NCBI GenBank assembly: GCA_035268685.1
Contig: DATFKK010000145.1
Coordinates: 168-64,167 of the forward strand
Reading direction: 5' to 3'
Source of the DNA: Candidatus Krumholzibacteriia bacterium
GTDB taxonomy: Bacteria; Krumholzibacteriota; Krumholzibacteriia; JAJRXK01
DNA length: 64,000 bases
This document shows positions 1-64,000 of the stretch, in pieces. Below the pieces are notes generated by a model that had not been told where the DNA came from, did not search any database, and was given only the letters and a program-made list of their open reading frames with translations. Numbering within the stretch: the first letter of the stretch is position 1; each line of letters begins with the position of its first letter. The position numbers and the translations under genes were made by a program.

Positions 1-303
1 GGAGGTGGGGGAGCGGGCAACGACTTCGTGGCCTTCGACACCAAGCCCGAGATCGTGAACTTCGTGAACCCCGAGTACTCGGAGTTCGCGCGGGAGGCCG
101 GACTGGAGGGTCTGGTGATGGTCGACGTGCTCGTCGGCACCAACGGTCGGGTGAAGGCCACGCGGATCTCCAAGAGCGTGCACCCCGTGCTCGACCAGGC
201 GGCGATCCAGGCCGCGCAGCGCGCGACCTTCACGCCGGGCAAGCAGCGTGACATCCCGGTCGAGGTCTGGGTCACGTTGCCGTACAATTTCACGCTGTTC
301 TAG
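1..303 (+). CDS. TonB C-terminal domain protein (5' partial, continues upstream of the window)
   Basis: Frame open from the window edge. Translation VNPEYSEFAREAGLEGLVMVDVLVGTNGRVKATRISKSVHPVLDQAAIQAAQRATFTPGKQRDIPVEVWVTLPYNF matches the TonB C-terminal fold pattern (YP...A...G..G.V.V...V...G.V). Confidence 0.7.
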   Translation, partial: GGGGAGNDFVAFDTKPEIVNFVNPEYSEFAREAGLEGLVMVDVLVGTNGRVKATRISKSVHPVLDQAAIQAAQRATFTPGKQRDIPVEVWVTLPYNFTLF

Positions 304-335
304 ACCGATCGGCCGGAGATCCGAATCCCTGGCTC

Positions 336-361
336 ACGCCGGCTCCCGCTCGGAGCCGGCG
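336..361 (+). terminator. GC-rich hairpin (CCGGCTCC-loop-GGAGCCGG) downstream of the tonB-like gene; putative terminator
   Basis: 8-bp perfect inverted repeat followed by a gtgtgcgtttc tract. Seen directly in the sequence. Confidence 0.3.
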
Positions 362-517
362 TGTGCGTTTCGGGCGGTGTCGGCGTCCGATCGCCGTCAT
401 CCGTCGAACCCTGTAACCCGAGCGCGTGTCCCGCGTAGAGCACAACAGTGTCCGGGCACCGAACCGGCCCGGCGGTCCCGGTGAGTCCGGGTGACCGAAT
501 CCCAAGGGGAGGCTTTC

Positions 518-2029
518 ATGCAGTCCGTTCGCAACCGAGGCTCGTGGCTCGGAATCGTCCTCACGTTGGCCGTGGTGGCCACCGCGCTCCTGCCCGGCGT
601 CGCGGCCGCGCAGCTCGAGGACAAGCTCGATGCGCTCGAGGACGCCCTGGAAGCCGTCTACGACGGTAAGCCGGCGACTCTCGAGGAGTGCATCCGCGCA
701 GCGGAAGTCGGCTCGGTCGTGCTGGGTGGCTTCGAGGAGGACGTCCTCACCGCGAAGACCGACAAGCTGGCCGCGCTCATGCAGTGGCTCCCCGACCTCG
801 GCGTGAGCGCGTCGTACCAGGAGAGCGAGCGGACGGAACTCGACCAGGTGGTCACGCGACCGGAGCTGGTGCCCTTTCCCTTCGTCGACGCGCAGGGCAA
901 CCCCCTGATCGTGACCGTCGGCGGGGACACGCTCAGTACGATCACCCAGGTGCGCACCGACCAGGTCCGCGACGCCACGATCGATCAGACCTTCGAGAGC
1001 CAGTCGATCTCGTCGAACTGGACCGTCTTCAACGGCTTCGACCGGATCGCCGAGCGCTCGCAGGCCAGTGCCAACTACGAAGCCAGCGTGGCGACTCTCG
1101 ACTACCAGCGCGACGTCCTGCGCGAAGACGTCACGAACGCCTTCTACGACTACATCCGTGCCCAGCAGAGGGTGCAGGTCGCCATCGACGCCCAGGAGCT
1201 GGCCTTGCGGGAGCTCGAGCGGACCGAGACCTACTTCGAACTCGGCATCTCGACGCGGAGCGACGTACTGCAGGCGAAGGTCCGCCACCAGCAGACCAAG
1301 CTCGACGTGGTGCGCGAGCGGAACGGGGAGCGCAATGCCTTCCTGGTCCTGGCCCACGCAATGAACATCCCCGGCGCGCGCACCTTCGAGGTCGAGAGCG
1401 ATCTCCCGGCCGTCTCCCGGATCGAGGTCCCGCCCGTGGACACCCTGCTCGCGACCGCCCGGCAGCAGCGGCTGGACCTGGCCGCAGCCGAGTACCGCCT
1501 CGAGGCCAGCCGGGCCGGCGTGACACGGGCCCGGGCGGGATACTGGCCCTCGGTGCAGATCTTCGCCCAGTACTCGCGCAGCGAGTCGGAGACGCCGTTC
1601 CGTTTCGGTGCGCAGGAGAACACGCAGTTCTCCTACGGCATCCAGGGTCAGTGGCAGATCTTCGACCGTTGGCGAACGCAGCAACGAACGCGCAATGCGG
1701 TGGCGCAGCGGCGGCGGTCCGAGTACCAGGTCCGGCAGCAGCAGTTGAACGTGGAGCTCGAGGTCGTGAACCTCTGGAACAACCTGACCGAGGCGATCGA
1801 AACGCACGAGGTGTCGTCGGTCGCGGTGGAGCAGTCCACGGAGGACCTGCGGCTGGCCAACGAGCGCTTCGAGGTGGGAGCGGGGACCCAGTTGGACGTG
1901 ATCACCGCGCAGGTGAACCTGGCCCAGGCCCGCCGCGATCGGGTGGACGCGCAGGTCAACGCGATCAAGTTCCGCCGGCAGCTCGACCGGGCCACGGGAG
2001 CGTCGGCCGTGGCGGCGCGCCAGGAGTAG
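518..2029 (+). CDS. tolC: TolC-family outer-membrane efflux protein
   Basis: About 500 aa with a signal peptide ([22 protein letters not shown]) and two repeats of the TolC coiled-coil/beta architecture. RBS AAGGGGAGG lies 6 nt before ATG 518; an alternative GTG is at 491. Confidence 0.8.
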
Positions 2030-2035
2030 GACACG

Positions 2036-2718
<683 letters not shown>

Positions 2719-2731
2719 AGCCTTGGACACC

Positions 2732-4066
2732 ATGATCGGTCGTGCGATCCCGCCGAGTCCTCCTCGTACCGCCGGGGTGGTGGCGGTCGCGCTCGTGCTC
2801 CTGCTGGGCGGGTGTTCAGGTGCGCCGGGTCCGGTGCCGGGGATGGACGACGACCCCTGGTTCGAGGCCGACGTCCTGGCCGGGCTCGACGAAGAGGGGC
2901 GACCACGGGCGACGGTGACCGTCTCCATTCCGTATCGACGCATGGTCTTCTTCCGTGAGGACCAGGGATACGTCTCGCACTACCGTTTGCGAGCGATCCA
3001 GCGGGTCGCCGGCGAGGCCGTGCAGTTGCGCGAGTGGGGTGGCACCGCCTACGCGGAGGACTTCGACGAGACCCGGAAGTCGAAGGTCTTGCGCCGGACG
3101 GTCGGCATGGCACTGCGCCGGGTCGAGGGCGCGGCACCGGGTGCGCAGGTGATCGAGGTCCAGGTCGCGATCGACGGCACACGTCGTCGCGCCCGGCGCA
3201 CGATCGGGCTCGAGACCGCGGGTTTCCGCAGCGGGGGGCTGACACTGGGGCATCCCACCCTCTACCGGCAACAGGATGCCCTCGAGGAGATCCCCACGGC
3301 CTTCGAGGTCATGGGCCACGCCATGCCCGACCCCGCGGTCTTCGACCGTCACGAGCGCGGCCCCTTCGACCTGGCCACGGGCCCGCCGTGGATGCTGCTG
3401 CGGATCTTCGACCTGCGCCGTGACGTTCCCGATTCCACCTACCTCGTGACGGTTCGGGTGGTGAACGAGGACACCGCCACCTCGCGCTGGCGGCAGACCT
3501 TCGAGATCCCCCGGGCGGGCAGCGAGACCGGAGCACTGGTGCGCGTTCCGGGATCGGGACTGGCCTTCGGGGGCAACCGGGTCCGCGTGTCCCTGCCGGG
3601 AACGGACGGCGTCGAGGTCGAGATCGAGAACCGCGGACTCGATCTGACCGACGGTCGCAGCTGGGAGGCCAACCTCGAGCGTATCGAGATCATCGCCGCC
3701 CGTGACGAACTCGAGCGTCTGCGCGACGCGTCGGTGGGCGGGCGCGTCGCACGCTGGCGCGCGTTCTGGCAGCGTCGCGATCCCGTTCCTTCGACCGAGC
3801 GCAACGAAGCCCTCGAGGAGCACCACCGTCGGGTCGCCTACGCGCGGGCCAACCTGCGCGACGGATTCCGCGACGGCGCTCTCAGCGACCGGGGACGGAT
3901 CTGGCTGTTGCACGGCCCCCCCCAGACCATCGAGAGCTCGGCTCCGGGGTTCGATTCGAACGAGCGCTTCGAGGTGTGGCGCTACCGTGAACTCGGTCTC
4001 CTGTATTACTTCCGCGACACCGACGGCTTCGGGACCTACCGGCTCGTGTGGCGCGAGGCGATCTGA
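2732..4066 (+). CDS. Lipoprotein, GWxTD-family-like (motif degenerate)
   Basis: Lipobox LLLGGCSG after a charged N-terminus. C-terminal DRGRIWLLHGPPQ...FEVWRY...YYFRDTDGFGTYRLVW resembles the GWxTD domain, but the GWxTD motif itself reads ALSDRG. High GC3 codon usage. Confidence 0.6.
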   Translation: MIGRAIPPSPPRTAGVVAVALVLLLGGCSGAPGPVPGMDDDPWFEADVLAGLDEEGRPRATVTVSIPYRRMVFFREDQGYVSHYRLRAIQRVAGEAVQLREWGGTAYAEDFDETRKSKVLRRTVGMALRRVEGAAPGAQVIEVQVAIDGTRRRARRTIGLETAGFRSGGLTLGHPTLYRQQDALEEIPTAFEVMGHAMPDPAVFDRHERGPFDLATGPPWMLLRIFDLRRDVPDSTYLVTVRVVNEDTATSRWRQTFEIPRAGSETGALVRVPGSGLAFGGNRVRVSLPGTDGVEVEIENRGLDLTDGRSWEANLERIEIIAARDELERLRDASVGGRVARWRAFWQRRDPVPSTERNEALEEHHRRVAYARANLRDGFRDGALSDRGRIWLLHGPPQTIESSAPGFDSNERFEVWRYRELGLLYYFRDTDGFGTYRLVWREAI

Positions 4067-4079
4067 GGGGCGATCCGGC

Positions 4080-5075
4080 ATGATCGATTCCGATCTCCGC
4101 GAAGATCTGGTGTCGGCGGCGCGCGCAAGCGACGTCGACTGGAAGAACGCCTGGATCGGAGTCGGACCGGGCGGCGGGATCGTTGCCCATCCGGACACCG
4201 CTGCCCGGGCCGTAGGTGTTCCTGCCCTCGAACCACACGGTCCGTTGCGTCTGACGAGTGTCCTCGAGCCCGTGCGCGGTGAGCCGGCACACCGCGCCGA
4301 GACGATCAGCGAGGTGCGGGGCGGCGAGCACCTGCTCGGCCTGCTACGCCGTGGCGACTGGTGGTTGGTCGCCGGAGAGGACGACTACATCGGCTGGGTG
4401 CACCGCTGGGTGCTCGAGGAGGACACCGAGGCGGAGCGCGCGGCGATCGAGGGGCGCTGGATCGGTCGCTACGCCGAGCCCCTCGGGACACTGTGGATCT
4501 CGGACACCTTCGCTGCGGTCCCGCTGGTCCTGGGCACGCCGCTCCTGCGGGTCGACGCCGACACGGCCACGCGCGGCGACTGGCGCCTGGTCTCGACCGT
4601 GCACGGTCACGAGGGCTGGATCCCGGCCCGGAGTGTCGAGACGGCGGTGCGCGCCGATCCCCGCGGTGTCCTGCGTCATGCCCGCATGCTCACCGGGACT
4701 CCCTACCGCTGGGGCGGACGCAGTCCCCTGGGCTTCGACTGCAGCGGTTTCGTGCAGATGCTGTTCGCCCTGGCCGGAGTCGCCCTGCCGCGGGACGCCT
4801 CCCAGCAGCAGCACACGGGCCGGCCGGTCGATCCCGAGCCCACGGCCTGGAGTGCGGGAGATCTGCTGTTCTTCGGGGATCCGGCCGACCACCTGGGGAT
4901 CCACGACGGCCGCGGTGGCATGATCCACTGCCGGGGATCGGTGCGTCGCGACCCACTGCGCGAGATCGCCCCGCTGATGGAGCGGTTGTCCGCAGTTCGG
5001 CGTCCGGACCTCGGCGGAACCGGTCCGCGCCCGACGCTGTGGCGGAGGACGCCGACGGATCGCCGTCCTTCGTAG
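4080..5075 (+). CDS. NlpC/P60 (C40) cell-wall peptidase with N-terminal SH3-like region
   Basis: Catalytic Cys in GFDCSGFVQ and His in HLGIHDG; WLV/WRLV SH3b-like segments upstream. ATG at 4080 just after the previous stop. Confidence 0.85.
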   Translation: MIDSDLREDLVSAARASDVDWKNAWIGVGPGGGIVAHPDTAARAVGVPALEPHGPLRLTSVLEPVRGEPAHRAETISEVRGGEHLLGLLRRGDWWLVAGEDDYIGWVHRWVLEEDTEAERAAIEGRWIGRYAEPLGTLWISDTFAAVPLVLGTPLLRVDADTATRGDWRLVSTVHGHEGWIPARSVETAVRADPRGVLRHARMLTGTPYRWGGRSPLGFDCSGFVQMLFALAGVALPRDASQQQHTGRPVDPEPTAWSAGDLLFFGDPADHLGIHDGRGGMIHCRGSVRRDPLREIAPLMERLSAVRRPDLGGTGPRPTLWRRTPTDRRPS

Positions 5076-5198
5076 TGGCTCGGAAGGCCCGACACCGTCG
5101 TGCCCGTGTCCGGTCGCCGACCGAACCCGGGAGCGGGAACGTTGCTTGCGGTGACCGGGAGCCAAAGGCTCTCCCCGGCGCCCGGATCGTGAATTCTG

Positions 5199-6425
5199 GT
5201 GTACTTCTTCTACTACTACCCCGTCGGTGTCGACGTCCCGCGGGCGCGTCCGGCGTGGATCACCTGGGCGTTGATGACGACCATGGTCGTGGTGCACGTC
5301 CTGGCGCATCCGCTGCGTGACCTGACCGACGTCTCGTGGTGGAGCTACGCCTACCGGCCCGCCGAGATGGACCTGCTGACGCCGGCCACGGCGATCTTCC
5401 TGCACGGTGGCTGGATCCACCTCCTCGGCAATGCGCTCTACCTGTGGGTGTTCGGTCCGGCGCTCGAGCGGGTGCTCGGGCGTCTGGGCTTCCTGCTACT
5501 CTTCGTCGGAACGGGCTATCTGGCGAGCCTGTCGCACGGTGCGGTCGTGATGAACCTGGCGCCGCAGGCGGCCTGGGGAGCCCTCGTCGGGGCCAGTGGT
5601 GCGATCAGCGGCCTGCTCGGTCTGTTCCTGCTGCGGTTCCCGTGGGGACGCGTGAGGATCGCGTGGTGGGCCTTCATGCCGCTGCAGGCCGTCAACCGGG
5701 CCGGTGTGGCGACGCTGCCGTCGGTGGTCGCGGTCCTGCTCTGGGTCCTGCTGCAGGTGGTCATGGCGATGGTCAGTGGTCCCGCCGGGGGAACGAGCTA
5801 CGGGGCACACCTCGGCGGGCTCGCCACCGGACTGATCATGGGTCTTGCCCTCGGCCTGCCGTGGCGCGCGTCGACCGAGCGATGGTTGGTGAAGGGGCGA
5901 CGCCATCTGGAGCGCGGCGAGTCGCACGCCGCAGTGGGTTCACTGCTTCGCTACGTCGAGACGATGCCCCACGACGAGGAAGCCCGCCTGGAACTCGCGA
6001 GGGCGCTTCGGGTGGCGCGTGACGTGGTGGGGTCGTCGCGAGAGTACCGGACGGTGGTGGACGCCGCCCTGGCCGAGGACCGTCTGCAGGTCGCCTGCGA
6101 CGCCTACGGGGAAGCCCGGCGCGGGGACCCGGTCTTCCACCTCTCGTTGTACGAGCAGAAGCGGATCGCGCACTTCCTCGAGAAGCTCGGACGTGAACGC
6201 GAGGCGGTGACCGCCTACCTCGACCTGCACCGTTTCCACCGCGATCATCCCGAGGCGGTGCACGGACTGGTGCGTGCGGCGACGATCCTGGTCACGCGTC
6301 TGCACCGGACCGACGAAGGTCTCGAACTCTTCGAGCAGGCGCGTCGGGACTTCCCCGATCATCCGTTGCAGGCCTGGCTGGAGCAGGAGCGCCGCCAGCT
6401 CCGCCGGCGGAGCGCAGCCGCCTGA
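5199..6425 (+). CDS. Rhomboid-family intramembrane serine protease with C-terminal TPR-like domain
   Basis: Multi-TM N-terminal half with the rhomboid GxSG motif (GASGAISGLLG) and catalytic His (YGAHLGGLATG). The C-terminal roughly 180 aa is helical-repeat-like. Confidence 0.8.
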   Translation: MYFFYYYPVGVDVPRARPAWITWALMTTMVVVHVLAHPLRDLTDVSWWSYAYRPAEMDLLTPATAIFLHGGWIHLLGNALYLWVFGPALERVLGRLGFLLLFVGTGYLASLSHGAVVMNLAPQAAWGALVGASGAISGLLGLFLLRFPWGRVRIAWWAFMPLQAVNRAGVATLPSVVAVLLWVLLQVVMAMVSGPAGGTSYGAHLGGLATGLIMGLALGLPWRASTERWLVKGRRHLERGESHAAVGSLLRYVETMPHDEEARLELARALRVARDVVGSSREYRTVVDAALAEDRLQVACDAYGEARRGDPVFHLSLYEQKRIAHFLEKLGREREAVTAYLDLHRFHRDHPEAVHGLVRAATILVTRLHRTDEGLELFEQARRDFPDHPLQAWLEQERRQLRRRSAAA

Positions 6426-6432
6426 AACTCGG

Positions 6433-7635
6433 TCAGCGCTTGATGAGCTCCTGGTGCAGACTGGCCAGCCAGCCGCGCCCCTCGGCGTCGGGTACCAGGA
6501 ACGCACGGTGGCGCTGGCCGCCGAAGCTCGAGAGCGGGGGGCCCATGCGCTGCGCGACGTGGTCGATCGCCACCTGCACCCGCCGGCTCGCCACACCCCG
6601 GCCCACCAGGGTGACCCGTCGCTGTCGACGCTCGATCGAGAAGCGCAGGCCCGGCTCCTCGCGCAGGAAGTCCGACAACTGTTCGTGCAGCGTCGGTCCC
6701 TCGAGGTCGGGGAGGGTCAGCGTGAGGCACAGGCCGGTGCGCGAGTCGGTGGATTGCACGCAGCCGTCGATGCACAGGTCGGTGCGGTCGAGCAGGTGGA
6801 GCAGACGGGCGATGGTCCCCGTGTCCTGTGGCAAGGAGTCGACCGAGAGCACCGCCACGGGATGGCTGAGCACGATCATCCACACCGGTAGGTGGTTCAC
6901 GGCGGACTCGTCGCCGATGAAGGTGCTGTCGGACGTGCTGGTGATCCCGCGCACCTCGAGGGGCAGGCGATACGCACGGGCCTGCTCGAGCGACTGCGGG
7001 TGCAACAGTGCTGCTCCGGCCTCGGCCAGATCGATCATGGCGTCGTAGTCGAGCCGTTCGAGACGGTAGCTGAGCGACAGCATGCGTGGGTCGGCCGAGT
7101 GCACACCCTCGACGTGCCGGAAGAAGACCACGCGGTCGGCATGGTGGGCGTGACCCAGTGCGACGGCGGTGATGTCACTGCCGCCGCGTCCGAGCGTCGT
7201 GATCCGCCCGTCGCGTGTCTGTCCCTGGAAGCCGGCGACCACCGGGATCTCGCCCGCGGCCAGACTGGCCGCGACGGGTGAGGGATTCACGTCGAGGATC
7301 CGGGCGCGGCCGAAACAGGCGTCGGTGATCAGGCCGGCTTCGCCGCCACTGAACGACCGACCGGCGAGACCCCGCTGCTGCAGTGCCAGCGCCATGAGTG
7401 CCGCCACCTGCGACTCGCCGGTGGCAAGGAGCCGGTCGAGCTCCTCGCCGGGGGCCTCGGGATGGAGGCGCCGGGCCAGGGCCAGTAGCTGGTCGGTCGC
7501 CCCACCCATGGCCGACACCACCACGATCACCTTGAGACCGGCGCGCGTGACCTCGGAGACACGGGCCGCGGCGGTCTCGATCTGATCACCACCGGCGAGA
7601 GATGAACCACCGAACTTCAGGACGCGTACCCGCAA
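6433..7635 (-). CDS. lysC: Aspartate kinase
   Basis: VRVLKFGGSSL...VVVSAMGGATDQL...ACT-like C-terminus. Start assigned to TTG at 7633-7635 with GGGGAGG RBS; the longer ORF to 7797 lacks an RBS and homology. Convergent with the rhomboid gene; the stop codons are 7 bp apart. Confidence 0.9.
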   Translation of the reverse strand: MRVRVLKFGGSSLAGGDQIETAAARVSEVTRAGLKVIVVVSAMGGATDQLLALARRLHPEAPGEELDRLLATGESQVAALMALALQQRGLAGRSFSGGEAGLITDACFGRARILDVNPSPVAASLAAGEIPVVAGFQGQTRDGRITTLGRGGSDITAVALGHAHHADRVVFFRHVEGVHSADPRMLSLSYRLERLDYDAMIDLAEAGAALLHPQSLEQARAYRLPLEVRGITSTSDSTFIGDESAVNHLPVWMIVLSHPVAVLSVDSLPQDTGTIARLLHLLDRTDLCIDGCVQSTDSRTGLCLTLTLPDLEGPTLHEQLSDFLREEPGLRFSIERRQRRVTLVGRGVASRRVQVAIDHVAQRMGPPLSSFGGQRHRAFLVPDAEGRGWLASLHQELIKR

Positions 7636-7752
7636 CCGCCTCGACCTCCCCGCCGCAGAACCCCGGATCACTCGGGACCGGAATCGACGCCGGTCGATCC
7701 ACCGACGCGGGCAAACAGTAGTCCAAACCCTGCCGCCTTGGCCAATTCCCGG

Positions 7753-7781
7753 TTGATGCGGTGGCCGAGCTCTGCTATGCT
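7753..7781 (+). promoter_or_regulatory. Putative sigma70-type promoter (TTGATG-N17-TATGCT) upstream of radC
   Basis: Hexamers with 17-nt spacing about 100 nt upstream of the radC ATG. Confidence 0.3.
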
Positions 7782-7879
7782 GCCGCCGCCGTGGCAACGT
7801 AGGTGCTTTGAGATCAACAGCTTAGGCAATCCATCCACATCCGGGGCCGCGGTGTGGGCCCGTCCTCCCTCGACGTGGC

Positions 7880-8554
7880 ATGCGCATGCACGAGCTGCCC
7901 CCGGACGAGCGTCCGCGGGAACGTTGCCATCGGCTCGGCGCCGGTTCCCTGTCCGCGGTGGAGCTGGTCGCCCTGGTTCTCGGAGGGGGGAGCGGCCGTG
8001 GCAGCACCCTTGCCCTGGCTCGGGGAGTCCTCCAGCGATTCGGAACGCTGCAGCGTCTGGCCCGGTGCGGACCGGCCGTCCTCGAGTCGCTCGACGGCAT
8101 CGGGGCGGCTCGCTCGGCGGCCCTCGCGGCGGCCTTCGAACTCGGCCGGCGCTCGGTGCGGCCCGAAGTGTCGGACGTGCGGACCATCGAAGGCCCGGAG
8201 GAGGCCCTGGCCCTGCTGGGACCGCTGCTGGAGGGGCTCGAACAGGAAGCCGTGGTGGTGTTGTGTCTGGGGGCCCGGCACCAGGCGCTACGCGCGACCA
8301 CGGTGGCCCTGGGCCAGATCAACTCGGCGGGCGTGCACCCGCGCGAGGTCTTCCGCGACGCGATCGCCGTCGGGGCGGTGGCGCTGATCCTGGCGCACAA
8401 CCACCCGTCCGGCGATCCGGAGCCGAGTGACGACGACGTCCGTCTCACCCGGCGGCTGCAGCGCTGCGGAGAGACACTGGGAATCGAGGTCCTCGATCAC
8501 CTCGTGGTCGGGGCCGGACGGTGGGTGAGTCTGCGGGAACGCCACCTTCTCTGA
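7880..8554 (+). CDS. radC: RadC-family JAB-domain protein
   Basis: N-terminal LPPDERPRERC and C-terminal JAMM motif HNHPSGDPEPSDDD. Confidence 0.9.
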   Translation: MRMHELPPDERPRERCHRLGAGSLSAVELVALVLGGGSGRGSTLALARGVLQRFGTLQRLARCGPAVLESLDGIGAARSAALAAAFELGRRSVRPEVSDVRTIEGPEEALALLGPLLEGLEQEAVVVLCLGARHQALRATTVALGQINSAGVHPREVFRDAIAVGAVALILAHNHPSGDPEPSDDDVRLTRRLQRCGETLGIEVLDHLVVGAGRWVSLRERHLL

Positions 8555-8638
8555 GGGGTAGGAGTTCCCGGGCGACAGGAGGGGCCCCGGACACGGGCCC
8601 GCGTGGGGTCAGCGCTCCAGCGAGGGAACGCGAAGCAA

Positions 8639-9703
8639 ATGTCCAAGGAAAACGGACAGCAGGCGGGTCTGTGGAACCGGTTCTCGAACCTGTTCAACAA
8701 CGACGTCGCGATCGATCTCGGGACGGCCAACACCCTGGTCTACATCAAGGGCAAGGGCATCGTCCTGAACGAGCCCAGCGTGGTGGCGGTCGACAAACAC
8801 ACCCGCAAGGTGCACGCGGTGGGTCACGCCGCGAAGGCCATGCTCGGCAAGACGCCCGACAAGATCGAGGCGATCCGTCCGCTGAAGGACGGTGTGATCG
8901 CCGACTTCGACGTGACCGAGCACATGCTGCGCGAGTTCATCCAGATGGCGCAGAGACGGCGGCACTTCATCGCGCCGCGGATCATCATCTGCGTTCCGAG
9001 CGGCATCACCGAGGTCGAGAAGCGCGCCGTGCGCGACTCGGCCAAGCACGCCGGCGCGCGCGAGGTCTTCCTGGTCGCCGAACCGATCGCCGCCGCGATC
9101 GGGGTGGGGCTACCCGTCGACCAGCCCAGCGGCAACATGATCATCGACATCGGCGGTGGCACGAGCGAGATCGCGGTGATCGCGTTGAACGGCATCGTCT
9201 GCGACACCTCGATCCGGGTGGGTGGGGACGAACTCGACGACGCGATCGTCAGCCACCTGAAGAAGAACTACAACCTGCTGATCGGCGACCAGACCGCCGA
9301 GATGATCAAGAAGGAGATCGGCAGCGCCTACAAGCTCGACGGCGAGCTCGAGATGGAGGTCAAGGGGCGCGACCTGGTCGCCGGGATCCCCAAGACGCTG
9401 CGCATCAGCAGCGAAGAGATTCGTCAGTCCCTGCAGGAGCCGCTGGCGCAGATGGTCGACGCGCTCAAGAGCGCGCTGGAGCAGACGCCTCCCGAGCTGG
9501 CGGCCGACATCGTCGACCGCGGGATCGTCATGACCGGTGGCGGTGCATTGCTGCGCAGTCTGCCCGAGCTGTTCCGCGAGGCCACCAACCTGCCGATCAA
9601 CACGGTCGACGATCCCCTGTTCTGCGTCGTCCTGGGTACGGGCAAGATCCTCGACAACATCACGGCCTACGAGGACGTGATCATGCACTCCGGCAAGGAC
9701 TGA
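8639..9703 (+). CDS. mreB: Rod shape-determining actin homolog MreB
   Basis: FSNDVAIDLGTANTLVY, actin-fold phosphate motifs, DIGGGTSEIAVI. ATG 8639 gives an MreB-typical N-terminus. Confidence 0.95.
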   Translation: MSKENGQQAGLWNRFSNLFNNDVAIDLGTANTLVYIKGKGIVLNEPSVVAVDKHTRKVHAVGHAAKAMLGKTPDKIEAIRPLKDGVIADFDVTEHMLREFIQMAQRRRHFIAPRIIICVPSGITEVEKRAVRDSAKHAGAREVFLVAEPIAAAIGVGLPVDQPSGNMIIDIGGGTSEIAVIALNGIVCDTSIRVGGDELDDAIVSHLKKNYNLLIGDQTAEMIKKEIGSAYKLDGELEMEVKGRDLVAGIPKTLRISSEEIRQSLQEPLAQMVDALKSALEQTPPELAADIVDRGIVMTGGGALLRSLPELFREATNLPINTVDDPLFCVVLGTGKILDNITAYEDVIMHSGKD

Positions 9704-9704
9704 G

Positions 9705-10583
9705 ATGGCCGAACGTCCGCAGGGCCTGCACCGCGTCGGCGACCGACTCGTGCTGACCGTGTGCATCCTGCTGTCGATCTGGATGATGACCTGGGACGAG
9801 TCCGACCGCGTGCGGCGGGGTGCCGCGTGGTTGCACGCCGTGGTCACGCCGATCGAGTGGACGAATCGATTCGTCGAGGACCTGCTCGAGCTCGAGCGTG
9901 AGAACGAGCGTCTGCGGGCGCGCGTGGCGGCCCTGGAACTCGACCTGGCGCACCTGGAACGCGGCCGCCTCCGGCTCGAGGAGCTGGAGACGCGGGCCGG
10001 CTTCTACGAACGCACGCGGGGCCGCCTGGCTCCGGGCGAGGTGCTCGAGCTGGTGGTGAGCCGCATTCCGGTCCAGGCGAAGATCAAGACCTTCGGGGCC
10101 GACAGTCTCGAGGTCTGGATGCCGGTCATCACGGAGAACGGCCTGGCGGGTCGGGTGCGGCAGGTCCTCGACCGCGATCTCGCGCTCGTGCAGCTGCTCA
10201 CCGAGGAGGACTCGCGGATCAGCGTCCGCGTGGCGCGGACCAACGTGACCGGCCTGCTCCGTCACGACGGGCGTCGTTTCTTCGTCGATCACGTGCCCCA
10301 GGGAGATCCGGTACGCGTGGGGGACGCCGTCGTCACCAGTGGTCTGGGCGGGACCGTTCCGGAGGGTCTGGCCGTGGGACGCGTGACCCGCGTGCGCTCG
10401 TCGCCCAGCGAACTCTTCCAGGAGATCGAGGTCGAGAGCGCCGTGCGCTTCAGTGCCCTGCGCCGGGTGTACGTGGTCACCCGTTCCGGCCCCTGGTACG
10501 CCGGCTTCGAGGGCACGGTCTCGTCCGTGCCCGACAGCCAGCGCGCGGCGCCCCGCGACACCAGTGCGGGGGCACGACGATGA
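9705..10583 (+). CDS. mreC: Rod shape-determining protein MreC
   Basis: N-terminal TM segment, coiled-coil LERENERLRARVAALELDL, C-terminal beta domain. Immediately follows mreB. Confidence 0.9.
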   Translation: MAERPQGLHRVGDRLVLTVCILLSIWMMTWDESDRVRRGAAWLHAVVTPIEWTNRFVEDLLELERENERLRARVAALELDLAHLERGRLRLEELETRAGFYERTRGRLAPGEVLELVVSRIPVQAKIKTFGADSLEVWMPVITENGLAGRVRQVLDRDLALVQLLTEEDSRISVRVARTNVTGLLRHDGRRFFVDHVPQGDPVRVGDAVVTSGLGGTVPEGLAVGRVTRVRSSPSELFQEIEVESAVRFSALRRVYVVTRSGPWYAGFEGTVSSVPDSQRAAPRDTSAGARR

Positions 10584-11086
10584 CCGGCATGCGTCTGATG
10601 GTGGCCGTGGCCATCACCCTGGTCGCACAGCTCGCCTTCGTGCCGAGGATCTCGATCGCCGGGATCACCCCGGACTTCGTGGTGCTGCTGGTGGTGCTCG
10701 TCGCTCTGCGGGCGGGCCCGTCGGGCGGTGCCGCGCTCGGATTCCTGGTGGGGCTGTTGCAGGGCATGCTCGCGCCCGAGACGCTCGGTCTCGATGCCCT
10801 GGCCAAGACGCTGGTGGGATGGGCGGTCGGGAAACTGTCGTCGTCGTTGGCCATCGAGGGCCCCGCGTTCTACTTCGGCCTGGTGGCGATGTCCGTGCTC
10901 GCCCACGACCTCGTCTACCTCGTCGGGCTCACCCAGCTCGACGTCGCCCGGTTCCTGGGACTGTTCGTGACCCACTCGATTCCCGCCGCCGTGTACACCG
11001 GTCTCGTGTCGCTCCTGATCGGGATGATCGCGAGGGCGGTCACCGGAGGAGTGCTGAACCGGACGGCGGAGGTGCGCCGTGGATGA
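10580..11086 (+). CDS. mreD: Rod shape-determining protein MreD
   Basis: Small polytopic membrane protein overlapping the mreC stop (ATGA). Confidence 0.85.
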   Translation: MTGMRLMVAVAITLVAQLAFVPRISIAGITPDFVVLLVVLVALRAGPSGGAALGFLVGLLQGMLAPETLGLDALAKTLVGWAVGKLSSSLAIEGPAFYFGLVAMSVLAHDLVYLVGLTQLDVARFLGLFVTHSIPAAVYTGLVSLLIGMIARAVTGGVLNRTAEVRRG

Positions 11087-12872
11087 GCGCTCGCGTCAGT
11101 GGCGGGCACGTGCCCTGATGATGGCCGCGGCCGTGGGCTTCGGTGTCCTGGCCATCACCCTGTTCACCATGCAGGTCGTCCTGCACCAGGACTACGCCCA
11201 GCTCGCGCGCGAGAACCGGCAGTACAGTCGACGGGTCCTCGCCCCGCGCGGACTGATCAGCGACCGCTCCGGCGTCACCCTCGCGCACAACGTCTACCAG
11301 GCGCGGATCACCTACCCGCGGAACCGGGTTCGTGAGGACGACCCGGTGCTGGCGCGTCTGGTCGGTCTGCTGGAGCTCGACCGCGACGCTCTCCTCGAAT
11401 GGGTCGATCGGGCGCCGCCGGGAGATCGGATCACACTGGTGCGCCGCGCGACGCCTCGACAGATCGCGGTGGTCGAGGAACACCGCGTCGAGTTGCCGCA
11501 GGTGCAACTGCGGGTCGAACCGAGGCGGCACTACCGGAAGCACCCGCTCGCGAACCATCCGCTCGCGCCACACCTCGTGGGCTACGTCGGGGAGGTCCGA
11601 CGCGACGAAACGGGTCGCAACAGTCCCTATTCCGCCGGAGACATGATCGGGCGCACCGGCATCGAGGCCTTCGCGGAACCCCTGCTCCGTGGCGAGCACG
11701 GCCGGAAGGTGGTCGAGGTGAATGCCTCCGGGCACGTCGTCGGCGAGCTCCCCGGAGTCCACGTTCCGGTGGTTCCCGGCGGCCACGTGTACCTGACGAT
11801 CCACCACGCGTTGCAGAGTCGACTGGAGGAGCTGCTGCAGGACCGGGTCGGCGCCGGCGCCGTGGTCGAGATCGCCACGGGTGACGTGCTGGCGGCGGCC
11901 AGTGCGCCTTCGATCGACCTCAACGAGTTCACCGGAGGGATCAGCCACGAACGCGCGGCACAGCTGCGGTCGGATCCACGCAAGCCCGAGTTCAACCGGG
12001 TCTTCCGCGGAGTGTACCCGCCGGGCAGTCCCTTCAAGCTGATCACCGCGGCTGCCGCGCTCGAGCGCGGTCTGGTCGACCCCGAGGAGACCTTCGATCC
12101 CTGCTACGGCCGCTACCGTTTCGGCAACCGCTACTTCGGATGTTGGAAGGAGACAGGACACGGAGAACTCGACCTCGAGGGTGCGATCGTGCAGAGCTGC
12201 GACACGTACTTCTACCAGCTCGTACAGAGGCTCACCGTGGACCAGCTGGCCGAGACGGCGCGGCGGTTCGGCCTGGGCAACGACACGGGGTTGGAGTCCT
12301 TCCACGAACAGACGGGGCTGGTCCCCGACGCCGGTTTCTTCGACGCGCGGCACGGTCCGCGCGGGTGGACCGACGGAGTCAAGCTGAACCTCGCGATCGG
12401 GCAGGGGGAATTGCTGGTGACGCCGCTGCAGATGGCCCGGACCTTCGCGGCCATCGGAGGCGACGGGTACCTGTACCGTCCCCACGTGTTGCTGGTCACC
12501 GAGAACGCCTACGGCGTGCGCGACGCGCGCCACGTGTATCGCTCCACCCAGCCGGTGTGCTCGCCGCGGGTGCGTCGTTTCCTGCAGGAATCCATGCGCT
12601 CGGTCGTCCACGACGACCTGGGGACGGGAGGGCTCGCGCAGGTCGACGGATTCGAGGTCGCGGGCAAGACGGGAACTTCGGAGAACCCCTTCGGCGATCA
12701 TCACGCGTGGTTCGTCGCCTACGCGCCGGCGCGGAATCCGGAGGTCGCCGTCGCGGTGATCGTGGAGAACTCTGGTCACGGCGGTGAGGTCGCCGCTCCG
12801 ATCGTCGGAGAGGTCCTGCACGAGTACTTCGAACTCCAGGGCGCGGTGGCGTCCGACGGGGAGGCGCGCTGA
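11079..12872 (+). CDS. mrdA: Penicillin-binding protein 2 (elongasome transpeptidase)
   Basis: PBP dimerisation plus transpeptidase domains with the active-site motifs SPFK, SCD and KTGT. Confidence 0.95.
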   Translation: MDERSRQWRARALMMAAAVGFGVLAITLFTMQVVLHQDYAQLARENRQYSRRVLAPRGLISDRSGVTLAHNVYQARITYPRNRVREDDPVLARLVGLLELDRDALLEWVDRAPPGDRITLVRRATPRQIAVVEEHRVELPQVQLRVEPRRHYRKHPLANHPLAPHLVGYVGEVRRDETGRNSPYSAGDMIGRTGIEAFAEPLLRGEHGRKVVEVNASGHVVGELPGVHVPVVPGGHVYLTIHHALQSRLEELLQDRVGAGAVVEIATGDVLAAASAPSIDLNEFTGGISHERAAQLRSDPRKPEFNRVFRGVYPPGSPFKLITAAAALERGLVDPEETFDPCYGRYRFGNRYFGCWKETGHGELDLEGAIVQSCDTYFYQLVQRLTVDQLAETARRFGLGNDTGLESFHEQTGLVPDAGFFDARHGPRGWTDGVKLNLAIGQGELLVTPLQMARTFAAIGGDGYLYRPHVLLVTENAYGVRDARHVYRSTQPVCSPRVRRFLQESMRSVVHDDLGTGGLAQVDGFEVAGKTGTSENPFGDHHAWFVAYAPARNPEVAVAVIVENSGHGGEVAAPIVGEVLHEYFELQGAVASDGEAR

Positions 12873-14143
12873 TGGGTCGTGTCCTTTCGATCCTCGTCCG
12901 GGCCGACGCCTTCGCCCTGATCGCCTGGGCGGCCCTGGTGGCGATCGGCCTGGCCGCGGTCTACAGCTGTACCGTCGATTTCCAGAGCTCGGCGGAGATC
13001 GTGCCCTCGAACCTGTCGCGGGCCGTGTTCCACACGCAGGTCACCTGGGCCGTGGTGGGAGCGATCGTGGCGCTGCTGTGTCTGCTGATCCCCTACCGGC
13101 ACTTCGACACCCTGGCCTACGTCGCCTACGGCGTGGCGCTCGTGTTACTGGTCGCGGTGCTCGTCGTCGGTATGGAGTCCGGGGGCGGACGTCGGTGGTT
13201 GTCCCTCGGTGGCATGAGCTTCCAGCCCTCGGAGATCGCGAAGGTCGCGTTGATCCTCGCGCTGGGGCGCTTCCTCGCGGGCAGGAGGGATCGCTCGGCC
13301 AAGGTACTGGTGGGTGGCGCGGTCGCCTTCGTGCTGCCCCTGTTCCTGCTCGTCGTACGTGAGCCCGATCTGGGAACGGCGCTGGTCTATCCGGCGTTGG
13401 CGGTTCCCATGTTGTTCTGGGCCGGAGTTCCGGCTCGGCTCTTGTTGGCGTTGATCTCGCCGGTGCTCAGCGCGGTGATCATGTTCACCGGACAGCACAC
13501 CCTGGACGATGTCTGGCCCTGGGTGTTGTACGTGATCGCCCTCATGGGCCTGTTGTACTTCGCGCGTCTGTACATCGTGCAGAACCTGCTGCTCATGGGC
13601 AGCAACCTGGTCACGGGTCTGGCCATTCCGTTGGTCTGGGAGAAGCTGCATCCCTACCAGCAGGCGCGGATCCTGGCCTTCTTCTCACCCAGCGACGCCG
13701 ATCGGCTGGGCTACGGGTACCAGACCTTCCAGAGCAAGGTCGCCATCGGATCCGGAGGTCTGGCCGGCAAGGGGTACCTGGAAGGCAGCCAGAAGGGCCT
13801 GGCCTTCCTGCCGGAGCGCCACACCGACTTCATCTTCAGCGTGATCGGCGAGGAACTGGGTCTGCTCGGGGCGTTGGTCGTGCTGGCACTCTTCCTGTTG
13901 CTGGTCGTGCGCGCACTCCGCGTGGCCGAGATCAGCAAGCGTTCCTTCGGCGGCATGATCGCGGTGGGTGTGGCGAGCTACTTCTGCTTCCAGGCGCTGG
14001 TGAACATCGCGATCACGGTGGGTCTGCTCCCGGTCACCGGTCTCCCGTTGCCACTGCTCAGCAAGGGAGGAAGCTCCATGCTCGCGAGTTGCATCATGCT
14101 GGGGCTCCTGTTGAACGTCTCGGCGCGATGGTCCGAGGTCTGA
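12872..14143 (+). CDS. rodA: Peptidoglycan glycosyltransferase RodA (SEDS family)
   Basis: FtsW/RodA/SpoVE-family polytopic protein (QPSE, GYGYQ, SKGGSS motifs) following mrdA. Confidence 0.95.
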   Translation: MGRVLSILVRADAFALIAWAALVAIGLAAVYSCTVDFQSSAEIVPSNLSRAVFHTQVTWAVVGAIVALLCLLIPYRHFDTLAYVAYGVALVLLVAVLVVGMESGGGRRWLSLGGMSFQPSEIAKVALILALGRFLAGRRDRSAKVLVGGAVAFVLPLFLLVVREPDLGTALVYPALAVPMLFWAGVPARLLLALISPVLSAVIMFTGQHTLDDVWPWVLYVIALMGLLYFARLYIVQNLLLMGSNLVTGLAIPLVWEKLHPYQQARILAFFSPSDADRLGYGYQTFQSKVAIGSGGLAGKGYLEGSQKGLAFLPERHTDFIFSVIGEELGLLGALVVLALFLLLVVRALRVAEISKRSFGGMIAVGVASYFCFQALVNIAITVGLLPVTGLPLPLLSKGGSSMLASCIMLGLLLNVSARWSEV

Positions 14144-14150
14144 GGCGGAC

Positions 14151-15014
14151 GTGCTGGTCTTCGACGGTGGTCGTCTGCACGACGCGTCCGGGCACGAGGT
14201 CGCCTGGCCCGGTCTCGCGGTGCTCGGGGATCCCGTGGCCCATTCACTCAGCCCCCGTCTGCACACCGCCGCGCTCCGCGCGCGTGGTCTCGATCACGAC
14301 TACGCAGCGATCCGGGTCGGAACCGAGGATCTCGCCACGTATCTGGTCACCGCCGCCGAGCACGGGGTGCTGGGGCTGAACCTGACCGTCCCGCACAAGG
14401 AGCACGGCCTGGCGCTCTGTGCGCAGGTCAGCGACGAGGCGCGTGAGATCGGAGCGGCGAACACGCTGGTGCGGCGTCGCGACCGCTGGCACGCCCACAA
14501 CACCGACGCGCGCGGACTCGCACTGGCCCTGCAGTCGTGGCGCGGCCGACGCCTGGCGCGTTCGCTCGACCAGGTCGTGGTGATCGGGAGCGGAGGAGCG
14601 GCGCGGTCGGCGGTGGTGTGTGCCCGGGCGTTGGGGAGCCGACGGATCCGGGTGCTGGCCCGCCGTCCGGAGCGGGCGACGTGGGCGACGGCGATGGGGG
14701 CGGTGGCCGAGGCGCTACCCGAACGCATTCCCACCACGGCCACCCTGATTCTGCAGTGCACGCCGCTCGGTCTGGATCCCGAGCTGGACCCCTCGCCGTT
14801 GTCGCTCGACGGCCTGGCGTCGACGGCGATCGTGGTCGACCTCACCTACGCCGATCGACCCAGCGCCTTCCTGCGGCAGGCCATCGGTCGCGGTGTGGAC
14901 GCGATCGACGGCCGTCGCATGCTCGTGGCCCAGGCGGCACTCGCGTTCTCCATGTGGTTCGGTGCGCAGCCTCCACTGACGGCCATGGGAGAGGTGCTCG
15001 GCCTGGAGTTCTGA
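14151..15014 (+). CDS. aroE: Shikimate dehydrogenase
   Basis: AVLGDPVAHSLSPRLH, NLTVPHK, GAANT and Rossmann GSGGAARS motifs. Confidence 0.9.
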   Translation: MLVFDGGRLHDASGHEVAWPGLAVLGDPVAHSLSPRLHTAALRARGLDHDYAAIRVGTEDLATYLVTAAEHGVLGLNLTVPHKEHGLALCAQVSDEAREIGAANTLVRRRDRWHAHNTDARGLALALQSWRGRRLARSLDQVVVIGSGGAARSAVVCARALGSRRIRVLARRPERATWATAMGAVAEALPERIPTTATLILQCTPLGLDPELDPSPLSLDGLASTAIVVDLTYADRPSAFLRQAIGRGVDAIDGRRMLVAQAALAFSMWFGAQPPLTAMGEVLGLEF

Positions 15015-15056
15015 CCGCCTCCGCTTCCGTGTCCTCCCGGACCGCGAGACGAGACG

Positions 15057-15770
15057 ATGCGGACGACCCTGGTCCGTGGCTTCTTCGATCTGATCTGGCC
15101 TCCACGTTGTCCGGTGTGCGACGACTGGTTCGAGCCGCCCGCCGGGGCGTGGCTCGAGGTGCGCGGACGCGCCGTGCTCCATCGCAGCTGTCGCGATCGC
15201 CTCGGGCCGGCGACCGAGTTGTCGATCGCCGCCGCCGCGGGGGCGACTCCGGTGTTCGCCCTGCTCGCCGACACTCCCGCCTGGTTCGCGATCCTGCACC
15301 GGGTGAAGTACGAGGGCGAGGGCGCGCTGCTCGGCCCCTGGATCGACTCGTTGGTCGACGCCGTCGCCGCCGGCGGCGGGTTGCCCCGCGGATCGGTGGT
15401 GGTCCCCGTTCCCGACGATCCGCGCCGGAGGCGGCAGAGGGGATTCAGTCCGGTGCGCTCGATCGCCGGCACCCTGGCTCGCGCGACCGGCGTGCGATTG
15501 CGCGAGGATCTGGTGCGGCGGCGGTTCGCGGCTCCGTCGCAGACCGAGAGCCCGGACGACCGCGCTCGCCGGCGCAACGTCGACCGTGTGTTCGGGGTCG
15601 GGCGCCTGGCGGAGATCTGCGCGACGGACCCGATCGTCCTGGTCGACGACCAGATCACGTCGGGAGCCACGGTCGGTGTCTGCGCCCGACTGCTGCGGGC
15701 CCGGGGAAACCCCACGGCGGTTGTCGTGCTCGCCCGGGCTCGGCGGGCGCCGCGGCTGCTGCAACCTTGA
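15057..15770 (+). CDS. comF: ComF-family phosphoribosyltransferase-domain protein
   Basis: N-terminal CPVC zinc finger and C-terminal PRTase motif VLVDDQITSGAT. Confidence 0.8.
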   Translation: MRTTLVRGFFDLIWPPRCPVCDDWFEPPAGAWLEVRGRAVLHRSCRDRLGPATELSIAAAAGATPVFALLADTPAWFAILHRVKYEGEGALLGPWIDSLVDAVAAGGGLPRGSVVVPVPDDPRRRRQRGFSPVRSIAGTLARATGVRLREDLVRRRFAAPSQTESPDDRARRRNVDRVFGVGRLAEICATDPIVLVDDQITSGATVGVCARLLRARGNPTAVVVLARARRAPRLLQP

Positions 15771-15933
15771 CATCGGCAGGAATCGGTCCCTAGACTGCCG
15801 ACTGCCGGAGCTGAGGCCCCGCGGCTTCATAAATATCGGCGCGCCAACCACTTGTGGGTATCAGTCCGGGTGTGGCGCGAAGGGGTCCACCACGAATCCA
15901 CGCGAGCGGCCAGTAGGCCGGAACGGAAGCATC

Positions 15934-17145
<1,212 letters not shown>

Positions 17146-17166
17146 ACGGATCCGGGAGGGATCGAC

Positions 17167-17937
17167 ATGGCACGCCGTCCACTGCTGATGGGCAACTGGA
17201 AGATGAACCTGGGACTCGCGCAGGCGCGTGAGTTGGCCGAGACCCTGGTGCGACGCACGCAGACCACCTTCGCCGGTCCGGAGATGGTGGTGTGCCCGAG
17301 CTTCGTCCACATCCCCGTCGTCGCGCAGATCATGGAGAAGTCGGCGATCGAATGGGGCGGGCAGGACTGTGTGGAACAGGAGCCGGGGGCCGTCACCGGC
17401 GGTGTGAGCGCCGAGCAGCTGCGCGAGATCGGCGCGAAGTGGGTGATCCTCGGCCACAGCGAACGCCGGCAGATCTTCCAGGAGAGCGACGCCAGCGTTC
17501 GCGAAAAGGTCAAGGCGGCCTTCCGCGTGGGCCTGACGCCCGTGGTGTGCGTGGGCGAGACGCTGTCGCAGCGCGAGTCCGGTCGGACCGAGGAGGTCGT
17601 GTCGACGCAGGTCCACGGGGCTCTCGAGGATCTTCGCGCCGAGCAGGTGGGGGCGATGACCATTGCCTACGAGCCCGTGTGGGCGATCGGCACCGGTCAC
17701 AGCGCCGAGCCCGACGACGTCGAGAAGGTCCACGCTCTGGTCCGCGGCCTGCTGGCCGAGGCCTCGAGCGCGCAGATCGCCGATGGGGTGCGTATCCTGT
17801 ACGGCGGCAGCGTGAACGAGGACAACGTCGCGGACTACATGGCCTGCGAGGACGTCGACGGGGCCCTGGTGGGAGGCGCGAGCCTCGATCCGGAGCGTTT
17901 CCTGTCGATCGTCCGCTATCAGGACCGGCCGAGTTGA
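17167..17937 (+). CDS. tpiA: Triose-phosphate isomerase
   Basis: NWKMN, GHSERR, AYEPVWAIGTG and YGGSV motifs. Confidence 0.95.
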   Translation: MARRPLLMGNWKMNLGLAQARELAETLVRRTQTTFAGPEMVVCPSFVHIPVVAQIMEKSAIEWGGQDCVEQEPGAVTGGVSAEQLREIGAKWVILGHSERRQIFQESDASVREKVKAAFRVGLTPVVCVGETLSQRESGRTEEVVSTQVHGALEDLRAEQVGAMTIAYEPVWAIGTGHSAEPDDVEKVHALVRGLLAEASSAQIADGVRILYGGSVNEDNVADYMACEDVDGALVGGASLDPERFLSIVRYQDRPS

Positions 17938-18032
17938 CACCCCCGTGGGCCGTTGCTAGCTTTGACGGCCGGTCCTGAACGCGGGGCCGCCGGAACCCCG
18001 GGATCGACCCCGCCGTCGTCGAAGAGAGCGCG

Positions 18033-18491
18033 ATGTACTACCTGTTCTTCGGAATCCATCTGCTGATCTCGTTCCTGATCGTCGTCGTCGTCCTTCTGCA
18101 GCGCTCCAAGGGTGGGGGGCTGTCGGGCGCCTTCGGCGGTGTCGGAGCGGGAGACGCCGCGTTCGGCAGTGTGGGTGTGACCACGTTCCTGCACAAGACC
18201 ACCATCTACCTGGCCATCGGCTTCATGGTGACGAGCCTCAGCCTCGCGTACATGACGGCCACGCGCAGCCAGGCCATTCCGACGGGGCCGACCGGTGGCG
18301 TGGGTGAGACCGTGCTCCCCGTCGGAGATGCGCCGGTCATGCCCGAGCAGCCCGCGGGCGCGGCGGGTGACAGTCTGATCCTCGACGACGAGATCGTTCC
18401 CGGTGGCGACGACACCGTGGTGCCGCCGGCGGGTGCCGACACGTCGATCGTCCCGCAGGGCGAGACGCCTGAACGGAGCGGAGGCCAGTAG
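18033..18491 (+). CDS. secG: Preprotein translocase subunit SecG with long low-complexity C-terminal tail
   Basis: MYYLFFGIHLLISFLIVVVVLLQRSKGGGLSGAFGG is the SecG signature and sits downstream of tpiA. About 70 extra Pro/Gly/Asp-rich residues follow at the C-terminus. Confidence 0.85.
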   Translation: MYYLFFGIHLLISFLIVVVVLLQRSKGGGLSGAFGGVGAGDAAFGSVGVTTFLHKTTIYLAIGFMVTSLSLAYMTATRSQAIPTGPTGGVGETVLPVGDAPVMPEQPAGAAGDSLILDDEIVPGGDDTVVPPAGADTSIVPQGETPERSGGQ

Positions 18492-18515
18492 GTCTCGAAC
18501 GCGCGAGAGCATCGT

Positions 18516-18600
18516 GCTCGGGTGGTGGAATTGGTAGACACGCTATCTTGAGGGGGTAGTGGCGAAAGCCGTGCGGGTTCAAATCCCGCCCCGAGCACCA
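18516..18600 (+). tRNA. tRNA-Leu (anticodon GAG)
   Basis: Cloverleaf: acceptor stem GCTCGGG/CCCGAGC, D-arm GTGGAATTGGTAGACAC, anticodon stem CTATC/GGTAG with loop TTGAGGG, long variable arm, T-arm GGGTTCAAATCCC, and an encoded CCA end. Confidence 0.9.
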
Positions 18601-18608
18601 CGAACGAT

Positions 18609-18640
18609 GACGGCCCGGATCGAACACGATCCGGGCCGTC
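18609..18640 (+). terminator. Perfect 14-bp stem hairpin (GACGGCCCGGATCG-aaca-CGATCCGGGCCGTC) just after tRNA-Leu
   Basis: Seen directly; no U-tract follows. Confidence 0.4.
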
Positions 18641-18731
18641 GCATTTCCCCCCACGTCGTGAACGCGGTGTGCATCGATCGCCCGACGCGGGCGAGACGGG
18701 GAAAATCAGTCCTCTTCGGGATTTTTTTTGT

Positions 18732-18760
18732 TTGACAGTCGTTGATGCGCTTCGAATAAT
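18732..18760 (+). promoter_or_regulatory. Strong sigma70-like promoter (TTGACA-N17-AATAAT) with upstream T-tract, driving the histone-like gene
   Basis: Near-consensus hexamers with 17-nt spacer. The preceding sequence GGGATTTTTTTTGTT is UP-element-like. Confidence 0.55.
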
Positions 18761-18850
18761 GCCGCCGGCTGAGCCGAGTGGAACGCCGATTGCTCCGCCG
18801 TGCGCGGATCCTTCGTGCGAATCCACGAAGCTCCCATCGCGGGCATCCGT

Positions 18851-18876
18851 GCCCACGATCCAAGGCTGCAAGACAA
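18851..18876 (+). repeat. Perfect tandem 13-bp direct repeat CAAGGCTGCAAGA x2 in the 5' UTR of the histone-like gene
   Basis: Seen directly. Ends about 15 nt before the RBS GAGG and ATG 18904. Confidence 0.8.
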
Positions 18877-18903
18877 GGCTGCAAGATAAAGCGAGGCTGA
18901 CGA

Positions 18904-19259
18904 TGGAAGACGGAATCATGCTGGCCGCGGCGAAGAAGAAGTCGACCGCGAAGAAGAAGAAGGCGACTGCCAAGAAGAAGAAGACGACGGCGCGCAAGAA
19001 GAAGACGGCCGCCCGGAAGAAGAAGACCACCGCCCGCAAGAAGAAGACGGCGGCGAAGAAGAAGAAGACCGCTGCCAAGCGGAAGAAGACCGCGGCGAAG
19101 AAGAAGAAGACGGCGGCGCGGAAGAAGAAGACCACTGCGCGCAAGAAGAAGACCACCGCGCGCAAGAAGAAGACCAGCGCCCGCAAGAAGAAGACGACGG
19201 CGCGCAAGAAGAAGACCACCGCCCGCAAGAAGAAGACCGCGGCGCGGAAGAAGCGTTAG
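18904..19259 (+). CDS. Histone H1-like basic repeat protein (Lys/Ala/Thr/Arg-rich nucleoid-associated protein)
   Basis: 118 aa: MEDGIMLAAA followed by about 13 copies of an 8-aa unit (AKKKKTTA/ARKKKTTA). Strong promoter and RBS upstream. Confidence 0.75.
18931..19256 (+). repeat. About 13.5 tandem copies of a 24-bp coding repeat (gcgcgcaagaagaagaccaccgcc-like)
   Basis: Seen directly. Produces the KKKT(T/A)A(R/K)K protein repeats. The antisense frame gives the artefactual ORF of VVFFLRA repeats. Confidence 0.9.
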
Positions 19260-19282
19260 ACCCCGGGTCGAGCGCCACGAAC

Positions 19283-19312
19283 ACGGGCGGCGAGGTCATC
19301 CTCGCCGCCCGT
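19283..19312. terminator. Bidirectional hairpin terminator between the convergent histone-like and outer-membrane protein genes
   Basis: GGGCGGCGAGG-tcat-CCTCGCCGCCC, 11-14 bp perfect stem, followed by GTTCGCGTTTCC. Confidence 0.55.
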
Positions 19313-19352
19313 TCGCGTTTCCGACTGGAGAGGAGCGGTGCTCCACGCGGCC

Positions 19353-20222
19353 TCAGCGCGAGGCCGTGGCAGCGTCCTCGTCCTCGAAGACCTCGTCCGG
19401 CACGTCGTAGCGCCAGGTGATGCCCGCCGTCACCGAGGGGAACAGCAGCGAGGCGTCGAGCGACACTTCGTCGGTCTCCCAGGTGTACAGACGCAGGTCC
19501 GCGGCGACGAAGCCTCGGACCGAACCGGCGATCGGGAATCCGTATCCGCCGCCCGCGGTGAAGAAGAGGGCGCCGACGTCATCGGTGTCGGAGAACTGGT
19601 TCAGGATGCCGCCGAAGCCGAGATGTACGAAGGGACGCCGCGGGTTCCGGCGCTCCCGGCCCAGGTGGTAGACCACCTTCCCGCCGCCCGCGAAGGTCGT
19701 CATCGTGGCGCGGTCGATCTCGGTGACCTCGTCGACGATCTCTTCCTCGATCACGCGCCGGCCGCGGAACACCGCGTCGGCTTGGCCGAACTCCCCGAAC
19801 AACTGCATGCCGAAGTTCTCGTTCAGGAAGAAGCTCACGCGACCGCCGACGACATAGCCCGTCTCGATCTTCTTCTCCGGCGCCTGGACGGGGGGGTCCG
19901 GAACCTCGCCGCTGAAATCCAGGATGTCGTCCCGGGCGGTGTCGTTGGTGAGTTCGGTCAGCGGGGCCGGCAGCGAGAGGTAGGTGTCGCCGGCCATCAT
20001 CCCCCCGTACAGCGACATCTCGATGCGATGCACACGCAGAAGGGGCTCTTCCTCCTCGTCTCCGCTCTGGGCCAGCGCGGGCTGGCCGCTCCAGACGAGG
20101 AGCAGGACGAGCAGCAGGCCTGCGCTCGCCGCTCGTGCCGACCGAAGGCCCTGCTCCCGGCGCAGGGGCCGTGGCGCCGACTCCGTCGTCGCCCGGATGC
20201 CGTCAAACAGAAGAGCGTCCAT
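19353..20222 (-). CDS. Outer-membrane beta-barrel protein (OmpA/OmpW-like barrel domain)
   Basis: Signal peptide (LLLVLLLVWSGQPALAQS) then alternating-hydrophobic beta-strand pattern with Gly/aromatic-rich turns. Start set at ATG 20220-20222. Confidence 0.6.
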   Translation of the reverse strand: MDALLFDGIRATTESAPRPLRREQGLRSARAASAGLLLVLLLVWSGQPALAQSGDEEEEPLLRVHRIEMSLYGGMMAGDTYLSLPAPLTELTNDTARDDILDFSGEVPDPPVQAPEKKIETGYVVGGRVSFFLNENFGMQLFGEFGQADAVFRGRRVIEEEIVDEVTEIDRATMTTFAGGGKVVYHLGRERRNPRRPFVHLGFGGILNQFSDTDDVGALFFTAGGGYGFPIAGSVRGFVAADLRLYTWETDEVSLDASLLFPSVTAGITWRYDVPDEVFEDEDAATASR

Positions 20223-20481
20223 GATTCCCTGGATCGAAGGCCCGCCCACGACACCGGGCCCGGCGAGGCCGCGGCGCCACGGAAGGGGGCGCGGATCGGT
20301 TCTCGGGGCTCCGCAGGGAACCCCCGCGCATTCGTCCGGGCGGGCGCAGCGGTGTCCGCGGCAGACCCACCGGGCGAGCACGACAGCGGCTCAATGTAGG
20401 GGAGCGGAGAGGCGTATGTCAAAGGCGGAACCGAAGTTTCCCCCCGGGCGTCGGATCACGGAACACGGGGCGCCCACCGCG

Positions 20482-20511
20482 TTGACACCCCTCTCGACAC
20501 GGTGCTAACTT
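20482..20511 (+). promoter_or_regulatory. Putative promoter (GTTGACACC -35, weak -10 CTAACT/TAACTT) upstream of the EF-G gene
   Basis: Shares the GTTGACAC -35 extension seen at four other loci in this window. Confidence 0.3.
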
Positions 20512-20622
20512 GGCCGATCCGGGCTTCTGCGCCCCGGAATCCGTCGCTCGCGGCCGCGACCGCGCCCGCCAGGGCCGCCGACCATCTTCCACCCAGACCC
20601 TTGTCCATGGGGAGCCGTCGAC

Positions 20623-22704
20623 TTGAAGTCCTACCCACCGCAAGACATCCGCAATCTCGCCCTCGTCGCCCACCAGGGCGCCGGCAAGACCACGCTGGCC
20701 GAGGCCATCCTGTTCAAGACGGGCGCGATCGCGCGCATGGGAAGTGTCGACGAGGGAACGAGCAATCTCGACTACCACCAGAGCGAGATCGACCACAAGA
20801 CGAGCATCTTCTCGGCGGTGGGCTCGTGCGAACACGAGAACACGAAGTTCAACCTGGTCGACACCCCGGGCGTCGAGGACTTCCGGGGCGAGGCGATCGC
20901 CGCCATGCAGGTCGTCGAGAGCGCGATGGTCGTCCTGCGGGCCGATGGTGGCGTCGAGGTCGGGACCGAGGCGGTCTGGGAGCTGGTCGAGAAGAACGGC
21001 CTGCCCGCGATCCTGACCGTGACCAAGATGGACAAGGAGAACGCGGACTTCCAGCAGACCTACGACCAGATCCGCGAGCGCTTGAGCGGCAAGGCCATTC
21101 CGGTGCAGCTGCCCATCGGCCAGGGTCCGGAGTTCCAGGGTCTGATCGACGTGGCCACGGGCAAGGCCTACCTGTACGACGCCCAGGGCAATTCGCAGGA
21201 GACCGAGATCCCCGAGGACATGCGCGACGCCTACGAGACGGCGCGCGAGGAGCTGTTCAACGCCGCAGCCGAACACGACGACGCCCTGGTCGAGAAATTC
21301 CTCGAGGAAGGCGAACTGACGACCGACGAGATCACCCAGGGGATCCGGATCGGCGTCCGGGACCGCACGTTCTTCCCCATCTGTGCGGTGAGCGCTGTCG
21401 ACGGTGGCATCGGCATGCGCCCGTTGCTGCACTGCATCAAGGAGTACCTGCCTCCGAGCGACGTGCGGCCGTCGCTGGAGGCCGTCGACTCCTCCGACGC
21501 CGAGACCGAACTGCAGACCGGTGCCGACGCGCCGACTTTCGCCCGGGTGTTCAAGGTGTCGATCGAGAAGGACGCCGGCGAATTCTCGCTCATGCGCTGC
21601 TTCGCCGGGTCGATCGAGGCGGGGAACGAGTACAGGAACTCCACGCACGACCGCACCGAGCGCGTCACCCAGCTCTTCAGCCTCGAGGGCAAGAACCGCG
21701 AGAAGATCGAGCGCATCGGTTGCGGGGACTTCGGAGCCGCGGTGAAGCTCAAGGACACGCACTGCGGCGACACGCTGGCCGACAAGAGCATCGACGCCCA
21801 CCTGCCGCCGATCGCCTACCCCGTGCCGACCTCCCGGGTGGCCCTGCGTCCGGTGAAGGAGGGCGAGGACGACAAGGTCGCCCAGGGCCTGGCCCGGATC
21901 CACGAAGAAGACCCGACCTTCAAGTTCGGCCAGGATCCCGAGACCCATCAGATGGTGCTCGAGGGCATGGGGGAGATGCACTTCGACATCATCCTCGAGC
22001 GCCTGGCCCGCCGCTACGGCGCCGAGGTCACCCGTCACGAACCGCGGATCCCGTACCGCGAGACGCTCAAGTCCTCGATCGAGGTCCACGCCCGCCACAA
22101 GAAGCAGTCGGGCGGCCGCGGGCAGTTCGCCGACGTCCACATCCGCTTCGAGCCGTTGACGCGGGGCGAGGACTTCGAGTTCGTCGACGCCATCGTCGGC
22201 GGTGTGGTGCCCGGCAAGTTCATCCCCGCCGTCGAGAAGGGCATCCGCGAGACCATGCAGAAAGGTGCCCTGGCGGGTTACCGGGTGGTCGACCTGAAGG
22301 CCACACTCTTCGACGGGCAGTACCACGCCGTGGACTCCAGCGAGGCGGCCTTCAAGACCGCGGCCTGGCAGGCCATGCGCAAGGCCTTCAACGAAGGTCA
22401 GGCGACGATCCTCGAGCCCGTCTACGAGGTCGAGATCAAGGTCCCCGACTCGGTCATGGGCGATGTCATGGGCGACCTGAGCTCGCGTCGTGGCCGGATC
22501 CTCGGGAGCGAGACGGCGGGCCACATGGCGATCGTTCGGGCGCACGTACCCCTCGCCGAGTTGTACCGTTACAGCACCGACCTGCGTTCCATGAGCCAGG
22601 GCCGGGCGACGCACACCCGCACGTTCCACCAGTACGAAGAAGTCCCGGGCGACGTCCTCAAGAAGATCGTGGAGGAGTCGACCCTCGAGGCCGAGGAGGC
22701 CTGA
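20623..22704 (+). CDS. Elongation factor G-family translational GTPase (EF-G paralog, outside the str operon)
   Basis: G-domain motifs AHQGAGKTT, DTPG and TKMD, and five-domain EF-G architecture through GDVMGDLSSRRG. TTG start with GGGGAG RBS. Confidence 0.9.
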   Translation: MKSYPPQDIRNLALVAHQGAGKTTLAEAILFKTGAIARMGSVDEGTSNLDYHQSEIDHKTSIFSAVGSCEHENTKFNLVDTPGVEDFRGEAIAAMQVVESAMVVLRADGGVEVGTEAVWELVEKNGLPAILTVTKMDKENADFQQTYDQIRERLSGKAIPVQLPIGQGPEFQGLIDVATGKAYLYDAQGNSQETEIPEDMRDAYETAREELFNAAAEHDDALVEKFLEEGELTTDEITQGIRIGVRDRTFFPICAVSAVDGGIGMRPLLHCIKEYLPPSDVRPSLEAVDSSDAETELQTGADAPTFARVFKVSIEKDAGEFSLMRCFAGSIEAGNEYRNSTHDRTERVTQLFSLEGKNREKIERIGCGDFGAAVKLKDTHCGDTLADKSIDAHLPPIAYPVPTSRVALRPVKEGEDDKVAQGLARIHEEDPTFKFGQDPETHQMVLEGMGEMHFDIILERLARRYGAEVTRHEPRIPYRETLKSSIEVHARHKKQSGGRGQFADVHIRFEPLTRGEDFEFVDAIVGGVVPGKFIPAVEKGIRETMQKGALAGYRVVDLKATLFDGQYHAVDSSEAAFKTAAWQAMRKAFNEGQATILEPVYEVEIKVPDSVMGDVMGDLSSRRGRILGSETAGHMAIVRAHVPLAELYRYSTDLRSMSQGRATHTRTFHQYEEVPGDVLKKIVEESTLEAEEA

Positions 22705-22765
22705 GCCGAATCACCCGGGCGTGCCCGCGGAAGCGCGGGCAGGCTCGCCGTCGCAGGAGAGAGAC

Positions 22766-23521
22766 GTGTCCGGCCATTCCAAGTGGGCGACGATCAAGCG
22801 GAAGAAGGGCGCCAACGACGCGAAGCGCGGCAAGCTCTTCACACGCCTGGCCAAGGAGATCACCATCGCCGCCCGAGACGGCGGGGGGGATCCGGAGATG
22901 AACGCCGGACTGCGCACGGCGATCAACAACGCCAAGGCGCAGAACATGCCCAACGACAACATCGACCGCGCGATCAAGCGCGGCACCGGTGAGGTCGACG
23001 GCGTCAGCTACGAGGAGAAGACCTTCGCCGGCTTCTACGGCGGAGTGGCGATCCTGGTGAACACGGTGACCGACAACAACAACCGGACCACGGCCGAGGT
23101 CCGGCACGTGTTCAGCAAGCACAACGGCAAGATGGTCGACACCGGATCGGCCTCGATCTACTTCGAGCGCAAGGGCATCATCACCGTCTCCGCGTCGGAG
23201 ACCGACGAGGAGAAGGTCATGGAAGTCGTCATCGACGCCGGGGCCGAGGACGTCGAGACCGAGGACGAAGTGATCACGGTGACCACGCCGCGCGAGGGCT
23301 TCCACGCCGTCGTCAAGGCGCTCGAGTCGGCCGGGATCCAGCCGCAGACCGCCGAGCTACAGGACGTGCCGACCAACACGGTGGTCATCGCCGGGAGCGA
23401 CGCCGAGGGGCTCATGAAGCTCCTGAGCGTGCTCGACGATCTCGACGACACCAGCTCGGTCGCCGCGAACTACGACATCCCCGACGACGAGATGGCCAAG
23501 CTCCAGGAACTGTTCGGATGA
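22766..23521 (+). CDS. yebC: YebC/PmpR-family probable transcriptional regulator
   Basis: GHSKWATIKRKK N-terminus from GTG 22766; conserved position upstream of ruvC. Confidence 0.9.
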   Translation: MSGHSKWATIKRKKGANDAKRGKLFTRLAKEITIAARDGGGDPEMNAGLRTAINNAKAQNMPNDNIDRAIKRGTGEVDGVSYEEKTFAGFYGGVAILVNTVTDNNNRTTAEVRHVFSKHNGKMVDTGSASIYFERKGIITVSASETDEEKVMEVVIDAGAEDVETEDEVITVTTPREGFHAVVKALESAGIQPQTAELQDVPTNTVVIAGSDAEGLMKLLSVLDDLDDTSSVAANYDIPDDEMAKLQELFG

Positions 23522-24030
23522 TCCGTCTGCTGGGGCTCGATCCCGGCAGCCGGCGCCTGGGGTGGGGTGCGATCGAGGTCGACGGATCGCGTCTGGCCCA
23601 TCTCGGACACGGAACCATCGTCGCGCCCGAGCGCCGGCCCTTGCCCGAGCGGCTGCTGCTGCTGCACGACGAACTCGAGCGGGTCCTCGATCGGTTGCAA
23701 CCGGCGTCCATCGGCCTGGAGCAGGTCTACACGGGGCCGAACCCGAAGTCGGCCCTCACGCTCGGGCAGGCCCGCGGTGTGATCATGCTCTGCGTGGCCC
23801 GCCGCGAGCTCGATCTCGCCGAGTACGCTCCGGCCGAGATCAAGGTGGCCGTGACCGGCAACGGCCGGTCGGACAAGTCCCAGATGGCGCGCATGCTCGA
23901 ACGGCTGCTGGCCGTCGACCTGCGCGAGGCGGGCGAAGACAGCACCGATGCGCTCGCGGTGGCGGTGTGCCACGCCCACGGGCGTCAGCGCCGTCGTCTC
24001 GTGGAGCGCGCCCGATCCACGCGCGCCTGA
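23518..24030 (+). CDS. ruvC: Holliday junction resolvase RuvC
   Basis: MIRLLGLDPGSRRLGWGAIE and RNase H-like catalytic acidic residues. ATGA overlap with yebC. Confidence 0.95.
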   Translation: MIRLLGLDPGSRRLGWGAIEVDGSRLAHLGHGTIVAPERRPLPERLLLLHDELERVLDRLQPASIGLEQVYTGPNPKSALTLGQARGVIMLCVARRELDLAEYAPAEIKVAVTGNGRSDKSQMARMLERLLAVDLREAGEDSTDALAVAVCHAHGRQRRRLVERARSTRA

Positions 24031-24049
24031 GGAACCCGAGGAAGCGGCC

Positions 24050-24667
24050 ATGTACGCCTTCGTCGAGGGAGAGATCGACTCGCTGGGACCGCCGGTGGTG
24101 GTGTCCGTCGCCGGCGTCGGATACGAGGTCTGGGTGCCCGAGCGTCACCGCCACGAGCTGGCCGCCCACGTCGGTCCGGTCCGGCTCTACACGCATCTGC
24201 AGGTGCGTGAGGACGACATGACGCTCTACGGGTTTCCCAGTCCGGCCCGGCGCGAAGTCTTCCGCGCACTGATCTCGGTGAACGGAGTGGGGCCGAAGGT
24301 CGCGCTGGCCGTACTGGGCGACGACGCGGCCGACGAGGTACTGCGCGGGATCCGCCGCGGCGATCACGAACCCCTGCGGTCGGTGAAGGGGATCGGCAAG
24401 AAGACCGCCGAGCGCATCGTCATCGATCTGCAGGAGCGGGCCGCCGCCTGGATCGACTCGGGACCCGCATCCGAGACGGAGCCCGCGTCCGCCGGCGAGG
24501 TCGACGATCCACTGGCCGCCGAGGCCCTCCTGGCCCTGCAGGCACTGGGCGTCTCGCCGGATCGCGCGAGCGCGGCGATCGTCGCGGTGCTGGAGCACGA
24601 CGAGCGACCGGACGACGTCGAGGCTCTGTTGCGCCGGGCACTGCGGCGCCTGCATCCGGCCGGCTGA
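24050..24667 (+). CDS. ruvA: Holliday junction DNA helicase RuvA
   Basis: MYAFVEGEI...LISVNGVGPKVALAVL...GIGKKTAERIV helix-hairpin-helix motifs. Confidence 0.95.
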   Translation: MYAFVEGEIDSLGPPVVVSVAGVGYEVWVPERHRHELAAHVGPVRLYTHLQVREDDMTLYGFPSPARREVFRALISVNGVGPKVALAVLGDDAADEVLRGIRRGDHEPLRSVKGIGKKTAERIVIDLQERAAAWIDSGPASETEPASAGEVDDPLAAEALLALQALGVSPDRASAAIVAVLEHDERPDDVEALLRRALRRLHPAG

Positions 24668-24702
24668 GCGCGGTCTCGATCCGAACGAGGGAGTCCCGAT
24701 CC

Positions 24703-25731
24703 GTGAACGAACCACAGCAACGCTGGACCGACCCCCGCCCGCAGGATGCCGAGCGCGGTGACGAGACCTCGCTGCGCCCGCACCGCCTCGACCACTTCAT
24801 CGGTCAGGAGCGGGTGAAGGGTCAGCTGGCGCTGTTCCTGCGCGCGGCCCGCGAGCGTGACGAGATGCTCGACCACGTGCTCTTCTACGGGCCGCCGGGT
24901 CTGGGCAAGACCACCCTGGCCGGAATCGTGGCCCGCGAGATGGACTGCGAGCTACGGGTCACCAGTGGCCCCGCCTTCCAGAACGCGGCGGAACTGGCCA
25001 GTGTGCTGACGAGCGAAGAAGGGCGCCACTGCCTGTTCATCGACGAGATCCACCGCCTGGGTCGCGTGGTCGAGGAACACTTGTATCCGGCCATGGAGGA
25101 CTTCACGGTGGAACTGGTGGTCGACAAGGGGCCGGCCGCCCGGCGCTACCAGCTCCCATTGTCGCCGTTCACACTGGTCGGCGCGACGACGCGTGCCGGT
25201 ATGATCACGCCGGCCATGCGCAGTCGTTTCGGGATCGTCCTGCACCTCGACTTCTACCCGCCCGCGGAGCTGGCGGTGATCGTCCGGCGCAGCGCGGCGA
25301 TCCTGGGTGTCGAGCTCGACGACGACGGCGCCGACGAGATCGCCCGCCGGAGCCGAGGGACTCCCCGCGTGGCCAACCGTCTGCTGCGGCGGGTGCGCGA
25401 CGTGGCGCAGGTCGAGGGGGCACCACGCGTCGATCGCGAGGTCGCCCAGCGCGCGCTCACCCTGCTCGAGGTCGACGCACTCGGGCTCGAGACGCTCGAT
25501 CGCAACTACCTCGAATGTCTCGTGCGGACCTTCGAGGGCGGGCCGGTGGGTCTGTCGACGTTGTCGGTCAGCCTGGGCGAGGAGTCGGACACGCTCGAGG
25601 ACGTGGTCGAACCCTTCCTGATCCAGCGCGGACTCGTGCAGCGCACGCCGCGCGGGCGCGCGGCCACGTCGCGGGCCTTCGAACACCTGGGCCTGCGCCC
25701 GAGGCGATCGGTCGAGGATCCGCTGCTGTGA
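24703..25731 (+). CDS. ruvB: Holliday junction DNA helicase RuvB
   Basis: LRP..LDHFIGQE, Walker A GPPGLGKTT, FIDEIHRL, sensor TTRAG. Confidence 0.95.
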   Translation: MNEPQQRWTDPRPQDAERGDETSLRPHRLDHFIGQERVKGQLALFLRAARERDEMLDHVLFYGPPGLGKTTLAGIVAREMDCELRVTSGPAFQNAAELASVLTSEEGRHCLFIDEIHRLGRVVEEHLYPAMEDFTVELVVDKGPAARRYQLPLSPFTLVGATTRAGMITPAMRSRFGIVLHLDFYPPAELAVIVRRSAAILGVELDDDGADEIARRSRGTPRVANRLLRRVRDVAQVEGAPRVDREVAQRALTLLEVDALGLETLDRNYLECLVRTFEGGPVGLSTLSVSLGEESDTLEDVVEPFLIQRGLVQRTPRGRAATSRAFEHLGLRPRRSVEDPLL

Positions 25732-26771
25732 GCAGGACTCCGCGTCTCGACGACGTCGACTACCACCTGCCGCCCGAGCGGATCGCCCAACGACCGCCCG
25801 ATCGTCGCACCGGTTCACGCCTGCTGTGCTGGCACGCTGACGGAACGCTGGAGCACCGTCGCTTCGAGCAGGTCGTGGACCTGCTGCGCCCCGGCGATCT
25901 GCTCGTGCTGAACGACACACGGGTCTTCCCCGCGCGCCTGTTGGGACGCAAGCGGTCCGGGACGGCCGCGGTCGAGATGCTGCTGGTCCGCCCGCGCGAG
26001 GACGTGGGCCCTTGCACGTGGGAGGCCATGTTGCGCCCCGCCCGTCGCCTGCCGCCGGGAACGTCGATCGAGCTCGACGGAGGACTCGAGGCGCGCGTGG
26101 ATCGACGCACCGACGACGGCACCTCCCTCGTCGAGCTCGATCGACCCGAGGCGGTCATCGCCCACTGCCGCCGCCACGGGCACGTCCCGTTGCCGCCGTA
26201 CATCGACCGGCCGGACGACGCCACCGACCGGGAGCGCTACCAGACGGTGTTCGCCCGGGTCGACGGATCCGTCGCCGCGCCGACGGCGGGACTCCACTTC
26301 GACGACGGCCTGCTGGAACGTGTCGAGGCCGCGGGTGTGGAGCGCACGCAGGTGACGCTCCACGTGGGCCCGGGAACCTTCCGCCCGCTCGACGAGGACG
26401 ACGTCGCCGGCGAGACGTTGCACGCCGAGTGGTGCGAGGTGGGTGAGGGCGCCGTCGAGGCCCTGCGCCGGACCCGCGCGCGCGGAGGTCGCGTCGTGGC
26501 CGTGGGGACCACCGCCTGTCGCAGCCTCGAGACGCTCGACGACGTCCCGCATCCGTTCCGCGGGGCCACCGAGCTGTTCGTCAAACCGGGCCACCGCTTC
26601 CGCTGGGTCGACGTGTTGATCACGAACTTCCACCTGCCCCGCAGCTCGCTGTTGCTGCTCGTCGCCGCCCTCGCGCCGGGCCGCTGGCGCAAGGCCTACG
26701 AGGAGGCGGTCGCGGCGGGCTACCGGTTCTACAGCTACGGCGACGCGAACTGGATCGAGAGGACGTCGTGA
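25728..26771 (+). CDS. queA: S-adenosylmethionine:tRNA ribosyltransferase-isomerase
   Basis: DYHLPPERIAQ, VLNDTRVFPARL, LLLVAAL. GTG 25728 overlaps the ruvB stop (GTGA). Confidence 0.9.
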   Translation: MSRTPRLDDVDYHLPPERIAQRPPDRRTGSRLLCWHADGTLEHRRFEQVVDLLRPGDLLVLNDTRVFPARLLGRKRSGTAAVEMLLVRPREDVGPCTWEAMLRPARRLPPGTSIELDGGLEARVDRRTDDGTSLVELDRPEAVIAHCRRHGHVPLPPYIDRPDDATDRERYQTVFARVDGSVAAPTAGLHFDDGLLERVEAAGVERTQVTLHVGPGTFRPLDEDDVAGETLHAEWCEVGEGAVEALRRTRARGGRVVAVGTTACRSLETLDDVPHPFRGATELFVKPGHRFRWVDVLITNFHLPRSSLLLLVAALAPGRWRKAYEEAVAAGYRFYSYGDANWIERTS

Positions 26772-27910
26772 GCGGATTCGGCTTCGAGTGCACGCACACC
26801 GACGGACGTGCGCGGCGCGGGCGCCTGCACACCGACCACGGCGTGATCGAAACGCCGGTGTTCATGCCCGTGGGGACGCAGGCCACGGTGAAGGGACTGA
26901 CGCCCGAGCAGATCCGGGCCACTGGCGCCTCGATGATCCTGGCCAACACCTATCACCTGTACCTGCGGCCCGGGCACGAGAGGATCGCGCGCCTGGGCGG
27001 TCTGCATCGCTTCAGCACCTGGGACGGAGCGATGCTCACCGACAGCGGGGGATTCCAGGTCTTCAGCCTTGGCGACCTGCGCGAGATCGACGACGACGGT
27101 GTGTCGTTCCGCAGCCATCTCGACGGGAGTCCGCACCGATTCACGCCGGAACACGCCATGGACGTCCAGGCGGCCCTGGGCGCCGACGTGGTCATGGCCT
27201 TCGACGAGTGTCCGGCCCTGCCCGCCGCCGACGAGGACGTGGCCCGCGCGGTGGACCGCACCGTCGCCTGGGCGCGGCGCTGTCGCGATCACTTCGGTCC
27301 GCGGCGACGTCACGAGGCGGGGCACCAGCAGGCGCTGTTCGGGATCGTCCAGGGGGGGCTGGTCGCGTCCGAGCGCGCTCGCTGCGCCGAGGCGCTGATC
27401 GAGCTCGACCTGCCCGGCTACGCGATCGGCGGGCTGTCGGTGGGCGAGTCGAAGGACGACATGCACCGCACGAGCCGCAGCACGGCGGCGCTCCTGCCCG
27501 CCGACCGGCCGCGCTACCTCATGGGGGTGGGATATCCCGAGGACATCGTCGCTGCGGTCGCCGGTGGGGTCGACATGTTCGACTGCGTCCTCCCCACACG
27601 CCTGGCGCGCCACGGCACGCTCCTGACCGAGGCGGGGCGGATCCATCTTCGCAACGCCCGCTTCGCCGAGGACGAACGTCCGCCCGATCCCGCGTGCGAC
27701 TGCCCCGTCTGCCGGCGCTTCAGCCGGGCCTACCTGCGTCACCTCGTGGTCGCCGGCGAGCTGCTCGGGATGATCCTGGGCACGGTCCACAACGTGACGC
27801 ACTACCAGCGCCTGATGCGCGAGATCCGCGACGCCATCGAGGCGGGTCGCTTCGAGCAGCTCGCGGATCGCATCGGGACGCGTCCCACGCGTGCACCCGC
27901 CGAGGCCTAG
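26768..27910 (+). CDS. tgt: Queuine tRNA-ribosyltransferase
   Basis: HGVIETPVFMPVGTQATVKG, DSGGFQ, zinc site CDCPVCRRFSRAYLRHL. Confidence 0.95.
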   Translation: MSGFGFECTHTDGRARRGRLHTDHGVIETPVFMPVGTQATVKGLTPEQIRATGASMILANTYHLYLRPGHERIARLGGLHRFSTWDGAMLTDSGGFQVFSLGDLREIDDDGVSFRSHLDGSPHRFTPEHAMDVQAALGADVVMAFDECPALPAADEDVARAVDRTVAWARRCRDHFGPRRRHEAGHQQALFGIVQGGLVASERARCAEALIELDLPGYAIGGLSVGESKDDMHRTSRSTAALLPADRPRYLMGVGYPEDIVAAVAGGVDMFDCVLPTRLARHGTLLTEAGRIHLRNARFAEDERPPDPACDCPVCRRFSRAYLRHLVVAGELLGMILGTVHNVTHYQRLMREIRDAIEAGRFEQLADRIGTRPTRAPAEA

Positions 27911-28022
27911 GCGGCGCGCGGAGGCCTCGTCGCTTGCCGCCTCCGGAGCCGCGACCTAGACTCCCTCCGTCGAGGCCGCCCGGAGGCCCGCTCCGACCCG
28001 TGACCCGCGAAAGGTCCTTTCC

Positions 28023-28415
28023 ATGGCACTGTCGCTTCCGTCCGCGCTGCTCACGGCCGCCCCTTCGGCGCCGTTCGCCTTCGCCCCGCCGTCCGACGGC
28101 GAGGGGGGCAATCCCTTCATCGGGCTGCTGCCCCTGGTCCTGATCATGGTGATCTTCTACCTGCTGGTCATCCGTCCGCAGCAGAAGCGCTACAAGGACC
28201 ACCAGAAGATGGTGCAGGCCCTGGGCCGGGGGGACCGGATCCTCACCAACGGCGGGCTCTACGCCACGGTCCAGGACGTCAAGGACGACATGATCGTGTG
28301 CGTGATCGCCGACGGAGTGAAGGTCGAGGTCGCGAAGAATTCGGTGTCGTCACGTGTGGCGGCCAAGGGTGCCAAGGAAGAGGGCGGCAAGTCCGGCAAG
28401 TCCTCGAAGAAGTAG
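28023..28415 (+). CDS. yajC: Preprotein translocase subunit YajC
   Basis: Single TM helix plus KKGDRILTNGGLYATV-type motif; conserved queA-tgt-yajC order. Confidence 0.85.
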   Translation: MALSLPSALLTAAPSAPFAFAPPSDGEGGNPFIGLLPLVLIMVIFYLLVIRPQQKRYKDHQKMVQALGRGDRILTNGGLYATVQDVKDDMIVCVIADGVKVEVAKNSVSSRVAAKGAKEEGGKSGKSSKK

Positions 28416-28418
28416 GTC

Positions 28419-28955
28419 ATGCGCGAAGAAGAGCTCGAGGTCCTGCTGTACGGTCATCCCGATCTGCGTGTGAAGTGCGATCCGGTGGAGACCTTCGACG
28501 ACGAGCTGCGTGCGCTCGCTCGTCGCATGGAGACCACCATGCTCGCCGAGCGCGGGATCGGTCTGGCCGCGCCGCAGGTGGGCGTGACGCGACGCATGTT
28601 CCTGGCCGAGGACCAGCGCGAGGGTCTGCCGCGTACGCTCGCCCTGGTGAATCCCGAGATCACCTTCCTCTCGCAGGAGCGCGACAAGTTCAACGAGGGT
28701 TGCCTGAGCTTCCCCGACGTCTTCGCCGACGTGAACCGCCCCGTGCGCGCGCAGGTGCGCTACCAGGACCTCGAAGGCAACGAGCACCAACTCGAGGACG
28801 ACGGACTGCTCGCGCGGGTGGTCCAGCACGAGCACGACCACCTCGACGGCAGGCTCTTCGTCGACCACCTGCCCATGATCAAGCGCAAGCTGCTCGCCCG
28901 GAAGCTCAAGGATCTGCAGCGCCGGGCCCGCGAACAGCAGCAGACCGGTCGCTGA
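28419..28955 (+). CDS. def: Peptide deformylase
   Basis: GIGLAAPQVG, EGCLSFP and HEHDHLDG metal-binding motifs. Confidence 0.95.
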   Translation: MREEELEVLLYGHPDLRVKCDPVETFDDELRALARRMETTMLAERGIGLAAPQVGVTRRMFLAEDQREGLPRTLALVNPEITFLSQERDKFNEGCLSFPDVFADVNRPVRAQVRYQDLEGNEHQLEDDGLLARVVQHEHDHLDGRLFVDHLPMIKRKLLARKLKDLQRRAREQQQTGR

Positions 28956-28959
28956 ACCG

Positions 28960-29931
28960 ATGCGCGCCGTCTTCTGCGGATCCCCCGACTTCGCCGTGCC
29001 CGCGCTCGACGCCGTGGTCGACGCGGGCTTCGAGGTCCCTCTGGTGGTCAGCCAGCCCGACCGGGTCCGAGGCCGTCGAGGCAAAGCCACACCGACGCCC
29101 GTCCGGGCGCGGGGGGTCGAGCGCGGACTCGACACCGCCGTGCTGGAACGGGGCAAGGCGAACCGGGTGGCGCTGTACGAGCGGGTGCTGGCCCTGGAGC
29201 CCGACATCGTGCTCGTGGTGGCCTTCGGGCACATCGTGCGCGAGCCCTTGCTCGGCGGAGCGCGGCTCGGCTGTCTGAACGTGCATGCCTCCTTGCTCCC
29301 CCGTTGGAGGGGGCCCGCGCCGATCCACACCGCGATCGTGGCCGGCGACGACGAGACCGGTGTCTGCACCATGGAGCTCGCCGCCGGCGTCGACACGGGC
29401 GATGTCTACGACGTGTCCCGCACGTCGATCGAGCCGAATCTCACCGCCGGCGAACTGCACGATCGTCTGGCGGTCCTCGGTGCCGACCTGCTGGTGTCGA
29501 CCCTGCGCCGTCTCGACGAGGGGGACACCCACGCCACGCCGCAGCCCGAGGAGGGGATCACGCACGCACCGATGCTTTCGAAGTCCGAGGGCAGCGTGGA
29601 CTTCGACGCTCCCTGCCGTCGCGTGCACGACCGCGTGCGCGGTTTCGATCCGTGGCCGGGCGTGACCGTGCGCAGCGGCGAGGTACACCTGAAGCTGAGC
29701 GGATCCCGCGCGCTGTCGCTGCCCGCGCGGGAGGCGCCGGGAACGATCGAGACGATCGACGACGAGGGAATGCTCGTGGCCTGTGCCGACGATCTGCTCC
29801 TGGTCCGTCGCGTCCAGCCGGCCGGACGACGACCCATGCGTCCGATCGAGTGCGCGCGGGGACACGGGCTGGCCGTGGGAGCGGCGTTGCGCCCCGTCGA
29901 GGGCTTCGAGCCGGTGGAGCCGCGGCTTTGA
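28960..29931 (+). CDS. fmt: Methionyl-tRNA formyltransferase
   Basis: MRAVFCGSPDFAVPAL, NVHASLLPRWRGPAPI, C-terminal domain. Confidence 0.95.
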   Translation: MRAVFCGSPDFAVPALDAVVDAGFEVPLVVSQPDRVRGRRGKATPTPVRARGVERGLDTAVLERGKANRVALYERVLALEPDIVLVVAFGHIVREPLLGGARLGCLNVHASLLPRWRGPAPIHTAIVAGDDETGVCTMELAAGVDTGDVYDVSRTSIEPNLTAGELHDRLAVLGADLLVSTLRRLDEGDTHATPQPEEGITHAPMLSKSEGSVDFDAPCRRVHDRVRGFDPWPGVTVRSGEVHLKLSGSRALSLPAREAPGTIETIDDEGMLVACADDLLLVRRVQPAGRRPMRPIECARGHGLAVGAALRPVEGFEPVEPRL

Positions 29932-29939
29932 GGCGGAAG

Positions 29940-31322
29940 GTGCGTGGCCGGCGGGTGCGCCGGGTCGATCCCGTTCGGCGGGCCGCCGTCGAACTGCTGG
30001 AGGCGTGGCAGAGGGGACACCGACACGTCGAGGATCTGGTCGAGGACCTGGAACGTCGCCCCGGTCCGGACAGCGCATCGGATCGGGCCTACGTCGACCG
30101 GCGCCGGTTGCGCGAGATCGTCTACGGGGCGGTTCGTCTGCACGCGCGCTACGATCATCTGATCGCGGTGTTCAGCGACGGCACCAAATCGCCGCCGCCC
30201 CGCCTGCGTGCCCTCTTCTGGGTCGCCCTGCACGAACACACCGAAATGCGGTCACCCGATCACGCCGTGGTGAGCGAGGCGGTCGACCTGACCCATGCCC
30301 TGCGGCTGGAATGGGCTGCCGGTTGGGTCAACGCCGTCTTGCGCCGGGCGACACGTGAGGACCTGGCGTCGTGCTTCCCCGATCCCGGGACGGACCCGAT
30401 CGGTCACGCCGCGACCTGGCACAGCCATCCGCGGTGGTTGGCCGAACGGTGGCACGCTCTGCTCGGCGCCGCCGAGATGTCCGCGCTGTGCGCGGCGGGC
30501 AACGAGCGTCCGGTCGTCCACCTGCGGGCCGCTCCCGGCCGCCGCGACGCACTGCAGGACGAACTCCGACGCTTCGAGTGGGAAACGCACGCCGTCGACG
30601 GGGTGCCCGATGCCCTGGAGCTGGACACCCGGGTCCCGCCGGCCGTCGTGCTCGAGGCGGTCGAGGAGTCCTGTGCCGTGCAGGACGCCGCGGCTCAACT
30701 CGTGGCTCCGCTGCTGACCCTCGAACCGGTTGCGGAGCCACGCGTTCTCGACGCCTGTGCCGCGCCCGGCGGCAAGACCCTGCACCTGGCCCAGTTGCTG
30801 GGGACGTCGGCGCACGTCGTCGCCGCCGATCCGGTCGCCGCCCGACTGACCCGGGTGCGGCAGGGACTCGACCGGCTCGACCTCGGCGGCCGCGTGCACC
30901 TGGTGGCGGCCGACGGTGAGGCCCTGCCCCTGCGCGCGGGCGCCTTCGACGGCGTGCTCGTCGACGCTCCCTGCACGGGGACGGGCGTGCTCGCCCGCCG
31001 TCACGATGCGCGCTGGCTGCGCCGTCCCGAAGACCTGGTCGAACTGCCGAAGCTGCAGGCGCGACTGCTCGAGGCGGCCATCGACCGCACGCGAGCCGGC
31101 GGTGTGATCGTCTACGCGACCTGCTCGCTCGAGCCCGAGGAGAACGACGAAGTGGTGGACACCGTCCTCGCCCGTCGCGAGGATATCGAGGAGATCGGTG
31201 TGGACGATGCCGTCGACGAACGATTCCGGCGCGGATCCCGGTTGCAGACCTGGCCGCACCGCCACGGGATCGACGGCGCATTCGCCGCGCGTCTGCGGCG
31301 AACCGGTGAGGTCGCTTCGTGA
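29940..31322 (+). CDS. rsmB: 16S rRNA (cytosine967-C5)-methyltransferase RsmB/Sun
   Basis: NusB-like N-terminus (RRAAVELLEAW), SAM motif DACAAPGGKT, and the catalytic Cys in the motif PCTGTG plus a second conserved Cys in YATCS. GTG 29940 with GAGG RBS chosen inside the long ORF, which overlaps fmt in another frame. Confidence 0.9.
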   Translation: MRGRRVRRVDPVRRAAVELLEAWQRGHRHVEDLVEDLERRPGPDSASDRAYVDRRRLREIVYGAVRLHARYDHLIAVFSDGTKSPPPRLRALFWVALHEHTEMRSPDHAVVSEAVDLTHALRLEWAAGWVNAVLRRATREDLASCFPDPGTDPIGHAATWHSHPRWLAERWHALLGAAEMSALCAAGNERPVVHLRAAPGRRDALQDELRRFEWETHAVDGVPDALELDTRVPPAVVLEAVEESCAVQDAAAQLVAPLLTLEPVAEPRVLDACAAPGGKTLHLAQLLGTSAHVVAADPVAARLTRVRQGLDRLDLGGRVHLVAADGEALPLRAGAFDGVLVDAPCTGTGVLARRHDARWLRRPEDLVELPKLQARLLEAAIDRTRAGGVIVYATCSLEPEENDEVVDTVLARREDIEEIGVDDAVDERFRRGSRLQTWPHRHGIDGAFAARLRRTGEVAS

Positions 31323-32044
31323 GTCTCGGTCGCCTGCTCCTGACCCTCGCGCTCGTGCTGGTCCTCGGCGTGGCCCTCGTGGGCGCGGCCGACCTGTGGT
31401 TGCTGCCGTGGATCGTGCACCAGCAGACCGAGGTGCTCGTCCCCGACCTGACCGGCCGCTCGCTCGACGAGGCGGAGCAGGAACTCGCCGACCTCGGACT
31501 GCGCATGATCACCGGCGAAGAGGTCTACGATCCGGGAGCCTCCGCCGGAACGGTCCTGGAGCAGCACCCGCCCACCCTGCGCGCCGTGCGCCGGGGTCGG
31601 CCGGTGACGGTGGTGGTCGCGGCCGGGGAACCCCTGGCGCGGGTCCCCGACCTGGTCGGTCTGAGCCAGCGCCAGTGCGAGATCGAACTCGGCCGCGTCG
31701 GGTTGCGGCTGGGCCGGGTGGCGCGCAGCTTCGACCCCGACGGCTCGCTCGGCGTCGTGGCCCAGCGGCCGCACGCCGGCACCGACGTCCAGCGGGAGAG
31801 CGCGGTGTCGATCCTCGTGCGCGAGGGCCACGAGCGGTCGTGGCACCGGATGCCGAACCTGGTCGGCAATCCCCTCGGTCGGGTCCGCGAGGAACTGGGC
31901 CGTGCGGGCTTCGACATCCGTCGCGTCACGTATCGTTCCGACGCCGGGCAGTTGCCCGGTACGGTCCTCGACCAGTGGCCCCCGGCGGGGTCACGCATCC
32001 CCACGGGAGGATCCATTGAGCTGGTGGCAGCGAGCCGGGGCTGA
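31319..32044 (+). CDS. PASTA-domain membrane protein (no kinase domain)
   Basis: N-terminal TM helix followed by three PASTA-like repeats (VPDLTGRSLDEAEQEL..., VPDLVGLSQRQCEIEL..., MPNLVGNPLGRVREEL...). Confidence 0.75.
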   Translation: MSLGRLLLTLALVLVLGVALVGAADLWLLPWIVHQQTEVLVPDLTGRSLDEAEQELADLGLRMITGEEVYDPGASAGTVLEQHPPTLRAVRRGRPVTVVVAAGEPLARVPDLVGLSQRQCEIELGRVGLRLGRVARSFDPDGSLGVVAQRPHAGTDVQRESAVSILVREGHERSWHRMPNLVGNPLGRVREELGRAGFDIRRVTYRSDAGQLPGTVLDQWPPAGSRIPTGGSIELVAASRG

Positions 32045-32705
32045 TCCCGCCGCCGTAGCCGTCGCGCCGTCGATCCTGGCCGCCGACGCCGCGCGGCTGG
32101 GAGCCGCGGTCGAGGCGGTCGACGCGGCCGGTGCGGACCTGATCCACCTCGACGTCATGGACGGTCACTTCGTCGACAACATCACGCTGGGTCCGCACGT
32201 GGCCGCGGCGCTCCGCCGGCACACCCGCCTGCCGCTCGACTGCCACCTCATGGTCACCGATCCGGCCGACTACGCCCCTCGCTTCGCCGACGCCGGCGCG
32301 GATTCCGTGAGCTTCCACTGGGAACTCGAGACAGACCACGTGGCCATCGCCCGGCGGCTGCGCGAGGGCGGGTGCCGGCCCGGCCTCGTGGTCAACCCCA
32401 GGACCGACATCGGACCGAAGATGCGTGACGTCCTGGGCGCATTCGACCTCGTTCTCGTCATGTCGGTGCACCCGGGCTTCGGGGGCCAGGCCTTCGACCC
32501 GTCCGTCCTGCCCAAGCTGCAGGAACTGGCCCGCTGGCGGGAGGAGGACGGCCTGGACCTCGTGCTCGAGATCGACGGTGGTATCAACGCCGACACCGCC
32601 CCCCGGGCGCGAGCCGCCGGCGCGCAGATCCTGGTCGCCGGTTCGGCGGTCTTCGGGGGTGACGACCCCGCCGCGGCGATCGCCGCGCTGCGCTCGGAGG
32701 GCTGA
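32016..32705 (+). CDS. rpe: Ribulose-phosphate 3-epimerase
   Basis: APSILAAD...HLDVMDGHFV...H.M...VHPGFGGQ. TTG 32016 with GGGAGGA RBS; overlaps the end of the PASTA gene by 29 bp. Confidence 0.9.
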   Translation: MSWWQRAGADPAAVAVAPSILAADAARLGAAVEAVDAAGADLIHLDVMDGHFVDNITLGPHVAAALRRHTRLPLDCHLMVTDPADYAPRFADAGADSVSFHWELETDHVAIARRLREGGCRPGLVVNPRTDIGPKMRDVLGAFDLVLVMSVHPGFGGQAFDPSVLPKLQELARWREEDGLDLVLEIDGGINADTAPRARAAGAQILVAGSAVFGGDDPAAAIAALRSEG

Positions 32706-32922
32706 GGGCGACGAGGACGCCAGTTGCGGCCCTTGTCGCCGTTTGCTACCGTTCTACGCTGTGCTCGAAACCGGAGGCGCCGGCTTCCGGGAACGCACTC
32801 GCAGGAGAAGCGCCGGCCCCGCGTGCCGGCGACCGCACGGAACCGGGCGCAGGCCCGGTTCTTCGTCCCGGCCCGGGGAGGCCGGGCGGGATCCCCGCAG
32901 AGAACGACGTCGGGAGAAGATC

Positions 32923-34278
32923 GTGTTCGGCGATCTGCAGGAAAGACTCGAAGGCGTGTTCCGTGGCCTGACCGGCGCGGGCAAGCTGCGCGAGGAAGAC
33001 GTCGCCGACGCGATGCGCGAGATCCGTCGTGCGTTGCTCTCCGCCGACGTCGAGGTCGGCGTGGCGCGCACCTTCGTCGGGCGGGTCAAGGAGCGCGCGG
33101 TCGGGGCCGAGGTGCTCGAGAGCGTCACGCCCGGCCAGCAGGTCGTGAAGATCGTCCACGACGAGATGGTGGAGCTGCTCGGAGCCGAAGCTTCACCGCT
33201 CGCGCTCGACGGCGGCAAGCCGCCGATCCCCATTCTGATCATGGGACTGCAGGGAAGCGGGAAGACCAGCTTCTGCAGCAAGCTCGCCCTGCACCTGAAG
33301 ACGTCGGGCCGTCGGCCGCTGCTCGCCGCGTGCGACCTGCAGCGCCCGGCCGCGATCGACCAGCTCGAGGTGCTCGCCGGTGAGATCGACGTGCCGGTGT
33401 ATACGCAGCGCGACACCAAGGACGTGGTCGAGGTCGCCGAGGCCGCGCGTTCCGCCGCGCGCGAGAAGCTGTGCGACGTCCTGATCGTCGACACCGCCGG
33501 TCGCCTGCAGGTCGACGAAGACCTCATGGAGCAGCTGTCCGCGCTCGAGAAGGCACTGGAGCCGGCCGAGCGCCTTCTGGTGCTCGACGCGATGACCGGC
33601 CAGGAGGCCGTTGCCATCGCGAAGACCTTCGACGAGCGCATCGGCACCACCGGTTCGGTGCTCACCAAGCTCGACGGCGACGCCCGCGGTGGTGCTGCGC
33701 TGTCGCTGGTCGAGGTCACCGGCAAGCCGATCAAGTTCGTCGGCGTGGGCGAGAAGCCCAAGGATCTCGACGTCTTCCACCCCGACCGCATCGCCGGCCG
33801 CATCCTGGGCATGGGCGACATCCTGTCGTTGGTGGAGAAGGCACAGGCGGACATCGACGAGGACAAGGCCGCGCGCATGGAAGAACGCATGCGCAAGGCC
33901 GAGTTCACCTTCGACGACTTCCTCGACCAGCTCCGGCAGTTGAGGAAGATGGGGAGCCTGAAGTCCATACTGGGCATGATGCCCGGCATGAACTCCAAGG
34001 CGCTCAAGGACGCGAACGTGGACGAATCGGCGTTGACGCGCACCGAGGCCATCATCTGTTCGATGACCGGCAAGGAGCGCGCGCGACCGGACATCATCAA
34101 CGGCAGCCGCCGTAAGCGCATTGCTCGCGGAAGCGGAGTCCAGGTCTCCGACGTGAACAAGCTGCTCAAGCAGTACCGCGACATGAAGAAGATGATGAAG
34201 ATGATGAAGAAGACCGGGAACCTGGACAAACTCGGCAAACAGATGCTCGGAGGCGCGGCGCCGTCGCGCTTCTCCTGA
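32923..34278 (+). CDS. ffh: Signal recognition particle protein Ffh
   Basis: N-domain FGDLQERL, G-domain GLQGSGKT, DTAGR, TKLDGDARGG, Met-rich M-domain. GTG 32923 with GGGAGAAG RBS. Confidence 0.95.
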   Translation: MFGDLQERLEGVFRGLTGAGKLREEDVADAMREIRRALLSADVEVGVARTFVGRVKERAVGAEVLESVTPGQQVVKIVHDEMVELLGAEASPLALDGGKPPIPILIMGLQGSGKTSFCSKLALHLKTSGRRPLLAACDLQRPAAIDQLEVLAGEIDVPVYTQRDTKDVVEVAEAARSAAREKLCDVLIVDTAGRLQVDEDLMEQLSALEKALEPAERLLVLDAMTGQEAVAIAKTFDERIGTTGSVLTKLDGDARGGAALSLVEVTGKPIKFVGVGEKPKDLDVFHPDRIAGRILGMGDILSLVEKAQADIDEDKAARMEERMRKAEFTFDDFLDQLRQLRKMGSLKSILGMMPGMNSKALKDANVDESALTRTEAIICSMTGKERARPDIINGSRRKRIARGSGVQVSDVNKLLKQYRDMKKMMKMMKKTGNLDKLGKQMLGGAAPSRFS

Positions 34279-34332
34279 GTCGACCCGAAGCGGGCGCCGC
34301 CGCGTCCGCGTGCACAGAGCAAGGAGGGCCGC

Positions 34333-34851
34333 ATGGCCACGACCATTCGCCTCACCCGGATGGGGCGGAAGCAGGCGCCGTTCTACCGGATCGTCGTGTG
34401 CGACTCGCGCACGCGTCGCGACGGCGACTACATCGACAACCTGGGTTTCTACAATCCCATGCCCGACGCCTTCGAGCTGCGGGTGGACCACGACCGTGCC
34501 GTCGAGTGGCTGCAGAAGGGTGCCCAGCCCACGGGGACTGCGGGCAGTCTGCTGCGCAACGAGGGTGTGATGTACCGCTGGCACCTCATGAAGCAGGGCG
34601 CTTCGATCGAAGAGATCGAATCGAAGGTCGAGGATTTCCGGACACGTCGCTCCCAGCAGTCGGAGAAGATCCGTCAGGAGAGCGAGGCGCGTCTGACGAA
34701 GTGGCACCAGGAACGCGAGCAGTCGGCCCAGGAGAAGCGCAAGGCCGCCGAGGCCGAGGCGAAGAAGGCCGAGGCCCCCGCGAGCGAGGAAGCGACCGCC
34801 GAGAGTGCGGCCGAAGGTGATGAGGCCGCCGGGGAGACGTCGGAGTCGTGA
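34333..34851 (+). CDS. rpsP: 30S ribosomal protein S16 with about 90-aa acidic/Lys-Ala-rich C-terminal extension
   Basis: [22 protein letters not shown]; the tail is an [17 protein letters not shown] low-complexity region. Confidence 0.9.
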
Positions 34852-35078
34852 GAGCCGTGGTCGAGACCGTGGTGCGGCATCTCGTCGATCATCCCGACCA
34901 CGTCGACATCGAGGAGATCGACGAGGGTCGTCGCGTGACCTTCAACGTGCGGGTGCACGAGGACGATCGGGGCAACCTCATCGGCCGCGGCGGCGGTACG
35001 GCACAGGCGTTGCGCACACTGCTCAACGGGTTGGGGCAGCGCAAGCGCATGAGGGTGGACCTCGAGATCCTGGACTGA
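34848..35078 (+). CDS. KH-domain RNA-binding protein (YlqC/UPF0109)
   Basis: [17 protein letters not shown] motif; GTGA overlap with rpsP. Confidence 0.85.
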
Positions 35079-35091
35079 GGACGTTGCGGTC

Positions 35092-35613
35092 GTGTTCGTC
35101 GAGATGGGCGAGGTCGTCAATGCCGTCGGACTGCGGGGCGAGCTCAAGCTCCTGGTCACCGGCAACATCGACGAGGACGTGCTGCAGAGCGAGTTCCTGC
35201 GTATGCGCCCGCCGGGTGGTCCGGATCGTCGGGTGCAGTGCACGCAGCACCGCTGGAAGGGCCGGACGCTGATCGTCCGAATCCACGGAGTCGAGGATCG
35301 CGACCGGGCCGAGGAACTGAAAGGGCAACTGCTGGGCTTCGGGTCCGAGGACTACGACCAGCCCGGCTTTCCCAAGGGAGACGAACTCCCGGCTTTCGTC
35401 TACCACGACCTCGAGGTCGTCACGACGGAGGGAGAGAGGATCGGACGCGTCGACGACGTGTGGATGCTTCCCGCCAACCGGGTGTTGCGGGTGCTCACCT
35501 TCGACGACGAGCGCGAGATCCTCGTGCCGGTGATCGACGACTTCGTCCGCGAGGTCGATCGGTCGGCCGGCCGCGTGGTGATCGAGCCCGTGCCCGGGCT
35601 GCTCGACGACTGA
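35092..35613 (+). CDS. rimM: Ribosome maturation factor RimM
   Basis: VGLRGELKL...PRC-barrel C-terminus; conserved position. Confidence 0.9.
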   Translation: MFVEMGEVVNAVGLRGELKLLVTGNIDEDVLQSEFLRMRPPGGPDRRVQCTQHRWKGRTLIVRIHGVEDRDRAEELKGQLLGFGSEDYDQPGFPKGDELPAFVYHDLEVVTTEGERIGRVDDVWMLPANRVLRVLTFDDEREILVPVIDDFVREVDRSAGRVVIEPVPGLLDD

Positions 35614-35641
35614 GCGCCGGCGCGGCGAAGGGAAGAGCGCG

Positions 35642-36352
35642 CTGCGCATCGACCTGCTGACCCTCTTCCCGCGGCTCTGCCGGCGCGTGCTGGCCGAGGG
35701 CGTGGTGGGACGAGCGCTGCAGCGTGGGACGGTGCGTTGCGTGGTGACGGACTTCCGGCTGTTCGCCGCCGACCGTCACGGAACCGTCGACGACACGCCC
35801 TACGGGGGCGGACCGGGCATGGTGATCCGGCCCGAGCCCGTGGTGGAGGCGGTCGAGTCGGTGCGGATCGGTCGGGCGCCGGTGGTGTTGCTGACACCGC
35901 AGGGACGGCGCTTCGACCAGCAACAGGCCGAGCGCTGGGCCGACATGCTCCAGCGTCCGGCGGGCGACGATGCGGGGCAGTTGATCCTGCTCTGCGGTCG
36001 CTACAAGGGTTTCGACGAGCGCGTCCGCGAGCTCGTGGTGACCGACGAGATCTCCCTCGGCGACTTCGTGTTGTCGGGGGGCGAACTGGCCGCCCTGGCG
36101 GTCATCGATGCGGTGGTGCGGCGCGTCCCCGGAGTGCTGGGTCGGCAGGAATCGGCCGACACCGACAGCTTCGGGCCGGCGCGCGACGGCCGCCTCGACT
36201 GCGGATGGTACACGCGTCCGCCGGAGTACCGTGGGCTGCCCGTGCCGGCCCCGCTGCTCTCGGGCGACCACGCCGCGATCGAGAAGTTCCGACAGCGGGA
36301 TTCCGAAGCGCGCACGCGCGCCCGGCGTTCCGACCTGAGCGACGACGCCTGA
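35642..36352 (+). CDS. trmD: tRNA (guanine37-N1)-methyltransferase TrmD (start non-canonical, see findings)
   Basis: RTVDDTPYGGGPGMV and SLGDFVLSGGE. The conserved N-terminus RIDLLTLFP is encoded in frame upstream of the first canonical start (GTG 35687). The coordinate given is the CTG aligned to Met1 of homologs. Confidence 0.8.
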   Translation: MRIDLLTLFPRLCRRVLAEGVVGRALQRGTVRCVVTDFRLFAADRHGTVDDTPYGGGPGMVIRPEPVVEAVESVRIGRAPVVLLTPQGRRFDQQQAERWADMLQRPAGDDAGQLILLCGRYKGFDERVRELVVTDEISLGDFVLSGGELAALAVIDAVVRRVPGVLGRQESADTDSFGPARDGRLDCGWYTRPPEYRGLPVPAPLLSGDHAAIEKFRQRDSEARTRARRSDLSDDA

Positions 36353-36442
36353 TCCGGTGACCCCGGGCGGGCGCAGACCCGACCCGCGGCGCGCCGCCGG
36401 GTGGACCCTCGGTCCCCGTGAGGGGCCGGACAGGAGCCGACC

Positions 36443-36805
36443 ATGAACATCCTCGATTCGATCCGTCACGACGGCGTGAAGCAGGACGTGCCCGACTTCC
36501 GTGTCGGCGACACCGTGAAGATCCAGGTGAAGGTGCGCGAGGGGAACAAGACGCGTCTGCAGATGTTCCAGGGCGTCGTCATCGACCGGAAGGGCTCGGC
36601 CATCGAGGAGTGCTTCACGGTGCGCAAGCTCAGCTCGGGCGTGGCCGTCGAGCGCGTGTTCCCGGTGCACTCGCCGAACATCGAGAGCATCGAGGTCGCC
36701 CGTCGCGGCAAGGTCCGCCGGGCACGCCTCAACTACCTGCGCGGGCGCAGCGGCAAGGGCGCGCGCATCGCCGAGCGCCGGGAAGACACCAGGACCAAGA
36801 GGTAG
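36443..36805 (+). CDS. rplS: 50S ribosomal protein L19
   Basis: [29 protein letters not shown]. Confidence 0.95.
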
Positions 36806-36814
36806 GTCCGGACC

Positions 36815-37480
36815 TTGTCCGGACCCGATCGCCGCCATCGCCTCGACCGGCGTCTCGCGCGCCGGGTCGAGGGGGGTCTCGTCGCCGGTGTCGACGAGGC
36901 GGGTCGTGGCTGCCTGGCCGGGCCCGTGGTCGTGGCCGCCGTGGTGCTCCCCGCCGACGCCGACCTCCCCGGGGTGCGTGACTCGAAACTCATGACACCC
37001 GACGCGCGCGAGGATGCCTACGCGCGCATCCGCGCCTGCGGTGCGCGCTTCGCCGCCCTCGCGGTCTCTCCGCGCGAGGTCGACCGCCTCAACGTGTTGC
37101 ACGCCAGCGAGCGCGGCATGGAGCGCGCGGTGGAGCGCCTCGAGCGCCGCCGCCGCTTCCGGGCCGGCGCCGTGCTCGTCGACGGACATCGTGTTCCCGC
37201 GGCTCTGGGCGGCCGGGGTGTGCCCCTGGTGAAGGGTGACGACCGGAGCCTGTGCATCGCCGCGGCGAGCGTGCTGGCCAAGGTGCTCCGCGATCGTCTC
37301 ATGCGGGCCTGGAGCCGCCGGTATCCCGTGTACGGTTTCGAGCGGCACGTGGGCTACCCGACCCCGCAACACCTCGACGCCCTCCGACGTCACGGTCCCT
37401 GTCCGCTGCACCGTTTCTCCTTCGCCCCGGTGGCCGCGGCCGCGCAGCCCCGGCTCGACGGTGACCTCGCGGCCGAGTGA
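36815..37480 (+). CDS. rnhB: Ribonuclease HII
   Basis: VAGVDEAGRGCLAGPVV, DSK motif. TTG start. Confidence 0.9.
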   Translation: MSGPDRRHRLDRRLARRVEGGLVAGVDEAGRGCLAGPVVVAAVVLPADADLPGVRDSKLMTPDAREDAYARIRACGARFAALAVSPREVDRLNVLHASERGMERAVERLERRRRFRAGAVLVDGHRVPAALGGRGVPLVKGDDRSLCIAAASVLAKVLRDRLMRAWSRRYPVYGFERHVGYPTPQHLDALRRHGPCPLHRFSFAPVAAAAQPRLDGDLAAE

Positions 37481-37516
37481 AGTCCACGACCCGCCTCCCG
37501 CGGGTGGTTCCCCGTC

Positions 37517-37900
37517 ATGTCCGATCACGATCCCCTGCGCGGAGCCGTCGAACGGGGCCGCGCGGGTGAGGACGTAGCTGCTCTGTACCTGCGGCTGCAG
37601 GGGTTCTCGATCCTCGACCGCAATCGGCGGGGCGACGGAGGGGAGATCGACCTCGTCGCACGCGAGGGCACGAGTCTCGTCTTCGTCGAAGTCCGCCTGC
37701 GGCGGGCGGGCGCGCGCGTTCCCGCGGCCGAATCGATCTCGGCGGCGAAACGGCTCCGGCTGCGCGCGGTCGCGGGGCGGCTGCTGCGCGACCGCGACGA
37801 CCTGGCCTGGCCGGCGCGCACCGTGCGTTTCGACGTGGTGACCCTGCGGCTCGACGACGACGGGCTCGACCTGCGGCACCTGCGGGCGGTTCGCGTCTGA
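37517..37900 (+). CDS. yraN: YraN-family (UPF0102) predicted endonuclease
   Basis: GEIDLVAREG..LVFVEVR pattern in the conserved position after rnhB. Confidence 0.85.
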   Translation: MSDHDPLRGAVERGRAGEDVAALYLRLQGFSILDRNRRGDGGEIDLVAREGTSLVFVEVRLRRAGARVPAAESISAAKRLRLRAVAGRLLRDRDDLAWPARTVRFDVVTLRLDDDGLDLRHLRAVRV

Positions 37901-37969
37901 GACACCGCGTTGACCCCGGCGCCGCGCGCTCACTACCTTTGCGTGGAGTCTCTTCCCGCGATCCGGCAG

Positions 37970-40900
37970 GTGTTCGTGCGCGCGACCAGCACAGTCCTCG
38001 TCCTGCTCGTCGTCCTGGGCGCCGGTGTGGCCCGTGCCGACGACGTCCCGCGGGTCGACCTGGATCGCACCCTCCCGCGCGCGTCCGACGCACCCACCCG
38101 CGTGCGATGGTTCCTGCAGCCCGATGGGGCGGATCTCTCGACACTGCAGCGCCGGGCCACCGACGACGGGGTGGACCTCGTCGCGCGCCTCGATCGCTTC
38201 GGCGGCGACTGGGTGATCGAAGCGGACGCCGCACGCGCCGCCGAGATCGAATCCACGTGGTCGGCCCTCGGAACGTTGCGGCGCGACGTCTCGGGCACGC
38301 CGGCCCTCGCCGGCTCGACCGCCCTCGTGGGTGTTCGCTCCTTCGTCTGGGACGAACTCGAGTACCAGGGCGATCCGGTCTCGACGATCGCGATCCTCGA
38401 CAGCGGCTGCGACACCGCGCACGACGACCTCGGCGATCCGCGCGACGACGACATCGACGAGCCGCCGCTGGCCGGCGACGCCAGCGACTGGTTCGACGTC
38501 CAGGGATCCTATCCGTCCGACCTCCGCCTGCGCGTGGCCGGCTGGCACGACGTGACCGACGACCTGCCCGACGCGGTCGGACCCTGGGACTACCACTTCC
38601 ACGGGACGGCGCTGGCGAGCGCGGGTTTCGGTGGGGGGCGGGTCGACGGCGACGGGCGTGGGGTGGCTCCCGGGGGCCGGCTCGCGATCGTGAAGACCTG
38701 GAACTTCGAGGACCGGTGGGAGGTCTGGGCCAGCGATCTGCTGCTCGGTTTCGACTGGGTGCTCGACCATGCGGACCGGCTCCGGATCCGCGCGTGTCTG
38801 GTGGGGGCGACGTGGGCGGAGGATCCCGGATTCGGCCCCGCGATCGACGCGCTCGCCGCACGCGGGATCGCCGTGGTGGCTCCGGCCGGCAACGAGCCCG
38901 GCGCCGACATGGGCTACCCCGCGCGCCTGCCCGGCGTGATCGGCGTCGGTGCCTCTGACGCTGAGGGTGCTGTCGCCACCTATTCCTCGTGGGCGCCGGG
39001 GGACGAAGACCCCGGGACGCTCGACCTGATCGCGCCCGGCGGGAGCAGGATCGATCCCGATGCCCGCCTGCGCGTGGCCGACAACGAACCCCAGGACGCG
39101 TACGCCTTCCGCTTCGGGACCTCTCTCGCCGCGGCCCACGTGGCCGGTACGATCAGTGTCCTGTCCGAGACGATGGCCTCGGTGTCGCACCCGTGGAGGG
39201 CCGACGCCTCGCAGGTGTCGTGGATCACCGACGTGCTCAGAGCCACCGCGGCCGAAGTCGCGGCTGCCGAATCGAGCGCCGTCTTCGAACCACGGGTCGT
39301 TCGGACCGGAGCCGATCGCTTCGCCGGTCACGGGCTCCTGCAGGTCCGAGCCGCCGTCGACGCCGTCCGCAACGTGGTGTGGCCGGGCGACGACGTGCCC
39401 TTCACGCTCGACGCCCCGACCGAGGGCCCCGCGGTGTGGGCGGCCCGGGTGCCGGTCTCGATCCCGCGACCGCTCGGCTTCCGACTGCAGGTCGGGGACC
39501 TGGCCGACTTCGATCTCGTCGTGTACCGCGAGACGGACGCCGGACTCGACCCCGTGGGCGCGAGCACGCGCGCGGGCGTGGGATTGGACGAGCGGGTGGA
39601 ACTGGCGACCTCGTGGACGGGTTGGGCCGTGGTGGTGGTCCGCCGGATCGAGGGCACCGGTCTGGCACGTCTCCGCGTGGAGAACCGTGCGCCCGTGCTC
39701 GAGGGTTGGCCCCTGGAGCTCAGCGCGCGCCAGGTCACCAGTCCGACCGGCTACGACTTCGGGAACGACGGCTCGACCGAGGTCGTCACCGTGAACAACC
39801 TGCAGGCCTTCCCCGACGGCCACGCCTTCCACGTCGTGACCCTGGCCGGCGAGGACGTCGGGATCTTTCCCGAGCAGTTCTTCACTCCGGGCCGGGCCGG
39901 CGAACTGACCGAGCCGGCGGTGGGCCGTCTGGGACCGGTGGAGGCCATCGTGGCCGGGAGCGAATTCGGTCAGGTGCTCGCGGTCGACGCCGCGGGCGAT
40001 CTGCTCTGGATCCGCACGGTGTCGTTGTTGTCGACCACGTCGCCCGTGCTGGTCGACGAGGGACCCGACGCGCGGATCGCCGTCGGGACCAGCGCCGGAA
40101 TCGCGATCCTCGATCCGAGTGGGCAGGTCGTCCAGGAGATCCCGATCGGCGGACCGGTCGAGGTCCCGCCCGCGGCGGGGGATCTCGACGGTGACGGACG
40201 CGACGAACTGCTGGTCGCCGACGTCGTGGGCAACGTGACCGCAGTCGAGACCGACGGCACGGTGTTGCCGGGCTGGCCGGTCGCCCTGGACGGTCGCTCC
40301 ACGGCTCCCGTGCTTCTCGGCACGGCCACCGGAACGCGGGTCGACGAGGTGGCGCTCGTCGGGCTCGACGGCGGCGGGGCGTGGCTGCACCGCTGGCGGA
40401 CCGACGGCAGCCGGATCGGGGCGACACCGATCACGCTCGACACCGATGCGCTCCCCGTGACGGCCCTTTCGCCTCTGGTCGTGGCCCGGCTCGAGCGAGG
40501 GCGCGCGCCGAGCTACGTGGTCGCGACCGTGGCCGGAGCCGAGGAGGCACCGATCGAGGCGCGGGTCCACGTGGTGGAACTCGATGGCTCGCAGAGGGTG
40601 TGGTCGCGGACACACGCCGCGCCGCACTTCGTCGACGGTCGCCTCGACGTGTACCGGGCCCTCCTCGGGGAACCGCGGGTGACCGACGTCACCGGGACGC
40701 CCACACGCGAGATCGTGGTCCCGACCATCGTCGGGTGGGGCGAAAGCGTTCGCGGGATCGAGTACCGCTACGGACTCGTGTCGGAACTCGTCCGGTGGAG
40801 CACGACCGCCGGGGCGGTGCCGATCGCGGTGGAACTCCCGCGCGAGCGATTCCCCGATCGTCGCACCGTCGCGCCGCTCGTGCAGGACCTCGACGGTGAC

Positions 40901-41347
40901 CAGCGGGCGGAGTGGATCACGGCACGGGGCAGTGCCCTGACCCTGCTCGGCAGCGGGACCGTCGACACCGCTGTCGGCGCATGGACCGACGAGCGGGGTG
41001 GCTCGGACCGTCGGGGGTGTTTCGAGTGCCGCGAGCGCGTCGCGGTGGACGTCCCGGAGACCACGAGCCTTTTGCGTCCGGAGCTCGAAGTGCACCCGAA
41101 CCCCTTCAACCCGCGGACGTCGATCCGTCTCCGCGTGCCACGGGCCGGAGCCGTGCACTGGTCCGTCTTCGACGCGCGGGGGCGGCGTGTTCGCGAGGAG
41201 TACGGTCGGGTCGATGGGGCCGGCACGGTCGAGTGGCGCTTCGACGCGACCGACGACACCGGATCGCCTCTCGCCAGTGGGGTCTATCACGTGGTGGCGC
41301 GGTGGAACGCGAGAACGGCCCACGCCCGTATGGTTCTGGTGCGCTGA
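37970..41347 (+). CDS. Secreted S8 subtilisin-like peptidase with FG-GAP/VCBS-like repeats and T9SS C-terminal sorting domain
   Basis: Signal peptide (VLVLLVVLGAGVARA); catalytic triad context DSGCDTAHDDL, HGTALAS, GTSLAAAHVAG; repeats DLDGDGRDELLVADV and DLDGDQRAEWI. The last 85 aa (HPNPFNPRTSIRL...SGVYHVV) fit the type IX secretion CTD. The start is ambiguous among TTG 37910, GTG 37943 and GTG 37970. Confidence 0.8.
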   Translation: MFVRATSTVLVLLVVLGAGVARADDVPRVDLDRTLPRASDAPTRVRWFLQPDGADLSTLQRRATDDGVDLVARLDRFGGDWVIEADAARAAEIESTWSALGTLRRDVSGTPALAGSTALVGVRSFVWDELEYQGDPVSTIAILDSGCDTAHDDLGDPRDDDIDEPPLAGDASDWFDVQGSYPSDLRLRVAGWHDVTDDLPDAVGPWDYHFHGTALASAGFGGGRVDGDGRGVAPGGRLAIVKTWNFEDRWEVWASDLLLGFDWVLDHADRLRIRACLVGATWAEDPGFGPAIDALAARGIAVVAPAGNEPGADMGYPARLPGVIGVGASDAEGAVATYSSWAPGDEDPGTLDLIAPGGSRIDPDARLRVADNEPQDAYAFRFGTSLAAAHVAGTISVLSETMASVSHPWRADASQVSWITDVLRATAAEVAAAESSAVFEPRVVRTGADRFAGHGLLQVRAAVDAVRNVVWPGDDVPFTLDAPTEGPAVWAARVPVSIPRPLGFRLQVGDLADFDLVVYRETDAGLDPVGASTRAGVGLDERVELATSWTGWAVVVVRRIEGTGLARLRVENRAPVLEGWPLELSARQVTSPTGYDFGNDGSTEVVTVNNLQAFPDGHAFHVVTLAGEDVGIFPEQFFTPGRAGELTEPAVGRLGPVEAIVAGSEFGQVLAVDAAGDLLWIRTVSLLSTTSPVLVDEGPDARIAVGTSAGIAILDPSGQVVQEIPIGGPVEVPPAAGDLDGDGRDELLVADVVGNVTAVETDGTVLPGWPVALDGRSTAPVLLGTATGTRVDEVALVGLDGGGAWLHRWRTDGSRIGATPITLDTDALPVTALSPLVVARLERGRAPSYVVATVAGAEEAPIEARVHVVELDGSQRVWSRTHAAPHFVDGRLDVYRALLGEPRVTDVTGTPTREIVVPTIVGWGESVRGIEYRYGLVSELVRWSTTAGAVPIAVELPRERFPDRRTVAPLVQDLDGDQRAEWITARGSALTLLGSGTVDTAVGAWTDERGGSDRRGCFECRERVAVDVPETTSLLRPELEVHPNPFNPRTSIRLRVPRAGAVHWSVFDARGRRVREEYGRVDGAGTVEWRFDATDDTGSPLASGVYHVVARWNARTAHARMVLVR

Positions 41348-41351
41348 TCGG

Positions 41352-42215
41352 TCAGGCCGTACGCCGCCGTGCCTCGGTCCACCAGCCGAGCAGGCGGGTG
41401 CGGAGACGGTCCGGCCATGGGATCGGCGAGGGCCGCCGATCGAGTGCCGCGAGGATGTGCGGGACGGCGGCCGTGCCCGCCCGGTACCCGACCTCGATCA
41501 ATTCCTCGTGTCGCTTCAGATCGAACGAGTGGAAGCCCCGCAGGTCGGGCTCGATCAGCACGTCGGCCAGGGGGACGGCCTCGCGCGCGTTGCGCACGGC
41601 CACGATCCCGATGGTCCGCATGATCATGGCCAGTAGATGACCTGGGCGCGGCGTGAAGTCGGCGAAGGATCCGAGGTGCACGCCGACCATGGTCGTACAG
41701 CCGATGTCGCGGAGCGTGGGCAGGGGCAGGTACTCGAGGAAACCCCCGTCGGCGTAGAGCCCGTCGCCGATCTCGACGGGACTGAAGATCTGCGGGATCG
41801 AGCAGCTGGCCTGAACGGCGGGAGCCACGGGTCCGTGGCTGAAGACGGCCTTGCCCCCGCTCAGCAGGTCGGTGGTGACCACGTGGGTGGGGATCTCGAG
41901 GTCCTCGAAGGTCAGGTCTCCGACCGTGTCGCGCACGAGTTCCGCCACGCCCTGGTTGGAGAACAGGCCGAGACGGGGAATGCGCACGCGGGCGAGGCGT
42001 CTCCAGTTCACGCGGCCGGCCATCTCGACCATGCGGTCGGTGCCCACACCGGAGGCGTAGACCACGGCGATCAGGCTACCGCCGCTCGTCCCCGCGATCA
42101 CGTCCGGACGCAGCCCGGCTTCCTCGATCGCCTGCAGCACGCCGATGTGGGCGATGCTCTTGGCGGTTCCTCCGGAGAGCGCGAGGCCCAGGGTCGGACG
42201 CGGCAGATCGCTCAT
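41352..42215 (-). CDS. Patatin-like phospholipase
   Basis: Oxyanion GGTAKS, nucleophile GTSGG, catalytic DGG. GGGAGA RBS before ATG 42213-42215. Convergent with the S8 gene; stops are 4 bp apart. Confidence 0.85.
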   Translation of the reverse strand: MSDLPRPTLGLALSGGTAKSIAHIGVLQAIEEAGLRPDVIAGTSGGSLIAVVYASGVGTDRMVEMAGRVNWRRLARVRIPRLGLFSNQGVAELVRDTVGDLTFEDLEIPTHVVTTDLLSGGKAVFSHGPVAPAVQASCSIPQIFSPVEIGDGLYADGGFLEYLPLPTLRDIGCTTMVGVHLGSFADFTPRPGHLLAMIMRTIGIVAVRNAREAVPLADVLIEPDLRGFHSFDLKRHEELIEVGYRAGTAAVPHILAALDRRPSPIPWPDRLRTRLLGWWTEARRRTA

Positions 42216-42281
42216 GGGTCGGTATCTCCCGGGTGCGGTCGGGGAGTCACCGCTGTCGATCGGCACCGGCGTGCGGACGGC

Positions 42282-42635
42282 TCAGGACGCGTGCGCGTGC
42301 GTGGCGTACTCGATCGCGGCGTTGCGACTCGACTCCAGTCGAAAGTACTCGGTGAGCCGGGTCATCTCCAAGACCTTCATCACCGCAGCGTCGACGTTGC
42401 ACAGGACCAGGACGCCGCGCACGCGTTCCAGGGCGGTCGCCACGCTGACCAGGGCCGAGAGGCCCGAACTGTCGACGTAGCGCACGGCGTGCAGGTCCAG
42501 CACGACCGCTCGGGCTCCGTCCTCGACCTGGTTCAACATGGATTCGCGCAGATCGACACTGTTGGTGATGTCGACGGCCCCTTCGGGCTCGTGCACCGGA
42601 ACACTGGACAGGGTGTCATGCGTCGGTACGTTCAC
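42282..42635 (-). CDS. STAS-domain anti-sigma-factor antagonist (SpoIIAA/RsbV-like)
   Basis: VLDLHAVRYVDSSGLSAL...LVLCNV pattern with the conserved phosphorylatable Ser. Confidence 0.8.
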   Translation of the reverse strand: MNVPTHDTLSSVPVHEPEGAVDITNSVDLRESMLNQVEDGARAVVLDLHAVRYVDSSGLSALVSVATALERVRGVLVLCNVDAAVMKVLEMTRLTEYFRLESSRNAAIEYATHAHAS

Positions 42636-44268
42636 GGTCTCGCTCTCCTGATCGGGAATCGGAATCGTCGACGTCCGGGGTCCGTCGGACCACGATCAAC
42701 GTCGTGTCGTCGTGACGCGGCGTCGTGCCGCAGTGCTCGTCGATCGCGGCGAGGATACGATCACGCAGATCGGATGCGCCGAGACCGCGACTGTGCGCGA
42801 GCACGCGGTGCAGACGATCGGCCCCGAACTGCTCGCGCGAATGATCCATGGCTTCGCTCACGCCGTCGGTGTACAGGACCATGGTGTCGTCGATGGCGAG
42901 TCGGAAGGTCTGCGCTTCGTAACTGGCGCCCGGCCGCAGGCCGAGCGGCAGGGCCGGCAACGGGAAGCTGTCGATGCGTCCGGTGTCCGCGCGTCGGATG
43001 GAGGGCGCGTCGTGTCCGGCCGTCGAGTAGCCCACCGTTCCGGTTCGCGGGTCGAGGGCGGCGAACACGGCGGTCACGAAGCGGGCGCCGAATCCCTCGG
43101 CGCAGAGCAGGCGGTTCACCTCGCCGAGGATCGCAGCCGGATCCGAGTGACGTGTCGCGGTCGCGCGGAACAGGGCCCGGGTCGCGGTCATGATCAGACC
43201 CGCCGGAACGCCCTTGCCCGACACGTCGGCCACCACGAGCCCGAGCCGACCGTCCGGCAGGTCGAAGTAGTCGAAGTAGTCACCGCCGATCATCGTGGCC
43301 GACACCGACGAGCCGTCGATCTCGAGTCCGGGACGGTCGGGCGGTTCGGAGGGCAGGAGCTGACTCTGGATCTGGTGCCCGACCTTCAACTGCTCCTGTT
43401 CACGTTCGCGCGAGAGCTTCATCTCGATGAGCAGTGCGTTCTCCACCGCGGTCGCCGCGAGACCCACCCCGGAGCGGACCGACGCCAGCAGCGGACTCTC
43501 GACCGCCGTCACGTGCTGCGGAGCGACCAGATTGATGCAGCCCCACAGGGCGTCGTTGGTACACAGCGGCAGCATGAGCAGCCGGTCGAAGTTGTACTGG
43601 CCCTGGTGGTCCGACCGCAGGTCCTCGCGGGCCAACAGGACCGGTTCCCGCGAGGTCATGATCTCGTCGATCACGCGCCGCCCGTCGGCGCGTTGCAGGG
43701 CCATCAGTGCGTCGTGCGGGAGGCCCCAGTCCACGGCGGTGACCAGTTCGTCGTGGTGCAGGAGCGTGATCGACCCGATGTCCGAACCGAGATGGGCCGA
43801 TGTCAGTTCGAGGATGTTCACCAGCAGCATGTCGAGGTCGAGCTGGCCGATGAGCTTGCCCATCTCGTCGAGATAGAACAGCTGTTCGCGCATTCGATCG
43901 TTGTCCGACAGGACGTCGTCGAGATACAGCGACCGGAAGATCGCCGGCGAGAACTGGGTCTGCAGGATCGAGGGTAGGGCCGGGTCGTCGGGAACCCGGT
44001 GGAAGAGCACCGCACCCAGGGGACGATCGCGGAACGAGAAGCGTACGGCACGCGACGGTACTTCGGCTTCGACGAAGGACCGTGCCGCGGCCGCGTCGTG
44101 CGGGCAGCGATCCTCGAGGTACAGGTCGCCCTCCTGGTCGAACAGGTAGAGCCCGCGAGCGGTACCGTCGAGCGAGACGAAGAGGGCTTCGGTGACCTCT
44201 TCCGGGGTCACTGCCGAGGCGAGCCGTTCGGCCAGTGCCTCGCGATCGATCCGGACGGTGGTGGTCAC
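42616..44268 (-). CDS. GAF-domain PP2C-family (SpoIIE/RsbU-like) serine phosphatase
   Basis: C-terminal PPM motifs GGDYFD, VADVSGKG, YTDGVSEA and N-terminal GAF-like region. GTG start overlaps the HDOD gene stop (GTGA). Confidence 0.85.
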   Translation of the reverse strand: MTTTVRIDREALAERLASAVTPEEVTEALFVSLDGTARGLYLFDQEGDLYLEDRCPHDAAAARSFVEAEVPSRAVRFSFRDRPLGAVLFHRVPDDPALPSILQTQFSPAIFRSLYLDDVLSDNDRMREQLFYLDEMGKLIGQLDLDMLLVNILELTSAHLGSDIGSITLLHHDELVTAVDWGLPHDALMALQRADGRRVIDEIMTSREPVLLAREDLRSDHQGQYNFDRLLMLPLCTNDALWGCINLVAPQHVTAVESPLLASVRSGVGLAATAVENALLIEMKLSREREQEQLKVGHQIQSQLLPSEPPDRPGLEIDGSSVSATMIGGDYFDYFDLPDGRLGLVVADVSGKGVPAGLIMTATRALFRATATRHSDPAAILGEVNRLLCAEGFGARFVTAVFAALDPRTGTVGYSTAGHDAPSIRRADTGRIDSFPLPALPLGLRPGASYEAQTFRLAIDDTMVLYTDGVSEAMDHSREQFGADRLHRVLAHSRGLGASDLRDRILAAIDEHCGTTPRHDDTTLIVVRRTPDVDDSDSRSGERDRERTDA

Positions 44269-45203
44269 GCGAAGCTCCCCGCGATCGACGAGACCTCGTC
44301 CTCGACCGAGGCGATCACGTCCTCCACCCGTTCGGGCGCGGTGTCGAGTTCACGGCAGAGCGATTCGACCCTTCCGCTGGCGTTCGGGTTGCGGCACGTG
44401 CGTGCGTAGCCGTGCAGGTCGAGCATCGCGTTGACCACGGCCACACCGAGAACCAGGGGGTCGTCCCGGATCGCGTCGATCGGTTCGTGGTGCCGGGTGA
44501 TGGCACCGAGGAGTTCGTCGGGCAGTCCCCAGCGCTCGTGGACCAGTCCGCCCACCTGCTGATGATCGATTCCCAGCAGCCGGTGTTCTCCGACCGGTTC
44601 GAGCGCAGTGGCGGCGTTCGCCTCGATCTCGCGGCGCACCCGGGGGTAGAACTCGCTCATCGCGATCCGTCCCACGTCGTGCAGGAGGCCCGCCACGAAC
44701 ATCTCGTCGGCGACTTCGCGAAGGGCGCCGACCTTGCGCGGCAGGCGCGCGGACGCCAGGCCGCTGGCAAGACTGAACAGGAAGACGCCGTTGGGCTCGA
44801 AGGTCGGGACGCCCAGGGATCCGCCCATGGTGTTCCGGAGGCCGGCCGCCATGACGAGATTGGCGACGGTCCGGAAGCCCAGGGTCATGACCGCGCGGCC
44901 GACGTCGACGACCTCGCCCGAGCGGACGTAGAAGGGGCTGTTGGCCATCTTCAGCACACGCGTGGTCAGACTCGCGTCACTGGAGATGCGTTCCTCGAGG
45001 TGTTTGATGTCGGCGTCGGCGTCGCGCAGCTCGCGCATGAGCTCGTGCAACAACGCCGGCAGGGCGGGCAGGCGGCGGATCGCGGCGTCGACTTCGGCGG
45101 TCGACGGGCGCACGTCGGCGACTCCGGTGTTGGAGCCGGCCGCGGTTCCGCGGGAGCGTCGGGAATCGCGCGAGACGTAGTCGTCGTATCGGAGTTTCGC
45201 CAT
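44265..45203 (-). CDS. HDOD-domain signalling protein
   Basis: HDOD pattern (LPALPALLHELMREL...DIKHLEERISSDASLTTRVLKMANSPFY...GLLHDVGRIAM). AGGAGA RBS before ATG 45201-45203. Confidence 0.8.
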   Translation of the reverse strand: MAKLRYDDYVSRDSRRSRGTAAGSNTGVADVRPSTAEVDAAIRRLPALPALLHELMRELRDADADIKHLEERISSDASLTTRVLKMANSPFYVRSGEVVDVGRAVMTLGFRTVANLVMAAGLRNTMGGSLGVPTFEPNGVFLFSLASGLASARLPRKVGALREVADEMFVAGLLHDVGRIAMSEFYPRVRREIEANAATALEPVGEHRLLGIDHQQVGGLVHERWGLPDELLGAITRHHEPIDAIRDDPLVLGVAVVNAMLDLHGYARTCRNPNASGRVESLCRELDTAPERVEDVIASVEDEVSSIAGSFA

Positions 45204-45378
45204 GGTCTCCTGGTCCCCAGGACCGCGGGTTCTCGGGTTGGCGTTGCCTCGGGCGTGCGCTAGTGTCCGCTCGTTCGAGCGGGAACCTTCCGTCGTACCG
45301 CGTACCGGTGCGTACGGGACGCGCGTCACCCTCCAGAACCGGGGCATCGATCGTGCCCGAACGACCCCGTCGCCGCCC

Positions 45379-48300
45379 ATGAGCTACCTCCGAGCGCTCG
45401 ACGCGGCGCGATCGCACCTCGATCGCGGCGACCTCCTCGCGGCCGAGGCCGAACTCGAACGCGCCCATGACGAATGGAGGCGGTCCCGCGTCCGTGCGCC
45501 CCTCGTCGAGCGCGGACTGGAACCGGCCCTGCGCCGATTCGGCCGTTGGTTCGGGAGGAAGTCGACGTCCCCCGTCCTCCCCGTCTTCGGCCACCGGGCC
45601 ACCAGACTGGAGGACGATCTCCGCGCGTTGGCCAGACTCCTCCACGACGAGGCCCTGCGCACCGCAGGCCGTGAGGCCAAGGATCTCGTCGAGTCCGACC
45701 GCCAACTGCTCGAGCGCGCCCTCCGCCTGGACCGGCGGAGCCGGATCTTCGGATTCGAACGCCCCGAGCGCTGGGACGTGCTCCACGGCTACCTCGAGGC
45801 CTGCCGCCGCCTGGCCCGCAGCGTGGACGAGGGCCTGCTCCCCACCGACGTGGCCGACGCCACGCAGGAGGAGTGGCTCGGGCGGTGGGCCGAATCGGTG
45901 TTGTCGGGGAGCGGCGTCGTGTCGACGCCCCTGCTGCGATGGCTGGAGCGTCAGGCCGCGGCGGTGGCTCGCCTGGAGGGTCCCGGGGCCGACGCCTGGA
46001 GCTGGATCGCGGCGCGAGGAGCCCTGCGCGATCCCGAGGGAGGCGAACGGGCCCTCGCGCACGTCGAGCGCGCGCTGCGCGGCGACCTCGACGAAACGTC
46101 GCGGGAGGCGGCACGTCGGGCACTGGCCGGACTGCTCGTGAACGAGGGGGTTCTCGCGGTCCCGGGGGCCGATGCCAGGGAGGCGCTCGAGCGCTGGACC
46201 CCGGAGGAGCACGGTGCGGTCTGGCCGCCACCGGAGATCGCGGAGCTGCTCGACGCCCGGACCGCGCGTGCGGACGAGCGACCGGTGGCATCGGTGGTGT
46301 GGAGTGGCGACGCGGCGAACCTCGTGGTCGTCCTGCATCGCGGCAGCACGCCACTCGACGCCCTCGCCGTGTCGCCGCGTGTCGACGCGGGGGAGGGGAG
46401 GTCGCGGTTCGAGGCGTCCCTGCCCGAGGTTCGTGGCTGGCTCCGGCGATGGCTTCCCGACGGGACGCTGATCCTGGCCGACGGAACGCTGCCCGCAGGA
46501 CTGGCCGAACTCTTCGCCTGGTGGCAGGTGCTCGACGTCGAGGCCCTGGTACACCGGATCGACAGTGGGGGCGATCCCGTCGAGGAGACCGCTCCGGTCG
46601 CGCCGCACCCCCTCTGGAGCGGGCCCCACGGGCACCCGGTCTTCCGCCCCCTGGCCGACCGCGCCCGAAGCCTCGTGCCACGCCTCCGGGGGTGGATCCG
46701 CGCCAGTCCCTCGTTCACCGAGCCCTGGGGACGCGACGCCCTCGGCCAGCTCGCCGACCACGGATTGGAGCTGTGCGGGCTCCTGCGCCAGGCGATCGAA
46801 CGCCTCGACGAAGCCCGACCCGGCGGCGAGAGACGGTTGCAGACCGTGGACCTGGTGGTGCCCCTGCAGTGGCCGCGCCTCGAGACCCGCGACTGGCCGA
46901 TGGCGTCGACCGGCGATCCGATTCCGACCGGACGCGGGGTCGATCGCTCGCGCCGGGGGACCATCTGGCACGATCGGCCGGCGACCCCGGAGGAGTTGGT
47001 CGACGTCGCCAGCTCGAGCGAGCGCGCGGAACTCCTGACCGCGAGCCTGTCGCGGGCCCGGGATCTTGCCGCGCGGAGTGCCGCCCGGATCGATCCCCGG
47101 CGGGTGAGCGTGGCCCCGCGCCGGGTGCGGTGTCCGGAGGCCTGGCTGCGACGGCTCGACGACACCATCCGCACGGCGGTGGGTGCGTCCGAGCGACAAC
47201 TGCACGTTCTCGCACTGTGGAAGTCCCTCGCCGAGACCCCCAACGGGGATCCCGACCTGCCCGGGGACCTGCCGGCTCCCCCCGTCCCGGATGCCGTCTG
47301 TGGCGACGCCTGTCGGCTCACCGCCCGCGGTGGCTGCTGGCCGGCCCAGATCGAGGGCCGCCGTGAGGCGGCACGGGTGTGGGTGGTTCCGATCGGGGAG
47401 TCGGGGCTGACGCTGGAGGAACCGTCCGACACGTTGTTCGACGATCCGCGCACGTGGACGGTCGGCATCGACGACACCGGAGCCGCCGACCGCCTGGCCT
47501 TCACCATCGACCGCGCCCGGGCGGCGGATCGATCGTGGGTCTGGGTCGTCGGCGGTGTGCTCGATCCTGCCCTGCGGACCCACTGGAATCGAATGGTTCC
47601 CGTCGCCCTCCACCAGGTGACGAGCGAGAGCCGGGAGGCCGCCGACGTGGTGATGGCTCCGCCGGGCTATCGGCCGGGTGATCCGGTGCTCGGGGAGTGG
47701 TCCGAGCGGGTCCTGGAACGTCGGATCGCCGCGTGGCGCGAACTCGGGGGCGGTGATCACCGCTGGTGGGAGCCGGTCGGATCGCCGCCGGACGCGGCGG
47801 CCTCGGTCGAGGGTGCGGGGACCGGACGGTCGCACCGCTTGGTCGTGACCGCGCGCCTCGCCGGACCTGCCGTCCGGGATCCACTGCTGCTGCTGCTGCG
47901 GGCCACGGCCGGTCTCGGCCACGCGGCGGAGAGCTGGGTCTGCCTCGACCCTCGCCTGGCGCACGTGCTCGGCAGCGAGGGGGGCTGGTTCCATGGCGAA
48001 GCGTCCCGTCGCGGGGGGACCCGTGGAGGTGCGGCCGAGGCGCTCGACGCGAGTGTCGCGAGCGGGCGCGATCTCCTGACTGCGCGCGGGGTGCAGGCGG
48101 GCGCCGCGTGGACCACACCCCTCGACGCCGATCGCCTGCGCGCCGCCGCCGCGGTCCGTGACGAGAGCCAGGACTTCGGCGCCGAGGCGCTGGCGCGGAC
48201 CACGCGGGACTGGGCCCGCGGTCGACCGCTGATCGTGGGGGGCGCGACCGACCGCCAGCGCGATCGCGTCGTGCGTCTGGTCCGCGAGCTCTCCGAGCGC

Positions 48301-51300
48301 AGCGGTGACGGCGGTCCGCTCGGGGTGCGTTGCGTGGTCGTCGTCGGAACACCGCCCGTCGACGAGCTCGATGCCAGGTCTGCCGTCGTCGGGCCCGGCG
48401 AGGTGGAGCGTCTGGGGGCCATCATGCTCGAGGCCGAGCGTGGTCGTCTCTCGCGCGTCGATCTCCATCCGCTCCTGCTGCTCGAGGACGCCGTCCGGGA
48501 GTGGGCGCAACGCGTGTCGAGCGTGGCCTGGGTCTTCGTGCACGGCGAAGAGGTCCTGGCCACCCTCGAGAGCATCGACGGGCCGGCGTCGGAGGCGGCG
48601 GCCATGCACCCGTGGCGCGACGTTCTCGAGCGTTCCGGCGCGGGGGCGATGGTCTTCGTCGACGCCGTCGAATCCGACGCCCGCAGCGTGCCGGCGCGCT
48701 GGGCCGCCGCCCTCGACGCCCGCGTCGCCGTCGTCGAGACCGGTCGCGAGGCCTTTCCGCGCTGGCGTCTCGAGGTCGAGGTGATCGACGTTCCGGCTCT
48801 GGAGTGCCCCGAGTGCGGATCCGCAGTGCCGAGTGATCCCTCCCTGATCGCGTGCCCCGCCTGCGGTCGGACGCTGCCGGGGGATCCTGCGTCGGAGCGG
48901 CACCGCCTGCGGGCATTCGAGAACGCGCTGGTGCGCGCGTTGCAGCGGCCCACCGACGAACCGTGGTGGGCGATCGGGGCCGATGCCGATCTGGTGCAGC
49001 GTCTGCGCTCGCGGCTGGGGTTCGAGAGCTACACGGAGGACCAGGCGCCCCTCCTGGCCGGGGTCGGGGCCGGAGAGCACGGTCCGGACGTCCTGCACGT
49101 CGAGGCGCTGCGCCACCGGAGCGGTCCTCCCCCTGGCCTGCTCTGGATCGATTGCCCGCGCTCGGTGTCCGAACTCGAGGGCCTCCTCCTGCGACTGACC
49201 GCGATGGAAGCGCCGGCGCCCCGTCTTCGGTTGTTGCTCCCCCCGGTCGGTGCGAGATGGGCGGCCGATCCCCGTCTCGCCGGCCGGTGGCGATGGACCG
49301 CCAGCCGGACCGAGGTGGAGTTCCGTCTGCGCGGCACGGGCCCCGCGCGTTCGCGTCGCCCGTCGCACGCGGGGCTGCGTCCGGAACCGGAGCAACCCTT
49401 CGACCGACCCGGAGTCATCGCCCGACGCAGAGGGGTCCTCGGCGTCGACGCCGACCGACCCGCTCCCGACCCGTCGGCGATGCTCGATGCGCTCGACGCC
49501 GTGGGGCCGGTCTTCGGGGCGGTGACGGCGGCACCGATCGACGAGGCGGCTCTTCCTGCCGACGTGGACGTGGAGGAACTCGCCGGACTCCTGGACTGGG
49601 CACGGCGGGCCGAGGTGATCGAACGCGTCGACACCGAGGGTGCCGACGTCGTCGAGCTCCCGTCCTTCGAGCGCGCGATCCGTGGGGTCGCTCCCGACGC
49701 GACCGTGGCCCTGGCGGACGTGGTCACGGGAGACATGCGCGGCTCGGCCACCGAAGAGGTCGCGGAGCCGCACCCGGGAGCGGTCCGGGCGTCGGTGATC
49801 GGGGGCGAGGGCGAGCGTCGTTTGCGCGACGACGTGGAACGAGCCGCGCTCCGTGGAGACCGGGTCCTGGTCGTCGTCGCGCATCCCGGCGGGCGTCTTC
49901 GCTGGGAGCCCCTCGCGAGCGAAGGGGCCGACGTCGTCGACATCGAGGAGCTGGCTCTCGCCTTCCTCGACGCGAGCTCGGGCCGGAGCGAAGGCGACGT
50001 GGTGCGTCGCCTCCTCCCGGTGGGCGGGGCCGCCGAAGGAGAGGAGGTCCGACTGCGACTGATGCGGGGCGCCTCGCGGCGCTACGTGCGGGCCACCGGG
50101 AACGTCCCGGCGATCGAGGCGCAGGACCTGAGGCGTGTGGTCCAGGGTGAGGCCGGTGCGATCGCGCCCGGTTCGGCCGCGGACGTCGACCTCGATCTGC
50201 TCTCCCGGTGCGCAGCCCAGGCCCGGGCCGAGGCCGGCTGGATGACGCCGGCCGAGTTGCGTGTCGCCACGGTCCGGGCGGTCGAGCGCGAAGCCGAGCT
50301 GGTCGAGCGATGGCGACGTCGCTATCGCTGGGCGGCCGTCGACGGAGCCCACGACGTTCCGCCCGATCTGCTCGAGTTCGTCCGGGCGCTGTTCCCGACA
50401 CCGCGCCGATGGGAGCTCTTCGATCCGCTCCTGATGCCGTCCGACGCGGACGTCCCGGTCGGCGCCGAGGCCACGGTGAGCGCCACCCTGCCCCGCGAGT
50501 GGGTGGGGGCGATCGAGACGCTCCGGCGATCGGATCCCGCACTGCCGAGTCGTCTGCGGACGACTCGCCGCGGACGCGGGGCGGGAACGGTCGAACGGGT
50601 GCGGGTGCTGACCCTGCAGGCCGCGGCCGAGTGGGTGATCGAGCAGGTGCCGCCGGACCGCGCTGCCGATCGGACCGGAGTGGTCGTCGGCCACGAGCAC
50701 GACCGGGCCGAACTGCGGGCCGCACTGGAGCGCGCGGGCCACGCCGTGGTGGAGGACCGCACGGCGGCGAGTTGGCTGGCGAGTGGACCGCGGCACCTGC
50801 TCGCAGCGTTGAGACTGGTGGTCTTCGAGCCGGAGGCCGGGGTGCTCGACGTGCTCGCGCGTCTGGATCCCGTTCTGCGCGACGCCGATCACGAGGCCCG
50901 GTTGCAGCGCTGGATCGCGGCCGAGACCGACGTCTCGGGTCTCGACGTGCGAGAACTCCGCCTGGCTCGACTGCACCGCGTGCGCGAGCGGGTCGATGCG
51001 GAGGATCGTCTGGTCGACGCGGCCGCCGCGGTGCTCGACAGCGGCATCCTCGATCCTCTGCTCGGCGCCGATGCCGCGTCGGGACGCCTGCGCGATTGGT
51101 TGGCCGACCACGGTTCCCGTTCGGTGGCCGAGGTCCTGGCGCGGCTCGATTCCGCCCTGGTGGTCGATCCCGTGGCGCCCGGTCGCGGTCTTCACCTGCT
51201 GGCCCCCGACGACCTGGCCGGGCCCGACCATGATCACGTGATCGCCATCGGGACCGGCTACGAGCTGCCGGCTCGTCTCGTGCGCGTGCTCCTGCGGGCC

Positions 51301-51348
51301 CGACGGCGGGTCAGTCTCCTCTACTCCGAGCGCGACCCTCTCGCCTGA
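45379..51348 (+). CDS. Giant (about 1990 aa) hypothetical protein with no recognised catalytic motif, carrying an internal 4-Cys zinc-ribbon-like motif
   Basis: Uninterrupted frame with very high GC3 (ctc/gac/gcg/gag codons) typical of genuine genes here. No Walker A, TM or signal segments. CPECGSAVPSDPSLIACPACG lies near residue 1150. ATG 45379 chosen; the ORF is open from 45202. Confidence 0.7.
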   Translation: MSYLRALDAARSHLDRGDLLAAEAELERAHDEWRRSRVRAPLVERGLEPALRRFGRWFGRKSTSPVLPVFGHRATRLEDDLRALARLLHDEALRTAGREAKDLVESDRQLLERALRLDRRSRIFGFERPERWDVLHGYLEACRRLARSVDEGLLPTDVADATQEEWLGRWAESVLSGSGVVSTPLLRWLERQAAAVARLEGPGADAWSWIAARGALRDPEGGERALAHVERALRGDLDETSREAARRALAGLLVNEGVLAVPGADAREALERWTPEEHGAVWPPPEIAELLDARTARADERPVASVVWSGDAANLVVVLHRGSTPLDALAVSPRVDAGEGRSRFEASLPEVRGWLRRWLPDGTLILADGTLPAGLAELFAWWQVLDVEALVHRIDSGGDPVEETAPVAPHPLWSGPHGHPVFRPLADRARSLVPRLRGWIRASPSFTEPWGRDALGQLADHGLELCGLLRQAIERLDEARPGGERRLQTVDLVVPLQWPRLETRDWPMASTGDPIPTGRGVDRSRRGTIWHDRPATPEELVDVASSSERAELLTASLSRARDLAARSAARIDPRRVSVAPRRVRCPEAWLRRLDDTIRTAVGASERQLHVLALWKSLAETPNGDPDLPGDLPAPPVPDAVCGDACRLTARGGCWPAQIEGRREAARVWVVPIGESGLTLEEPSDTLFDDPRTWTVGIDDTGAADRLAFTIDRARAADRSWVWVVGGVLDPALRTHWNRMVPVALHQVTSESREAADVVMAPPGYRPGDPVLGEWSERVLERRIAAWRELGGGDHRWWEPVGSPPDAAASVEGAGTGRSHRLVVTARLAGPAVRDPLLLLLRATAGLGHAAESWVCLDPRLAHVLGSEGGWFHGEASRRGGTRGGAAEALDASVASGRDLLTARGVQAGAAWTTPLDADRLRAAAAVRDESQDFGAEALARTTRDWARGRPLIVGGATDRQRDRVVRLVRELSERSGDGGPLGVRCVVVVGTPPVDELDARSAVVGPGEVERLGAIMLEAERGRLSRVDLHPLLLLEDAVREWAQRVSSVAWVFVHGEEVLATLESIDGPASEAAAMHPWRDVLERSGAGAMVFVDAVESDARSVPARWAAALDARVAVVETGREAFPRWRLEVEVIDVPALECPECGSAVPSDPSLIACPACGRTLPGDPASERHRLRAFENALVRALQRPTDEPWWAIGADADLVQRLRSRLGFESYTEDQAPLLAGVGAGEHGPDVLHVEALRHRSGPPPGLLWIDCPRSVSELEGLLLRLTAMEAPAPRLRLLLPPVGARWAADPRLAGRWRWTASRTEVEFRLRGTGPARSRRPSHAGLRPEPEQPFDRPGVIARRRGVLGVDADRPAPDPSAMLDALDAVGPVFGAVTAAPIDEAALPADVDVEELAGLLDWARRAEVIERVDTEGADVVELPSFERAIRGVAPDATVALADVVTGDMRGSATEEVAEPHPGAVRASVIGGEGERRLRDDVERAALRGDRVLVVVAHPGGRLRWEPLASEGADVVDIEELALAFLDASSGRSEGDVVRRLLPVGGAAEGEEVRLRLMRGASRRYVRATGNVPAIEAQDLRRVVQGEAGAIAPGSAADVDLDLLSRCAAQARAEAGWMTPAELRVATVRAVEREAELVERWRRRYRWAAVDGAHDVPPDLLEFVRALFPTPRRWELFDPLLMPSDADVPVGAEATVSATLPREWVGAIETLRRSDPALPSRLRTTRRGRGAGTVERVRVLTLQAAAEWVIEQVPPDRAADRTGVVVGHEHDRAELRAALERAGHAVVEDRTAASWLASGPRHLLAALRLVVFEPEAGVLDVLARLDPVLRDADHEARLQRWIAAETDVSGLDVRELRLARLHRVRERVDAEDRLVDAAAAVLDSGILDPLLGADAASGRLRDWLADHGSRSVAEVLARLDSALVVDPVAPGRGLHLLAPDDLAGPDHDHVIAIGTGYELPARLVRVLLRARRRVSLLYSERDPLA

Positions 51349-51641
51349 CCGACCACGGTCGACGGTGGGAAGGGTCGGCCCCTCGGCGGTGGGAACTCCC
51401 TTCCGCATGATGCGTCGCGCCGGGACCGGGAACCGGCCCGATCCACCCATGCGTGGCACGCGTGACCCTCTCGGGGAACTGGCACGCCTCGTGCGGAGGC
51501 GAATGCGGACGTTCACGCAGGCCCGTTCCGGGGCCGGAAGCCGTGCGAACGCCGATGCCGCCGTTCGGGAGACCCGCAATCCGCACGATCGCGATCGGGA
51601 TTCGGGACCGAGCCCAGATCGCACGAAGGAGCAAGGAAACC

Positions 51642-52202
51642 ATGAAGAGCTTGCGCACGATCTCGCTGCTGGCCGTGGCCGCGACCGTCCTGTTCGCGTC
51701 CGTCGCCCAGGCCGCCCCCACCGTCGCCCTGTACATCGGCGACGAGAACCACGAGGCCGCCACCATCAAGCCGAACACCCCGACCCCGCTGAACATCTAC
51801 GTCGAGGGCATCGACGACACGATCTTCTCGGTCGAGTACAAGGTCGGTCTGCCGTCCGACCTGTTGGTCGTCTCGAACACCTACTACCCCGGAGCCCTCG
51901 ACTTCGGTTCGAGCGCGAACGGGGCCGCCATCGGGATCGGCGAGTGCATCTCGAGCTTCCAGGAGACCATGGGTCACGACCCGCTGTGGGTCCACACGAT
52001 CACCGTGTACTCGCTCGGCTTCCTCGACGCGACCGACATCACCGTGGGTCCGTACGAGGGCTACGCCACCGATCCGGCCACCCCGCGTTACTCGGACTGC
52101 GGTGGCAACATCAAGCCGCTCGACGGCAAGGGCGCGACCATCGCCGTGACCAGCGTCTCCAATGGCGAGGACAGCTGGGGCGCGGTGAAGTCCCTGTACT
52201 AG
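51642..52202 (+). CDS. Secreted hypothetical protein (186 aa)
   Basis: AAGGAG RBS; cleavable signal peptide MKSLRTISLLAVAATVLFASVAQA; no recognisable domain. Confidence 0.65.
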   Translation: MKSLRTISLLAVAATVLFASVAQAAPTVALYIGDENHEAATIKPNTPTPLNIYVEGIDDTIFSVEYKVGLPSDLLVVSNTYYPGALDFGSSANGAAIGIGECISSFQETMGHDPLWVHTITVYSLGFLDATDITVGPYEGYATDPATPRYSDCGGNIKPLDGKGATIAVTSVSNGEDSWGAVKSLY

Positions 52203-52238
52203 GCTCGGATCCGCCACGGGTGGAAACGGGAACGACGA

Positions 52239-52270
52239 GGGTCCGGCCGTCTGGCCGGGCCCTTTCGTCG
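52239..52270 (+). terminator. Rho-independent-like terminator (GGGUCCGGCC-gucu-GGCCGGGCCC followed by UUUCGUCG)
   Basis: 10-bp GC stem with one G-U pair, followed by a U-rich tract. Confidence 0.5.
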
Positions 52271-52473
52271 TGGCGCGAAGGCCCTGCGCGACGATGTCGT
52301 TCCTGCACCCTCCCGGGCCACTCCCCGATCCGCACGGACGACGATCGGTGCGCAACCCGGAGCGGGCGGATCGCGTCTTCTGGTTGTGCACCGCGTCGAT
52401 CGGGGCGACGATGCGTCCGCGGTCCGTGTCGGAGCCGCCCGCGGCCCGCGCGTGGTGACGAGAGGCAGGCAAT

Positions 52474-53133
52474 GTGGACGTCGAAGTCTTCCCCGATGCT
52501 CTTCCCGGAGCCCGGCGCTATCCGGAGATCGCGCGTCGCGCCGCCACCCACGTCGCGCTGACCGAGAGGGTCGGTCGGCTCACGCTGGCGCTCGACGCGC
52601 CCGAATTCGAGGGGTCGGGATACTGGCAGGTCGAATCGGAACGCGACGGATCGGTGCACGCCACGCTCTACGGGTCTCCCTCCGACGTCCTGCGTCTCGA
52701 CACGCGGGTTCTCGGACTCGATCTGGCCCGCCTCGACGTCGAGGCGCTCGTGGCCACGCCGGGCGTGCGGTTCGAACCACTGCTGCTCGATCGGTGGCTC
52801 CACCGCAACCTTCTCCAGCTCGCGGACCTGCTGGAGCAGCGGGTCCGGCCGGCCGAGGTCGCCCGACACCAGGCGGCCGCCCTGCAGGCCTGCTGGGACG
52901 TGTGGACCGACGGCCGTCTCCGCCAGTGGCAGAAGCCCGGGCTGAGTCAGGCCGAGCGGCGACGCGTGTTCTATCGGATCTTCACGCGCCGCAGCCCGCT
53001 GCTGCCCCGGCACTGGCAGGTGTTCCACGAGCTGTGGGAGGGACATCTGCGCGACCACGAAGGACTGGTGGCGGCGGTGGAGCGTCTGCCCACCGCGATC
53101 TCGCTCGGTCCCAGATCGAGCGTGTCGTCGTAG
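52474..53133 (+). CDS. Hypothetical cytoplasmic protein (219 aa)
   Basis: GTG start; high GC3; no signal peptide; no recognisable motifs. Confidence 0.5.
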   Translation: MDVEVFPDALPGARRYPEIARRAATHVALTERVGRLTLALDAPEFEGSGYWQVESERDGSVHATLYGSPSDVLRLDTRVLGLDLARLDVEALVATPGVRFEPLLLDRWLHRNLLQLADLLEQRVRPAEVARHQAAALQACWDVWTDGRLRQWQKPGLSQAERRRVFYRIFTRRSPLLPRHWQVFHELWEGHLRDHEGLVAAVERLPTAISLGPRSSVSS

Positions 53134-53176
53134 GAACCCTCGGGCGCCCGGCGCCCGGCCATCCCCCCTCCGTACC

Positions 53177-54052
53177 GTGACCACGAGACCGCGTACCGCT
53201 CTCGCACTGCTGGTCGTGCTCTGCACGCTCGTGCCGGGTATCGGTCGGGCCGGAGCGTGGCTGCAGCCGGAGGGCGGAGCCTTCGTCAAGACCAGCTGGC
53301 TGTACCTCGACACCGACCGCCGCCACGACTGCCGCGGCGACGAGGAGCCCGCGGCGTCCTTCGACGGGAGCTTTCGCGAGCACCAGGCCTTCGTCTACGG
53401 GGAGTTCGGCCTGCACCGCCGGGTGACGGCGCTGGTGTCGATGGCGGTCAAGGACGCCCGGATCACCGACGCCGTGGTTCCCGAGTTCGGGACGAGGTCG
53501 ACGGGCGATCTGCGCCTGGGCGCGCGTTGGGGCCTCGCCACCGGCTCGATCCCGGTTTCGCTCGAGACGGTCGTCTCGGTTCCGACCTACCCCGAGAGCG
53601 ATCTCAGCGACCCCGTGGGCGAGCGGGAGCAGTTCCTCCCCGCGGGGACCGGCCGGATCGAGATCGAGACGCGGCTCCAGGCCGGGGCGTCGCTGTACCC
53701 CCTGCCTGTCTACGCCAATCTCGCTCTGGGGCGGCGCGACCGCGGTGGGGTGTTCGGGGACCAGTGGACCGTGGCGGCCGAGGTGGGGGCGACCTTCGAT
53801 CGCGTGTTCGTGAAGTCCGACCTGAGCGCGGTCCTGGCCGACGGTGACCTCTGCGCCGGGGAGGCGGCGGTCGGCGCGGTCACGGTGCACGAGCAGAGTC
53901 TGCGCTGGAGTCCCGAGGCTTCGTGGCGTCTCGCGGGCGACGTGTGGGTCGGCGCCGGGGCGTCGTTCCTCGTCTCTGGGCGGAACACGCTCGACGGCAC
54001 GCAGTGGAGCCTGTCGGTGGCCTGGCAGCGTCGGCCGGGCGGCGGGGGCTGA
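53177..54052 (+). CDS. Hypothetical outer-membrane beta-barrel-like protein (291 aa)
   Basis: Signal peptide ALALLVVLCTLVPGIGRAGA; alternating amphipathic strands; aromatic-rich C-terminus (WSLSVAW). Confidence 0.5.
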   Translation: MTTRPRTALALLVVLCTLVPGIGRAGAWLQPEGGAFVKTSWLYLDTDRRHDCRGDEEPAASFDGSFREHQAFVYGEFGLHRRVTALVSMAVKDARITDAVVPEFGTRSTGDLRLGARWGLATGSIPVSLETVVSVPTYPESDLSDPVGEREQFLPAGTGRIEIETRLQAGASLYPLPVYANLALGRRDRGGVFGDQWTVAAEVGATFDRVFVKSDLSAVLADGDLCAGEAAVGAVTVHEQSLRWSPEASWRLAGDVWVGAGASFLVSGRNTLDGTQWSLSVAWQRRPGGGG

Positions 54053-54069
54053 TCGGAGCGGGGCTGCGG

Positions 54070-54099
54070 TTGACACCGGCCGAACCCCGAACGTATCGT
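54070..54099 (+). promoter_or_regulatory. Putative promoter GGTTGACACC-N18-TATCGT for the downstream lipoprotein gene
   Basis: Same extended -35 element as the tyrS and rRNA promoters. Followed by a small hairpin and a GGAGGA RBS. Confidence 0.4.
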
Positions 54100-54198
54100 A
54101 CCGGGGTTTGCGGAGAGGGCCTCCGCACTTCGAGACATCGAACCGGAGTCCCCCTGTCGGGGCTCTCCCGAGAAAACGGAAATCGGAGGAAGTTCTCC

Positions 54199-55062
54199 AT
54201 GATCTCCAGGTCTGCCGACCGGTCCCGGTCCGCGGCGGGGCGCCGCCCCTTCGCACTGCGCACCCTGCTCGCCTGCGTGGCGATGTCCGCCGCGCTGGTC
54301 GCCGGCTGCGGTGAAGAGGAAGAGGTCGATCCCTACGTCTACGGAACGCTCGACCAGGTCACGCGTGGCCACGTGCAGAGCGAGGGATATCTCTTCGAGG
54401 TCGACGCGCCGGAGTTCGTGCTGCTCGACGGCAACACGGGCATCGCGCGCGTGGGCAACCACCTCGAGGTGATCGTCGCCGACGATCTCGAGAACCGTGC
54501 GGCCAACTGGGAGGGCAAGCTGCTCGGCGTGCAGAAGTTCTACTCTCCCTACGTCTGGCTCATGGTCAAGCGCGTGAGGGAGCCGGTGGGCGAGACCTTC
54601 AACGTCACCGAGCTCGATTCCGTGCCCGACCCGGTGCTCCCCGAGTTCACCGACGTGGACCTCGAGGAAGTCAGCGGCTTCGACCTCGGCTCGCTGCGCT
54701 ACAACCAGCGCGAAGCGATCGAGGACATGGTCGACGCCGAGGTGCAGGGTGTGGGCGTCGTGTCCCAGCTGCCCGACCACGAGTGGGAAGCACCCGAGGA
54801 GGCCGCCGACGACACCACGGTCGCCGAGCCGCCCATGGAGTGGTACCTGCAGGCCGAGGGCAGCGATGCCACCTTCAAGATCACCAACGTCACGCCGGAG
54901 CTGGAGCTGGCCTTCGAGCTGCTGCAGGCCGAGAACCTGCCGTTCATCGGTGGTGTGAGGATCATGGAGCCCTACCCCTGGGTCGAGCGTCGTGAGTCGC
55001 GCGTGAGTGCGCCGGTCGAGGTCACCTTCGTCCGCTACGCGAACCGGTACCTCGCTCCCTGA
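54199..55062 (+). CDS. Hypothetical lipoprotein (287 aa)
   Basis: Lipobox LVAGC followed by an acidic EEEE linker; GGAGGA RBS. Confidence 0.65.
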   Translation: MISRSADRSRSAAGRRPFALRTLLACVAMSAALVAGCGEEEEVDPYVYGTLDQVTRGHVQSEGYLFEVDAPEFVLLDGNTGIARVGNHLEVIVADDLENRAANWEGKLLGVQKFYSPYVWLMVKRVREPVGETFNVTELDSVPDPVLPEFTDVDLEEVSGFDLGSLRYNQREAIEDMVDAEVQGVGVVSQLPDHEWEAPEEAADDTTVAEPPMEWYLQAEGSDATFKITNVTPELELAFELLQAENLPFIGGVRIMEPYPWVERRESRVSAPVEVTFVRYANRYLAP

Positions 55063-55088
55063 CACGAGCCGTGGTCCGACGAACGCAC

Positions 55089-55118
55089 GAAGGCCCTCGT
55101 CGCTCGACGGGGGCCTTT
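55089..55118. terminator. Bidirectional hairpin terminator between the lipoprotein gene (+) and pfkA (-)
   Basis: About 12-bp stem (GAAGGCCCUCGUCG / CGACGGGGGCCUU) with U-rich flank. Confidence 0.5.
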
Positions 55119-55173
55119 CTCGTGGGAGGGTCGCGCGGCGCTCAGCAGATCTCGTGGGCGGGCCGTGCGGGAC

Positions 55174-56133
55174 TCAGCAGAGCTTGTCCTGCAGGTCGAG
55201 GTACTCCTGCATGACGAGCTGCACACCGCGCGACTCCTTGACCAGCGGTGTCGTGAAGATCTCGCCGCCGACGAGGCCGACCATGACGTCGCGTTTGCCC
55301 GACAGGAGCTTCTGCACCGCGGCCGTCCCGAGGCGCGAGGCGAGGATGCGGTCGAAGGCGGAGGGCTCGCCCCCGCGCTGGATGTGACCCAGCACCACGA
55401 CGCGCACGTCGCGCGACAGGATCAGTTTGAGCCCGGTCGCGATCTCGTCCGCGCGGGCCGCGCCCTCGGCGATGATGATGATCGCGTGCTTCTTCCCGCG
55501 ATCGTAGCCGCCCTCGATGCGCTGACACATCTCGTTGATGTTGAAGGGCATCTCGGGAACGATGACCTCCTCGGCGCCGCTGCACAGACCGGTGGCGATG
55601 GCCAGCATGCCGCTGTTGCGGCCCATGACCTCGATGCAGAAGATGCGTCCGTGCGAGGTCGCGGTGTCACGGATCTTGTCGACGGCGTCGACGGCGATGT
55701 TCAGAGCGGTGTCGTAGCCGATCGAGTAGTCGGTGCCGTCGATGTCGTTGTCGATCGTGGCCGGAACGCCGACGGTGGGGATGTCCCACTCGGTGTCGAT
55801 GCAGTGGGCGCCGCGGAAGCTCCCGTCGCCGCCGATCACGACGAGTCCCTCGACTCCGAGGTCGAGGAAGCGGTCGCGTGCGGCCTCGCGCGTCGTCGGC
55901 TGCTGGAAGTCGGGGCAACGGAAGGTGCGCAGGATCGTGCCGCCGTGGTGGAGGATCCCACCGACCGAGTTCGCGTCCATGGCTTCGAAGGAGCCCTCGC
56001 AGAGCCCCACGAAGCCGCGCTGCACGCCGACGACCTCGATCCCGTGGTACACGGCGGTACGGACCACGGCGCGCACGGCGGCGTTCATCCCCGCGGCGTC
56101 CCCTCCGCTGGTCATCACGGCGATCTTCTTCAT
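55174..56133 (-). CDS. pfkA: ATP-dependent 6-phosphofructokinase
   Basis: MKKIAVMTSGGDAAGMNAAVRAVV, GGDGS, MGR. ATGA overlap with the upstream rarA stop. Confidence 0.95.
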   Translation of the reverse strand: MKKIAVMTSGGDAAGMNAAVRAVVRTAVYHGIEVVGVQRGFVGLCEGSFEAMDANSVGGILHHGGTILRTFRCPDFQQPTTREAARDRFLDLGVEGLVVIGGDGSFRGAHCIDTEWDIPTVGVPATIDNDIDGTDYSIGYDTALNIAVDAVDKIRDTATSHGRIFCIEVMGRNSGMLAIATGLCSGAEEVIVPEMPFNINEMCQRIEGGYDRGKKHAIIIIAEGAARADEIATGLKLILSRDVRVVVLGHIQRGGEPSAFDRILASRLGTAAVQKLLSGKRDVMVGLVGGEIFTTPLVKESRGVQLVMQEYLDLQDKLC

Positions 56134-57506
56134 GCTTCGTCCTGTTCGGGAGGAGGTGAAGGGCCCTCGGTACCACGTCGGCGGGCGAGACGCCAGGCGC
56201 GACGCAGGCGGTCGGCCACCTCCGCCTCGAAGCCGTGCTCGCCGGGACGGTAGAACACCTCGTCCCGGATCGGATCGGGCAGGCACGGCATGGGCGCCAC
56301 GCCCGCGTCGTCGTCGTGGGCGTAGGCGTATCCCTCGCCGTAGCCCAGTTCGCGCATCAGGCCGGTGGGCGCGTTGCGGAGGTGGTGCGGGACGGGGTGC
56401 CGCTCGCCACTCTCGATCGCTCGACCGACGGCACCGTAGGCGCGGTAGAGAGCGTTGCTCTTCGGCGCCTGCGCCAGGTAGACGCAGGCCTGGGCCAGGG
56501 CGAGCTTTCCCTCGGGCATGCCGATCCGATCGATCGCGACGGCGGCGGCGTTGGCCTGTACCAGGGCCTGGGGGTCGGCCATCCCCACGTCCTCGCTCGC
56601 GAAGCGCACGAGTCGCCGCGCGACGTATCCGGGATGTTCCCCGGCCTCGAGCATCCGCGCGAGCCAGTACAGGCCGGCCTGCGCGTCGCTGTTGCGCAAG
56701 GACTTGTGCAGAGCACTGATCAGATTGAAGTGTTCCTCGCCGGTCTTGTCGTACACGAGATGGGCTTCGCGCAGCACGCGGTCGGCACGCTCGGCGTCGA
56801 TGCGGGCGCCGTCCTCACGCCGGGCGTCCCGAGCGGCGAGTTCCAGGCTGCCCAGGGCGAACCGGGCGTCGCCGCCGCTGCGCCGGGCGATGGCGTGCAG
56901 CGCGTCGTCGTCGGCGCCGAGGCCGTCCAGGGCGGGGTCCTCGGCGAGCGCGCGACGTTGTACCGCGACCAGCGCATCCTCGTCGAGGGCCGACAACACG
57001 ATCACCCGGCAGCGTGACAGGAGCGCCGAGTTCACCTCGAAGCTCGGGTTCTCGGTCGTCGCTCCGATCAGGACCACGTCGCCGTGTTCGACGGCGGGCA
57101 GCAGCGCGTCCTGCTGGGCTCGGTTGAACCGATGGATCTCGTCGAGGAAGAGCACCGGAGCCCGGACGCCGCGCTCGCGGAGGTGCGCCGCCTCGGTCAT
57201 GACGCGCTTGAGTTCCTTCACGCCGACCCGGACGGCACTGTAGGGGAGGAAGGTCGCACCCACCTCCCGTGCGAGGCACGCGGCCAGAGTCGTCTTGCCG
57301 CAGCCGGGAGGGCCCCAGAGGATCAGACTGGGCAGCTGCCCGGTGTCGAGCGCGGCGCGCAGGACCGTACCCGGGCCGAGGGCTTCTTCCTGTCCGATCA
57401 CGTCGTCGAGGCGTCGCGGGCGCATGCGCTCGGGGAGAGGCGCACCGGCGTCCACCGGCGCGGCGGACTCCTCGTCTTCGTTCGATTCTTCGAAGAGATC
57501 GCGCAT
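56130..57506 (-). CDS. rarA: Replication-associated recombination protein A (AAA+ ATPase MgsA/RarA)
   Basis: GQEEALG, Walker A GPPGCGKTT, FLDEIHRFN, sensor 2, MgsA C-terminal domain. GGGAGG RBS before ATG 57504-57506. Confidence 0.9.
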   Translation of the reverse strand: MRDLFEESNEDEESAAPVDAGAPLPERMRPRRLDDVIGQEEALGPGTVLRAALDTGQLPSLILWGPPGCGKTTLAACLAREVGATFLPYSAVRVGVKELKRVMTEAAHLRERGVRAPVLFLDEIHRFNRAQQDALLPAVEHGDVVLIGATTENPSFEVNSALLSRCRVIVLSALDEDALVAVQRRALAEDPALDGLGADDDALHAIARRSGGDARFALGSLELAARDARREDGARIDAERADRVLREAHLVYDKTGEEHFNLISALHKSLRNSDAQAGLYWLARMLEAGEHPGYVARRLVRFASEDVGMADPQALVQANAAAVAIDRIGMPEGKLALAQACVYLAQAPKSNALYRAYGAVGRAIESGERHPVPHHLRNAPTGLMRELGYGEGYAYAHDDDAGVAPMPCLPDPIRDEVFYRPGEHGFEAEVADRLRRAWRLARRRGTEGPSPPPEQDEA

Positions 57507-57776
57507 CCGAAGCCTCCCGGGAGCGTCGCCGTGGCGGCGGCATGATAGCAAGGAGTCGCCGCGTTGACACCGCCGCGTCGGCGGCGATACCGTCCGCTCC
57601 GCTCGATCCGTCCCGATGCAGGTCGCCGCGGGACCGACTCCGACTCCGACTCCGGGAGACATCGTGTCCGATTCCGGCTGCCGCCGCGAGGATCCCGCCT
57701 CGTGGATCGATCACACCCTTCTGCGCGCCGATACCACCGGGACGTGTTCCGGCGCGATCAACGGCGGAGGCGCCGC

Positions 57777-59087
57777 GTGAATCCCTACGACCTGATCGAT
57801 GCGAAGAAGCGGGGTCGCCGGCACTCCCGCGAGGAGATCCAGGGTCTCGTCGCGGCCGTCACCGACGGGTCGATCCCCGATTACCAGGTCTCGGCCTGGC
57901 TCATGGCCGTGTGGTTCCGCGGTCTCGACGACGAGGAGACCACCGAGTTCACTCTCGCCATGCGCGACTCGGGCGACGTCATCGACCTCGATCGCCTTCC
58001 CGGTCCGACGGCCGACAAGCATTCGACGGGCGGCGTGGGGGACAAGATCAGCCTGTTGCTGGCGCCGCTCGCGGCCGAACTGGGTATGCAGGTACCCATG
58101 CTGAGTGGACGCGGCCTGGGCCACACCGGGGGCACGCTCGACAAGCTGACGTCGATTCCGGGGTACCGGATCGACCTGTCGGTGGACGAGATGCTCGACG
58201 TGGTGCAGCGCGTCGGGTGCAGCATCGTGGGGCAGACCGAACGCATCGCGCCCGCCGACCGGCGGCTCTACGCGCTGCGCGACGTGACGGCGACCGTCGA
58301 CTGCGTGCCACTGATCGTCAGCAGCATCCTCAGCAAGAAGTTCGCGGCCGGACCGCGAAACCTGGTGATCGATCTCAAGTGTGGCAGCGGGGCCTTCATG
58401 CGCACGCCCGACGACGCGCGTCGCCTGGCCCGGATGCTGGTGCAAGTGGCCACGCGCGCAGGACGCGAGGCTTCGGCCCTGATCACGGACATGGACCAGC
58501 CCCTGGGCGAGGCGGTCGGTCACGCCCTCGAGGTCGAGGAGGCGATCGCCGGACTGTCGGGAGGAGGACCGTCGGCCACGCGCGAACTCACGGTGGAACT
58601 CACGACGGAGATGGCCGTCCTCGCCGGTCTCGGAACCGCCGACGACATGCGGATGCGCGCGCGTGCGGCCCTCGACGACGGCAGCGCGCTGCGCCGTTTC
58701 GTGACGATGGTCGAGGCCCAGGGTGGGCGGCTCGACCCCGCGGCGCCCTCCCTGGACGTCGCACCGGAGCAGGAGCCGTTGCGGGCCGAGCGCGACGGCG
58801 TCGTCGCGTCCTTCGAGACCGAGCAGGTCGGATGGGCGGTCGTCGACCTCGGAGGCGGTCGGCGCACCCACGCCGACGATCTCGACCGCGGTGTGGGCCT
58901 GCGTGTCGTGACGCATCGTGGCGAGCCGGTCGAACGCGGGACACCCCTGGTGCGGATCTTCGCACGCGACGAGGAAACGGCCGCGCTCGCACGCGCGCGC
59001 CTGGCGCGCGCGATCACCCTGGCCGAGCGAGCCGACGATGGTCTGCCTCTGATCGGCGAACGAGTGACCGCCGCGGATCTGGCCTAG
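57777..59087 (+). CDS. deoA: Thymidine/pyrimidine-nucleoside phosphorylase
   Basis: DKHSTGGVGDK, GRGLGHTGGTLDKL. GTG 57777 with GGCGGAGG RBS chosen inside a longer ORF. Confidence 0.9.
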   Translation: MNPYDLIDAKKRGRRHSREEIQGLVAAVTDGSIPDYQVSAWLMAVWFRGLDDEETTEFTLAMRDSGDVIDLDRLPGPTADKHSTGGVGDKISLLLAPLAAELGMQVPMLSGRGLGHTGGTLDKLTSIPGYRIDLSVDEMLDVVQRVGCSIVGQTERIAPADRRLYALRDVTATVDCVPLIVSSILSKKFAAGPRNLVIDLKCGSGAFMRTPDDARRLARMLVQVATRAGREASALITDMDQPLGEAVGHALEVEEAIAGLSGGGPSATRELTVELTTEMAVLAGLGTADDMRMRARAALDDGSALRRFVTMVEAQGGRLDPAAPSLDVAPEQEPLRAERDGVVASFETEQVGWAVVDLGGGRRTHADDLDRGVGLRVVTHRGEPVERGTPLVRIFARDEETAALARARLARAITLAERADDGLPLIGERVTAADLA

Positions 59088-61264
59088 CCGCCGCCACCCC
59101 CGTTGGTCCCGGTGTCGAACTCGTCGCGCCGGGCCGACTGGGCGTCGATCGCCTCGAAGTCGCCGATCTCCTCGCGGAGGGCGGGGCTCCCACGTTGATG
59201 GATCTCGCACGAGCGGGACGGTGGTGCGGTCTCGGCGAAGATCTCGGCCTCGATGTCCACGCAGGCCGACGTGGGCAGTTGGCCGGAGTCGCGGCAGACC
59301 AGGCGTTCGACGATGCCCTCCGGACGGCGGAACGTCGTCTCGGGCGTGTTCTCCACCGCGTCGACCATGGTCCGGGCCCAGATCGGCAGGGCCATGACCG
59401 CGCCGGTCTTGCGCCGGCCCATCGACATCTGCTGGTCGAAGCCGACCCACACGCCACCGACGACGTCGGGAGTGAATCCGACGAACCAGGCGTCGCTGTA
59501 ACCGTCCGTCGTCCCCGTCTTGCCCGCACCGTCGCGGTGGAAGTCGTAGGCCCGGGCACTGCGGCCCGTGCCCTCCTTCAGTGCGGTGCGCATCAGATCG
59601 ACGACGAGGAAGTTGGTGACCTCGTCGATCGCCTCTTCCTGGTAGGGGAGATTCTGTTCGAGGACCTCGCCGCGCGCATTCTCGATGCGCTCGATGAACA
59701 GGGGCGCAGTGCGGATCCCGTGGTTCGCGAAGGCCGAGTACGCGCTCACGAGGTCGATCAGGGTGGCCTCCCCCGCGCCGAGTGCCAGGGAGTACACGTC
59801 GGGCAGACCGTCGCGGTCGAGACCCACGCGGCCGGCCATCTCGATCACGGGCTGGGTGCCCAGCTCGAGGATGAGACGCACAGCCGGAACGTTGATCGAG
59901 TGGGCAAGGGCGTGGCGAAGTGTGACGGGGCCGTTGAACTCTCCCTCGAAGTTCACGGGGCGCCACAACTCGTCGCTGCCCGTGTTCACCTCGACCGGCG
60001 CGTCGAGGAGGATCGACGCCGGAGTCCATCCGCGTTCGAGCGCGGCCGCGTAGAGGAAGGGTTTGAACACCGAACCGGGCTGACGCTGGGCCTGGGTCGC
60101 GCGATTGAACTTGCTGACGCGGAAGTCACGACCGCCGACCATGGCACGCACCGATCCCGTGCGGACGTCCATGAACAGGAGTCCACCCTGGAGGTACTCG
60201 GGCAAGGGGCGTTCCTCGGGTTCGACGTCGGCGTACAACGAGTCGTAGAGAGCCCGGGTCTGCTCGTACTCCTCCTGCTCCTCCAGCTTCACCAGATGGC
60301 CCTCGAGATGGGCCTCGGCCTTGTGTTGCAGTTCGGCGTCGAGCGTCGTGTGGACGCGTAGCCCGTCCTCGTACAGCTTCTTAACGCCGTAGTGTTCCTC
60401 GAGGTACTGACGAACCTCCTCGACGAAGTAGGGCGCCAAGCGGTCGTCGTCGCGGTCCCGACGGATCTCGACCTCGGTCGATCCGACCTCCGCGGCGGTG
60501 TCGGGATCGAGGTGACCGGCGCGCACCAGATTGCGCAGCACGATGGCCCGCCGCTCGTAGGCCCGATCGAGGTTTCGATACGGCGAATAGTAGCCCGGGT
60601 TGTTCAAGACCCCGGCCAGGAGCGTGGCCTCGGCCGGGGTGACGTCGCGGACGCTCTTGCCGAAGAAACTCAACGACGCTGCCTCGACCCCGTAGGCGGG
60701 ACCGAAGTAGATCGTGTTGAGGTACATCTCGAGGATCTCGTCCTTCGTGTACGTACGTTCGATCTGCAGCGCGAGCAGGATCTCGCGCACCTTCCGCGTC
60801 CACTCCTTGCGGTGGTGCAGGAACAGCGATCGCGCGAGCTGCATCGTGAGTGTCGATCCGCCCTGGGCGGCACGGCGTTCGCGAAGGTTCGTGACCGCCG
60901 CGCGCGCGAAGCCGCGGATCGTGATGCCGTAATGGTCGTAGAAGTCGCGGTCCTCGGTGGCGATCACGGCCTGGACGAGCAGCGGCGGGATCTCGTCGAG
61001 GCGAACCGGCACGCGATTCTGGCGGTAGAACTCGCGCAGGGTGTCGCCGTCCGCCGAGAAGACCAGGGTCTTGATCGCCGGTTCGATCGTCTGCAGTCGC
61101 GCCGGCGACGGCAGGTCGCGGGAGAGCTGATGGACCACGGCGAGCACCCCGCCCCCGCCGAGCAGCACGACCGCGACCAGGCCCCAGAAGGCGAACTTCA
61201 CCGCGAACGGAGACAGGCGGCGGGACAGCAGGCCGCGACGGCGTTTCGCGTCGGGCTCGGTCAT
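59084..61264 (-). CDS. mrcA: Class A penicillin-binding protein (PBP1A; glycosyltransferase plus transpeptidase)
   Basis: N-terminal TM; GT51 motifs EDRDFYDHYG and GGSTLTMQLAR; transpeptidase SVFKP, SINV, KTGTT. Confidence 0.95.
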   Translation of the reverse strand: MTEPDAKRRRGLLSRRLSPFAVKFAFWGLVAVVLLGGGGVLAVVHQLSRDLPSPARLQTIEPAIKTLVFSADGDTLREFYRQNRVPVRLDEIPPLLVQAVIATEDRDFYDHYGITIRGFARAAVTNLRERRAAQGGSTLTMQLARSLFLHHRKEWTRKVREILLALQIERTYTKDEILEMYLNTIYFGPAYGVEAASLSFFGKSVRDVTPAEATLLAGVLNNPGYYSPYRNLDRAYERRAIVLRNLVRAGHLDPDTAAEVGSTEVEIRRDRDDDRLAPYFVEEVRQYLEEHYGVKKLYEDGLRVHTTLDAELQHKAEAHLEGHLVKLEEQEEYEQTRALYDSLYADVEPEERPLPEYLQGGLLFMDVRTGSVRAMVGGRDFRVSKFNRATQAQRQPGSVFKPFLYAAALERGWTPASILLDAPVEVNTGSDELWRPVNFEGEFNGPVTLRHALAHSINVPAVRLILELGTQPVIEMAGRVGLDRDGLPDVYSLALGAGEATLIDLVSAYSAFANHGIRTAPLFIERIENARGEVLEQNLPYQEEAIDEVTNFLVVDLMRTALKEGTGRSARAYDFHRDGAGKTGTTDGYSDAWFVGFTPDVVGGVWVGFDQQMSMGRRKTGAVMALPIWARTMVDAVENTPETTFRRPEGIVERLVCRDSGQLPTSACVDIEAEIFAETAPPSRSCEIHQRGSPALREEIGDFEAIDAQSARRDEFDTGTNGGGGG

Positions 61265-61378
61265 GGTGGCGGCCTCCAGGCGGGTCGCGGTCGCGACGCC
61301 GGTTCGTGGGCGGGCGCGGTGAAGCTATCGGGTGTGGGGACACAGGGCAAGCCCCGCGCCAGTGCGTGTTGACACCGC

Positions 61379-61408
61379 CGTCGACGCCCTCGTAGCGTGC
61401 TCGGTTCC
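61379..61408 (+). promoter_or_regulatory. Putative promoter TGTTGACACC-N18-TAGCGT upstream of tyrS
   Basis: Same hexamer pair as the rRNA promoter candidate at 62948. Confidence 0.4.
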
Positions 61409-61462
61409 ACCGGAGCGGGCGTCTTCCTGCTCCCTGGTATTCCTCCGGCCCGAAGGCGTTCC

Positions 61463-62752
61463 ATGTCGAGTCCATCCGCCGGCGGTGGTCCGGCCGACGA
61501 AGTCCGTCCCGATCCCGAACTCGAGGTGCGGGTCGAGGAGCAGATGCGCGTGATCGAGCGCGGCACCGTCGAGATCCTGCCGCGCGAGGAGATGGCGGCC
61601 AAGGTGGGGCGTTCGATCCGCACGGCGACGCCGTTGCTGGTGAAGGAGGGCTTCGACGCCTCGGCCCCGGACCTGCACCTGGGACACGCTGTGCAACTCC
61701 GCAAGTTGCGGCAGTTCCAGGACCTCGGCCACGAGGTCGTCTTCCTGATCGGCGACTTCACGGCGATGATCGGCGACCCGAGCGGTCGGAGCGCCACGCG
61801 GCCCATGCTGAGCCGTGAGCAGGTCCTGGAGAACGCGGAGTCGTACCGGAGACAGGTGTTCAAGGTGCTGCTGGAAGAGCGCACCCGCGTGGTCTTCAAC
61901 AGCGAGTGGTCGTCGGGAATGGCGGCGGTCGACGTCCTGCGTCTGGCCAGCGAGTCGACCGTCGCGCGCATGCTCGAGCGTGACGACTTCGCCAAACGGT
62001 ACGCCAGCGGAACACCGATCAGCATCCAGGAGTTCCTGTACCCTCTCTTCCAGGCCTACGATTCCGTCCAGCTCGGCAACGACGTCGAGGTCGGCGGAAC
62101 GGATCAGAAATTCAACTTGTTGATGGGGCGACAGTTGCAGCAATCCCGTGGAATGGCTCCCCAGTGCGTGCTCACCCTGCCCCTGCTCGTCGGCACCGAC
62201 GGCACCGAGAAGATGAGCAAGAGCCTGGGCAACGCGATCGGGATCGAAGAGGCGCCGGACGAGATGTTCGGCAAGGTGATGTCGATCCCCGACGCGGCCA
62301 TGCCCTCGTGGTTCGAGCTGGTGTCCAGCCTGGACCTCGACGAGCTCGACGGTGTGAAGGCGCAGCTCGATGCCGGAACGGTGAACCCGAGCCATCTGAA
62401 GCGGCGCCTCGCCCGCGACATCGTGGACCAGTACCACGGCGAGGGGGCGGGGAAGGTCGCCGAGGCTGCATTCGATCGTCTGTTCGTGGACAAGGCCGAG
62501 CCCGACGAGGTCCCACGGCACGAGCGGCCGGCCAGCGGCGAGCCCGTCGGACTGCTGGCGCTGATCGCGGATCTGGGTCTGACGCCGTCCCGCGCGGAAG
62601 CCCGACGCCTCGTCCAGCAGGGCGGAGTGGCGGTCGACGGCGACCGGATCACCGAGATCGGGCACGTTCTGGATGCCTCCGGCGGGTGTCGCTACCGCCT
62701 TCGCGTGGGAAAACGCCGTTTCGCCGACGTGGAATTCCTGGCCGGGGAATGA
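61463..62752 (+). CDS. tyrS: Tyrosine--tRNA ligase
   Basis: HLGH and KMSKS motifs, C-terminal S4-like domain. Alignment to E. coli TyrS suggests the true start may be ATG 61544 (MRVIERG) rather than 61463. Confidence 0.9.
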
Positions 62753-62947
62753 GCTCGGCGCAGGTAAGTGATTTCTTTTCAATGGCTTGAAATCTGGGCC
62801 CGTCCGCTCCGGGGGAGAGGTCGAGATTTTCGTGAAGAAACCCTTGCCGACCCGACGGCGGCGCATATATTCCGCCCTCGCTGCACGCGCCGAGGCGGTC
62901 TCCGATCGCCGACGCCGGACGGCCCTCGAAGCGAACGCAACTAGGTG

Positions 62948-62976
62948 TTGACAGCGAGGGTCTCCGGAATTAGCGT
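62948..62976 (+). promoter_or_regulatory. Candidate rRNA operon promoter (TTGACA-N17-TAGCGT)
   Basis: About 300 nt upstream of the mature 16S 5' end; AT-rich stretch further upstream. Confidence 0.4.
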
Positions 62977-63071
62977 GTCCAGTCCGCCCGCAAATGCGGG
63001 TCCACCGCCCATGGCGGACCGGCCTACGTGAAAGCTCCTCGTCGTTTCGTCGAGGTGTGGCACCGGGCCCG

Positions 63072-63084
63072 GCTCTTTGACAAT
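63072..63084 (+). promoter_or_regulatory. rRNA leader boxA antitermination element (GCTCTTTGACAAT)
   Basis: One mismatch to the bacterial boxA consensus GCTCTTTAACAAT, in the expected position within the 16S leader. Confidence 0.6.
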
Positions 63085-63252
63085 CGAATAGCGTGTAAGA
63101 CCCGATCAATTCCAGGAGACGTGTGATCGTCCTCCCCGACGGATTCGTCCGTCGGAGAGGTAGTTCACAACTCAACGTTAAACGGTGACACGACGTCACG
63201 TGTCACCACTCGAGAACGCGAGTCGGTGCTTCGGCCCCGGCTCTGGTTTTTC

Positions 63253-64000
<748 letters not shown>

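Follow-up and report, generated by a model that had tools for sequence, protein, structure and literature searches.

Lysine-rich proteins that resemble histone H1 are scattered among the bacteria and poorly understood, and recent work indicates that their tails bind DNA, RNA and polyphosphate. The tail at the C terminus of eukaryotic H1 and the protamines condense DNA through their charge, being disordered when free and helical when bound. With respect to control, the 5′ UTR of cspA, the leaders of ribosomal-protein genes and the control of hctA by the small RNA IhtA provide analogies, all concerning abundant nucleic-acid-binding proteins, for the leader described below.

The bacterial proteins closest to the one considered here are largely or partly built from repeats. 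Hc2 consists of Lys-rich pentamers, and its length ranges from 165 to 237 aa as repeat elements are gained and lost between conserved flanks; it binds DNA, and the length of BpH1 likewise varies, from 182 to 206 aa (PMC2848022). AlgP, whose KPAA domain binds DNA and whose net charge is +55, is found at polyphosphate granules, the spacing of which depends on its Lys-rich tail (PMC9239181). The disordered KPAA-repeat tail of PhaF binds mRNAs just upstream of their Shine-Dalgarno sequence, activates their translation and co-sediments with ribosomal subunits, and AlgP has been captured as a candidate RNA binder (PMC12818456).

Here we analyse a gene for a small Lys-rich protein in a 64-kb stretch of DNA from a Krumholzibacteriia bacterium (hereafter the window). 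The protein is of a kind already known; the less ordinary part of the locus is its strongly conserved promoter and leader.

The gene and its product

An earlier note on this DNA had singled out a 118-aa Lys-rich ORF, and its coding features (Table 1) mark this ORF as a real gene, whose product is Lys-rich and of low complexity. The product starts MEDGIMLAAAKKKST... and is organized as a seven-residue head (MEDGIML), about 15.7 heptads and an ARKKR tail (terminal ...TAARKKR), with the repeats spanning residue 9 to the end and no domain beyond them. Lysine alone makes up 51 of the 118 residues (43%), followed by 25 Ala (21%), 21 Thr (18%) and 12 Arg (10%), with a single Asp, a single Glu and no proline, which gives a 13.3 kDa protein with a net charge of +61 and a computed pI of about 12. 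All 51 Lys codons are AAG, and GC3 reaches 95% in the 18903-19259 frame only. AlphaFold2 predicted one unbroken helix over residues 2-117 (pLDDT 94.5, pTM 0.44), to which we give little weight, as the input was a single sequence of a polycation modelled without a partner.

Table 1. Features of the Lys-rich gene and its surroundings, in window positions.
Feature	Position	Strand	Basis
tRNA-Leu(GAG), left border of the slot	18516-18600	+	ARAGORN; Rfam tRNA, 51.5 bits
14-bp G+C-rich hairpin 3′ of the tRNA	18609-18640	+	fold of 18601-18660: -33 kcal/mol, z = -5.1 against shuffles
Putative promoter: T8 18722-18729, -35 TTGACA 18732-18737, 17-nt spacer, -10 AATAAT 18755-18760	18722-18760	+	sigma-70 consensus match
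Predicted 5′ leader, ~135 nt	18767-18902	+	inferred start, alignment, folds, covariance-model alignment
Perfect tandem, CAAGGCTGCAAGA x2, 100% match	18861-18886	+	TRF
Block AAGCGAGGC, with Shine-Dalgarno GAGG 18893-18896, 6 nt before ATG	18889-18897	+	invariant in 11/11, unique in window
CDS, 118 aa + stop	18903-19259	+	ORF list, conserved start, GC3
Tandem array, 21-bp / 7-aa unit, ~15.7 copies, 78% matches, 63-bp super-period	18925-19253	+	TRF, autocorrelation, per-unit table
11-bp G+C-rich hairpin between the convergent Lys-rich and OMP-like genes	19285-19310	.	folds of 19262-19330, z = -5.3 and -4.9 on the two strands
Convergent neighbour, 289-aa lineage-specific OMP beta-barrel-like protein, outside the element	19353-20222	-	36 homologues, some weak PF13505 hits

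The repeats had been described as octapeptides encoded by about 13.5 near-identical units of 24 bp. TRF and autocorrelation revise both the period and the copy number to those of Table 1: autocorrelation of the DNA is 0.82 at 21 bp vs 0.57 at 24 bp, and that of the protein 0.78 at 7 aa vs 0.39 at 8 aa. The 15 full units follow the pattern A-(K/R)-K-K-K-T-(T/A), giving four basic residues per heptad. At about 80% identity they differ mainly at wobble positions, about half of them G and half C (codon positions 3, 6, 18 and 21 of the unit are each close to 50/50 G/C over the 15 units). Units that diverge in this way, chiefly at third codon positions, cannot be called near-identical, and the peptide that they encode is under selection.

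The exact 118-aa protein is encoded on nine metagenome contigs. Positions 18500-19350 of the window were base-for-base the same in all six other contigs fetched (JGI and ENA assemblies), which differ from the window by 0-11 mismatches across 5-20 kb. Although some of the six may be re-assemblies of the same reads, this identity speaks against a one-off assembly error. The Pgk encoded in the window belongs to a 90% identity cluster together with HKK72256.1, an entry that NCBI assigns to Candidatus Krumholzibacteria bacterium.

Family assignment and relatives

The bacterial H1-like class is defined by composition, and the protein shows its composition and build: very high Lys(+Arg) and Ala content, low complexity, a strongly basic character and short tandem units that vary in number among relatives. 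DNA binding and condensation at the nucleoid, also typical of the class, would be expected from its charge. Profile searches yielded no family. Pfam gave no match to the 118-aa protein, Linker_histone included; NCBIfam returned 0 families for it and only noise at E > 3 for relatives; and neither Hc1 (PF07432) nor HC2 (PF07382) was hit when the window protein and 10 relatives were run through hmmscan at E up to 10, a test that the composition correction of HMMER weakens. A PDB sequence search retrieved only designed Lys/Ala heptad coiled coils, a compositional similarity. Of the likeness to Hc1, BpH1 and AlgP that the earlier note had drawn, the composition and tandem build stand (as in Hc2, BpH1 and AlgP's C-terminal domain), while the HMMs link the protein to none of these families. 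Judged on its sequence, it is a compositional analogue of the H1-like kind and no demonstrable family member.

A phmmer search against 5.8 billion proteins gave zero matches and lost even the self-match, because the composition correction removes true relatives as well. Since HMMER is blind to the protein, relatives were sought through its lineage-specific OMP neighbour, by way of 36 OMP homologues (93-36% identity) and then their contigs. A DNA-pattern scan of metagenomes returned eight stretches, one of them (L107) a chance match, and added a few relatives; a Pgk-based scan of GTDB species genomes, in which the best matches listed were 50-57% identical and FCB-wide, yielded one distant locus (L042) and no close relatives.

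Every contig that reaches far enough carries a small Lys-rich gene in the same slot, in the order secG, tRNA-Leu, gene, convergent OMP. The slot held 11 further distinct genes, encoding proteins of 76-139 aa with 48-58% K+R, and net charge across the family runs from +37 to +79. All start with MEDGI and most end in ARKKR. Most of them have a 7-aa unit; that of L112 has 6 aa (TGAKKK), those of L093 and L095 have 8 aa, and L097 carries a 7+8 compound. A wider family is suggested by L042, whose unit has 5 aa. This locus comes from a MAG, 'bacterium isolate Ust_3', with 42% G+C and a Pgk 55% identical; there pgk, secG and tRNA-Leu(GAG) are followed by the same 17-mer, TTTTTTTTGTTTGACAG, and by a leader with UUGC and AGGCUG, and the protein begins MAAAKKKAAKKKVAKKK(VVKKK)n and is cut off by the end of the contig. 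No such Lys-rich gene was present at 11 other FCB-wide loci in which a tRNA-Leu follows the pgk cluster.

The proneness of the array to copy-number change, which the earlier note had proposed, holds up among the relatives: the differences in length (76-139 aa) and unit size within one slot indicate that such change is real on evolutionary time. Two contigs (L091/L105, 111 aa) differ from a third (L102, 76 aa) by exactly five units between identical flanks, which is either a strain-level copy-number change or an assembly collapse; several short-read contigs end within the array. The array evolves by gain and loss of whole units and by shifts of unit length between 5 and 8 aa, and the comparison across relatives makes it plain that selection preserves charge density along with the frame; in most relatives it preserves both termini as well.

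A self-contained gene unit

The promoter had been rated the best in the window, and it is: TTGACA-17-AATAAT is the sole 11/12 sigma-70 match on either strand of the 64 kb, the runners-up reaching 10/12, and a T8 tract lies upstream. The promoter is conserved in all relatives, with the T tract, the TTGACA and the A..T of the -10 box invariant in 11 aligned sequences. On its left the gene is separated from the tRNA-Leu, whose arrangement is the same in L088, L093, L095, L097, L099 and L042, by a strong hairpin that is probably the terminator of the secG/tRNA-Leu transcript. On its right, the hairpin shared with the convergent gene, found in nearly the same form in L093, is a probable bidirectional terminator by its predicted folds. 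The promoter-like site upstream and the flanking hairpins make 18722-19310 a self-contained, monocistronic gene unit, probably a highly expressed one. Transcription of the gene, its start site and the abundance of its protein are all predictions. The nearby genes serve housekeeping or translation (secG, tRNA-Leu, an EF-G paralogue).

Conserved blocks in the leader

With transcription inferred to start about 7 nt past the -10 box, the leader is about 135 nt long, close to the ~140 nt of the earlier note. Alignment of 11 promoter and leader regions revealed three invariant blocks, AGGCUGCA, AAGCGAGGC and AUGGAAGACGGAAUCA, as well as a conserved GGAAC..UUGC at 18780-18793. Conservation continues into the gene: the first 16 nt of the CDS, ATGGAAGACGGAATCA, covering codons 1-5, are invariant in all relatives, and the four synonymous sites of codons 2-5 (GAA GAC GGA ATC, of which GAA and GGA are rare codons) stay the same throughout 11 sequences, while synonymous variation does occur in the C-terminal codons. 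The invariant blocks sit in otherwise unalignable intergenic DNA, beside an OMP neighbour merely 45-67% identical, and a motif search found them nowhere else in the window. We propose that they form a specific recognition site for a factor.

Searches for a known identity of the leader were negative within their scope. Run against the covariance models of Rfam 15, the + strand of 18761-18902 matched none at E up to 10, nor did the leaders of five relatives at E up to 5; the invariant blocks showed no pairing with the 5′ 725 nt of 16S rRNA and had no antisense copy elsewhere in the window. A conserved upstream ORF was considered and rejected, none being conserved among relatives. The GGA in GGAAC, AUGGAA and ACGGAA makes these three places candidate CsrA-type sites.

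Predicted folding of the leader

Folding predicts a structured 5′ part (18767-18859) in which an outer helix pairs GGcuGAGC (18767-18774) with GCUCCC (18830-18835), with hairpins at 18794-18808, 18811-18830 and 18836-18859, and a relatively open 3′ part follows. The outer helix begins at +8 after the -10 box, at the predicted 5′ end. Its sequence differs from clade to clade, and each time a matching partner lies 40-60 nt downstream (GGUGAGC/GCUCACC, GAUUGCCC/GGGCGAUC and UUUUCGAC/GUCGAAAA); in an ungapped test, five leaders gave a shuffle p of 0.002-0.1, and the bulged ones fell short of significance. From UUGC to AGGCUGCA, the variable part is more stable than dinucleotide shuffles in all ten leaders (z from -0.85 to -3.3).

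To follow the pairing across clades, a covariance model was built from four leaders and then used to align ten. Pairing holds in 90% of the cells of this alignment, compared with 33-44% when the partners are slid, and both sides change in 12 of the 31 pairs; none of 500 shuffles reached the observed value. The pairs were counted on an alignment that had itself been fitted to the structure, with only about 6-8 independent lineages behind it, and this alignment is crude for the most distant clade. Because the variable stems are misaligned in a MAFFT alignment of all leaders, RNAalifold recovered next to nothing from it, and runs within single clades gave few compensatory pairs. A hairpin directly 5′ of AGGCUGCA occurs in nine of ten leaders, yet 27-61% of shuffles have one too, so that its position carries little weight by itself.

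Over its full length the leader is no stabler than shuffles (z = +0.16). Structure in its last 80 nt is, if anything, below that of shuffles (z = +1.0), and the predicted unpaired probability is 0.53-0.63 over the ribosome-binding region vs 0.24-0.45 upstream. Sequestration of the Shine-Dalgarno sequence in the manner of a riboswitch is unsupported, the ribosome-binding region being predicted open. On our reading of these predictions, the leader would consist of covarying 5′-terminal stems followed by an open, purine-rich and sequence-specific ribosome-binding region, and we regard it as a candidate new RNA element with moderate comparative support. More tentatively, it is possible that this ~135-nt leader, with its stems and with AGGCUGCA, AAGCGAGGC and AUGGAAGACGGAAUCA reaching into codons 2-5, is an undescribed cis-regulatory RNA that in Krumholzibacteria-like bacteria sets the level of an abundant polycation coating chromatin or RNA, through feedback by the protein binding to it or through a dedicated RNA or protein factor, and that the 13-nt duplication within it is a natural regulatory variant.

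Function, control and alternative readings

On balance we favour a reading in which the locus is a self-contained unit for an H1- or protamine-like polycation with DNA as its first ligand, controlled through promoter and leader. The product would most likely be a stand-alone polycation without a folded domain, histone-H1-like in the bacterial sense or protamine-like, coating and neutralizing polyanions by charge, chromosomal DNA first of all; in the free state it would probably be disordered, turning helical on binding. As comparable Lys-rich tails bind RNA (PhaF) or sit on polyphosphate granules (AlgP), DNA, RNA and polyphosphate are all candidate ligands. Control would act at two conserved levels. 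The first would be the near-consensus sigma-70 promoter with its upstream T tract; the second would be the leader, with covarying stems in its 5′ two-thirds and, in its 3′ third, a purine-rich, weakly structured ribosome-binding region made up of AGGCUGCA, AAGCGAGGC and AUGGAAGACGGAAUCA. The unusual conservation of promoter and leader points to tight dosage control.

The protein might instead be a ribosome- or RNA-binding factor and not a chromatin protein, whether it activates translation, works as an RNA chaperone or regulates itself by binding its own leader close to the Shine-Dalgarno sequence, a reading we consider rather unlikely. There is a precedent in the mRNA and ribosome binding of the PhaF tail (PMC12818456), invariant single-stranded blocks upstream of and over its own ribosome-binding site would suit feedback, and the neighbouring secG, tRNA-Leu and EF-G paralogue fit such a role. 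However, neither the KPAA motif nor any proline occurs in the repeats, and with four charges per seven residues the protein would bind any nucleic acid, so that specificity for the leader is not implied. The absence of the invariant blocks elsewhere in the 64 kb likewise gives no sign of a regulon.

As a control site, the earlier note had proposed the 13-bp tandem just upstream of the ribosome-binding site, whose perfection and position are as described (18861-18886, ending 6 nt short of the GAGG at 18893-18896). [quoted passage not shown] That the tandem is itself a control site, two copies altering translation or the binding of a factor, is nevertheless quite unlikely. A single AGGCUGCA is present in all ten other leaders, including that of the closest relative, L087, whose neighbour is 93% identical, and the tandem is therefore a recent duplication private to the window's population; moreover, the second copy retains the native spacing to the Shine-Dalgarno block, so that the duplication could well have no effect. 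Conservation extends to the AGGCUGCA inside the tandem and not to the tandem as such, and the regulatory candidate is the whole conserved leader.

A role as organizer of polyphosphate granules or other polyanion inclusions, in which the protein would serve, like AlgP, as counter-ion and spacer in starvation or salt stress, seems highly doubtful. The granule precedent of AlgP is close in charge (+55 vs +61 here; PMC9239181), and Krumholzibacteriota have been reported from hypersaline lakes and mats, but the called neighbours include no ppk, ppx or other polyphosphate genes, and the folded N-terminal domain of AlgP is missing from the Lys-rich protein.

Finally, it is extremely improbable, and largely refuted, that the ORF is no protein gene at all but a non-coding AAG-rich satellite or assembly artefact open by chance: low-complexity repeats do leave open frames on several strands, short-read contigs do often break inside the array and one contig pair does differ by exactly five units, but the ATG context and MEDGI are conserved (as are ARKKR and the stop in most relatives), the frame survives every length change in 12 genes, the 95% GC3 is confined to the coding frame with mostly synonymous variation between units, and promoter, Shine-Dalgarno sequence and terminator are conserved, with six other contigs identical; this retention of frame, start and, in most relatives, C-terminal tail through changes of length rules out a non-coding satellite.

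The family is a minimal case of its kind, consisting of repeats only, to which a head of 7 residues and (in most members) a tail of 5 are added, in an uncultured lineage of the FCB group. Its unit lengths, from 5 to 8 aa, and its copy numbers form a natural series that offers a model for how charge density and repeat number affect polyanion binding, and its regulatory region a model for how a protein that would be toxic in excess is controlled. For annotation, the whole family is missed by HMM-based pipelines, and short-read assemblies often break inside the array.

Comparison with known systems

The systems nearest in build are chlamydial Hc2 (hctB) and Bordetella BpH1, in which, as here, nearly the whole protein consists of short Lys/Arg-Ala-Thr tandem units and the length is polymorphic by gain and loss of repeats between conserved flanks. 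Hc2 is built differently in its details, from pentamers with two basic residues arranged in 36-aa elements and with a conserved, non-repetitive C-terminal part of 69 aa, whereas the family described here has heptads (6-8 aa in relatives) with four basic residues and a 5-aa tail, and belongs to another phylum. The C-terminal KPAA domains of Pseudomonas AlgP and PhaF share Lys/Ala-rich tandem repeats with an H1-tail-like composition, and their repeat number varies between species and strains as it does in the Lys-rich family. These domains bind the polyanions DNA, RNA and polyphosphate granules. They differ in being proline-rich 4-mers carried on a folded N-terminal domain, while the window protein has neither proline nor such a domain. 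With the eukaryotic H1 tail and the protamines the likeness is compositional only (about 40% Lys with Ala and Thr), and the globular winged-helix domain of H1 has no counterpart in the Lys-rich protein; there is no homology.

The leader, for its part, differs from those of the cspA and ribosomal-protein type in matching no Rfam sequence or structure. It shares with them a strong promoter preceded by an A/T tract, as well as a long 5′ UTR whose conservation runs on into the first codons.

Breadth of the Lys-rich family and its loss from assemblies

The Lys-rich family may extend well beyond the MEDGI clade, the relatives whose protein shares the MEDGI start. A metagenome-assembled genome of 42% G+C, 'bacterium isolate Ust_3' (locus L042), carries a 17-mer, TTTTTTTTGTTTGACAG, identical to that of the window and positioned 3' of secG and tRNA-Leu(GAG). 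It is followed by a Lys-rich gene built of VVKKK pentapeptides (MAAAKKKAAKKKVAKKK...), which is incomplete, the contig end being reached inside the gene. Contigs of short-read assemblies end within the Lys-codon array repeatedly (loci L108, L109 and L110, and also L100, L103 and L042), so that in metagenome assemblies the genes of this family are systematically cut short or missing altogether. The HMMER-based searches likewise missed members of the family, the self-match included.

The related loci L091/L105 and L102 are identical over 150 nt upstream and 80 nt downstream of the Lys-rich gene, but encode proteins of 111 aa and 76 aa respectively, a difference of exactly five units that reflects either a strain-level change in copy number or repeat collapse during assembly. 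In L087, the closest relative of the window locus, the array is one unit shorter, a difference to be read with caution because of apparent indel errors in the assembly. The EF-G and SecG genes of this contig are both split, and its Lys-rich gene is called at 164 aa by reading through the stop, a pattern that suggests an assembly of long reads carrying indel errors.

Features of the window and of the related locus L042
Feature	Location	Strand	Remarks
Semi-conserved GTCC...GGAT element, possible small hairpin	window 18709-18722		directly 5' of the promoter T tract
Terminator hairpin	window 19285-19310
Convergent lineage-specific protein, 289 aa, OMP beta-barrel-like	window 19353-20222	-
tRNA-Ala(CGC), 95 nt	window 32785-32879	+	ARAGORN call; probably a false positive
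Bacterial 16S rRNA gene, first 725 model positions	window 63254-64000	+	at the window edge
Lys-rich locus of L042	L042 11589-12099	+	same slot, after secG and tRNA-Leu(GAG)

Sequences flanking the Lys-rich gene

The terminator hairpin, GGGCGGCGAGGTCATCCTCGCCGCCC, differs by a single loop base from its copy in the related locus L093, which lies directly 3' of the stop of the Lys-rich gene there. This conservation is unusually high for a terminator; the adjoining OMP-like proteins of the two loci share only 55% identity. Among the 36 homologues of this neighbour (one labelled Gemmatimonadetes bacterium), some give weak matches to an OMP beta-barrel (PF13505), and the start of the 289-aa neighbour itself resembles a signal peptide. 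Its gene and the Lys-rich gene are always paired tail to tail.

On the promoter side, the GTCC...GGAT element is present in the window, L087, L088 and L089; L093 and L112 have just the GGTCC half. The element may act as an operator, or as a weak terminator with a U tail that serves at the same time as the upstream promoter element.

Other RNA gene calls in the window

The Rfam tRNA model gave no match to the interval of the predicted tRNA-Ala(CGC) even at E up to 1. Upstream of the 16S rRNA gene, TTGACA boxes near 62948 and 63078 could be rRNA promoters, against which the promoter of the Lys-rich gene might be compared.

Follow-up and report, generated by a model that had tools for sequence, protein, structure and literature searches.

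An HDOD protein gene coupled to a GAF-SpoIIE phosphatase gene and a STAS gene in Krumholzibacteriota, a candidate input half of a partner-switching pathway

Introduction

The locus described here encodes an HDOD protein, a sensor phosphatase and a STAS antagonist side by side, which raises the questions of what such a module controls and what the HDOD protein does in it. In the following, "the window" means the whole stretch of DNA that was analysed (64 kb). The reading favoured in our study, at a probability of roughly 55%, was that the locus supplies the input side of a partner switch: the HDOD protein would gate the phosphatase, and the genes for the kinase and the target would lie elsewhere. 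The host is an uncultured Candidatus Krumholzibacteria MAG.

Gene organization

Four genes lay on the minus strand in the order HDOD, phosphatase, STAS and patatin, each backed by its own Pfam match. The GC3 was 82–88% in the called frames and orthologues were found down to 37% identity, so the four called ORFs were taken as real genes. The initial annotation had given the same four genes and the same outer coordinates, of which 45203 is correct for the HDOD start, and it also described both overlaps as they were read in the sequence. The features were as follows.

44265..45203, minus strand: HDOD protein, stand-alone, 312 aa (Pfam PF08668, E 2.9e-45; start codon and RBS)
44265..44268, minus strand: overlap of the HDOD stop and the phosphatase start, GTGA (sequence)
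42616..44268, minus strand: PPM/PP2C (SpoIIE-family) sensor phosphatase, 550 aa (SpoIIE PF07228, E 1.1e-49; GAF PF01590, E 4.5e-6)
43846..44244, minus strand: N-terminal module of the phosphatase, aa 9–89 plus helix aa 98–141 (AF2 secondary structure, phmmer)
43525..43836, minus strand: GAF domain of the phosphatase, aa 145–248 (Pfam GAF at 144–252; AF2)
43357..43494, minus strand: long helical linker from GAF to PPM, aa 259–304 (AF2 helix)
42682..43326, minus strand: PPM catalytic domain, aa 315–529 (Pfam SpoIIE at 338–529; AF2, Foldseek)
42616..42635, minus strand: 20-nt overlap, end of the phosphatase gene with start of the STAS gene (sequence)
42282..42635, minus strand: single-domain STAS protein, anti-sigma-factor-antagonist type, 117 aa (Pfam PF01740, E 2.4e-19; TIGR00377)
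42468..42470, minus strand: codon of Ser56, the predicted phospho-acceptor in D55-S56-S57-G58 (codon from sequence; aligned to 1TH8)
41352..42215, minus strand: patatin-like phospholipase, 287 aa (Pfam PF01734, E 6.9e-32; motifs)
45204..45378, no strand: divergent intergenic region between the HDOD gene and the giant gene, 175 bp (sequence)

The HDOD gene started with ATG at 45203, preceded by GGAG, and gave 312 aa versus 371 aa for the maximal ORF. The STAS gene started with GTG at 42635, with GGAG upstream, and the phosphatase stop was at 42616. For the patatin gene, the most likely start was the ATG at 42215, with GGGAGA upstream and 66 nt after STAS; the maximal ORF starts at GTG 42266, and the ATG was favoured because 287 aa agrees with the 284–309 aa of the orthologues. 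The GTGA overlap was an arrangement indicating that the HDOD and phosphatase genes would be translationally coupled. The same 4-nt overlap was found in L001, L003, L006, L007, L008, L074 and L075 (eight of ten arrangements with the window). The phosphatase/STAS junction was variable, the orthologous genes overlapping by up to 38 nt or lying up to 76 nt apart. The region at 45204–45378 presumably holds the promoter; it was only loosely conserved among orthologous loci and gave no sigma-70-like promoter and no Rfam match. The patatin gene is probably co-transcribed with the module.

HDOD protein

The relatives of the HDOD protein in the PDB were 3M1T, 3MEM and 3HC1. Its stand-alone form had been considered an oddity, which did not hold, since about 110 of the 120 best relatives were single-domain proteins of roughly 280–310 aa. 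A fusion to a receiver through a frameshift, also considered initially, was not found; there was no receiver domain, and the orthologues were all stand-alone (303–312 aa). The alignment with the Geobacter structure 3HC1 showed that the pocket residues HD at 175–176, H214 and HH at 238–239 were kept, while Phe143 replaced the first metal-ligand His. The orthologue alignment showed this His to be lost (Phe/Tyr143) in the subclade of the window protein, a change that may impair the sensing of a ligand or metal there. The window protein has its HDOD fold in common with SadB from Pseudomonas, GsmR from Xanthomonas, Cj0248 and Geobacter 3HC1, which have links to motility or biofilm; it is without the first pocket His. 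SadB, the one mechanistically studied HDOD protein, is a proteolysis adaptor for AmrZ and works without ligand binding (PMC12075610).

Phosphatase and STAS protein

The AF2 model of the phosphatase (pLDDT 89) showed the order N-terminal module, helix, GAF, long helical linker and PPM. The motifs were GGDYFD at 328, DVSGKG at 348, TDG at 467 and DDTT at 520, and the catalytic residues D330, D348, D468, D520 and D521 were invariant. The best Foldseek matches were P. aeruginosa RssB, Rv1364c, SiaA and SpoIIE. The N-terminal module consisted of a small alpha/beta domain (aa 9–89) and a long helix (aa 98–141) in the model. A phmmer search with aa 1–140 against 1.84 billion representatives gave only four members of its own family and one weak repeat match, and generic GAF-SpoIIE relatives of about 420–430 aa spanned just 54–75% of the window phosphatase. 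The lack of a detectable homologue outside the family fits a dedicated docking module.

The STAS protein scored 66.2 bits against NCBIfam TIGR00377 (cutoff 53.45), and its PDB relatives were SpoIIAA, TM1442 and RsbV. The retained DSSG phospho-site reported in the initial annotation was confirmed at residues 55–58, which stood opposite DSSGL, the SpoIIAA phospho-site, in the alignment to 1TH8. Moreover, DS(S/A)GLS was conserved in all orthologues and the phospho-Ser was kept in every one; this implies a role for phosphorylation and the existence of a kinase.

Absence of a linked kinase and sigma factor

About 50 ORFs, which cover the 64 kb window, were scanned against Pfam, and none had a HATPase_c_2 or sigma-70 domain. 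Six kinases adjoining other phosphatases served to build a local RsbW-type profile, which gave no match at E ≤ 10 in six-frame ORFs of at least 50 aa from the window and 13 related loci. Furthermore, neither an RsbW-type kinase nor a sigma factor was present in about 7 kb past the right window edge, and no canonical RsbW-sigma pair was found upstream of the HDOD gene. The absence from the window had been noted before, and every related locus examined likewise had the phosphatase and STAS without a nearby kinase or sigma factor. A missing neighbouring kinase is no oddity: an RsbW-type kinase occurred in just 6 of 12 generic phosphatase loci with STAS nearby. Kinase-less neighbourhoods are also known from the Pseudomonas rssB-rssC operon and B. 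subtilis rsbQP (PMC12143880, PMC12923157).

Conservation and specificity of the pairing

When the HDOD, PP2C and STAS neighbourhood was checked for conservation, this gene order was kept in every Krumholzibacteria-type locus (L001, L003/4, L007, L008, L009, L010, L073, L074 and L075), from 87% to about 37% identity. The surroundings belonged to a collinear core genome, with the rpsP-rimM-trmD-rplS-rnhB block and an S8 peptidase, so adjacency within Krumholzibacteriota partly reflects synteny and not selection for linkage. In L005/L006, the HDOD-phosphatase pair with its 4-nt overlap stood among completely different genes, with STAS and patatin both missing, which argues that the pair itself is the functional unit. 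No PPM, STAS or RsbW gene was near any of 80 generic HDOD loci (580 kb), and none of 62 generic GAF-SpoIIE phosphatase loci had an adjacent HDOD. No report of an HDOD alongside a PPM phosphatase or STAS was found in the searchable literature. The pairing is thus subfamily-specific, and the earlier view that the HDOD association is unusual was upheld. A familiar bacterial switch occurs here with an HDOD, and the operon offers a lead to what HDOD proteins do.

Proposed function and comparison with sigma-B systems

In the favoured reading, the operon would have been inherited vertically in Krumholzibacteriota as the input half of a partner-switching pathway. The phosphatase would act on the product of the next gene downstream, dephosphorylating the STAS protein at Ser56. 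We infer that the HDOD protein, encoded directly upstream, would bind the phosphatase and gate its activity as an accessory regulator. The contact would most likely be made at the family-specific N-terminal module or the linker, the proposed docking site, and the HDOD pocket, with its partly retained di-metal site, would read the signal. A Ser kinase encoded elsewhere in the genome would re-phosphorylate STAS, and unphosphorylated STAS would capture a protein, likewise encoded elsewhere, as the output. Points against this reading are that no kinase turned up in the stretches covered, that synteny partly explains the conserved adjacency, that the first metal-ligand His is lost in the window's subclade, and that SadB works without ligand binding.

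The closest parallel to this scheme is with the RsbT-RsbU-RsbV and RsbQ-RsbP systems of B. subtilis, in which, as in the window, an accessory protein is followed by a sensor-linker-PPM phosphatase and a STAS protein with a DS[ST]G phospho-Ser. RsbT activates RsbU and RsbQ activates RsbP; both are encoded immediately upstream and act via the N-terminal domain or linker of the phosphatase, and rsbQP lies apart from rsbV-rsbW-sigB (PMC12143880). The window linker was of the same kind as in RsbU, RsbP and RsbZ (PMC12143880). However, the accessory protein in the window is an unrelated HDOD (HD superfamily) instead of a kinase-like RsbT or an alpha/beta-hydrolase RsbQ, a novel N-terminal module and a GAF domain take the place of the RsbU N-domain or RsbP PAS as the sensor, and no RsbW or sigma factor is linked. 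The tandem-GAF phosphatase RsbZ from C. difficile also possesses GAF-type N-terminal sensors, a long helical linker and PPM, with an RsbV-type STAS as its substrate (PMC12143880). Unlike the window enzyme, RsbZ has no accessory partner and a sigB context, and the first domain of the window phosphatase was family-specific and not recognisable as GAF by sequence. The model shows a sensor-linker-PPM layout, as in phosphatases that sensor domains and partner proteins activate (PMC12143880).

Alternative explanations

The patatin might be the direct output, with dephosphorylated STAS or the phosphatase binding or activating the lipase to affect membrane-lipid turnover and not a sigma factor. We consider this unlikely, although a same-strand patatin gene followed STAS by 8–85 nt in the window and six other arrangements (L001, L003, L007, L008, L074 and L075). 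The patatin was the best conserved of the four proteins (55–77% identity), with intact GTSGG at 42 (Ser44) and DGG at 156, in addition to GGTAK at 15. Outputs other than sigma factors are documented for STAS-only proteins (PMC8256260), and rssA and rssB of E. coli offer a comparable adjacency. However, patatin was present in only 7 of 10 distinct arrangements, the window included, and was missing in L009, L073 and L006 (the L005/L006 locus), though the rest of the module persisted. Most loci had gaps of 43–85 nt between STAS and patatin, compared with the overlaps upstream, the collinear region makes adjacency alone weak evidence, and a literature search for patatins with anti-sigma antagonists found no link. 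The lipase suggested initially is accordingly a weak candidate target, and its membership of the switch is uncertain.

Slightly less probable is a kinase-independent adaptor of the RssB/RssC type, in which the phosphatase and STAS would together serve as an adaptor or scaffold, for instance one that hands a regulator to a protease, with no dedicated RsbW and with the HDOD modulating the complex. The closest solved (3F79/3EQ2) and NCBIfam relatives of the PPM domain were P. aeruginosa RssB. Like the window, the rssB-rssC operon of Pseudomonadaceae pairs a PPM phosphatase with a STAS protein and lacks an adjoining kinase or sigma-factor gene (PMC12143880), and both proteins are needed for RpoS degradation (PMC12143880, PMC12923157). 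In E. coli the patatin gene rssA precedes rssB, and RssA was the best NCBIfam match of the window patatin, which is 30% identical to the E. coli protein; SadB, an HDOD protein, likewise serves as a proteolysis adaptor (PMC12075610). Nevertheless, the window phosphatase has GAF where RssB has a receiver domain, the patatin lies downstream instead of upstream, and neither RssB/RssC nor rssA-rssB has an HDOD. The scores were far below the equivalog cutoffs (RssB 54.6 vs 700 bits; RssA 90 vs 272 bits), and the strictly conserved catalytic Asp and STAS phospho-Ser are what a working phosphorylation cycle predicts.

It is improbable that the HDOD is a mere syntenic neighbour signalling separately, for instance in a motility or c-di-GMP-type pathway, with the phosphatase regulated by its own GAF. 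The region is vertically inherited and collinear, HDODs are mostly stand-alone with motility phenotypes elsewhere (PMC11004494), and GAF-PPM phosphatases such as RsbZ work without an accessory protein (PMC12143880). Against this, the 4-nt start/stop overlap was retained in most arrangements, the pair persisted in an unrelated context, the association occurred in 0 of 142 generic loci, and the HDOD co-occurred with the phosphatase-specific N-terminal module. A CBASS-like anti-phage defence island with a patatin effector was effectively refuted: weak PADLOC and NCBIfam patatin matches to phospholipase effectors (E about 1e-7) were obtained, but PADLOC gave no other match, the locus lay within housekeeping synteny conserved across a phylum, no cyclase, sensor or mobile-element genes were nearby, and the GC content was uniform.

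As to the output of the proposed input half, Bordetella BtrUVW, Vibrio SypE-SypA, Rhodobacter RbaVWY and P. aeruginosa SiaABCD also combine a PPM phosphatase with a small phospho-regulated antagonist, and SiaA was among the closest PPM structures to the window phosphatase. What these switches control is not a dedicated sigma factor encoded next to them (PMC8256260, PMC3999984). Unlike the window, they have the kinase in the same locus or protein and no HDOD. Control of the divergent giant protein, previously suggested as a target, found no support: the protein is SF1-helicase-like, and leuS lies between its gene and the HDOD gene in L007, L074 and L075.

Gene Organization of the Module

The window has a GC content of about 70%, and its coding frames were called by frame-specific GC3 (82–94%). 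All four genes of the module had Pfam matches far over the curated cutoffs and were located as follows:

44265-45203, minus strand: HDOD gene, ATG start preceded by GGAG, 312 aa
42616-44268, minus strand: GAF-PPM/SpoIIE phosphatase gene, 550 aa
42282-42635, minus strand: STAS gene, 117 aa
41352-42215, minus strand: patatin-like lipase gene, ATG start preceded by GGGAGA, 287 aa

The maximal ORF of the patatin gene reaches a GTG at 42266. The HDOD stop codon overlaps the phosphatase start in the tetranucleotide GTGA, the phosphatase stop is 20 nt within the STAS ORF, and the STAS and patatin genes are separated by 66 nt. Both the sequence and the Pfam matches agreed with the gene layout and overlaps described in the initial annotation. 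The annotation had also considered that the HDOD protein might be a response-regulator fusion split by a sequencing frameshift. This was rejected because the orthologues were 303–312 aa long and stand-alone; moreover, the 371-aa maximal ORF of HDOD held no receiver domain.

No promoter-like site was found in a scan of 41.0–45.7 kb, and the terminator scan of the same region returned a single terminator-like hairpin, which was within the phosphatase gene and at chance level. The Rfam search of 40.5–46 kb gave only SrbA below the threshold (19 bits; gathering score 69). When the HDOD upstream regions of 10 loci were aligned, only a loose A-rich motif was obtained. In the window, this loosely conserved element is in 45204-45260, 15–40 nt upstream of the HDOD start. 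It was CCAACCCGAGAACG in the window and the related locus L001, and ACAACGAAAAGC in the loci L007, L074 and L075. The element may belong to a promoter or a leader.

Properties of the Encoded Proteins

The SpoIIE domain of the phosphatase was matched by PF07228 (E 1.1e-49), and the motifs GGDYFD, DVSGKG, TDG and DDTT were present. Furthermore, D330, D348, D468, D520 and D521 were invariant across 29 orthologues; the protein is a phosphatase of the PPM/SpoIIE family, and its metal-binding Asp motifs are intact. The AF2 model, based on a 29-sequence alignment (pLDDT 89), contained the following parts:

aa 9-89: small alpha/beta domain
aa 98-141: long helix
aa 145-248: GAF domain
aa 259-304: 46-residue helix
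aa 315-529: PPM domain

The two helices flank the GAF domain in this model, which gives the architecture known from partner-activated phosphatases, with an N-terminal sensor, a long helical linker and a PPM domain. The Foldseek neighbours of the PPM domain were Pseudomonas aeruginosa RssB, Rv1364c, SiaA, SpoIIE and RsbX. For the first 140 residues, no homologue was detected outside the protein's own family among 1.84 billion representative proteins, and the shorter generic GAF-SpoIIE relatives were without this N-terminal module.

The STAS protein matched PF01740 and passed the cutoff of TIGR00377, which assigns it to the anti-sigma-antagonist superfamily. Ser56 in its DSSGL motif was aligned with the phospho-site of SpoIIAA, and DS(S/A)GLS was kept in all STAS orthologues. 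Judged by its sequence, the protein is an antagonist consisting of a single STAS domain, and the Ser of its DS[ST]G motif is predicted to be phosphorylatable.

The HDOD protein belonged to the HDOD family with 154.6 bits for PF08668 (curated cutoff 22.9), and its relatives in the PDB had E values of 1e-18 to 4e-6. It was aligned to the Geobacter HDOD structure 3HC1, in which the ligands of two iron ions are five His residues and an Asp (PMC12075610). The window protein retained H175/D176, H214 and H238/H239, with Phe143 at the position of the first His, and because of Phe143 the complete di-metal pocket of the 3HC1 type is absent. The first pocket His was kept in more distant HDOD orthologues, such as P0141 and P0155. 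The Phe143 codon is at window positions 44775-44777. In the orthologues P0131–P0140, the first metal-ligand His of the pocket was replaced by Phe or Tyr.

The patatin protein had 111.6 bits for PF01734 (cutoff 27.7) and was the most conserved among the four module proteins. Its motifs, GGTAK at 15, GTSGG at 42 and DGG at 156, were conserved in the orthologues. The profile match, the putative Ser-Asp dyad (GxSxG and DGG) and the Gly-rich oxyanion motif predict a patatin-like phospholipase.

Conservation and Specificity of the HDOD–Phosphatase Pair

About 30 full-length orthologues of the phosphatase were found, with identities of 37–100%. Below them were generic GAF-SpoIIE proteins of about 420–430 aa and about 35% identity. 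The HDOD orthologue set matched the phosphatase set, and many of them shared contigs. In all nine Krumholzibacteria-type contexts read (L001, L003/4, L007, L008, L009, L010, L073, L074 and L075), the order HDOD, phosphatase and STAS was kept. Downstream in all these contexts were a convergent S8 peptidase gene and the rnhB-rplS-trmD-rimM-rpsP block, and upstream of HDOD was the giant gene, either directly or after leuS. The module segment is collinear core genome; therefore, adjacency alone is weak evidence of functional linkage within the lineage.

The two loci L005/L006 had a different gene context. Their phosphatase and HDOD proteins were 45% and 40% identical to those of the window, respectively, and the two genes, again overlapping by 4 nt, were paired amid PSCyt/DUF1501, transketolase and other unrelated genes. 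No STAS or patatin gene was present within 10 kb. Overall, the HDOD gene was directly upstream of the phosphatase gene and coupled to it by the 4-nt overlap (GTGA in the window) in 8 of 10 arrangements, as expected of a co-expressed accessory gene. The phosphatase-STAS junction was variable: the genes overlapped by up to 38 nt or were separated by up to 76 nt.

Two control sets were compared. A scan of genome contigs with a single phosphatase query gave one true orthologue (L010, 87%) and 62 generic GAF-SpoIIE loci. None of the 62 had an adjacent HDOD gene; in one, an HDOD gene was encoded on the opposite strand at a distance of about 2 kb. A STAS gene was nearby in 12 of these loci and an RsbW-type kinase gene in six; it is common for a STAS-phosphatase pair to have no kinase gene next to it. 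The scan of metagenomes with the HDOD alignment gave only generic HDOD proteins (26–38% identity) at 80 loci (580 kb), and no PPM, STAS or RsbW gene was found in their flanks (0/80). Because of both control sets, the HDOD-phosphatase pairing is regarded as a property of this subfamily and not as general to either family. The coupling is strict, subfamily-specific and translational.

Search for a Kinase and a Sigma Factor

About 50 GC3-supported ORFs covering the whole window were scanned with Pfam. They were housekeeping genes, including mreBC/PBP2/rodA, pgk/tpiA/secG, EF-G, ruvAB, tgt, def/fmt, rsmB, ffh, rpsP, trmD, rplS, rnhB, PBP1, tyrS and others. Sequences identical to the L19, EF-G, RuvB, Tgt and Def proteins are recorded at NCBI (HKK72279.1 and others) under Candidatus Krumholzibacteria bacterium. 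None of them contained HATPase_c_2, and no sigma-70 family domain was found in these ORFs or in the neighbour tables of the related loci. In addition, an RsbW-type profile was built from six kinases taken from unrelated loci, where they were beside STAS genes. All six-frame ORFs of at least 50 aa from the window and 13 related loci were searched with filters off, and there was no match even at E ≤ 10. The roughly 7 kb past the right edge of the window, which held a 16S rRNA gene, a stretch without called genes and a second S8 peptidase gene, was also without a kinase or sigma factor. The locus thus had neither an RsbW/SpoIIAB-type GHKL Ser kinase/anti-sigma factor nor a cognate sigma factor or other defined target, and the earlier observation that none is nearby held in all these searches.

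Proposed Mechanism and Alternative Explanations

The activation of partner-switching phosphatases has been described in several systems. RsbU becomes active when RsbT binds to its linker and N-terminal domain, the same kind of contact is predicted between RsbQ and RsbP, and this activation logic is common to phosphatases of the sensor-linker-PPM design, among them the tandem-GAF protein RsbZ (PMC12143880). The window had the same layout as RsbT-RsbU and RsbQ-RsbP, in which an accessory gene is followed by the genes of a sensor-linker-PPM phosphatase and a STAS protein. However, RsbT is a GHKL protein and RsbQ an alpha/beta-hydrolase, whereas the only accessory in the window is an HDOD protein, which belongs to an unrelated family. 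On the basis of the shared layout, HDOD is therefore proposed as an accessory regulator of the phosphatase. It would probably dock on the private N-terminal module of the phosphatase, the phosphatase would dephosphorylate STAS-Ser56~P, and a distal kinase and a distal target would complete the switch. The results demonstrate the gene anatomy, the motifs and their conservation, and from these we infer the HDOD-phosphatase binding, the direction of the regulation and the output.

The HDOD protein may be a dedicated regulatory subunit of the PPM phosphatase, whose HD-type pocket senses metal, redox state or a nucleotide, and which docks on the family-specific N-terminal module and switches STAS dephosphorylation on or off. 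This reading is tentative, with a probability of roughly 30%. Under it, the module might act on something other than transcription, such as the patatin lipase, which is probably co-transcribed. If this reading is true, a molecular partner would be defined for the first time for HDOD, a widespread domain that is a mechanistic orphan. RsbT and RsbQ would likewise be joined by a third class of accessory activator of partner-switching phosphatases, unrelated to either of them. The HDOD domain is common in bacterial signalling, has been solved structurally several times and is connected with motility/biofilm phenotypes, and how it works is not established (PMC6543031, PMC11004494). An adaptor role was indicated by the only mechanistic study of an HDOD protein, SadB (PMC12075610). 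None of the papers in the library we searched connected HDOD functionally to STAS, anti-sigma antagonists, SpoIIE or RsbU. The module leads to a specific and inexpensively testable hypothesis involving three small, soluble proteins, namely that HDOD binds and gates the PPM phosphatase. It also widens the 'exchangeable toolkit' that has been proposed for partner-switch inputs. The host phylum is uncultured, and the general logic of partner switching is unchanged.

Four other explanations were considered. The patatin gene followed the STAS gene in the window and in six other arrangements and was absent in L009 and L073. A patatin lipase acting as the direct output of the module appears unlikely, since its gene was lost in three lineages.

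A kinase-independent adaptor role, as in RssB/RssC, would agree with several features. RssB proteins are the nearest relatives of the PPM domain of the module, and the rssB-rssC operon encodes a PPM and a STAS protein with no kinase (PMC12143880, PMC12923157). In Escherichia coli, the patatin gene rssA adjoins rssB, and the window patatin was 30% identical to RssA. However, the scores fell far short of the equivalog models of RssA (90 bits; cutoff 272) and RssB (54.6 bits; cutoff 700), and the phosphatase of the module is without the receiver domain of RssB (REC-PPM). Moreover, the strict conservation of the catalytic and phospho-acceptor residues argues for a working phospho-cycle, and such an adaptor is quite improbable.

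The HDOD protein as a mere bystander beside the phosphatase is the most doubtful of these first three, although the segment is collinear; it is contradicted by the survival of the pair in a foreign gene context at L005/L006 and by both control sets (0/62 and 0/80). An anti-phage defence island with a patatin effector was rejected, as there were only weak generic phospholipase matches, the defence-system search found no partner genes (cognate sensor or cyclase) at the locus, and the module sits in housekeeping synteny.

The module is a real, conserved operon, and its overall logic is that of an ordinary partner-switch input module. What had not been described before is an HDOD accessory that is specific to the subfamily and is paired with a phosphatase bearing a private N-terminal module.

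Giant Gene and Neighbouring Genes

The following features around the module were also recorded:

45379-51348, plus strand: giant gene, 1989 aa, divergent from the HDOD gene
51453-55062, plus strand: four consecutive genes after the giant gene, ORFs of 249, 219, 291 and 379 aa
37910-41347, plus strand: subtilase (S8) gene, 1145 aa, FG-GAP-like repeats, FlgD_ig-type domain at the C-terminus
31319-32044, plus strand: gene of a protein of about 240 aa with three PASTA repeats, between rsmB and ffh
63254-64000, plus strand: 5' 725 nt of a bacterial 16S rRNA gene, ended by the window edge

The giant protein was lineage-restricted, with only 11 homologues detected, and had no Pfam domain except a zinc ribbon (CxxC...CxxC near aa 1143-1162). 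The AF2 model of its C-terminal 1100 aa matched the SF1 helicases UvrD, Rep, PcrA, AdnAB and RecB (Foldseek E 1e-11). Walker A (GIAGSGK[TS]) and motif II (DDAQD) were intact in distant homologues and degenerate in the subclade of the window (IGGEGERR and VDGAHD), which suggests an inactivated helicase module in this subclade. The replacement of the first HDOD pocket His was found in the same subclade. The giant protein was rejected as a hidden kinase or target of the module: it was SF1-helicase-like, with no GHKL or sigma similarity, and leuS is between its gene and the module in several genomes. The initial annotation had suggested that the module may control this protein, and nothing was found to tie the two together.

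The four ORFs after the giant gene had no Pfam match, and the first of them had a clear signal peptide and ended in WGAVKSLY. The same four-gene block followed the giant gene in L001, L003 and L008. Two antisense ORFs on the minus strand, 35495-41323 (1942 aa) and 44977-51624 (2215 aa), were rejected as genes; they were Arg/Pro/Gly-rich shadow ORFs of the high-GC coding strand opposite. The PASTA protein was without an attached kinase or PBP domain. The subtilase gene was convergent on the patatin gene, and every Krumholzibacteria locus had it at this position. Another S8/FlgD_ig protein was encoded beyond the rRNA operon. The drop in GC to 62% in the last 2 kb of the window is explained by the 16S rRNA gene.

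Follow-up and report, generated by a model that had tools for sequence, protein, structure and literature searches.

Does the plus-strand frame at 45379..51348 encode a real protein, and if so, of what kind? The frame lies in a 64,000-nucleotide stretch of DNA from a Candidatus Krumholzibacteriia bacterium, here called the window. A sequence-only reading had described its product as an orphan, domain-less giant tied to neighbouring signalling genes. The longest plus-strand ORF spans 45202..51348, and conservation points to the ATG at 45379 as the start: the orthologues all open with MSY, MAY or MNY, with M1 and Y3 invariant in the alignment, giving 1989 codons plus a stop. An antisense ORF of 2215 codons covers the same DNA (44977..51624, minus strand). 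GC content per codon position is 0.82/0.55/0.85 in the plus frame and 0.84/0.57/0.80 in the antisense ORF, and base composition by itself separates the two strands only weakly. The gene, which had been called real from its coding-type GC3, is indeed real, but it is homology that settles the strand, since the plus frame is matched by ten full-length homologues and is open in six of the six loci checked. In the antisense register, each of five orthologous loci carries 6 to 15 stops. Such stops can come only from TTA, CTA or TCA in the sense frame, three codons that this genome hardly ever uses; in the giant gene, 3.2 were expected and none was observed (Poisson P of about 0.04). The minus-strand ORF, in which no Pfam or NCBIfam family was found, is therefore a non-coding shadow, as had been supposed from its high GC, and its openness is explained by the missing TTA, CTA and TCA codons.

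At least 19 full-length orthologues were found, at 30 to 51% identity to the giant protein, so the protein is not an orphan. Wherever a source was named, the homologues all came from Candidatus Krumholzibacteriota, which shows a very narrow family restricted to this uncultured phylum. Compared with an 88%-identical relative, dN/dS over amino acids 1 to 930 is 0.13 to 0.18. These findings show that the gene is real and under purifying selection, and the earlier description of a very large, unannotated gene holds. One could still suppose a decaying relic or a mis-called ORF without function: the family is very narrow, the catalytic motifs described below have been lost, and the gene evolves faster than any neighbour compared with it (in L003, 31% identity as opposed to 36 to 74% for the neighbours), which would also fit a less constrained or different role. 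That explanation is scarcely credible given a frame of about 6 kb kept open in every orthologue down to 30% identity, the dN/dS values, and the numerous columns of the family alignment in which Trp, Arg or Cys never varies.

No family in Pfam, NCBIfam or PADLOC matched the window protein above threshold. As the sequence-only reading had seen, nothing but a weak zinc ribbon is visible to the profile libraries, which give sub-threshold ribbon matches at amino acids 1142 to 1165. That reading was also right about transmembrane helices, signal peptides and repeats. The maximum KD19 is 1.42, below a transmembrane-grade hydrophobic stretch, and neither a signal peptide nor a sequence-level internal repeat was detected in the giant protein. 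By these sequence criteria the protein is predicted to be cytoplasmic; it would be soluble and vertically inherited within the phylum. An SMC-like or long coiled-coil ATPase was considered and rejected, as the predicted secondary structure consists only of short helices and alpha/beta lobes.

Structural comparison gave the C-terminal part of the protein an identity. When the C-half model was searched against the PDB with Foldseek, UvrD, Rep and PcrA matched with E values of 3.6e-12 to 1e-9 over about 620 to 670 columns (top probability, 1.0), followed by AdnAB (6ppj_A and 6ppj_B, E of about 1e-10), RecB (2e-8) and AddB (9e-7). An hhalign comparison of the family profile with UvrD plus Rep gave a probability of 92% and an E value of 6.5e-7 over 511 colinear columns running from motif I to motif VI (family positions 2 to 544 versus UvrD 13 to 619); against UvrD alone the E value was 3.9e-4. 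The last ~525 residues (amino acids 1466 to 1989; 49774..51345, plus strand) thus have the 1A-1B-2A-2B fold of the UvrD/Rep-type SF1A helicases (represented in Pfam by UvrD-helicase, PF00580, and by families for the UvrD C terminus) and belong to that family, with motif I, the TFH/Ib region, motif II and motifs V/VI in colinear order. A motif V/VI-like block at the C terminus (51196..51345, plus strand), LLAPDDLAGPDHDHVIAIGTGYE...RVLLRARRRVSLLYSERDPLA, aligned to UvrD LMTLHSAKGLEFPQVFIVG...YVGVTRAMQKLTLTY and also to the C terminus of RecD (E of 0.027). No Pfam or NCBIfam helicase model reached its gathering threshold in the window protein, other members lay far below the cut-offs, and a search of the PDB with HMMER profiles yielded no helicase. 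Sub-threshold matches came from members with the motifs retained to AAA_30 (0.054), UvrD-helicase (0.062), AAA_19 (0.04) and AddB_N. The protein is therefore not domain-less, as it has this C-terminal module and, in its N-half, lobes that resemble those of helicases. Assignment of most of the length to known families such as helicases had been named as evidence against a new system; such an assignment can be made in part, at the level of fold, and the profile libraries return no family.

The helicase module is catalytically degenerate in the window genome. Where other members have G[IV][AP]GSG[KR][TS] at motif I (Walker A), the window protein has SVIGGEGE (49792..49815, plus strand), in keeping with the earlier remark that it lacks a P-loop. 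Among the 19 members with the module, the Walker A lysine position holds Lys in 8 and Arg in 7, and the motif is lost in 4. Tree mapping places at least four independent Lys-to-Arg changes, and these changes are old and repeated, because sister pairs differ as AAG versus CGC codons. At motif II (Walker B), which aligns to VDEFQD of UvrD, the window protein has VDGAHD (50338..50355, plus strand); the acidic pair is DD in 14 of 19 members and ED in one, and the four that make up the window's clade show DG or EG instead. Both Walker motifs are thus destroyed in that clade. Motif III (GDxxQ in UvrD) is replaced by an invariant D1682-P1683. The window protein contains three lysines in total, all unconserved, so it would have no usable catalytic lysine. 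Read from the alignments, the motifs have decayed, and yet the module is still constrained: its identity inside the window's clade is 0.51 to 0.56, versus 0.33 to 0.65 for other segments, and it is conserved to the same degree as the remainder of the protein.

This decay bears on whether the protein could be an active SF1A helicase or translocase, that is, a UvrD/PcrA-like motor for repair or replication that is specific to this lineage and bears a very large accessory N terminus. The UvrD/Rep fold and colinear motif order agree with a motor, as does the retention of GSGK[TS] and DD in eight members; in deeper-branching members, which keep both, the module may still bind or hydrolyze ATP. Since arginine at the Walker A position can still permit nucleotide binding, some of the members in which the catalytic lysine has become arginine may be ATP-dependent switches. 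An active motor is nonetheless quite unlikely: the window protein has lost both Walker motifs, Arg stands at the catalytic position in another seven members, no lysine is conserved anywhere in the protein, and no Pfam helicase model reaches threshold.

UvrD-like enzymes have no counterpart to the ~1450 residues that precede the module. AF2 models of both halves of the protein were built on an 11-sequence alignment; the N-half reached a pLDDT of 84.8, and the C-half had a pTM of only 0.46. Amino acids 1 to 295 (45379..46263, plus strand) are modelled as a TPR-like all-alpha solenoid, helical over residues 2 to 294, with weak Foldseek matches to Nro1, 14-3-3 and PEX5-TPR. This is the best conserved segment, with 8.1% invariant columns and an identity of 0.65 inside the window's clade. 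By model secondary structure, a beta-rich small alpha/beta domain follows (amino acids 296 to 415; 46264..46623, plus strand) with an invariant H410-P411 (xHPx) loop, and then a helical bundle and two motif-less RecA-like alpha/beta lobes (amino acids 416 to 930; 46624..48168, plus strand) in which an invariant DD (688 to 689) follows a predicted beta-strand. AddB and AdnB are among the matches to these lobes, whose likeness to helicase RecA lobes is that of a generic three-layer alpha/beta fold, at 6 to 13% identity and with all Foldseek E values at least 0.01.

The C-half model and its conserved columns suggest a further Rossmann/RecA-like alpha/beta lobe at amino acids 931 to 1135 (48169..48783, plus strand), with LIVGGATDRQR as a beta-loop-helix and, after a predicted beta-strand, the invariant V1094-D1095 (FVD in the window protein); this lobe is possibly a relic NTPase lobe. 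Another modelled alpha/beta lobe (amino acids 1169 to 1325; 48883..49353, plus strand) contains invariant E1312, E1314 and R1316, within TEVEFR in most members. The least conserved segment is a partly disordered linker with a small helical/beta unit (amino acids 1326 to 1465; 49354..49773, plus strand), where mean pairwise identity is 0.24 and pLDDT falls below 50 in several stretches. A STAND NTPase with a TPR sensor was rejected on this layout, as the order is reversed, with the TPR-like part N-terminal and the P-loop module C-terminal, and the P-loop module instead matches UvrD over its full extent; an nSTAND5 match was weak (E of 0.0058) and confined to one family member. Large SF1 helicases such as Aquarius/IBP160 and Upf1 share the layout of a helical-repeat N terminus followed by helicase lobes. 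However, these eukaryotic RNA helicases are of the SF1B type and have intact motifs, the N-half matches to them are weak (Aquarius, 8ch6_y, E of 0.064; Upf1, 2xzp, E of 0.0098), and the comparison gave no sign of common descent.

Two conserved cysteine sites lie among the lobes. The zinc ribbon, CPECGSAVPSDPSLIACPACG (CxxC-x12-CxxC; C1143, C1146, C1159 and C1162; 48805..48864, plus strand), retains all four cysteines in 19 of 20 aligned members and is lost in P0010. It has the CxxC-x(10-20)-CxxC knuckle pattern of Zn_ribbon_3 or DZR-like ribbons, with sub-threshold matches to Pfam Zn_ribbon_3 and DUF7129 and to NCBIfam YgiT_finger; metal binding is putative. The ribbon had been taken for the only landmark. 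It is real, but a second cluster, conserved at least as well, had been missed: C585...C641-x3-C645-x7-C653 (47131..47337, plus strand), between two N-half lobes. In alignment A1, C585, C645 and C653 never vary, and 9 of 10 sequences have C641; nearly every member of the extended alignment shows the C...C-x3-C-x7/8-C pattern. Residues 620 to 653 form a lower-confidence coil in the N-half model, and the cluster is a candidate structural metal site for Zn or Fe-S.

Inactivated helicase domains have precedents. AddB keeps four UvrD-like subdomains, has lost the helicase motifs except motif I, and uses the dead domain to read Chi; RecC likewise uses an inactivated helicase domain; and AdnA is described as intermediate in evolution, with Walker A and B retained and its other motifs decaying (PMC3321194). 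The window protein resembles AddB and RecC in having a UvrD-like fold with lost helicase motifs, and the decay state of AdnA resembles the gradient of motif loss inside the giant protein family. The analogy with AddB and RecC is only partial, because the giant protein ends at helicase motif VI, without a C-terminal RecB-family nuclease or nuclease-like domain, and because it has no partner motor of the AddA/RecB kind: no such helicase or nuclease gene lies in the ±10 kb around it at any of the loci, or in the rest of the 64-kb window. AdnA and AdnB, which rank with the top structural matches of the C-half, differ likewise, being subunits with nuclease domains in a heterodimer, neither of which is seen in the giant protein, a single 1989-aa chain in one phylum.

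These comparisons also bear on the idea that the protein is a single-chain analogue of RecBCD, AddAB or AdnAB, whose fused helicase-derived modules would process DNA ends, with the four-cysteine cluster in the role of the AddB Fe-S staple. It would account for the matches of both halves to AddB and AdnB, for the C-half matches to AdnA and RecB, for three successive lobes each bearing an invariant acidic residue after a predicted beta-strand (D688-D689, D1095 and D/E1655), and for the conserved 1+3 cysteine arrangement; RarA and RNase HII are encoded nearby. The idea is nevertheless unlikely. No PD-(D/E)xK signature or Pfam match occurs in any family member, there is no invariant lysine, the helicase module is the end of the chain, no internal sequence duplication is detectable, and the neighbours form a collinear housekeeping block. 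The cysteines are spaced Cx2Cx5C in AddB, Cas4 and Dna2, versus C-x55-70-C-x3-C-x7-8-C here, and the cluster lies in the N-half between lobes.

It is quite possible, if somewhat short of probable, that the giant protein is a lineage-specific pseudo-helicase, a nucleic-acid-binding scaffold like AddB and RecC, and this is the explanation that we prefer. A UvrD-like motor that has lost its ATP-hydrolyzing residues would probably serve as such a scaffold, and the window-genome protein is most likely a non-motor form. Its helicase-derived grooves would hold single-stranded DNA or RNA in a scaffolding or scanning role, and the TPR-like end would recruit partners. Between them, the RecA-like lobes, which lack NTPase motifs, would probably be held together by the four-cysteine metal site and the zinc ribbon. 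We infer the nucleic-acid binding, the scaffold role and the metal binding from architecture and analogy.

The preferred pseudo-helicase scaffold takes the place of the proposed regulatory system with the neighbouring signalling genes. Throughout the phylum, the gene sits at the same place in the core chromosome; an anti-phage defence helicase of the PADLOC kind was rejected on this ground, there being no variable island and no PADLOC match. Four downstream proteins, D1 to D4, have no Pfam family. All four had been described as envelope proteins; by eye, three have a signal peptide or lipobox, and D2 (52474..53133) has neither and is the cytoplasmic one. An envelope-associated structural system with D1 to D4 would agree with the finding that D2 and D4 homologues follow the giant gene in every sufficiently long locus, leuS lineages included. 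It is very unlikely, as synteny is general across the region, D1 begins 185 to 300 bp beyond the giant gene's stop codon, the giant protein lacks both a signal peptide and transmembrane helices, and D1 to D4 have no family or PDB relatives suggesting a joint function. Nothing ties these genes to the giant gene beyond general synteny.

Upstream, on the minus strand, lie the divergent HDOD, GAF-SpoIIE/PP2C and STAS genes that had been noted before, and then a patatin gene. The sequence-only reading had linked the giant protein to this partner-switching module, of which it would be an output or target. The trio adjoins the giant gene in L001 to L006 and L014, and the intergenic region that they share shows unusual conservation inside the window's clade. 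In five other Krumholzibacteriota genomes (L007 to L011), however, the locus has no such trio and the gene immediately upstream of the giant gene is leuS, so the link is not conserved. Adjacency itself says little, because the whole 25-kb region is collinear across loci, housekeeping genes included. Pfam search showed no STAS, kinase or phosphatase domain in the giant protein, and a role as target of the module is most improbable.

The divergent intergenic region (45204..45378) is present as described, at 175 bp rather than 176, and has no Rfam match. It holds a candidate promoter, TTGGCG (45238-45243)-17 nt-TAGTGT (45261-45266), which a consensus promoter scanner did not call and which is conserved in the window, L014, L006 and L001, and a palindrome, GGGCA-TCGATCG-TGCCC, at 45342-45358.

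Composition alone hardly tells the two strands of the giant gene apart. In this window, with a GC content of ~70%, long open frames run on the + strand (45202..51348) and antisense to it (44977..51624), and GC at the three codon positions is 0.82/0.55/0.85 in the former and 0.84/0.57/0.80 in the latter. Homology decides the question in favour of the + strand: ten full-length homologues (1950 to 2072 aa, 30 to 51% identity) match the + frame that opens with the ATG at 45379, and they can be aligned with it all the way from M1 to the SE.DP motif at the C terminus (mostly LYSERDPL). The + frame is open in 6/6 loci examined, and the antisense register carries 6 to 15 stops in five orthologous loci. 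Such stops arise solely from sense TTA, CTA, or TCA codons, which are rare in 18 other genes of the window (0.6% of the codons for Leu and 1.8% of those for Ser); 3.2 would be expected in the giant gene and none was observed (Poisson P of ~0.04). Because of the orthologous stops and this codon usage, the minus-strand ORF at 44977..51624 was rejected as a real gene, as the sequence-only reading had supposed in calling it a shadow. This 6.6-kb ORF opposite a 74% GC gene is an example of a codon-usage artefact. An antisense shadow of 1942 codons (35495-41323, - strand) with the same cause is also cast by the S8 subtilase gene (37910-41347, + strand), whose 1145-aa product shows weak matches to FG-GAP/beta-propeller and carries a FlgD-Ig-like domain at its C terminus.

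Other observations made from the sequence held up as well. The window copy of the giant protein (45379..51348, 1989 aa) has no P-loop, no transmembrane-grade stretch (maximum KD19 of 1.42), and no sequence repeats, and the zinc ribbon string corresponds to C1143/C1146/C1159/C1162. The interpretation placed on them, that of a domain-less orphan linked to a partner-switching module, was only partly supported.

Pfam, NCBIfam, and PADLOC searches with the full protein returned sub-threshold zinc-ribbon matches and nothing else, and HMMER-level methods missed any UvrD likeness; full-length and C-module (aa 1466-1989) profiles found no helicase among PDB sequences. The protein was modeled in two halves with AlphaFold2 from an alignment of 11 sequences, giving a mean pLDDT of 84.8 and a pTM of 0.72 for aa 1-930 and values of 76.8 and 0.46, respectively, for aa 931-1989. 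When the C-half model was compared with the PDB by Foldseek, it matched UvrD, Rep, and PcrA (E values of 4e-12 to 1e-9 over ~620 to 670 columns), AdnA/AdnB (~1e-10), RecB (2e-8), and AddB (9e-7). The family profile of the C-module also matched Escherichia coli UvrD (E value of 3.9e-4), and the alignment of 19 family sequences with UvrD plus Rep reached a probability of 92% (E value of 6.5e-7), with 511 columns colinear from motif I to motif VI. In this alignment, GvaGsGkT of the family pairs with GAGSGKT of UvrD, VvT.eELa with VGTFHGLA (followed by the 1B insert), VDDxxD with VDEFQD, fDhv..vCTG with LEFPQVFIVG, and RA..r.TvLYSE with TRAMQKLTLTY. The giant protein is a new architectural variant around a known module, the UvrD-like SF1A helicase; classification as a STAND or SMC protein was rejected. 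If true, this reading provides a first structural annotation for a core protein, 2000 residues long, from an uncultured phylum.

Secondary structure in the models suggests a chain that begins with a TPR-like solenoid (aa 1-295), where conservation is highest, followed by a beta-rich domain (aa 296-415), a helical bundle with two alpha/beta lobes (aa 416-930), an alpha/beta lobe (aa 931-1135) leading into the zinc ribbon, a further alpha/beta lobe (aa 1169-1325), a poorly conserved linker, and the UvrD-like module (aa 1466-1989). Between the two lobes of the first half, a lower-confidence coil holds four cysteines, C585...C641-x3-C645-x7/8-C653 (47131-47337; aa 585-653), whose conservation within the family equals or exceeds that of the zinc ribbon and which form a candidate Zn or Fe-S site. 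An acidic residue is invariant after a predicted beta-strand in three successive lobes (D688-D689, D1095, and D/E1655), in segments placed as a Walker B motif would be (aa 684-689, 1089-1095, and 1651-1656), a hint at a possible origin of the chain from three modules of the NTPase type. Local hhalign among nine segments detected no internal duplication, a faint echo between segments S8 (aa 1466-1700) and S9 (aa 1701-1989; E value of 0.005) being the sole signal, and slices of the N half and middle gave no signal with single UvrD, RecB, and RecD sequences. A supposed relic P-loop at residues 672-679 (PIGESGLT) was rejected, as it is not conserved among orthologues.

Motif counts over the 19 members possessing the C-module document the state of the motor. 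Walker A reads GSGK[TS] in 8/19 and is of the GSGR[TS] type in 7/19 (degraded further in P0014); it is lost in the remaining four, namely, the window protein, P0003, P0004, and P0005. Walker B is DD in 14 members, ED in one, and DG or EG in those same four. In a neighbour-joining tree, lysine and arginine forms are sisters at least three times (L007 versus L009/L011, L008 versus L010, and P0011 versus P0016), and the separate arginine lineages P0009/P0014 and P0010 bring the independent changes to at least four. These are old substitutions rather than sequencing errors, because the codons are AAG versus CGC. The full loss traces to a single ancestor whose sister is the GK[TS]-bearing P0006-8 clade. 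The window protein contains 3 lysines in 1989 residues (0.2%), none of them conserved, together with 13% arginine and 3% tryptophan. Within its clade, the UvrD-like module is conserved to the same degree as the rest of the protein (identities of 0.51 to 0.56 and 0.33 to 0.65, respectively). An active helicase, a rival reading, would be in keeping with the motor fold and the intact Walker A of eight members; judging from the motif losses, whatever function keeps the protein under selection can evidently do without ATP hydrolysis. The within-family gradient of motor inactivation is unusually clear. If this reading is true, one set of orthologues shows an SF1A motor becoming a pseudo-enzyme, with intact Walker A, Lys-to-Arg replacement, and full loss coexisting while the fold is kept under selection, a transition previously inferred mainly from distant proteins (UvrD, AdnA, AddB, and RecC).

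Motif loss would also be expected of a relic gene, and the giant gene is the fastest evolving among the block genes compared (31% identity versus 36 to 74% for its neighbours, in L003). Over aa 1-930, dN/dS between the window and its 88%-identical relative L014 is 0.13 to 0.18; the gene is still under purifying selection. In L014 (6001-11969 of the contig encoding P0002), a frameshift at aa 1134/1135 divides the orthologue into two called genes (1134 and 855 aa); dS from the window is ~0.4 upstream of this junction and ~0.01 downstream, where the two are almost identical, a pattern suggestive of a contig that is either recombinant or assembled as a chimera from two strains.

The protein is no orphan, as it had first appeared, although its family is tiny. 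A GTDB genome scan gave six loci; four have named records, all of them metagenome-assembled genomes of Candidatus Krumholzibacteriota or Krumholzibacteriia. When 1.84 billion representative proteins were scanned exhaustively by HMMER with a profile built on the first 1173 positions, only 18 proteins were returned, all with E values of <=1e-18 and each of the full-length type or a fragment thereof, with no twilight-zone matches; a second search, word-indexed and started from the full alignment, recovered the same 11 clusters and no wider homology. As far as can be seen from these searches, the family is confined to one uncultured phylum, and the N-terminal two-thirds of the protein is sequence-unique, with no relatives outside the family.

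The best-supported reading is that of a helicase-derived, non-motor scaffold that would bind nucleic acid, with the TPR-like N terminus serving as a putative surface for partner docking and the four-cysteine cluster and zinc ribbon as candidate structural metal sites. A precedent is AddB, which has four UvrD-like subdomains but retains only motif I of the helicase motifs and in which Chi is recognised by the dead helicase domain; RecC resembles it, and AdnA stands in between (PMC3321194). Unlike AddB and RecC, the giant protein has no nuclease-like domain, has no partner gene beside it, and differs in cysteine spacing. A previously undescribed single-chain analogue of RecBCD would go further: three helicase-derived modules (aa ~480-930, ~931-1325, and 1466-1989), each with its invariant acidic residue after a predicted beta-strand, stapled by a Cys4 (possibly Fe-S) site and the zinc ribbon into a counterpart, specific to Krumholzibacteriota, of multi-subunit complexes such as RecBCD/AddAB. 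We consider this unlikely; if true, it would catch the motor-to-scaffold transition at each stage, from GKT through GRT to motif loss.

Across L001 to L005, the same genes follow one another in the same order, also where identity of the giant protein has dropped to 31%: rimM, trmD, rplS, rnhB, UPF0102, and the S8 protease; patatin, STAS, PP2C, and HDOD on the opposite strand; then the giant gene, four no-Pfam genes (D1 to D4), pfk, rarA, thymidine phosphorylase, and PBP1. The remainder of the window belongs to the core chromosome (mreB, PBP2, rodA, pgk, fusA, tgt, fmt, ffh, and tyrS), and such blanket collinearity carries little information on functional coupling. A defence-island helicase was rejected, given no PADLOC match and this fixed place in the core chromosome. 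The genes upstream are indeed HDOD, GAF-SpoIIE/PP2C, and STAS (then patatin), separated from the giant gene by 175 bp, and this adjacency would suit an output of that module. The trio is absent from the giant-gene locus in the Krumholzibacteriota genomes L007 to L011, and the partner-switching link is therefore not a family property. This removes the false lead of a "domain-less regulatory giant" tied to that operon. In L009, Pfam identifies the gene immediately upstream, on the same strand, as leuS; the four loci with a readable start (L007 to L010) share at this position an ORF of ~985 aa with a common C-terminal ending, Pfam confirmation being limited to L009. It ends ~55 nt before the giant-gene ATG, which suggests co-transcription in those loci.

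Downstream, D1 to D4 (51645-55062) would, in a rival reading, be the companions of the giant protein in an envelope system. Signal peptides are visible by eye in D1 and D3 and a lipobox (LVAGC) in D4, whereas D2 (52474-53133) lacks both; none of the four has relatives in Pfam, NCBIfam, or PDB. Homologues of D2 and D4 are still downstream of the giant gene in L007 to L011, as in every locus extending far enough, with identities (47 to 79%) far above that of the giant protein, which itself has no transmembrane-grade stretch.

The intergenic region 45204-45378 is more conserved than flanking coding DNA (window versus L001, L006, and L014). It has no Rfam match, and a consensus promoter and terminator scan of 44900-52000 made no calls, the candidate promoter TTGGCG(45238)-17 nt-TAGTGT(45266) included; this + strand candidate is recognisable also in L002 and L003. 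A perfect palindrome, GGGCA-TCGATCG-TGCCC (45342-45358), starts 37 nt and ends 20 nt before the giant-gene ATG and occurs in the window's clade only.
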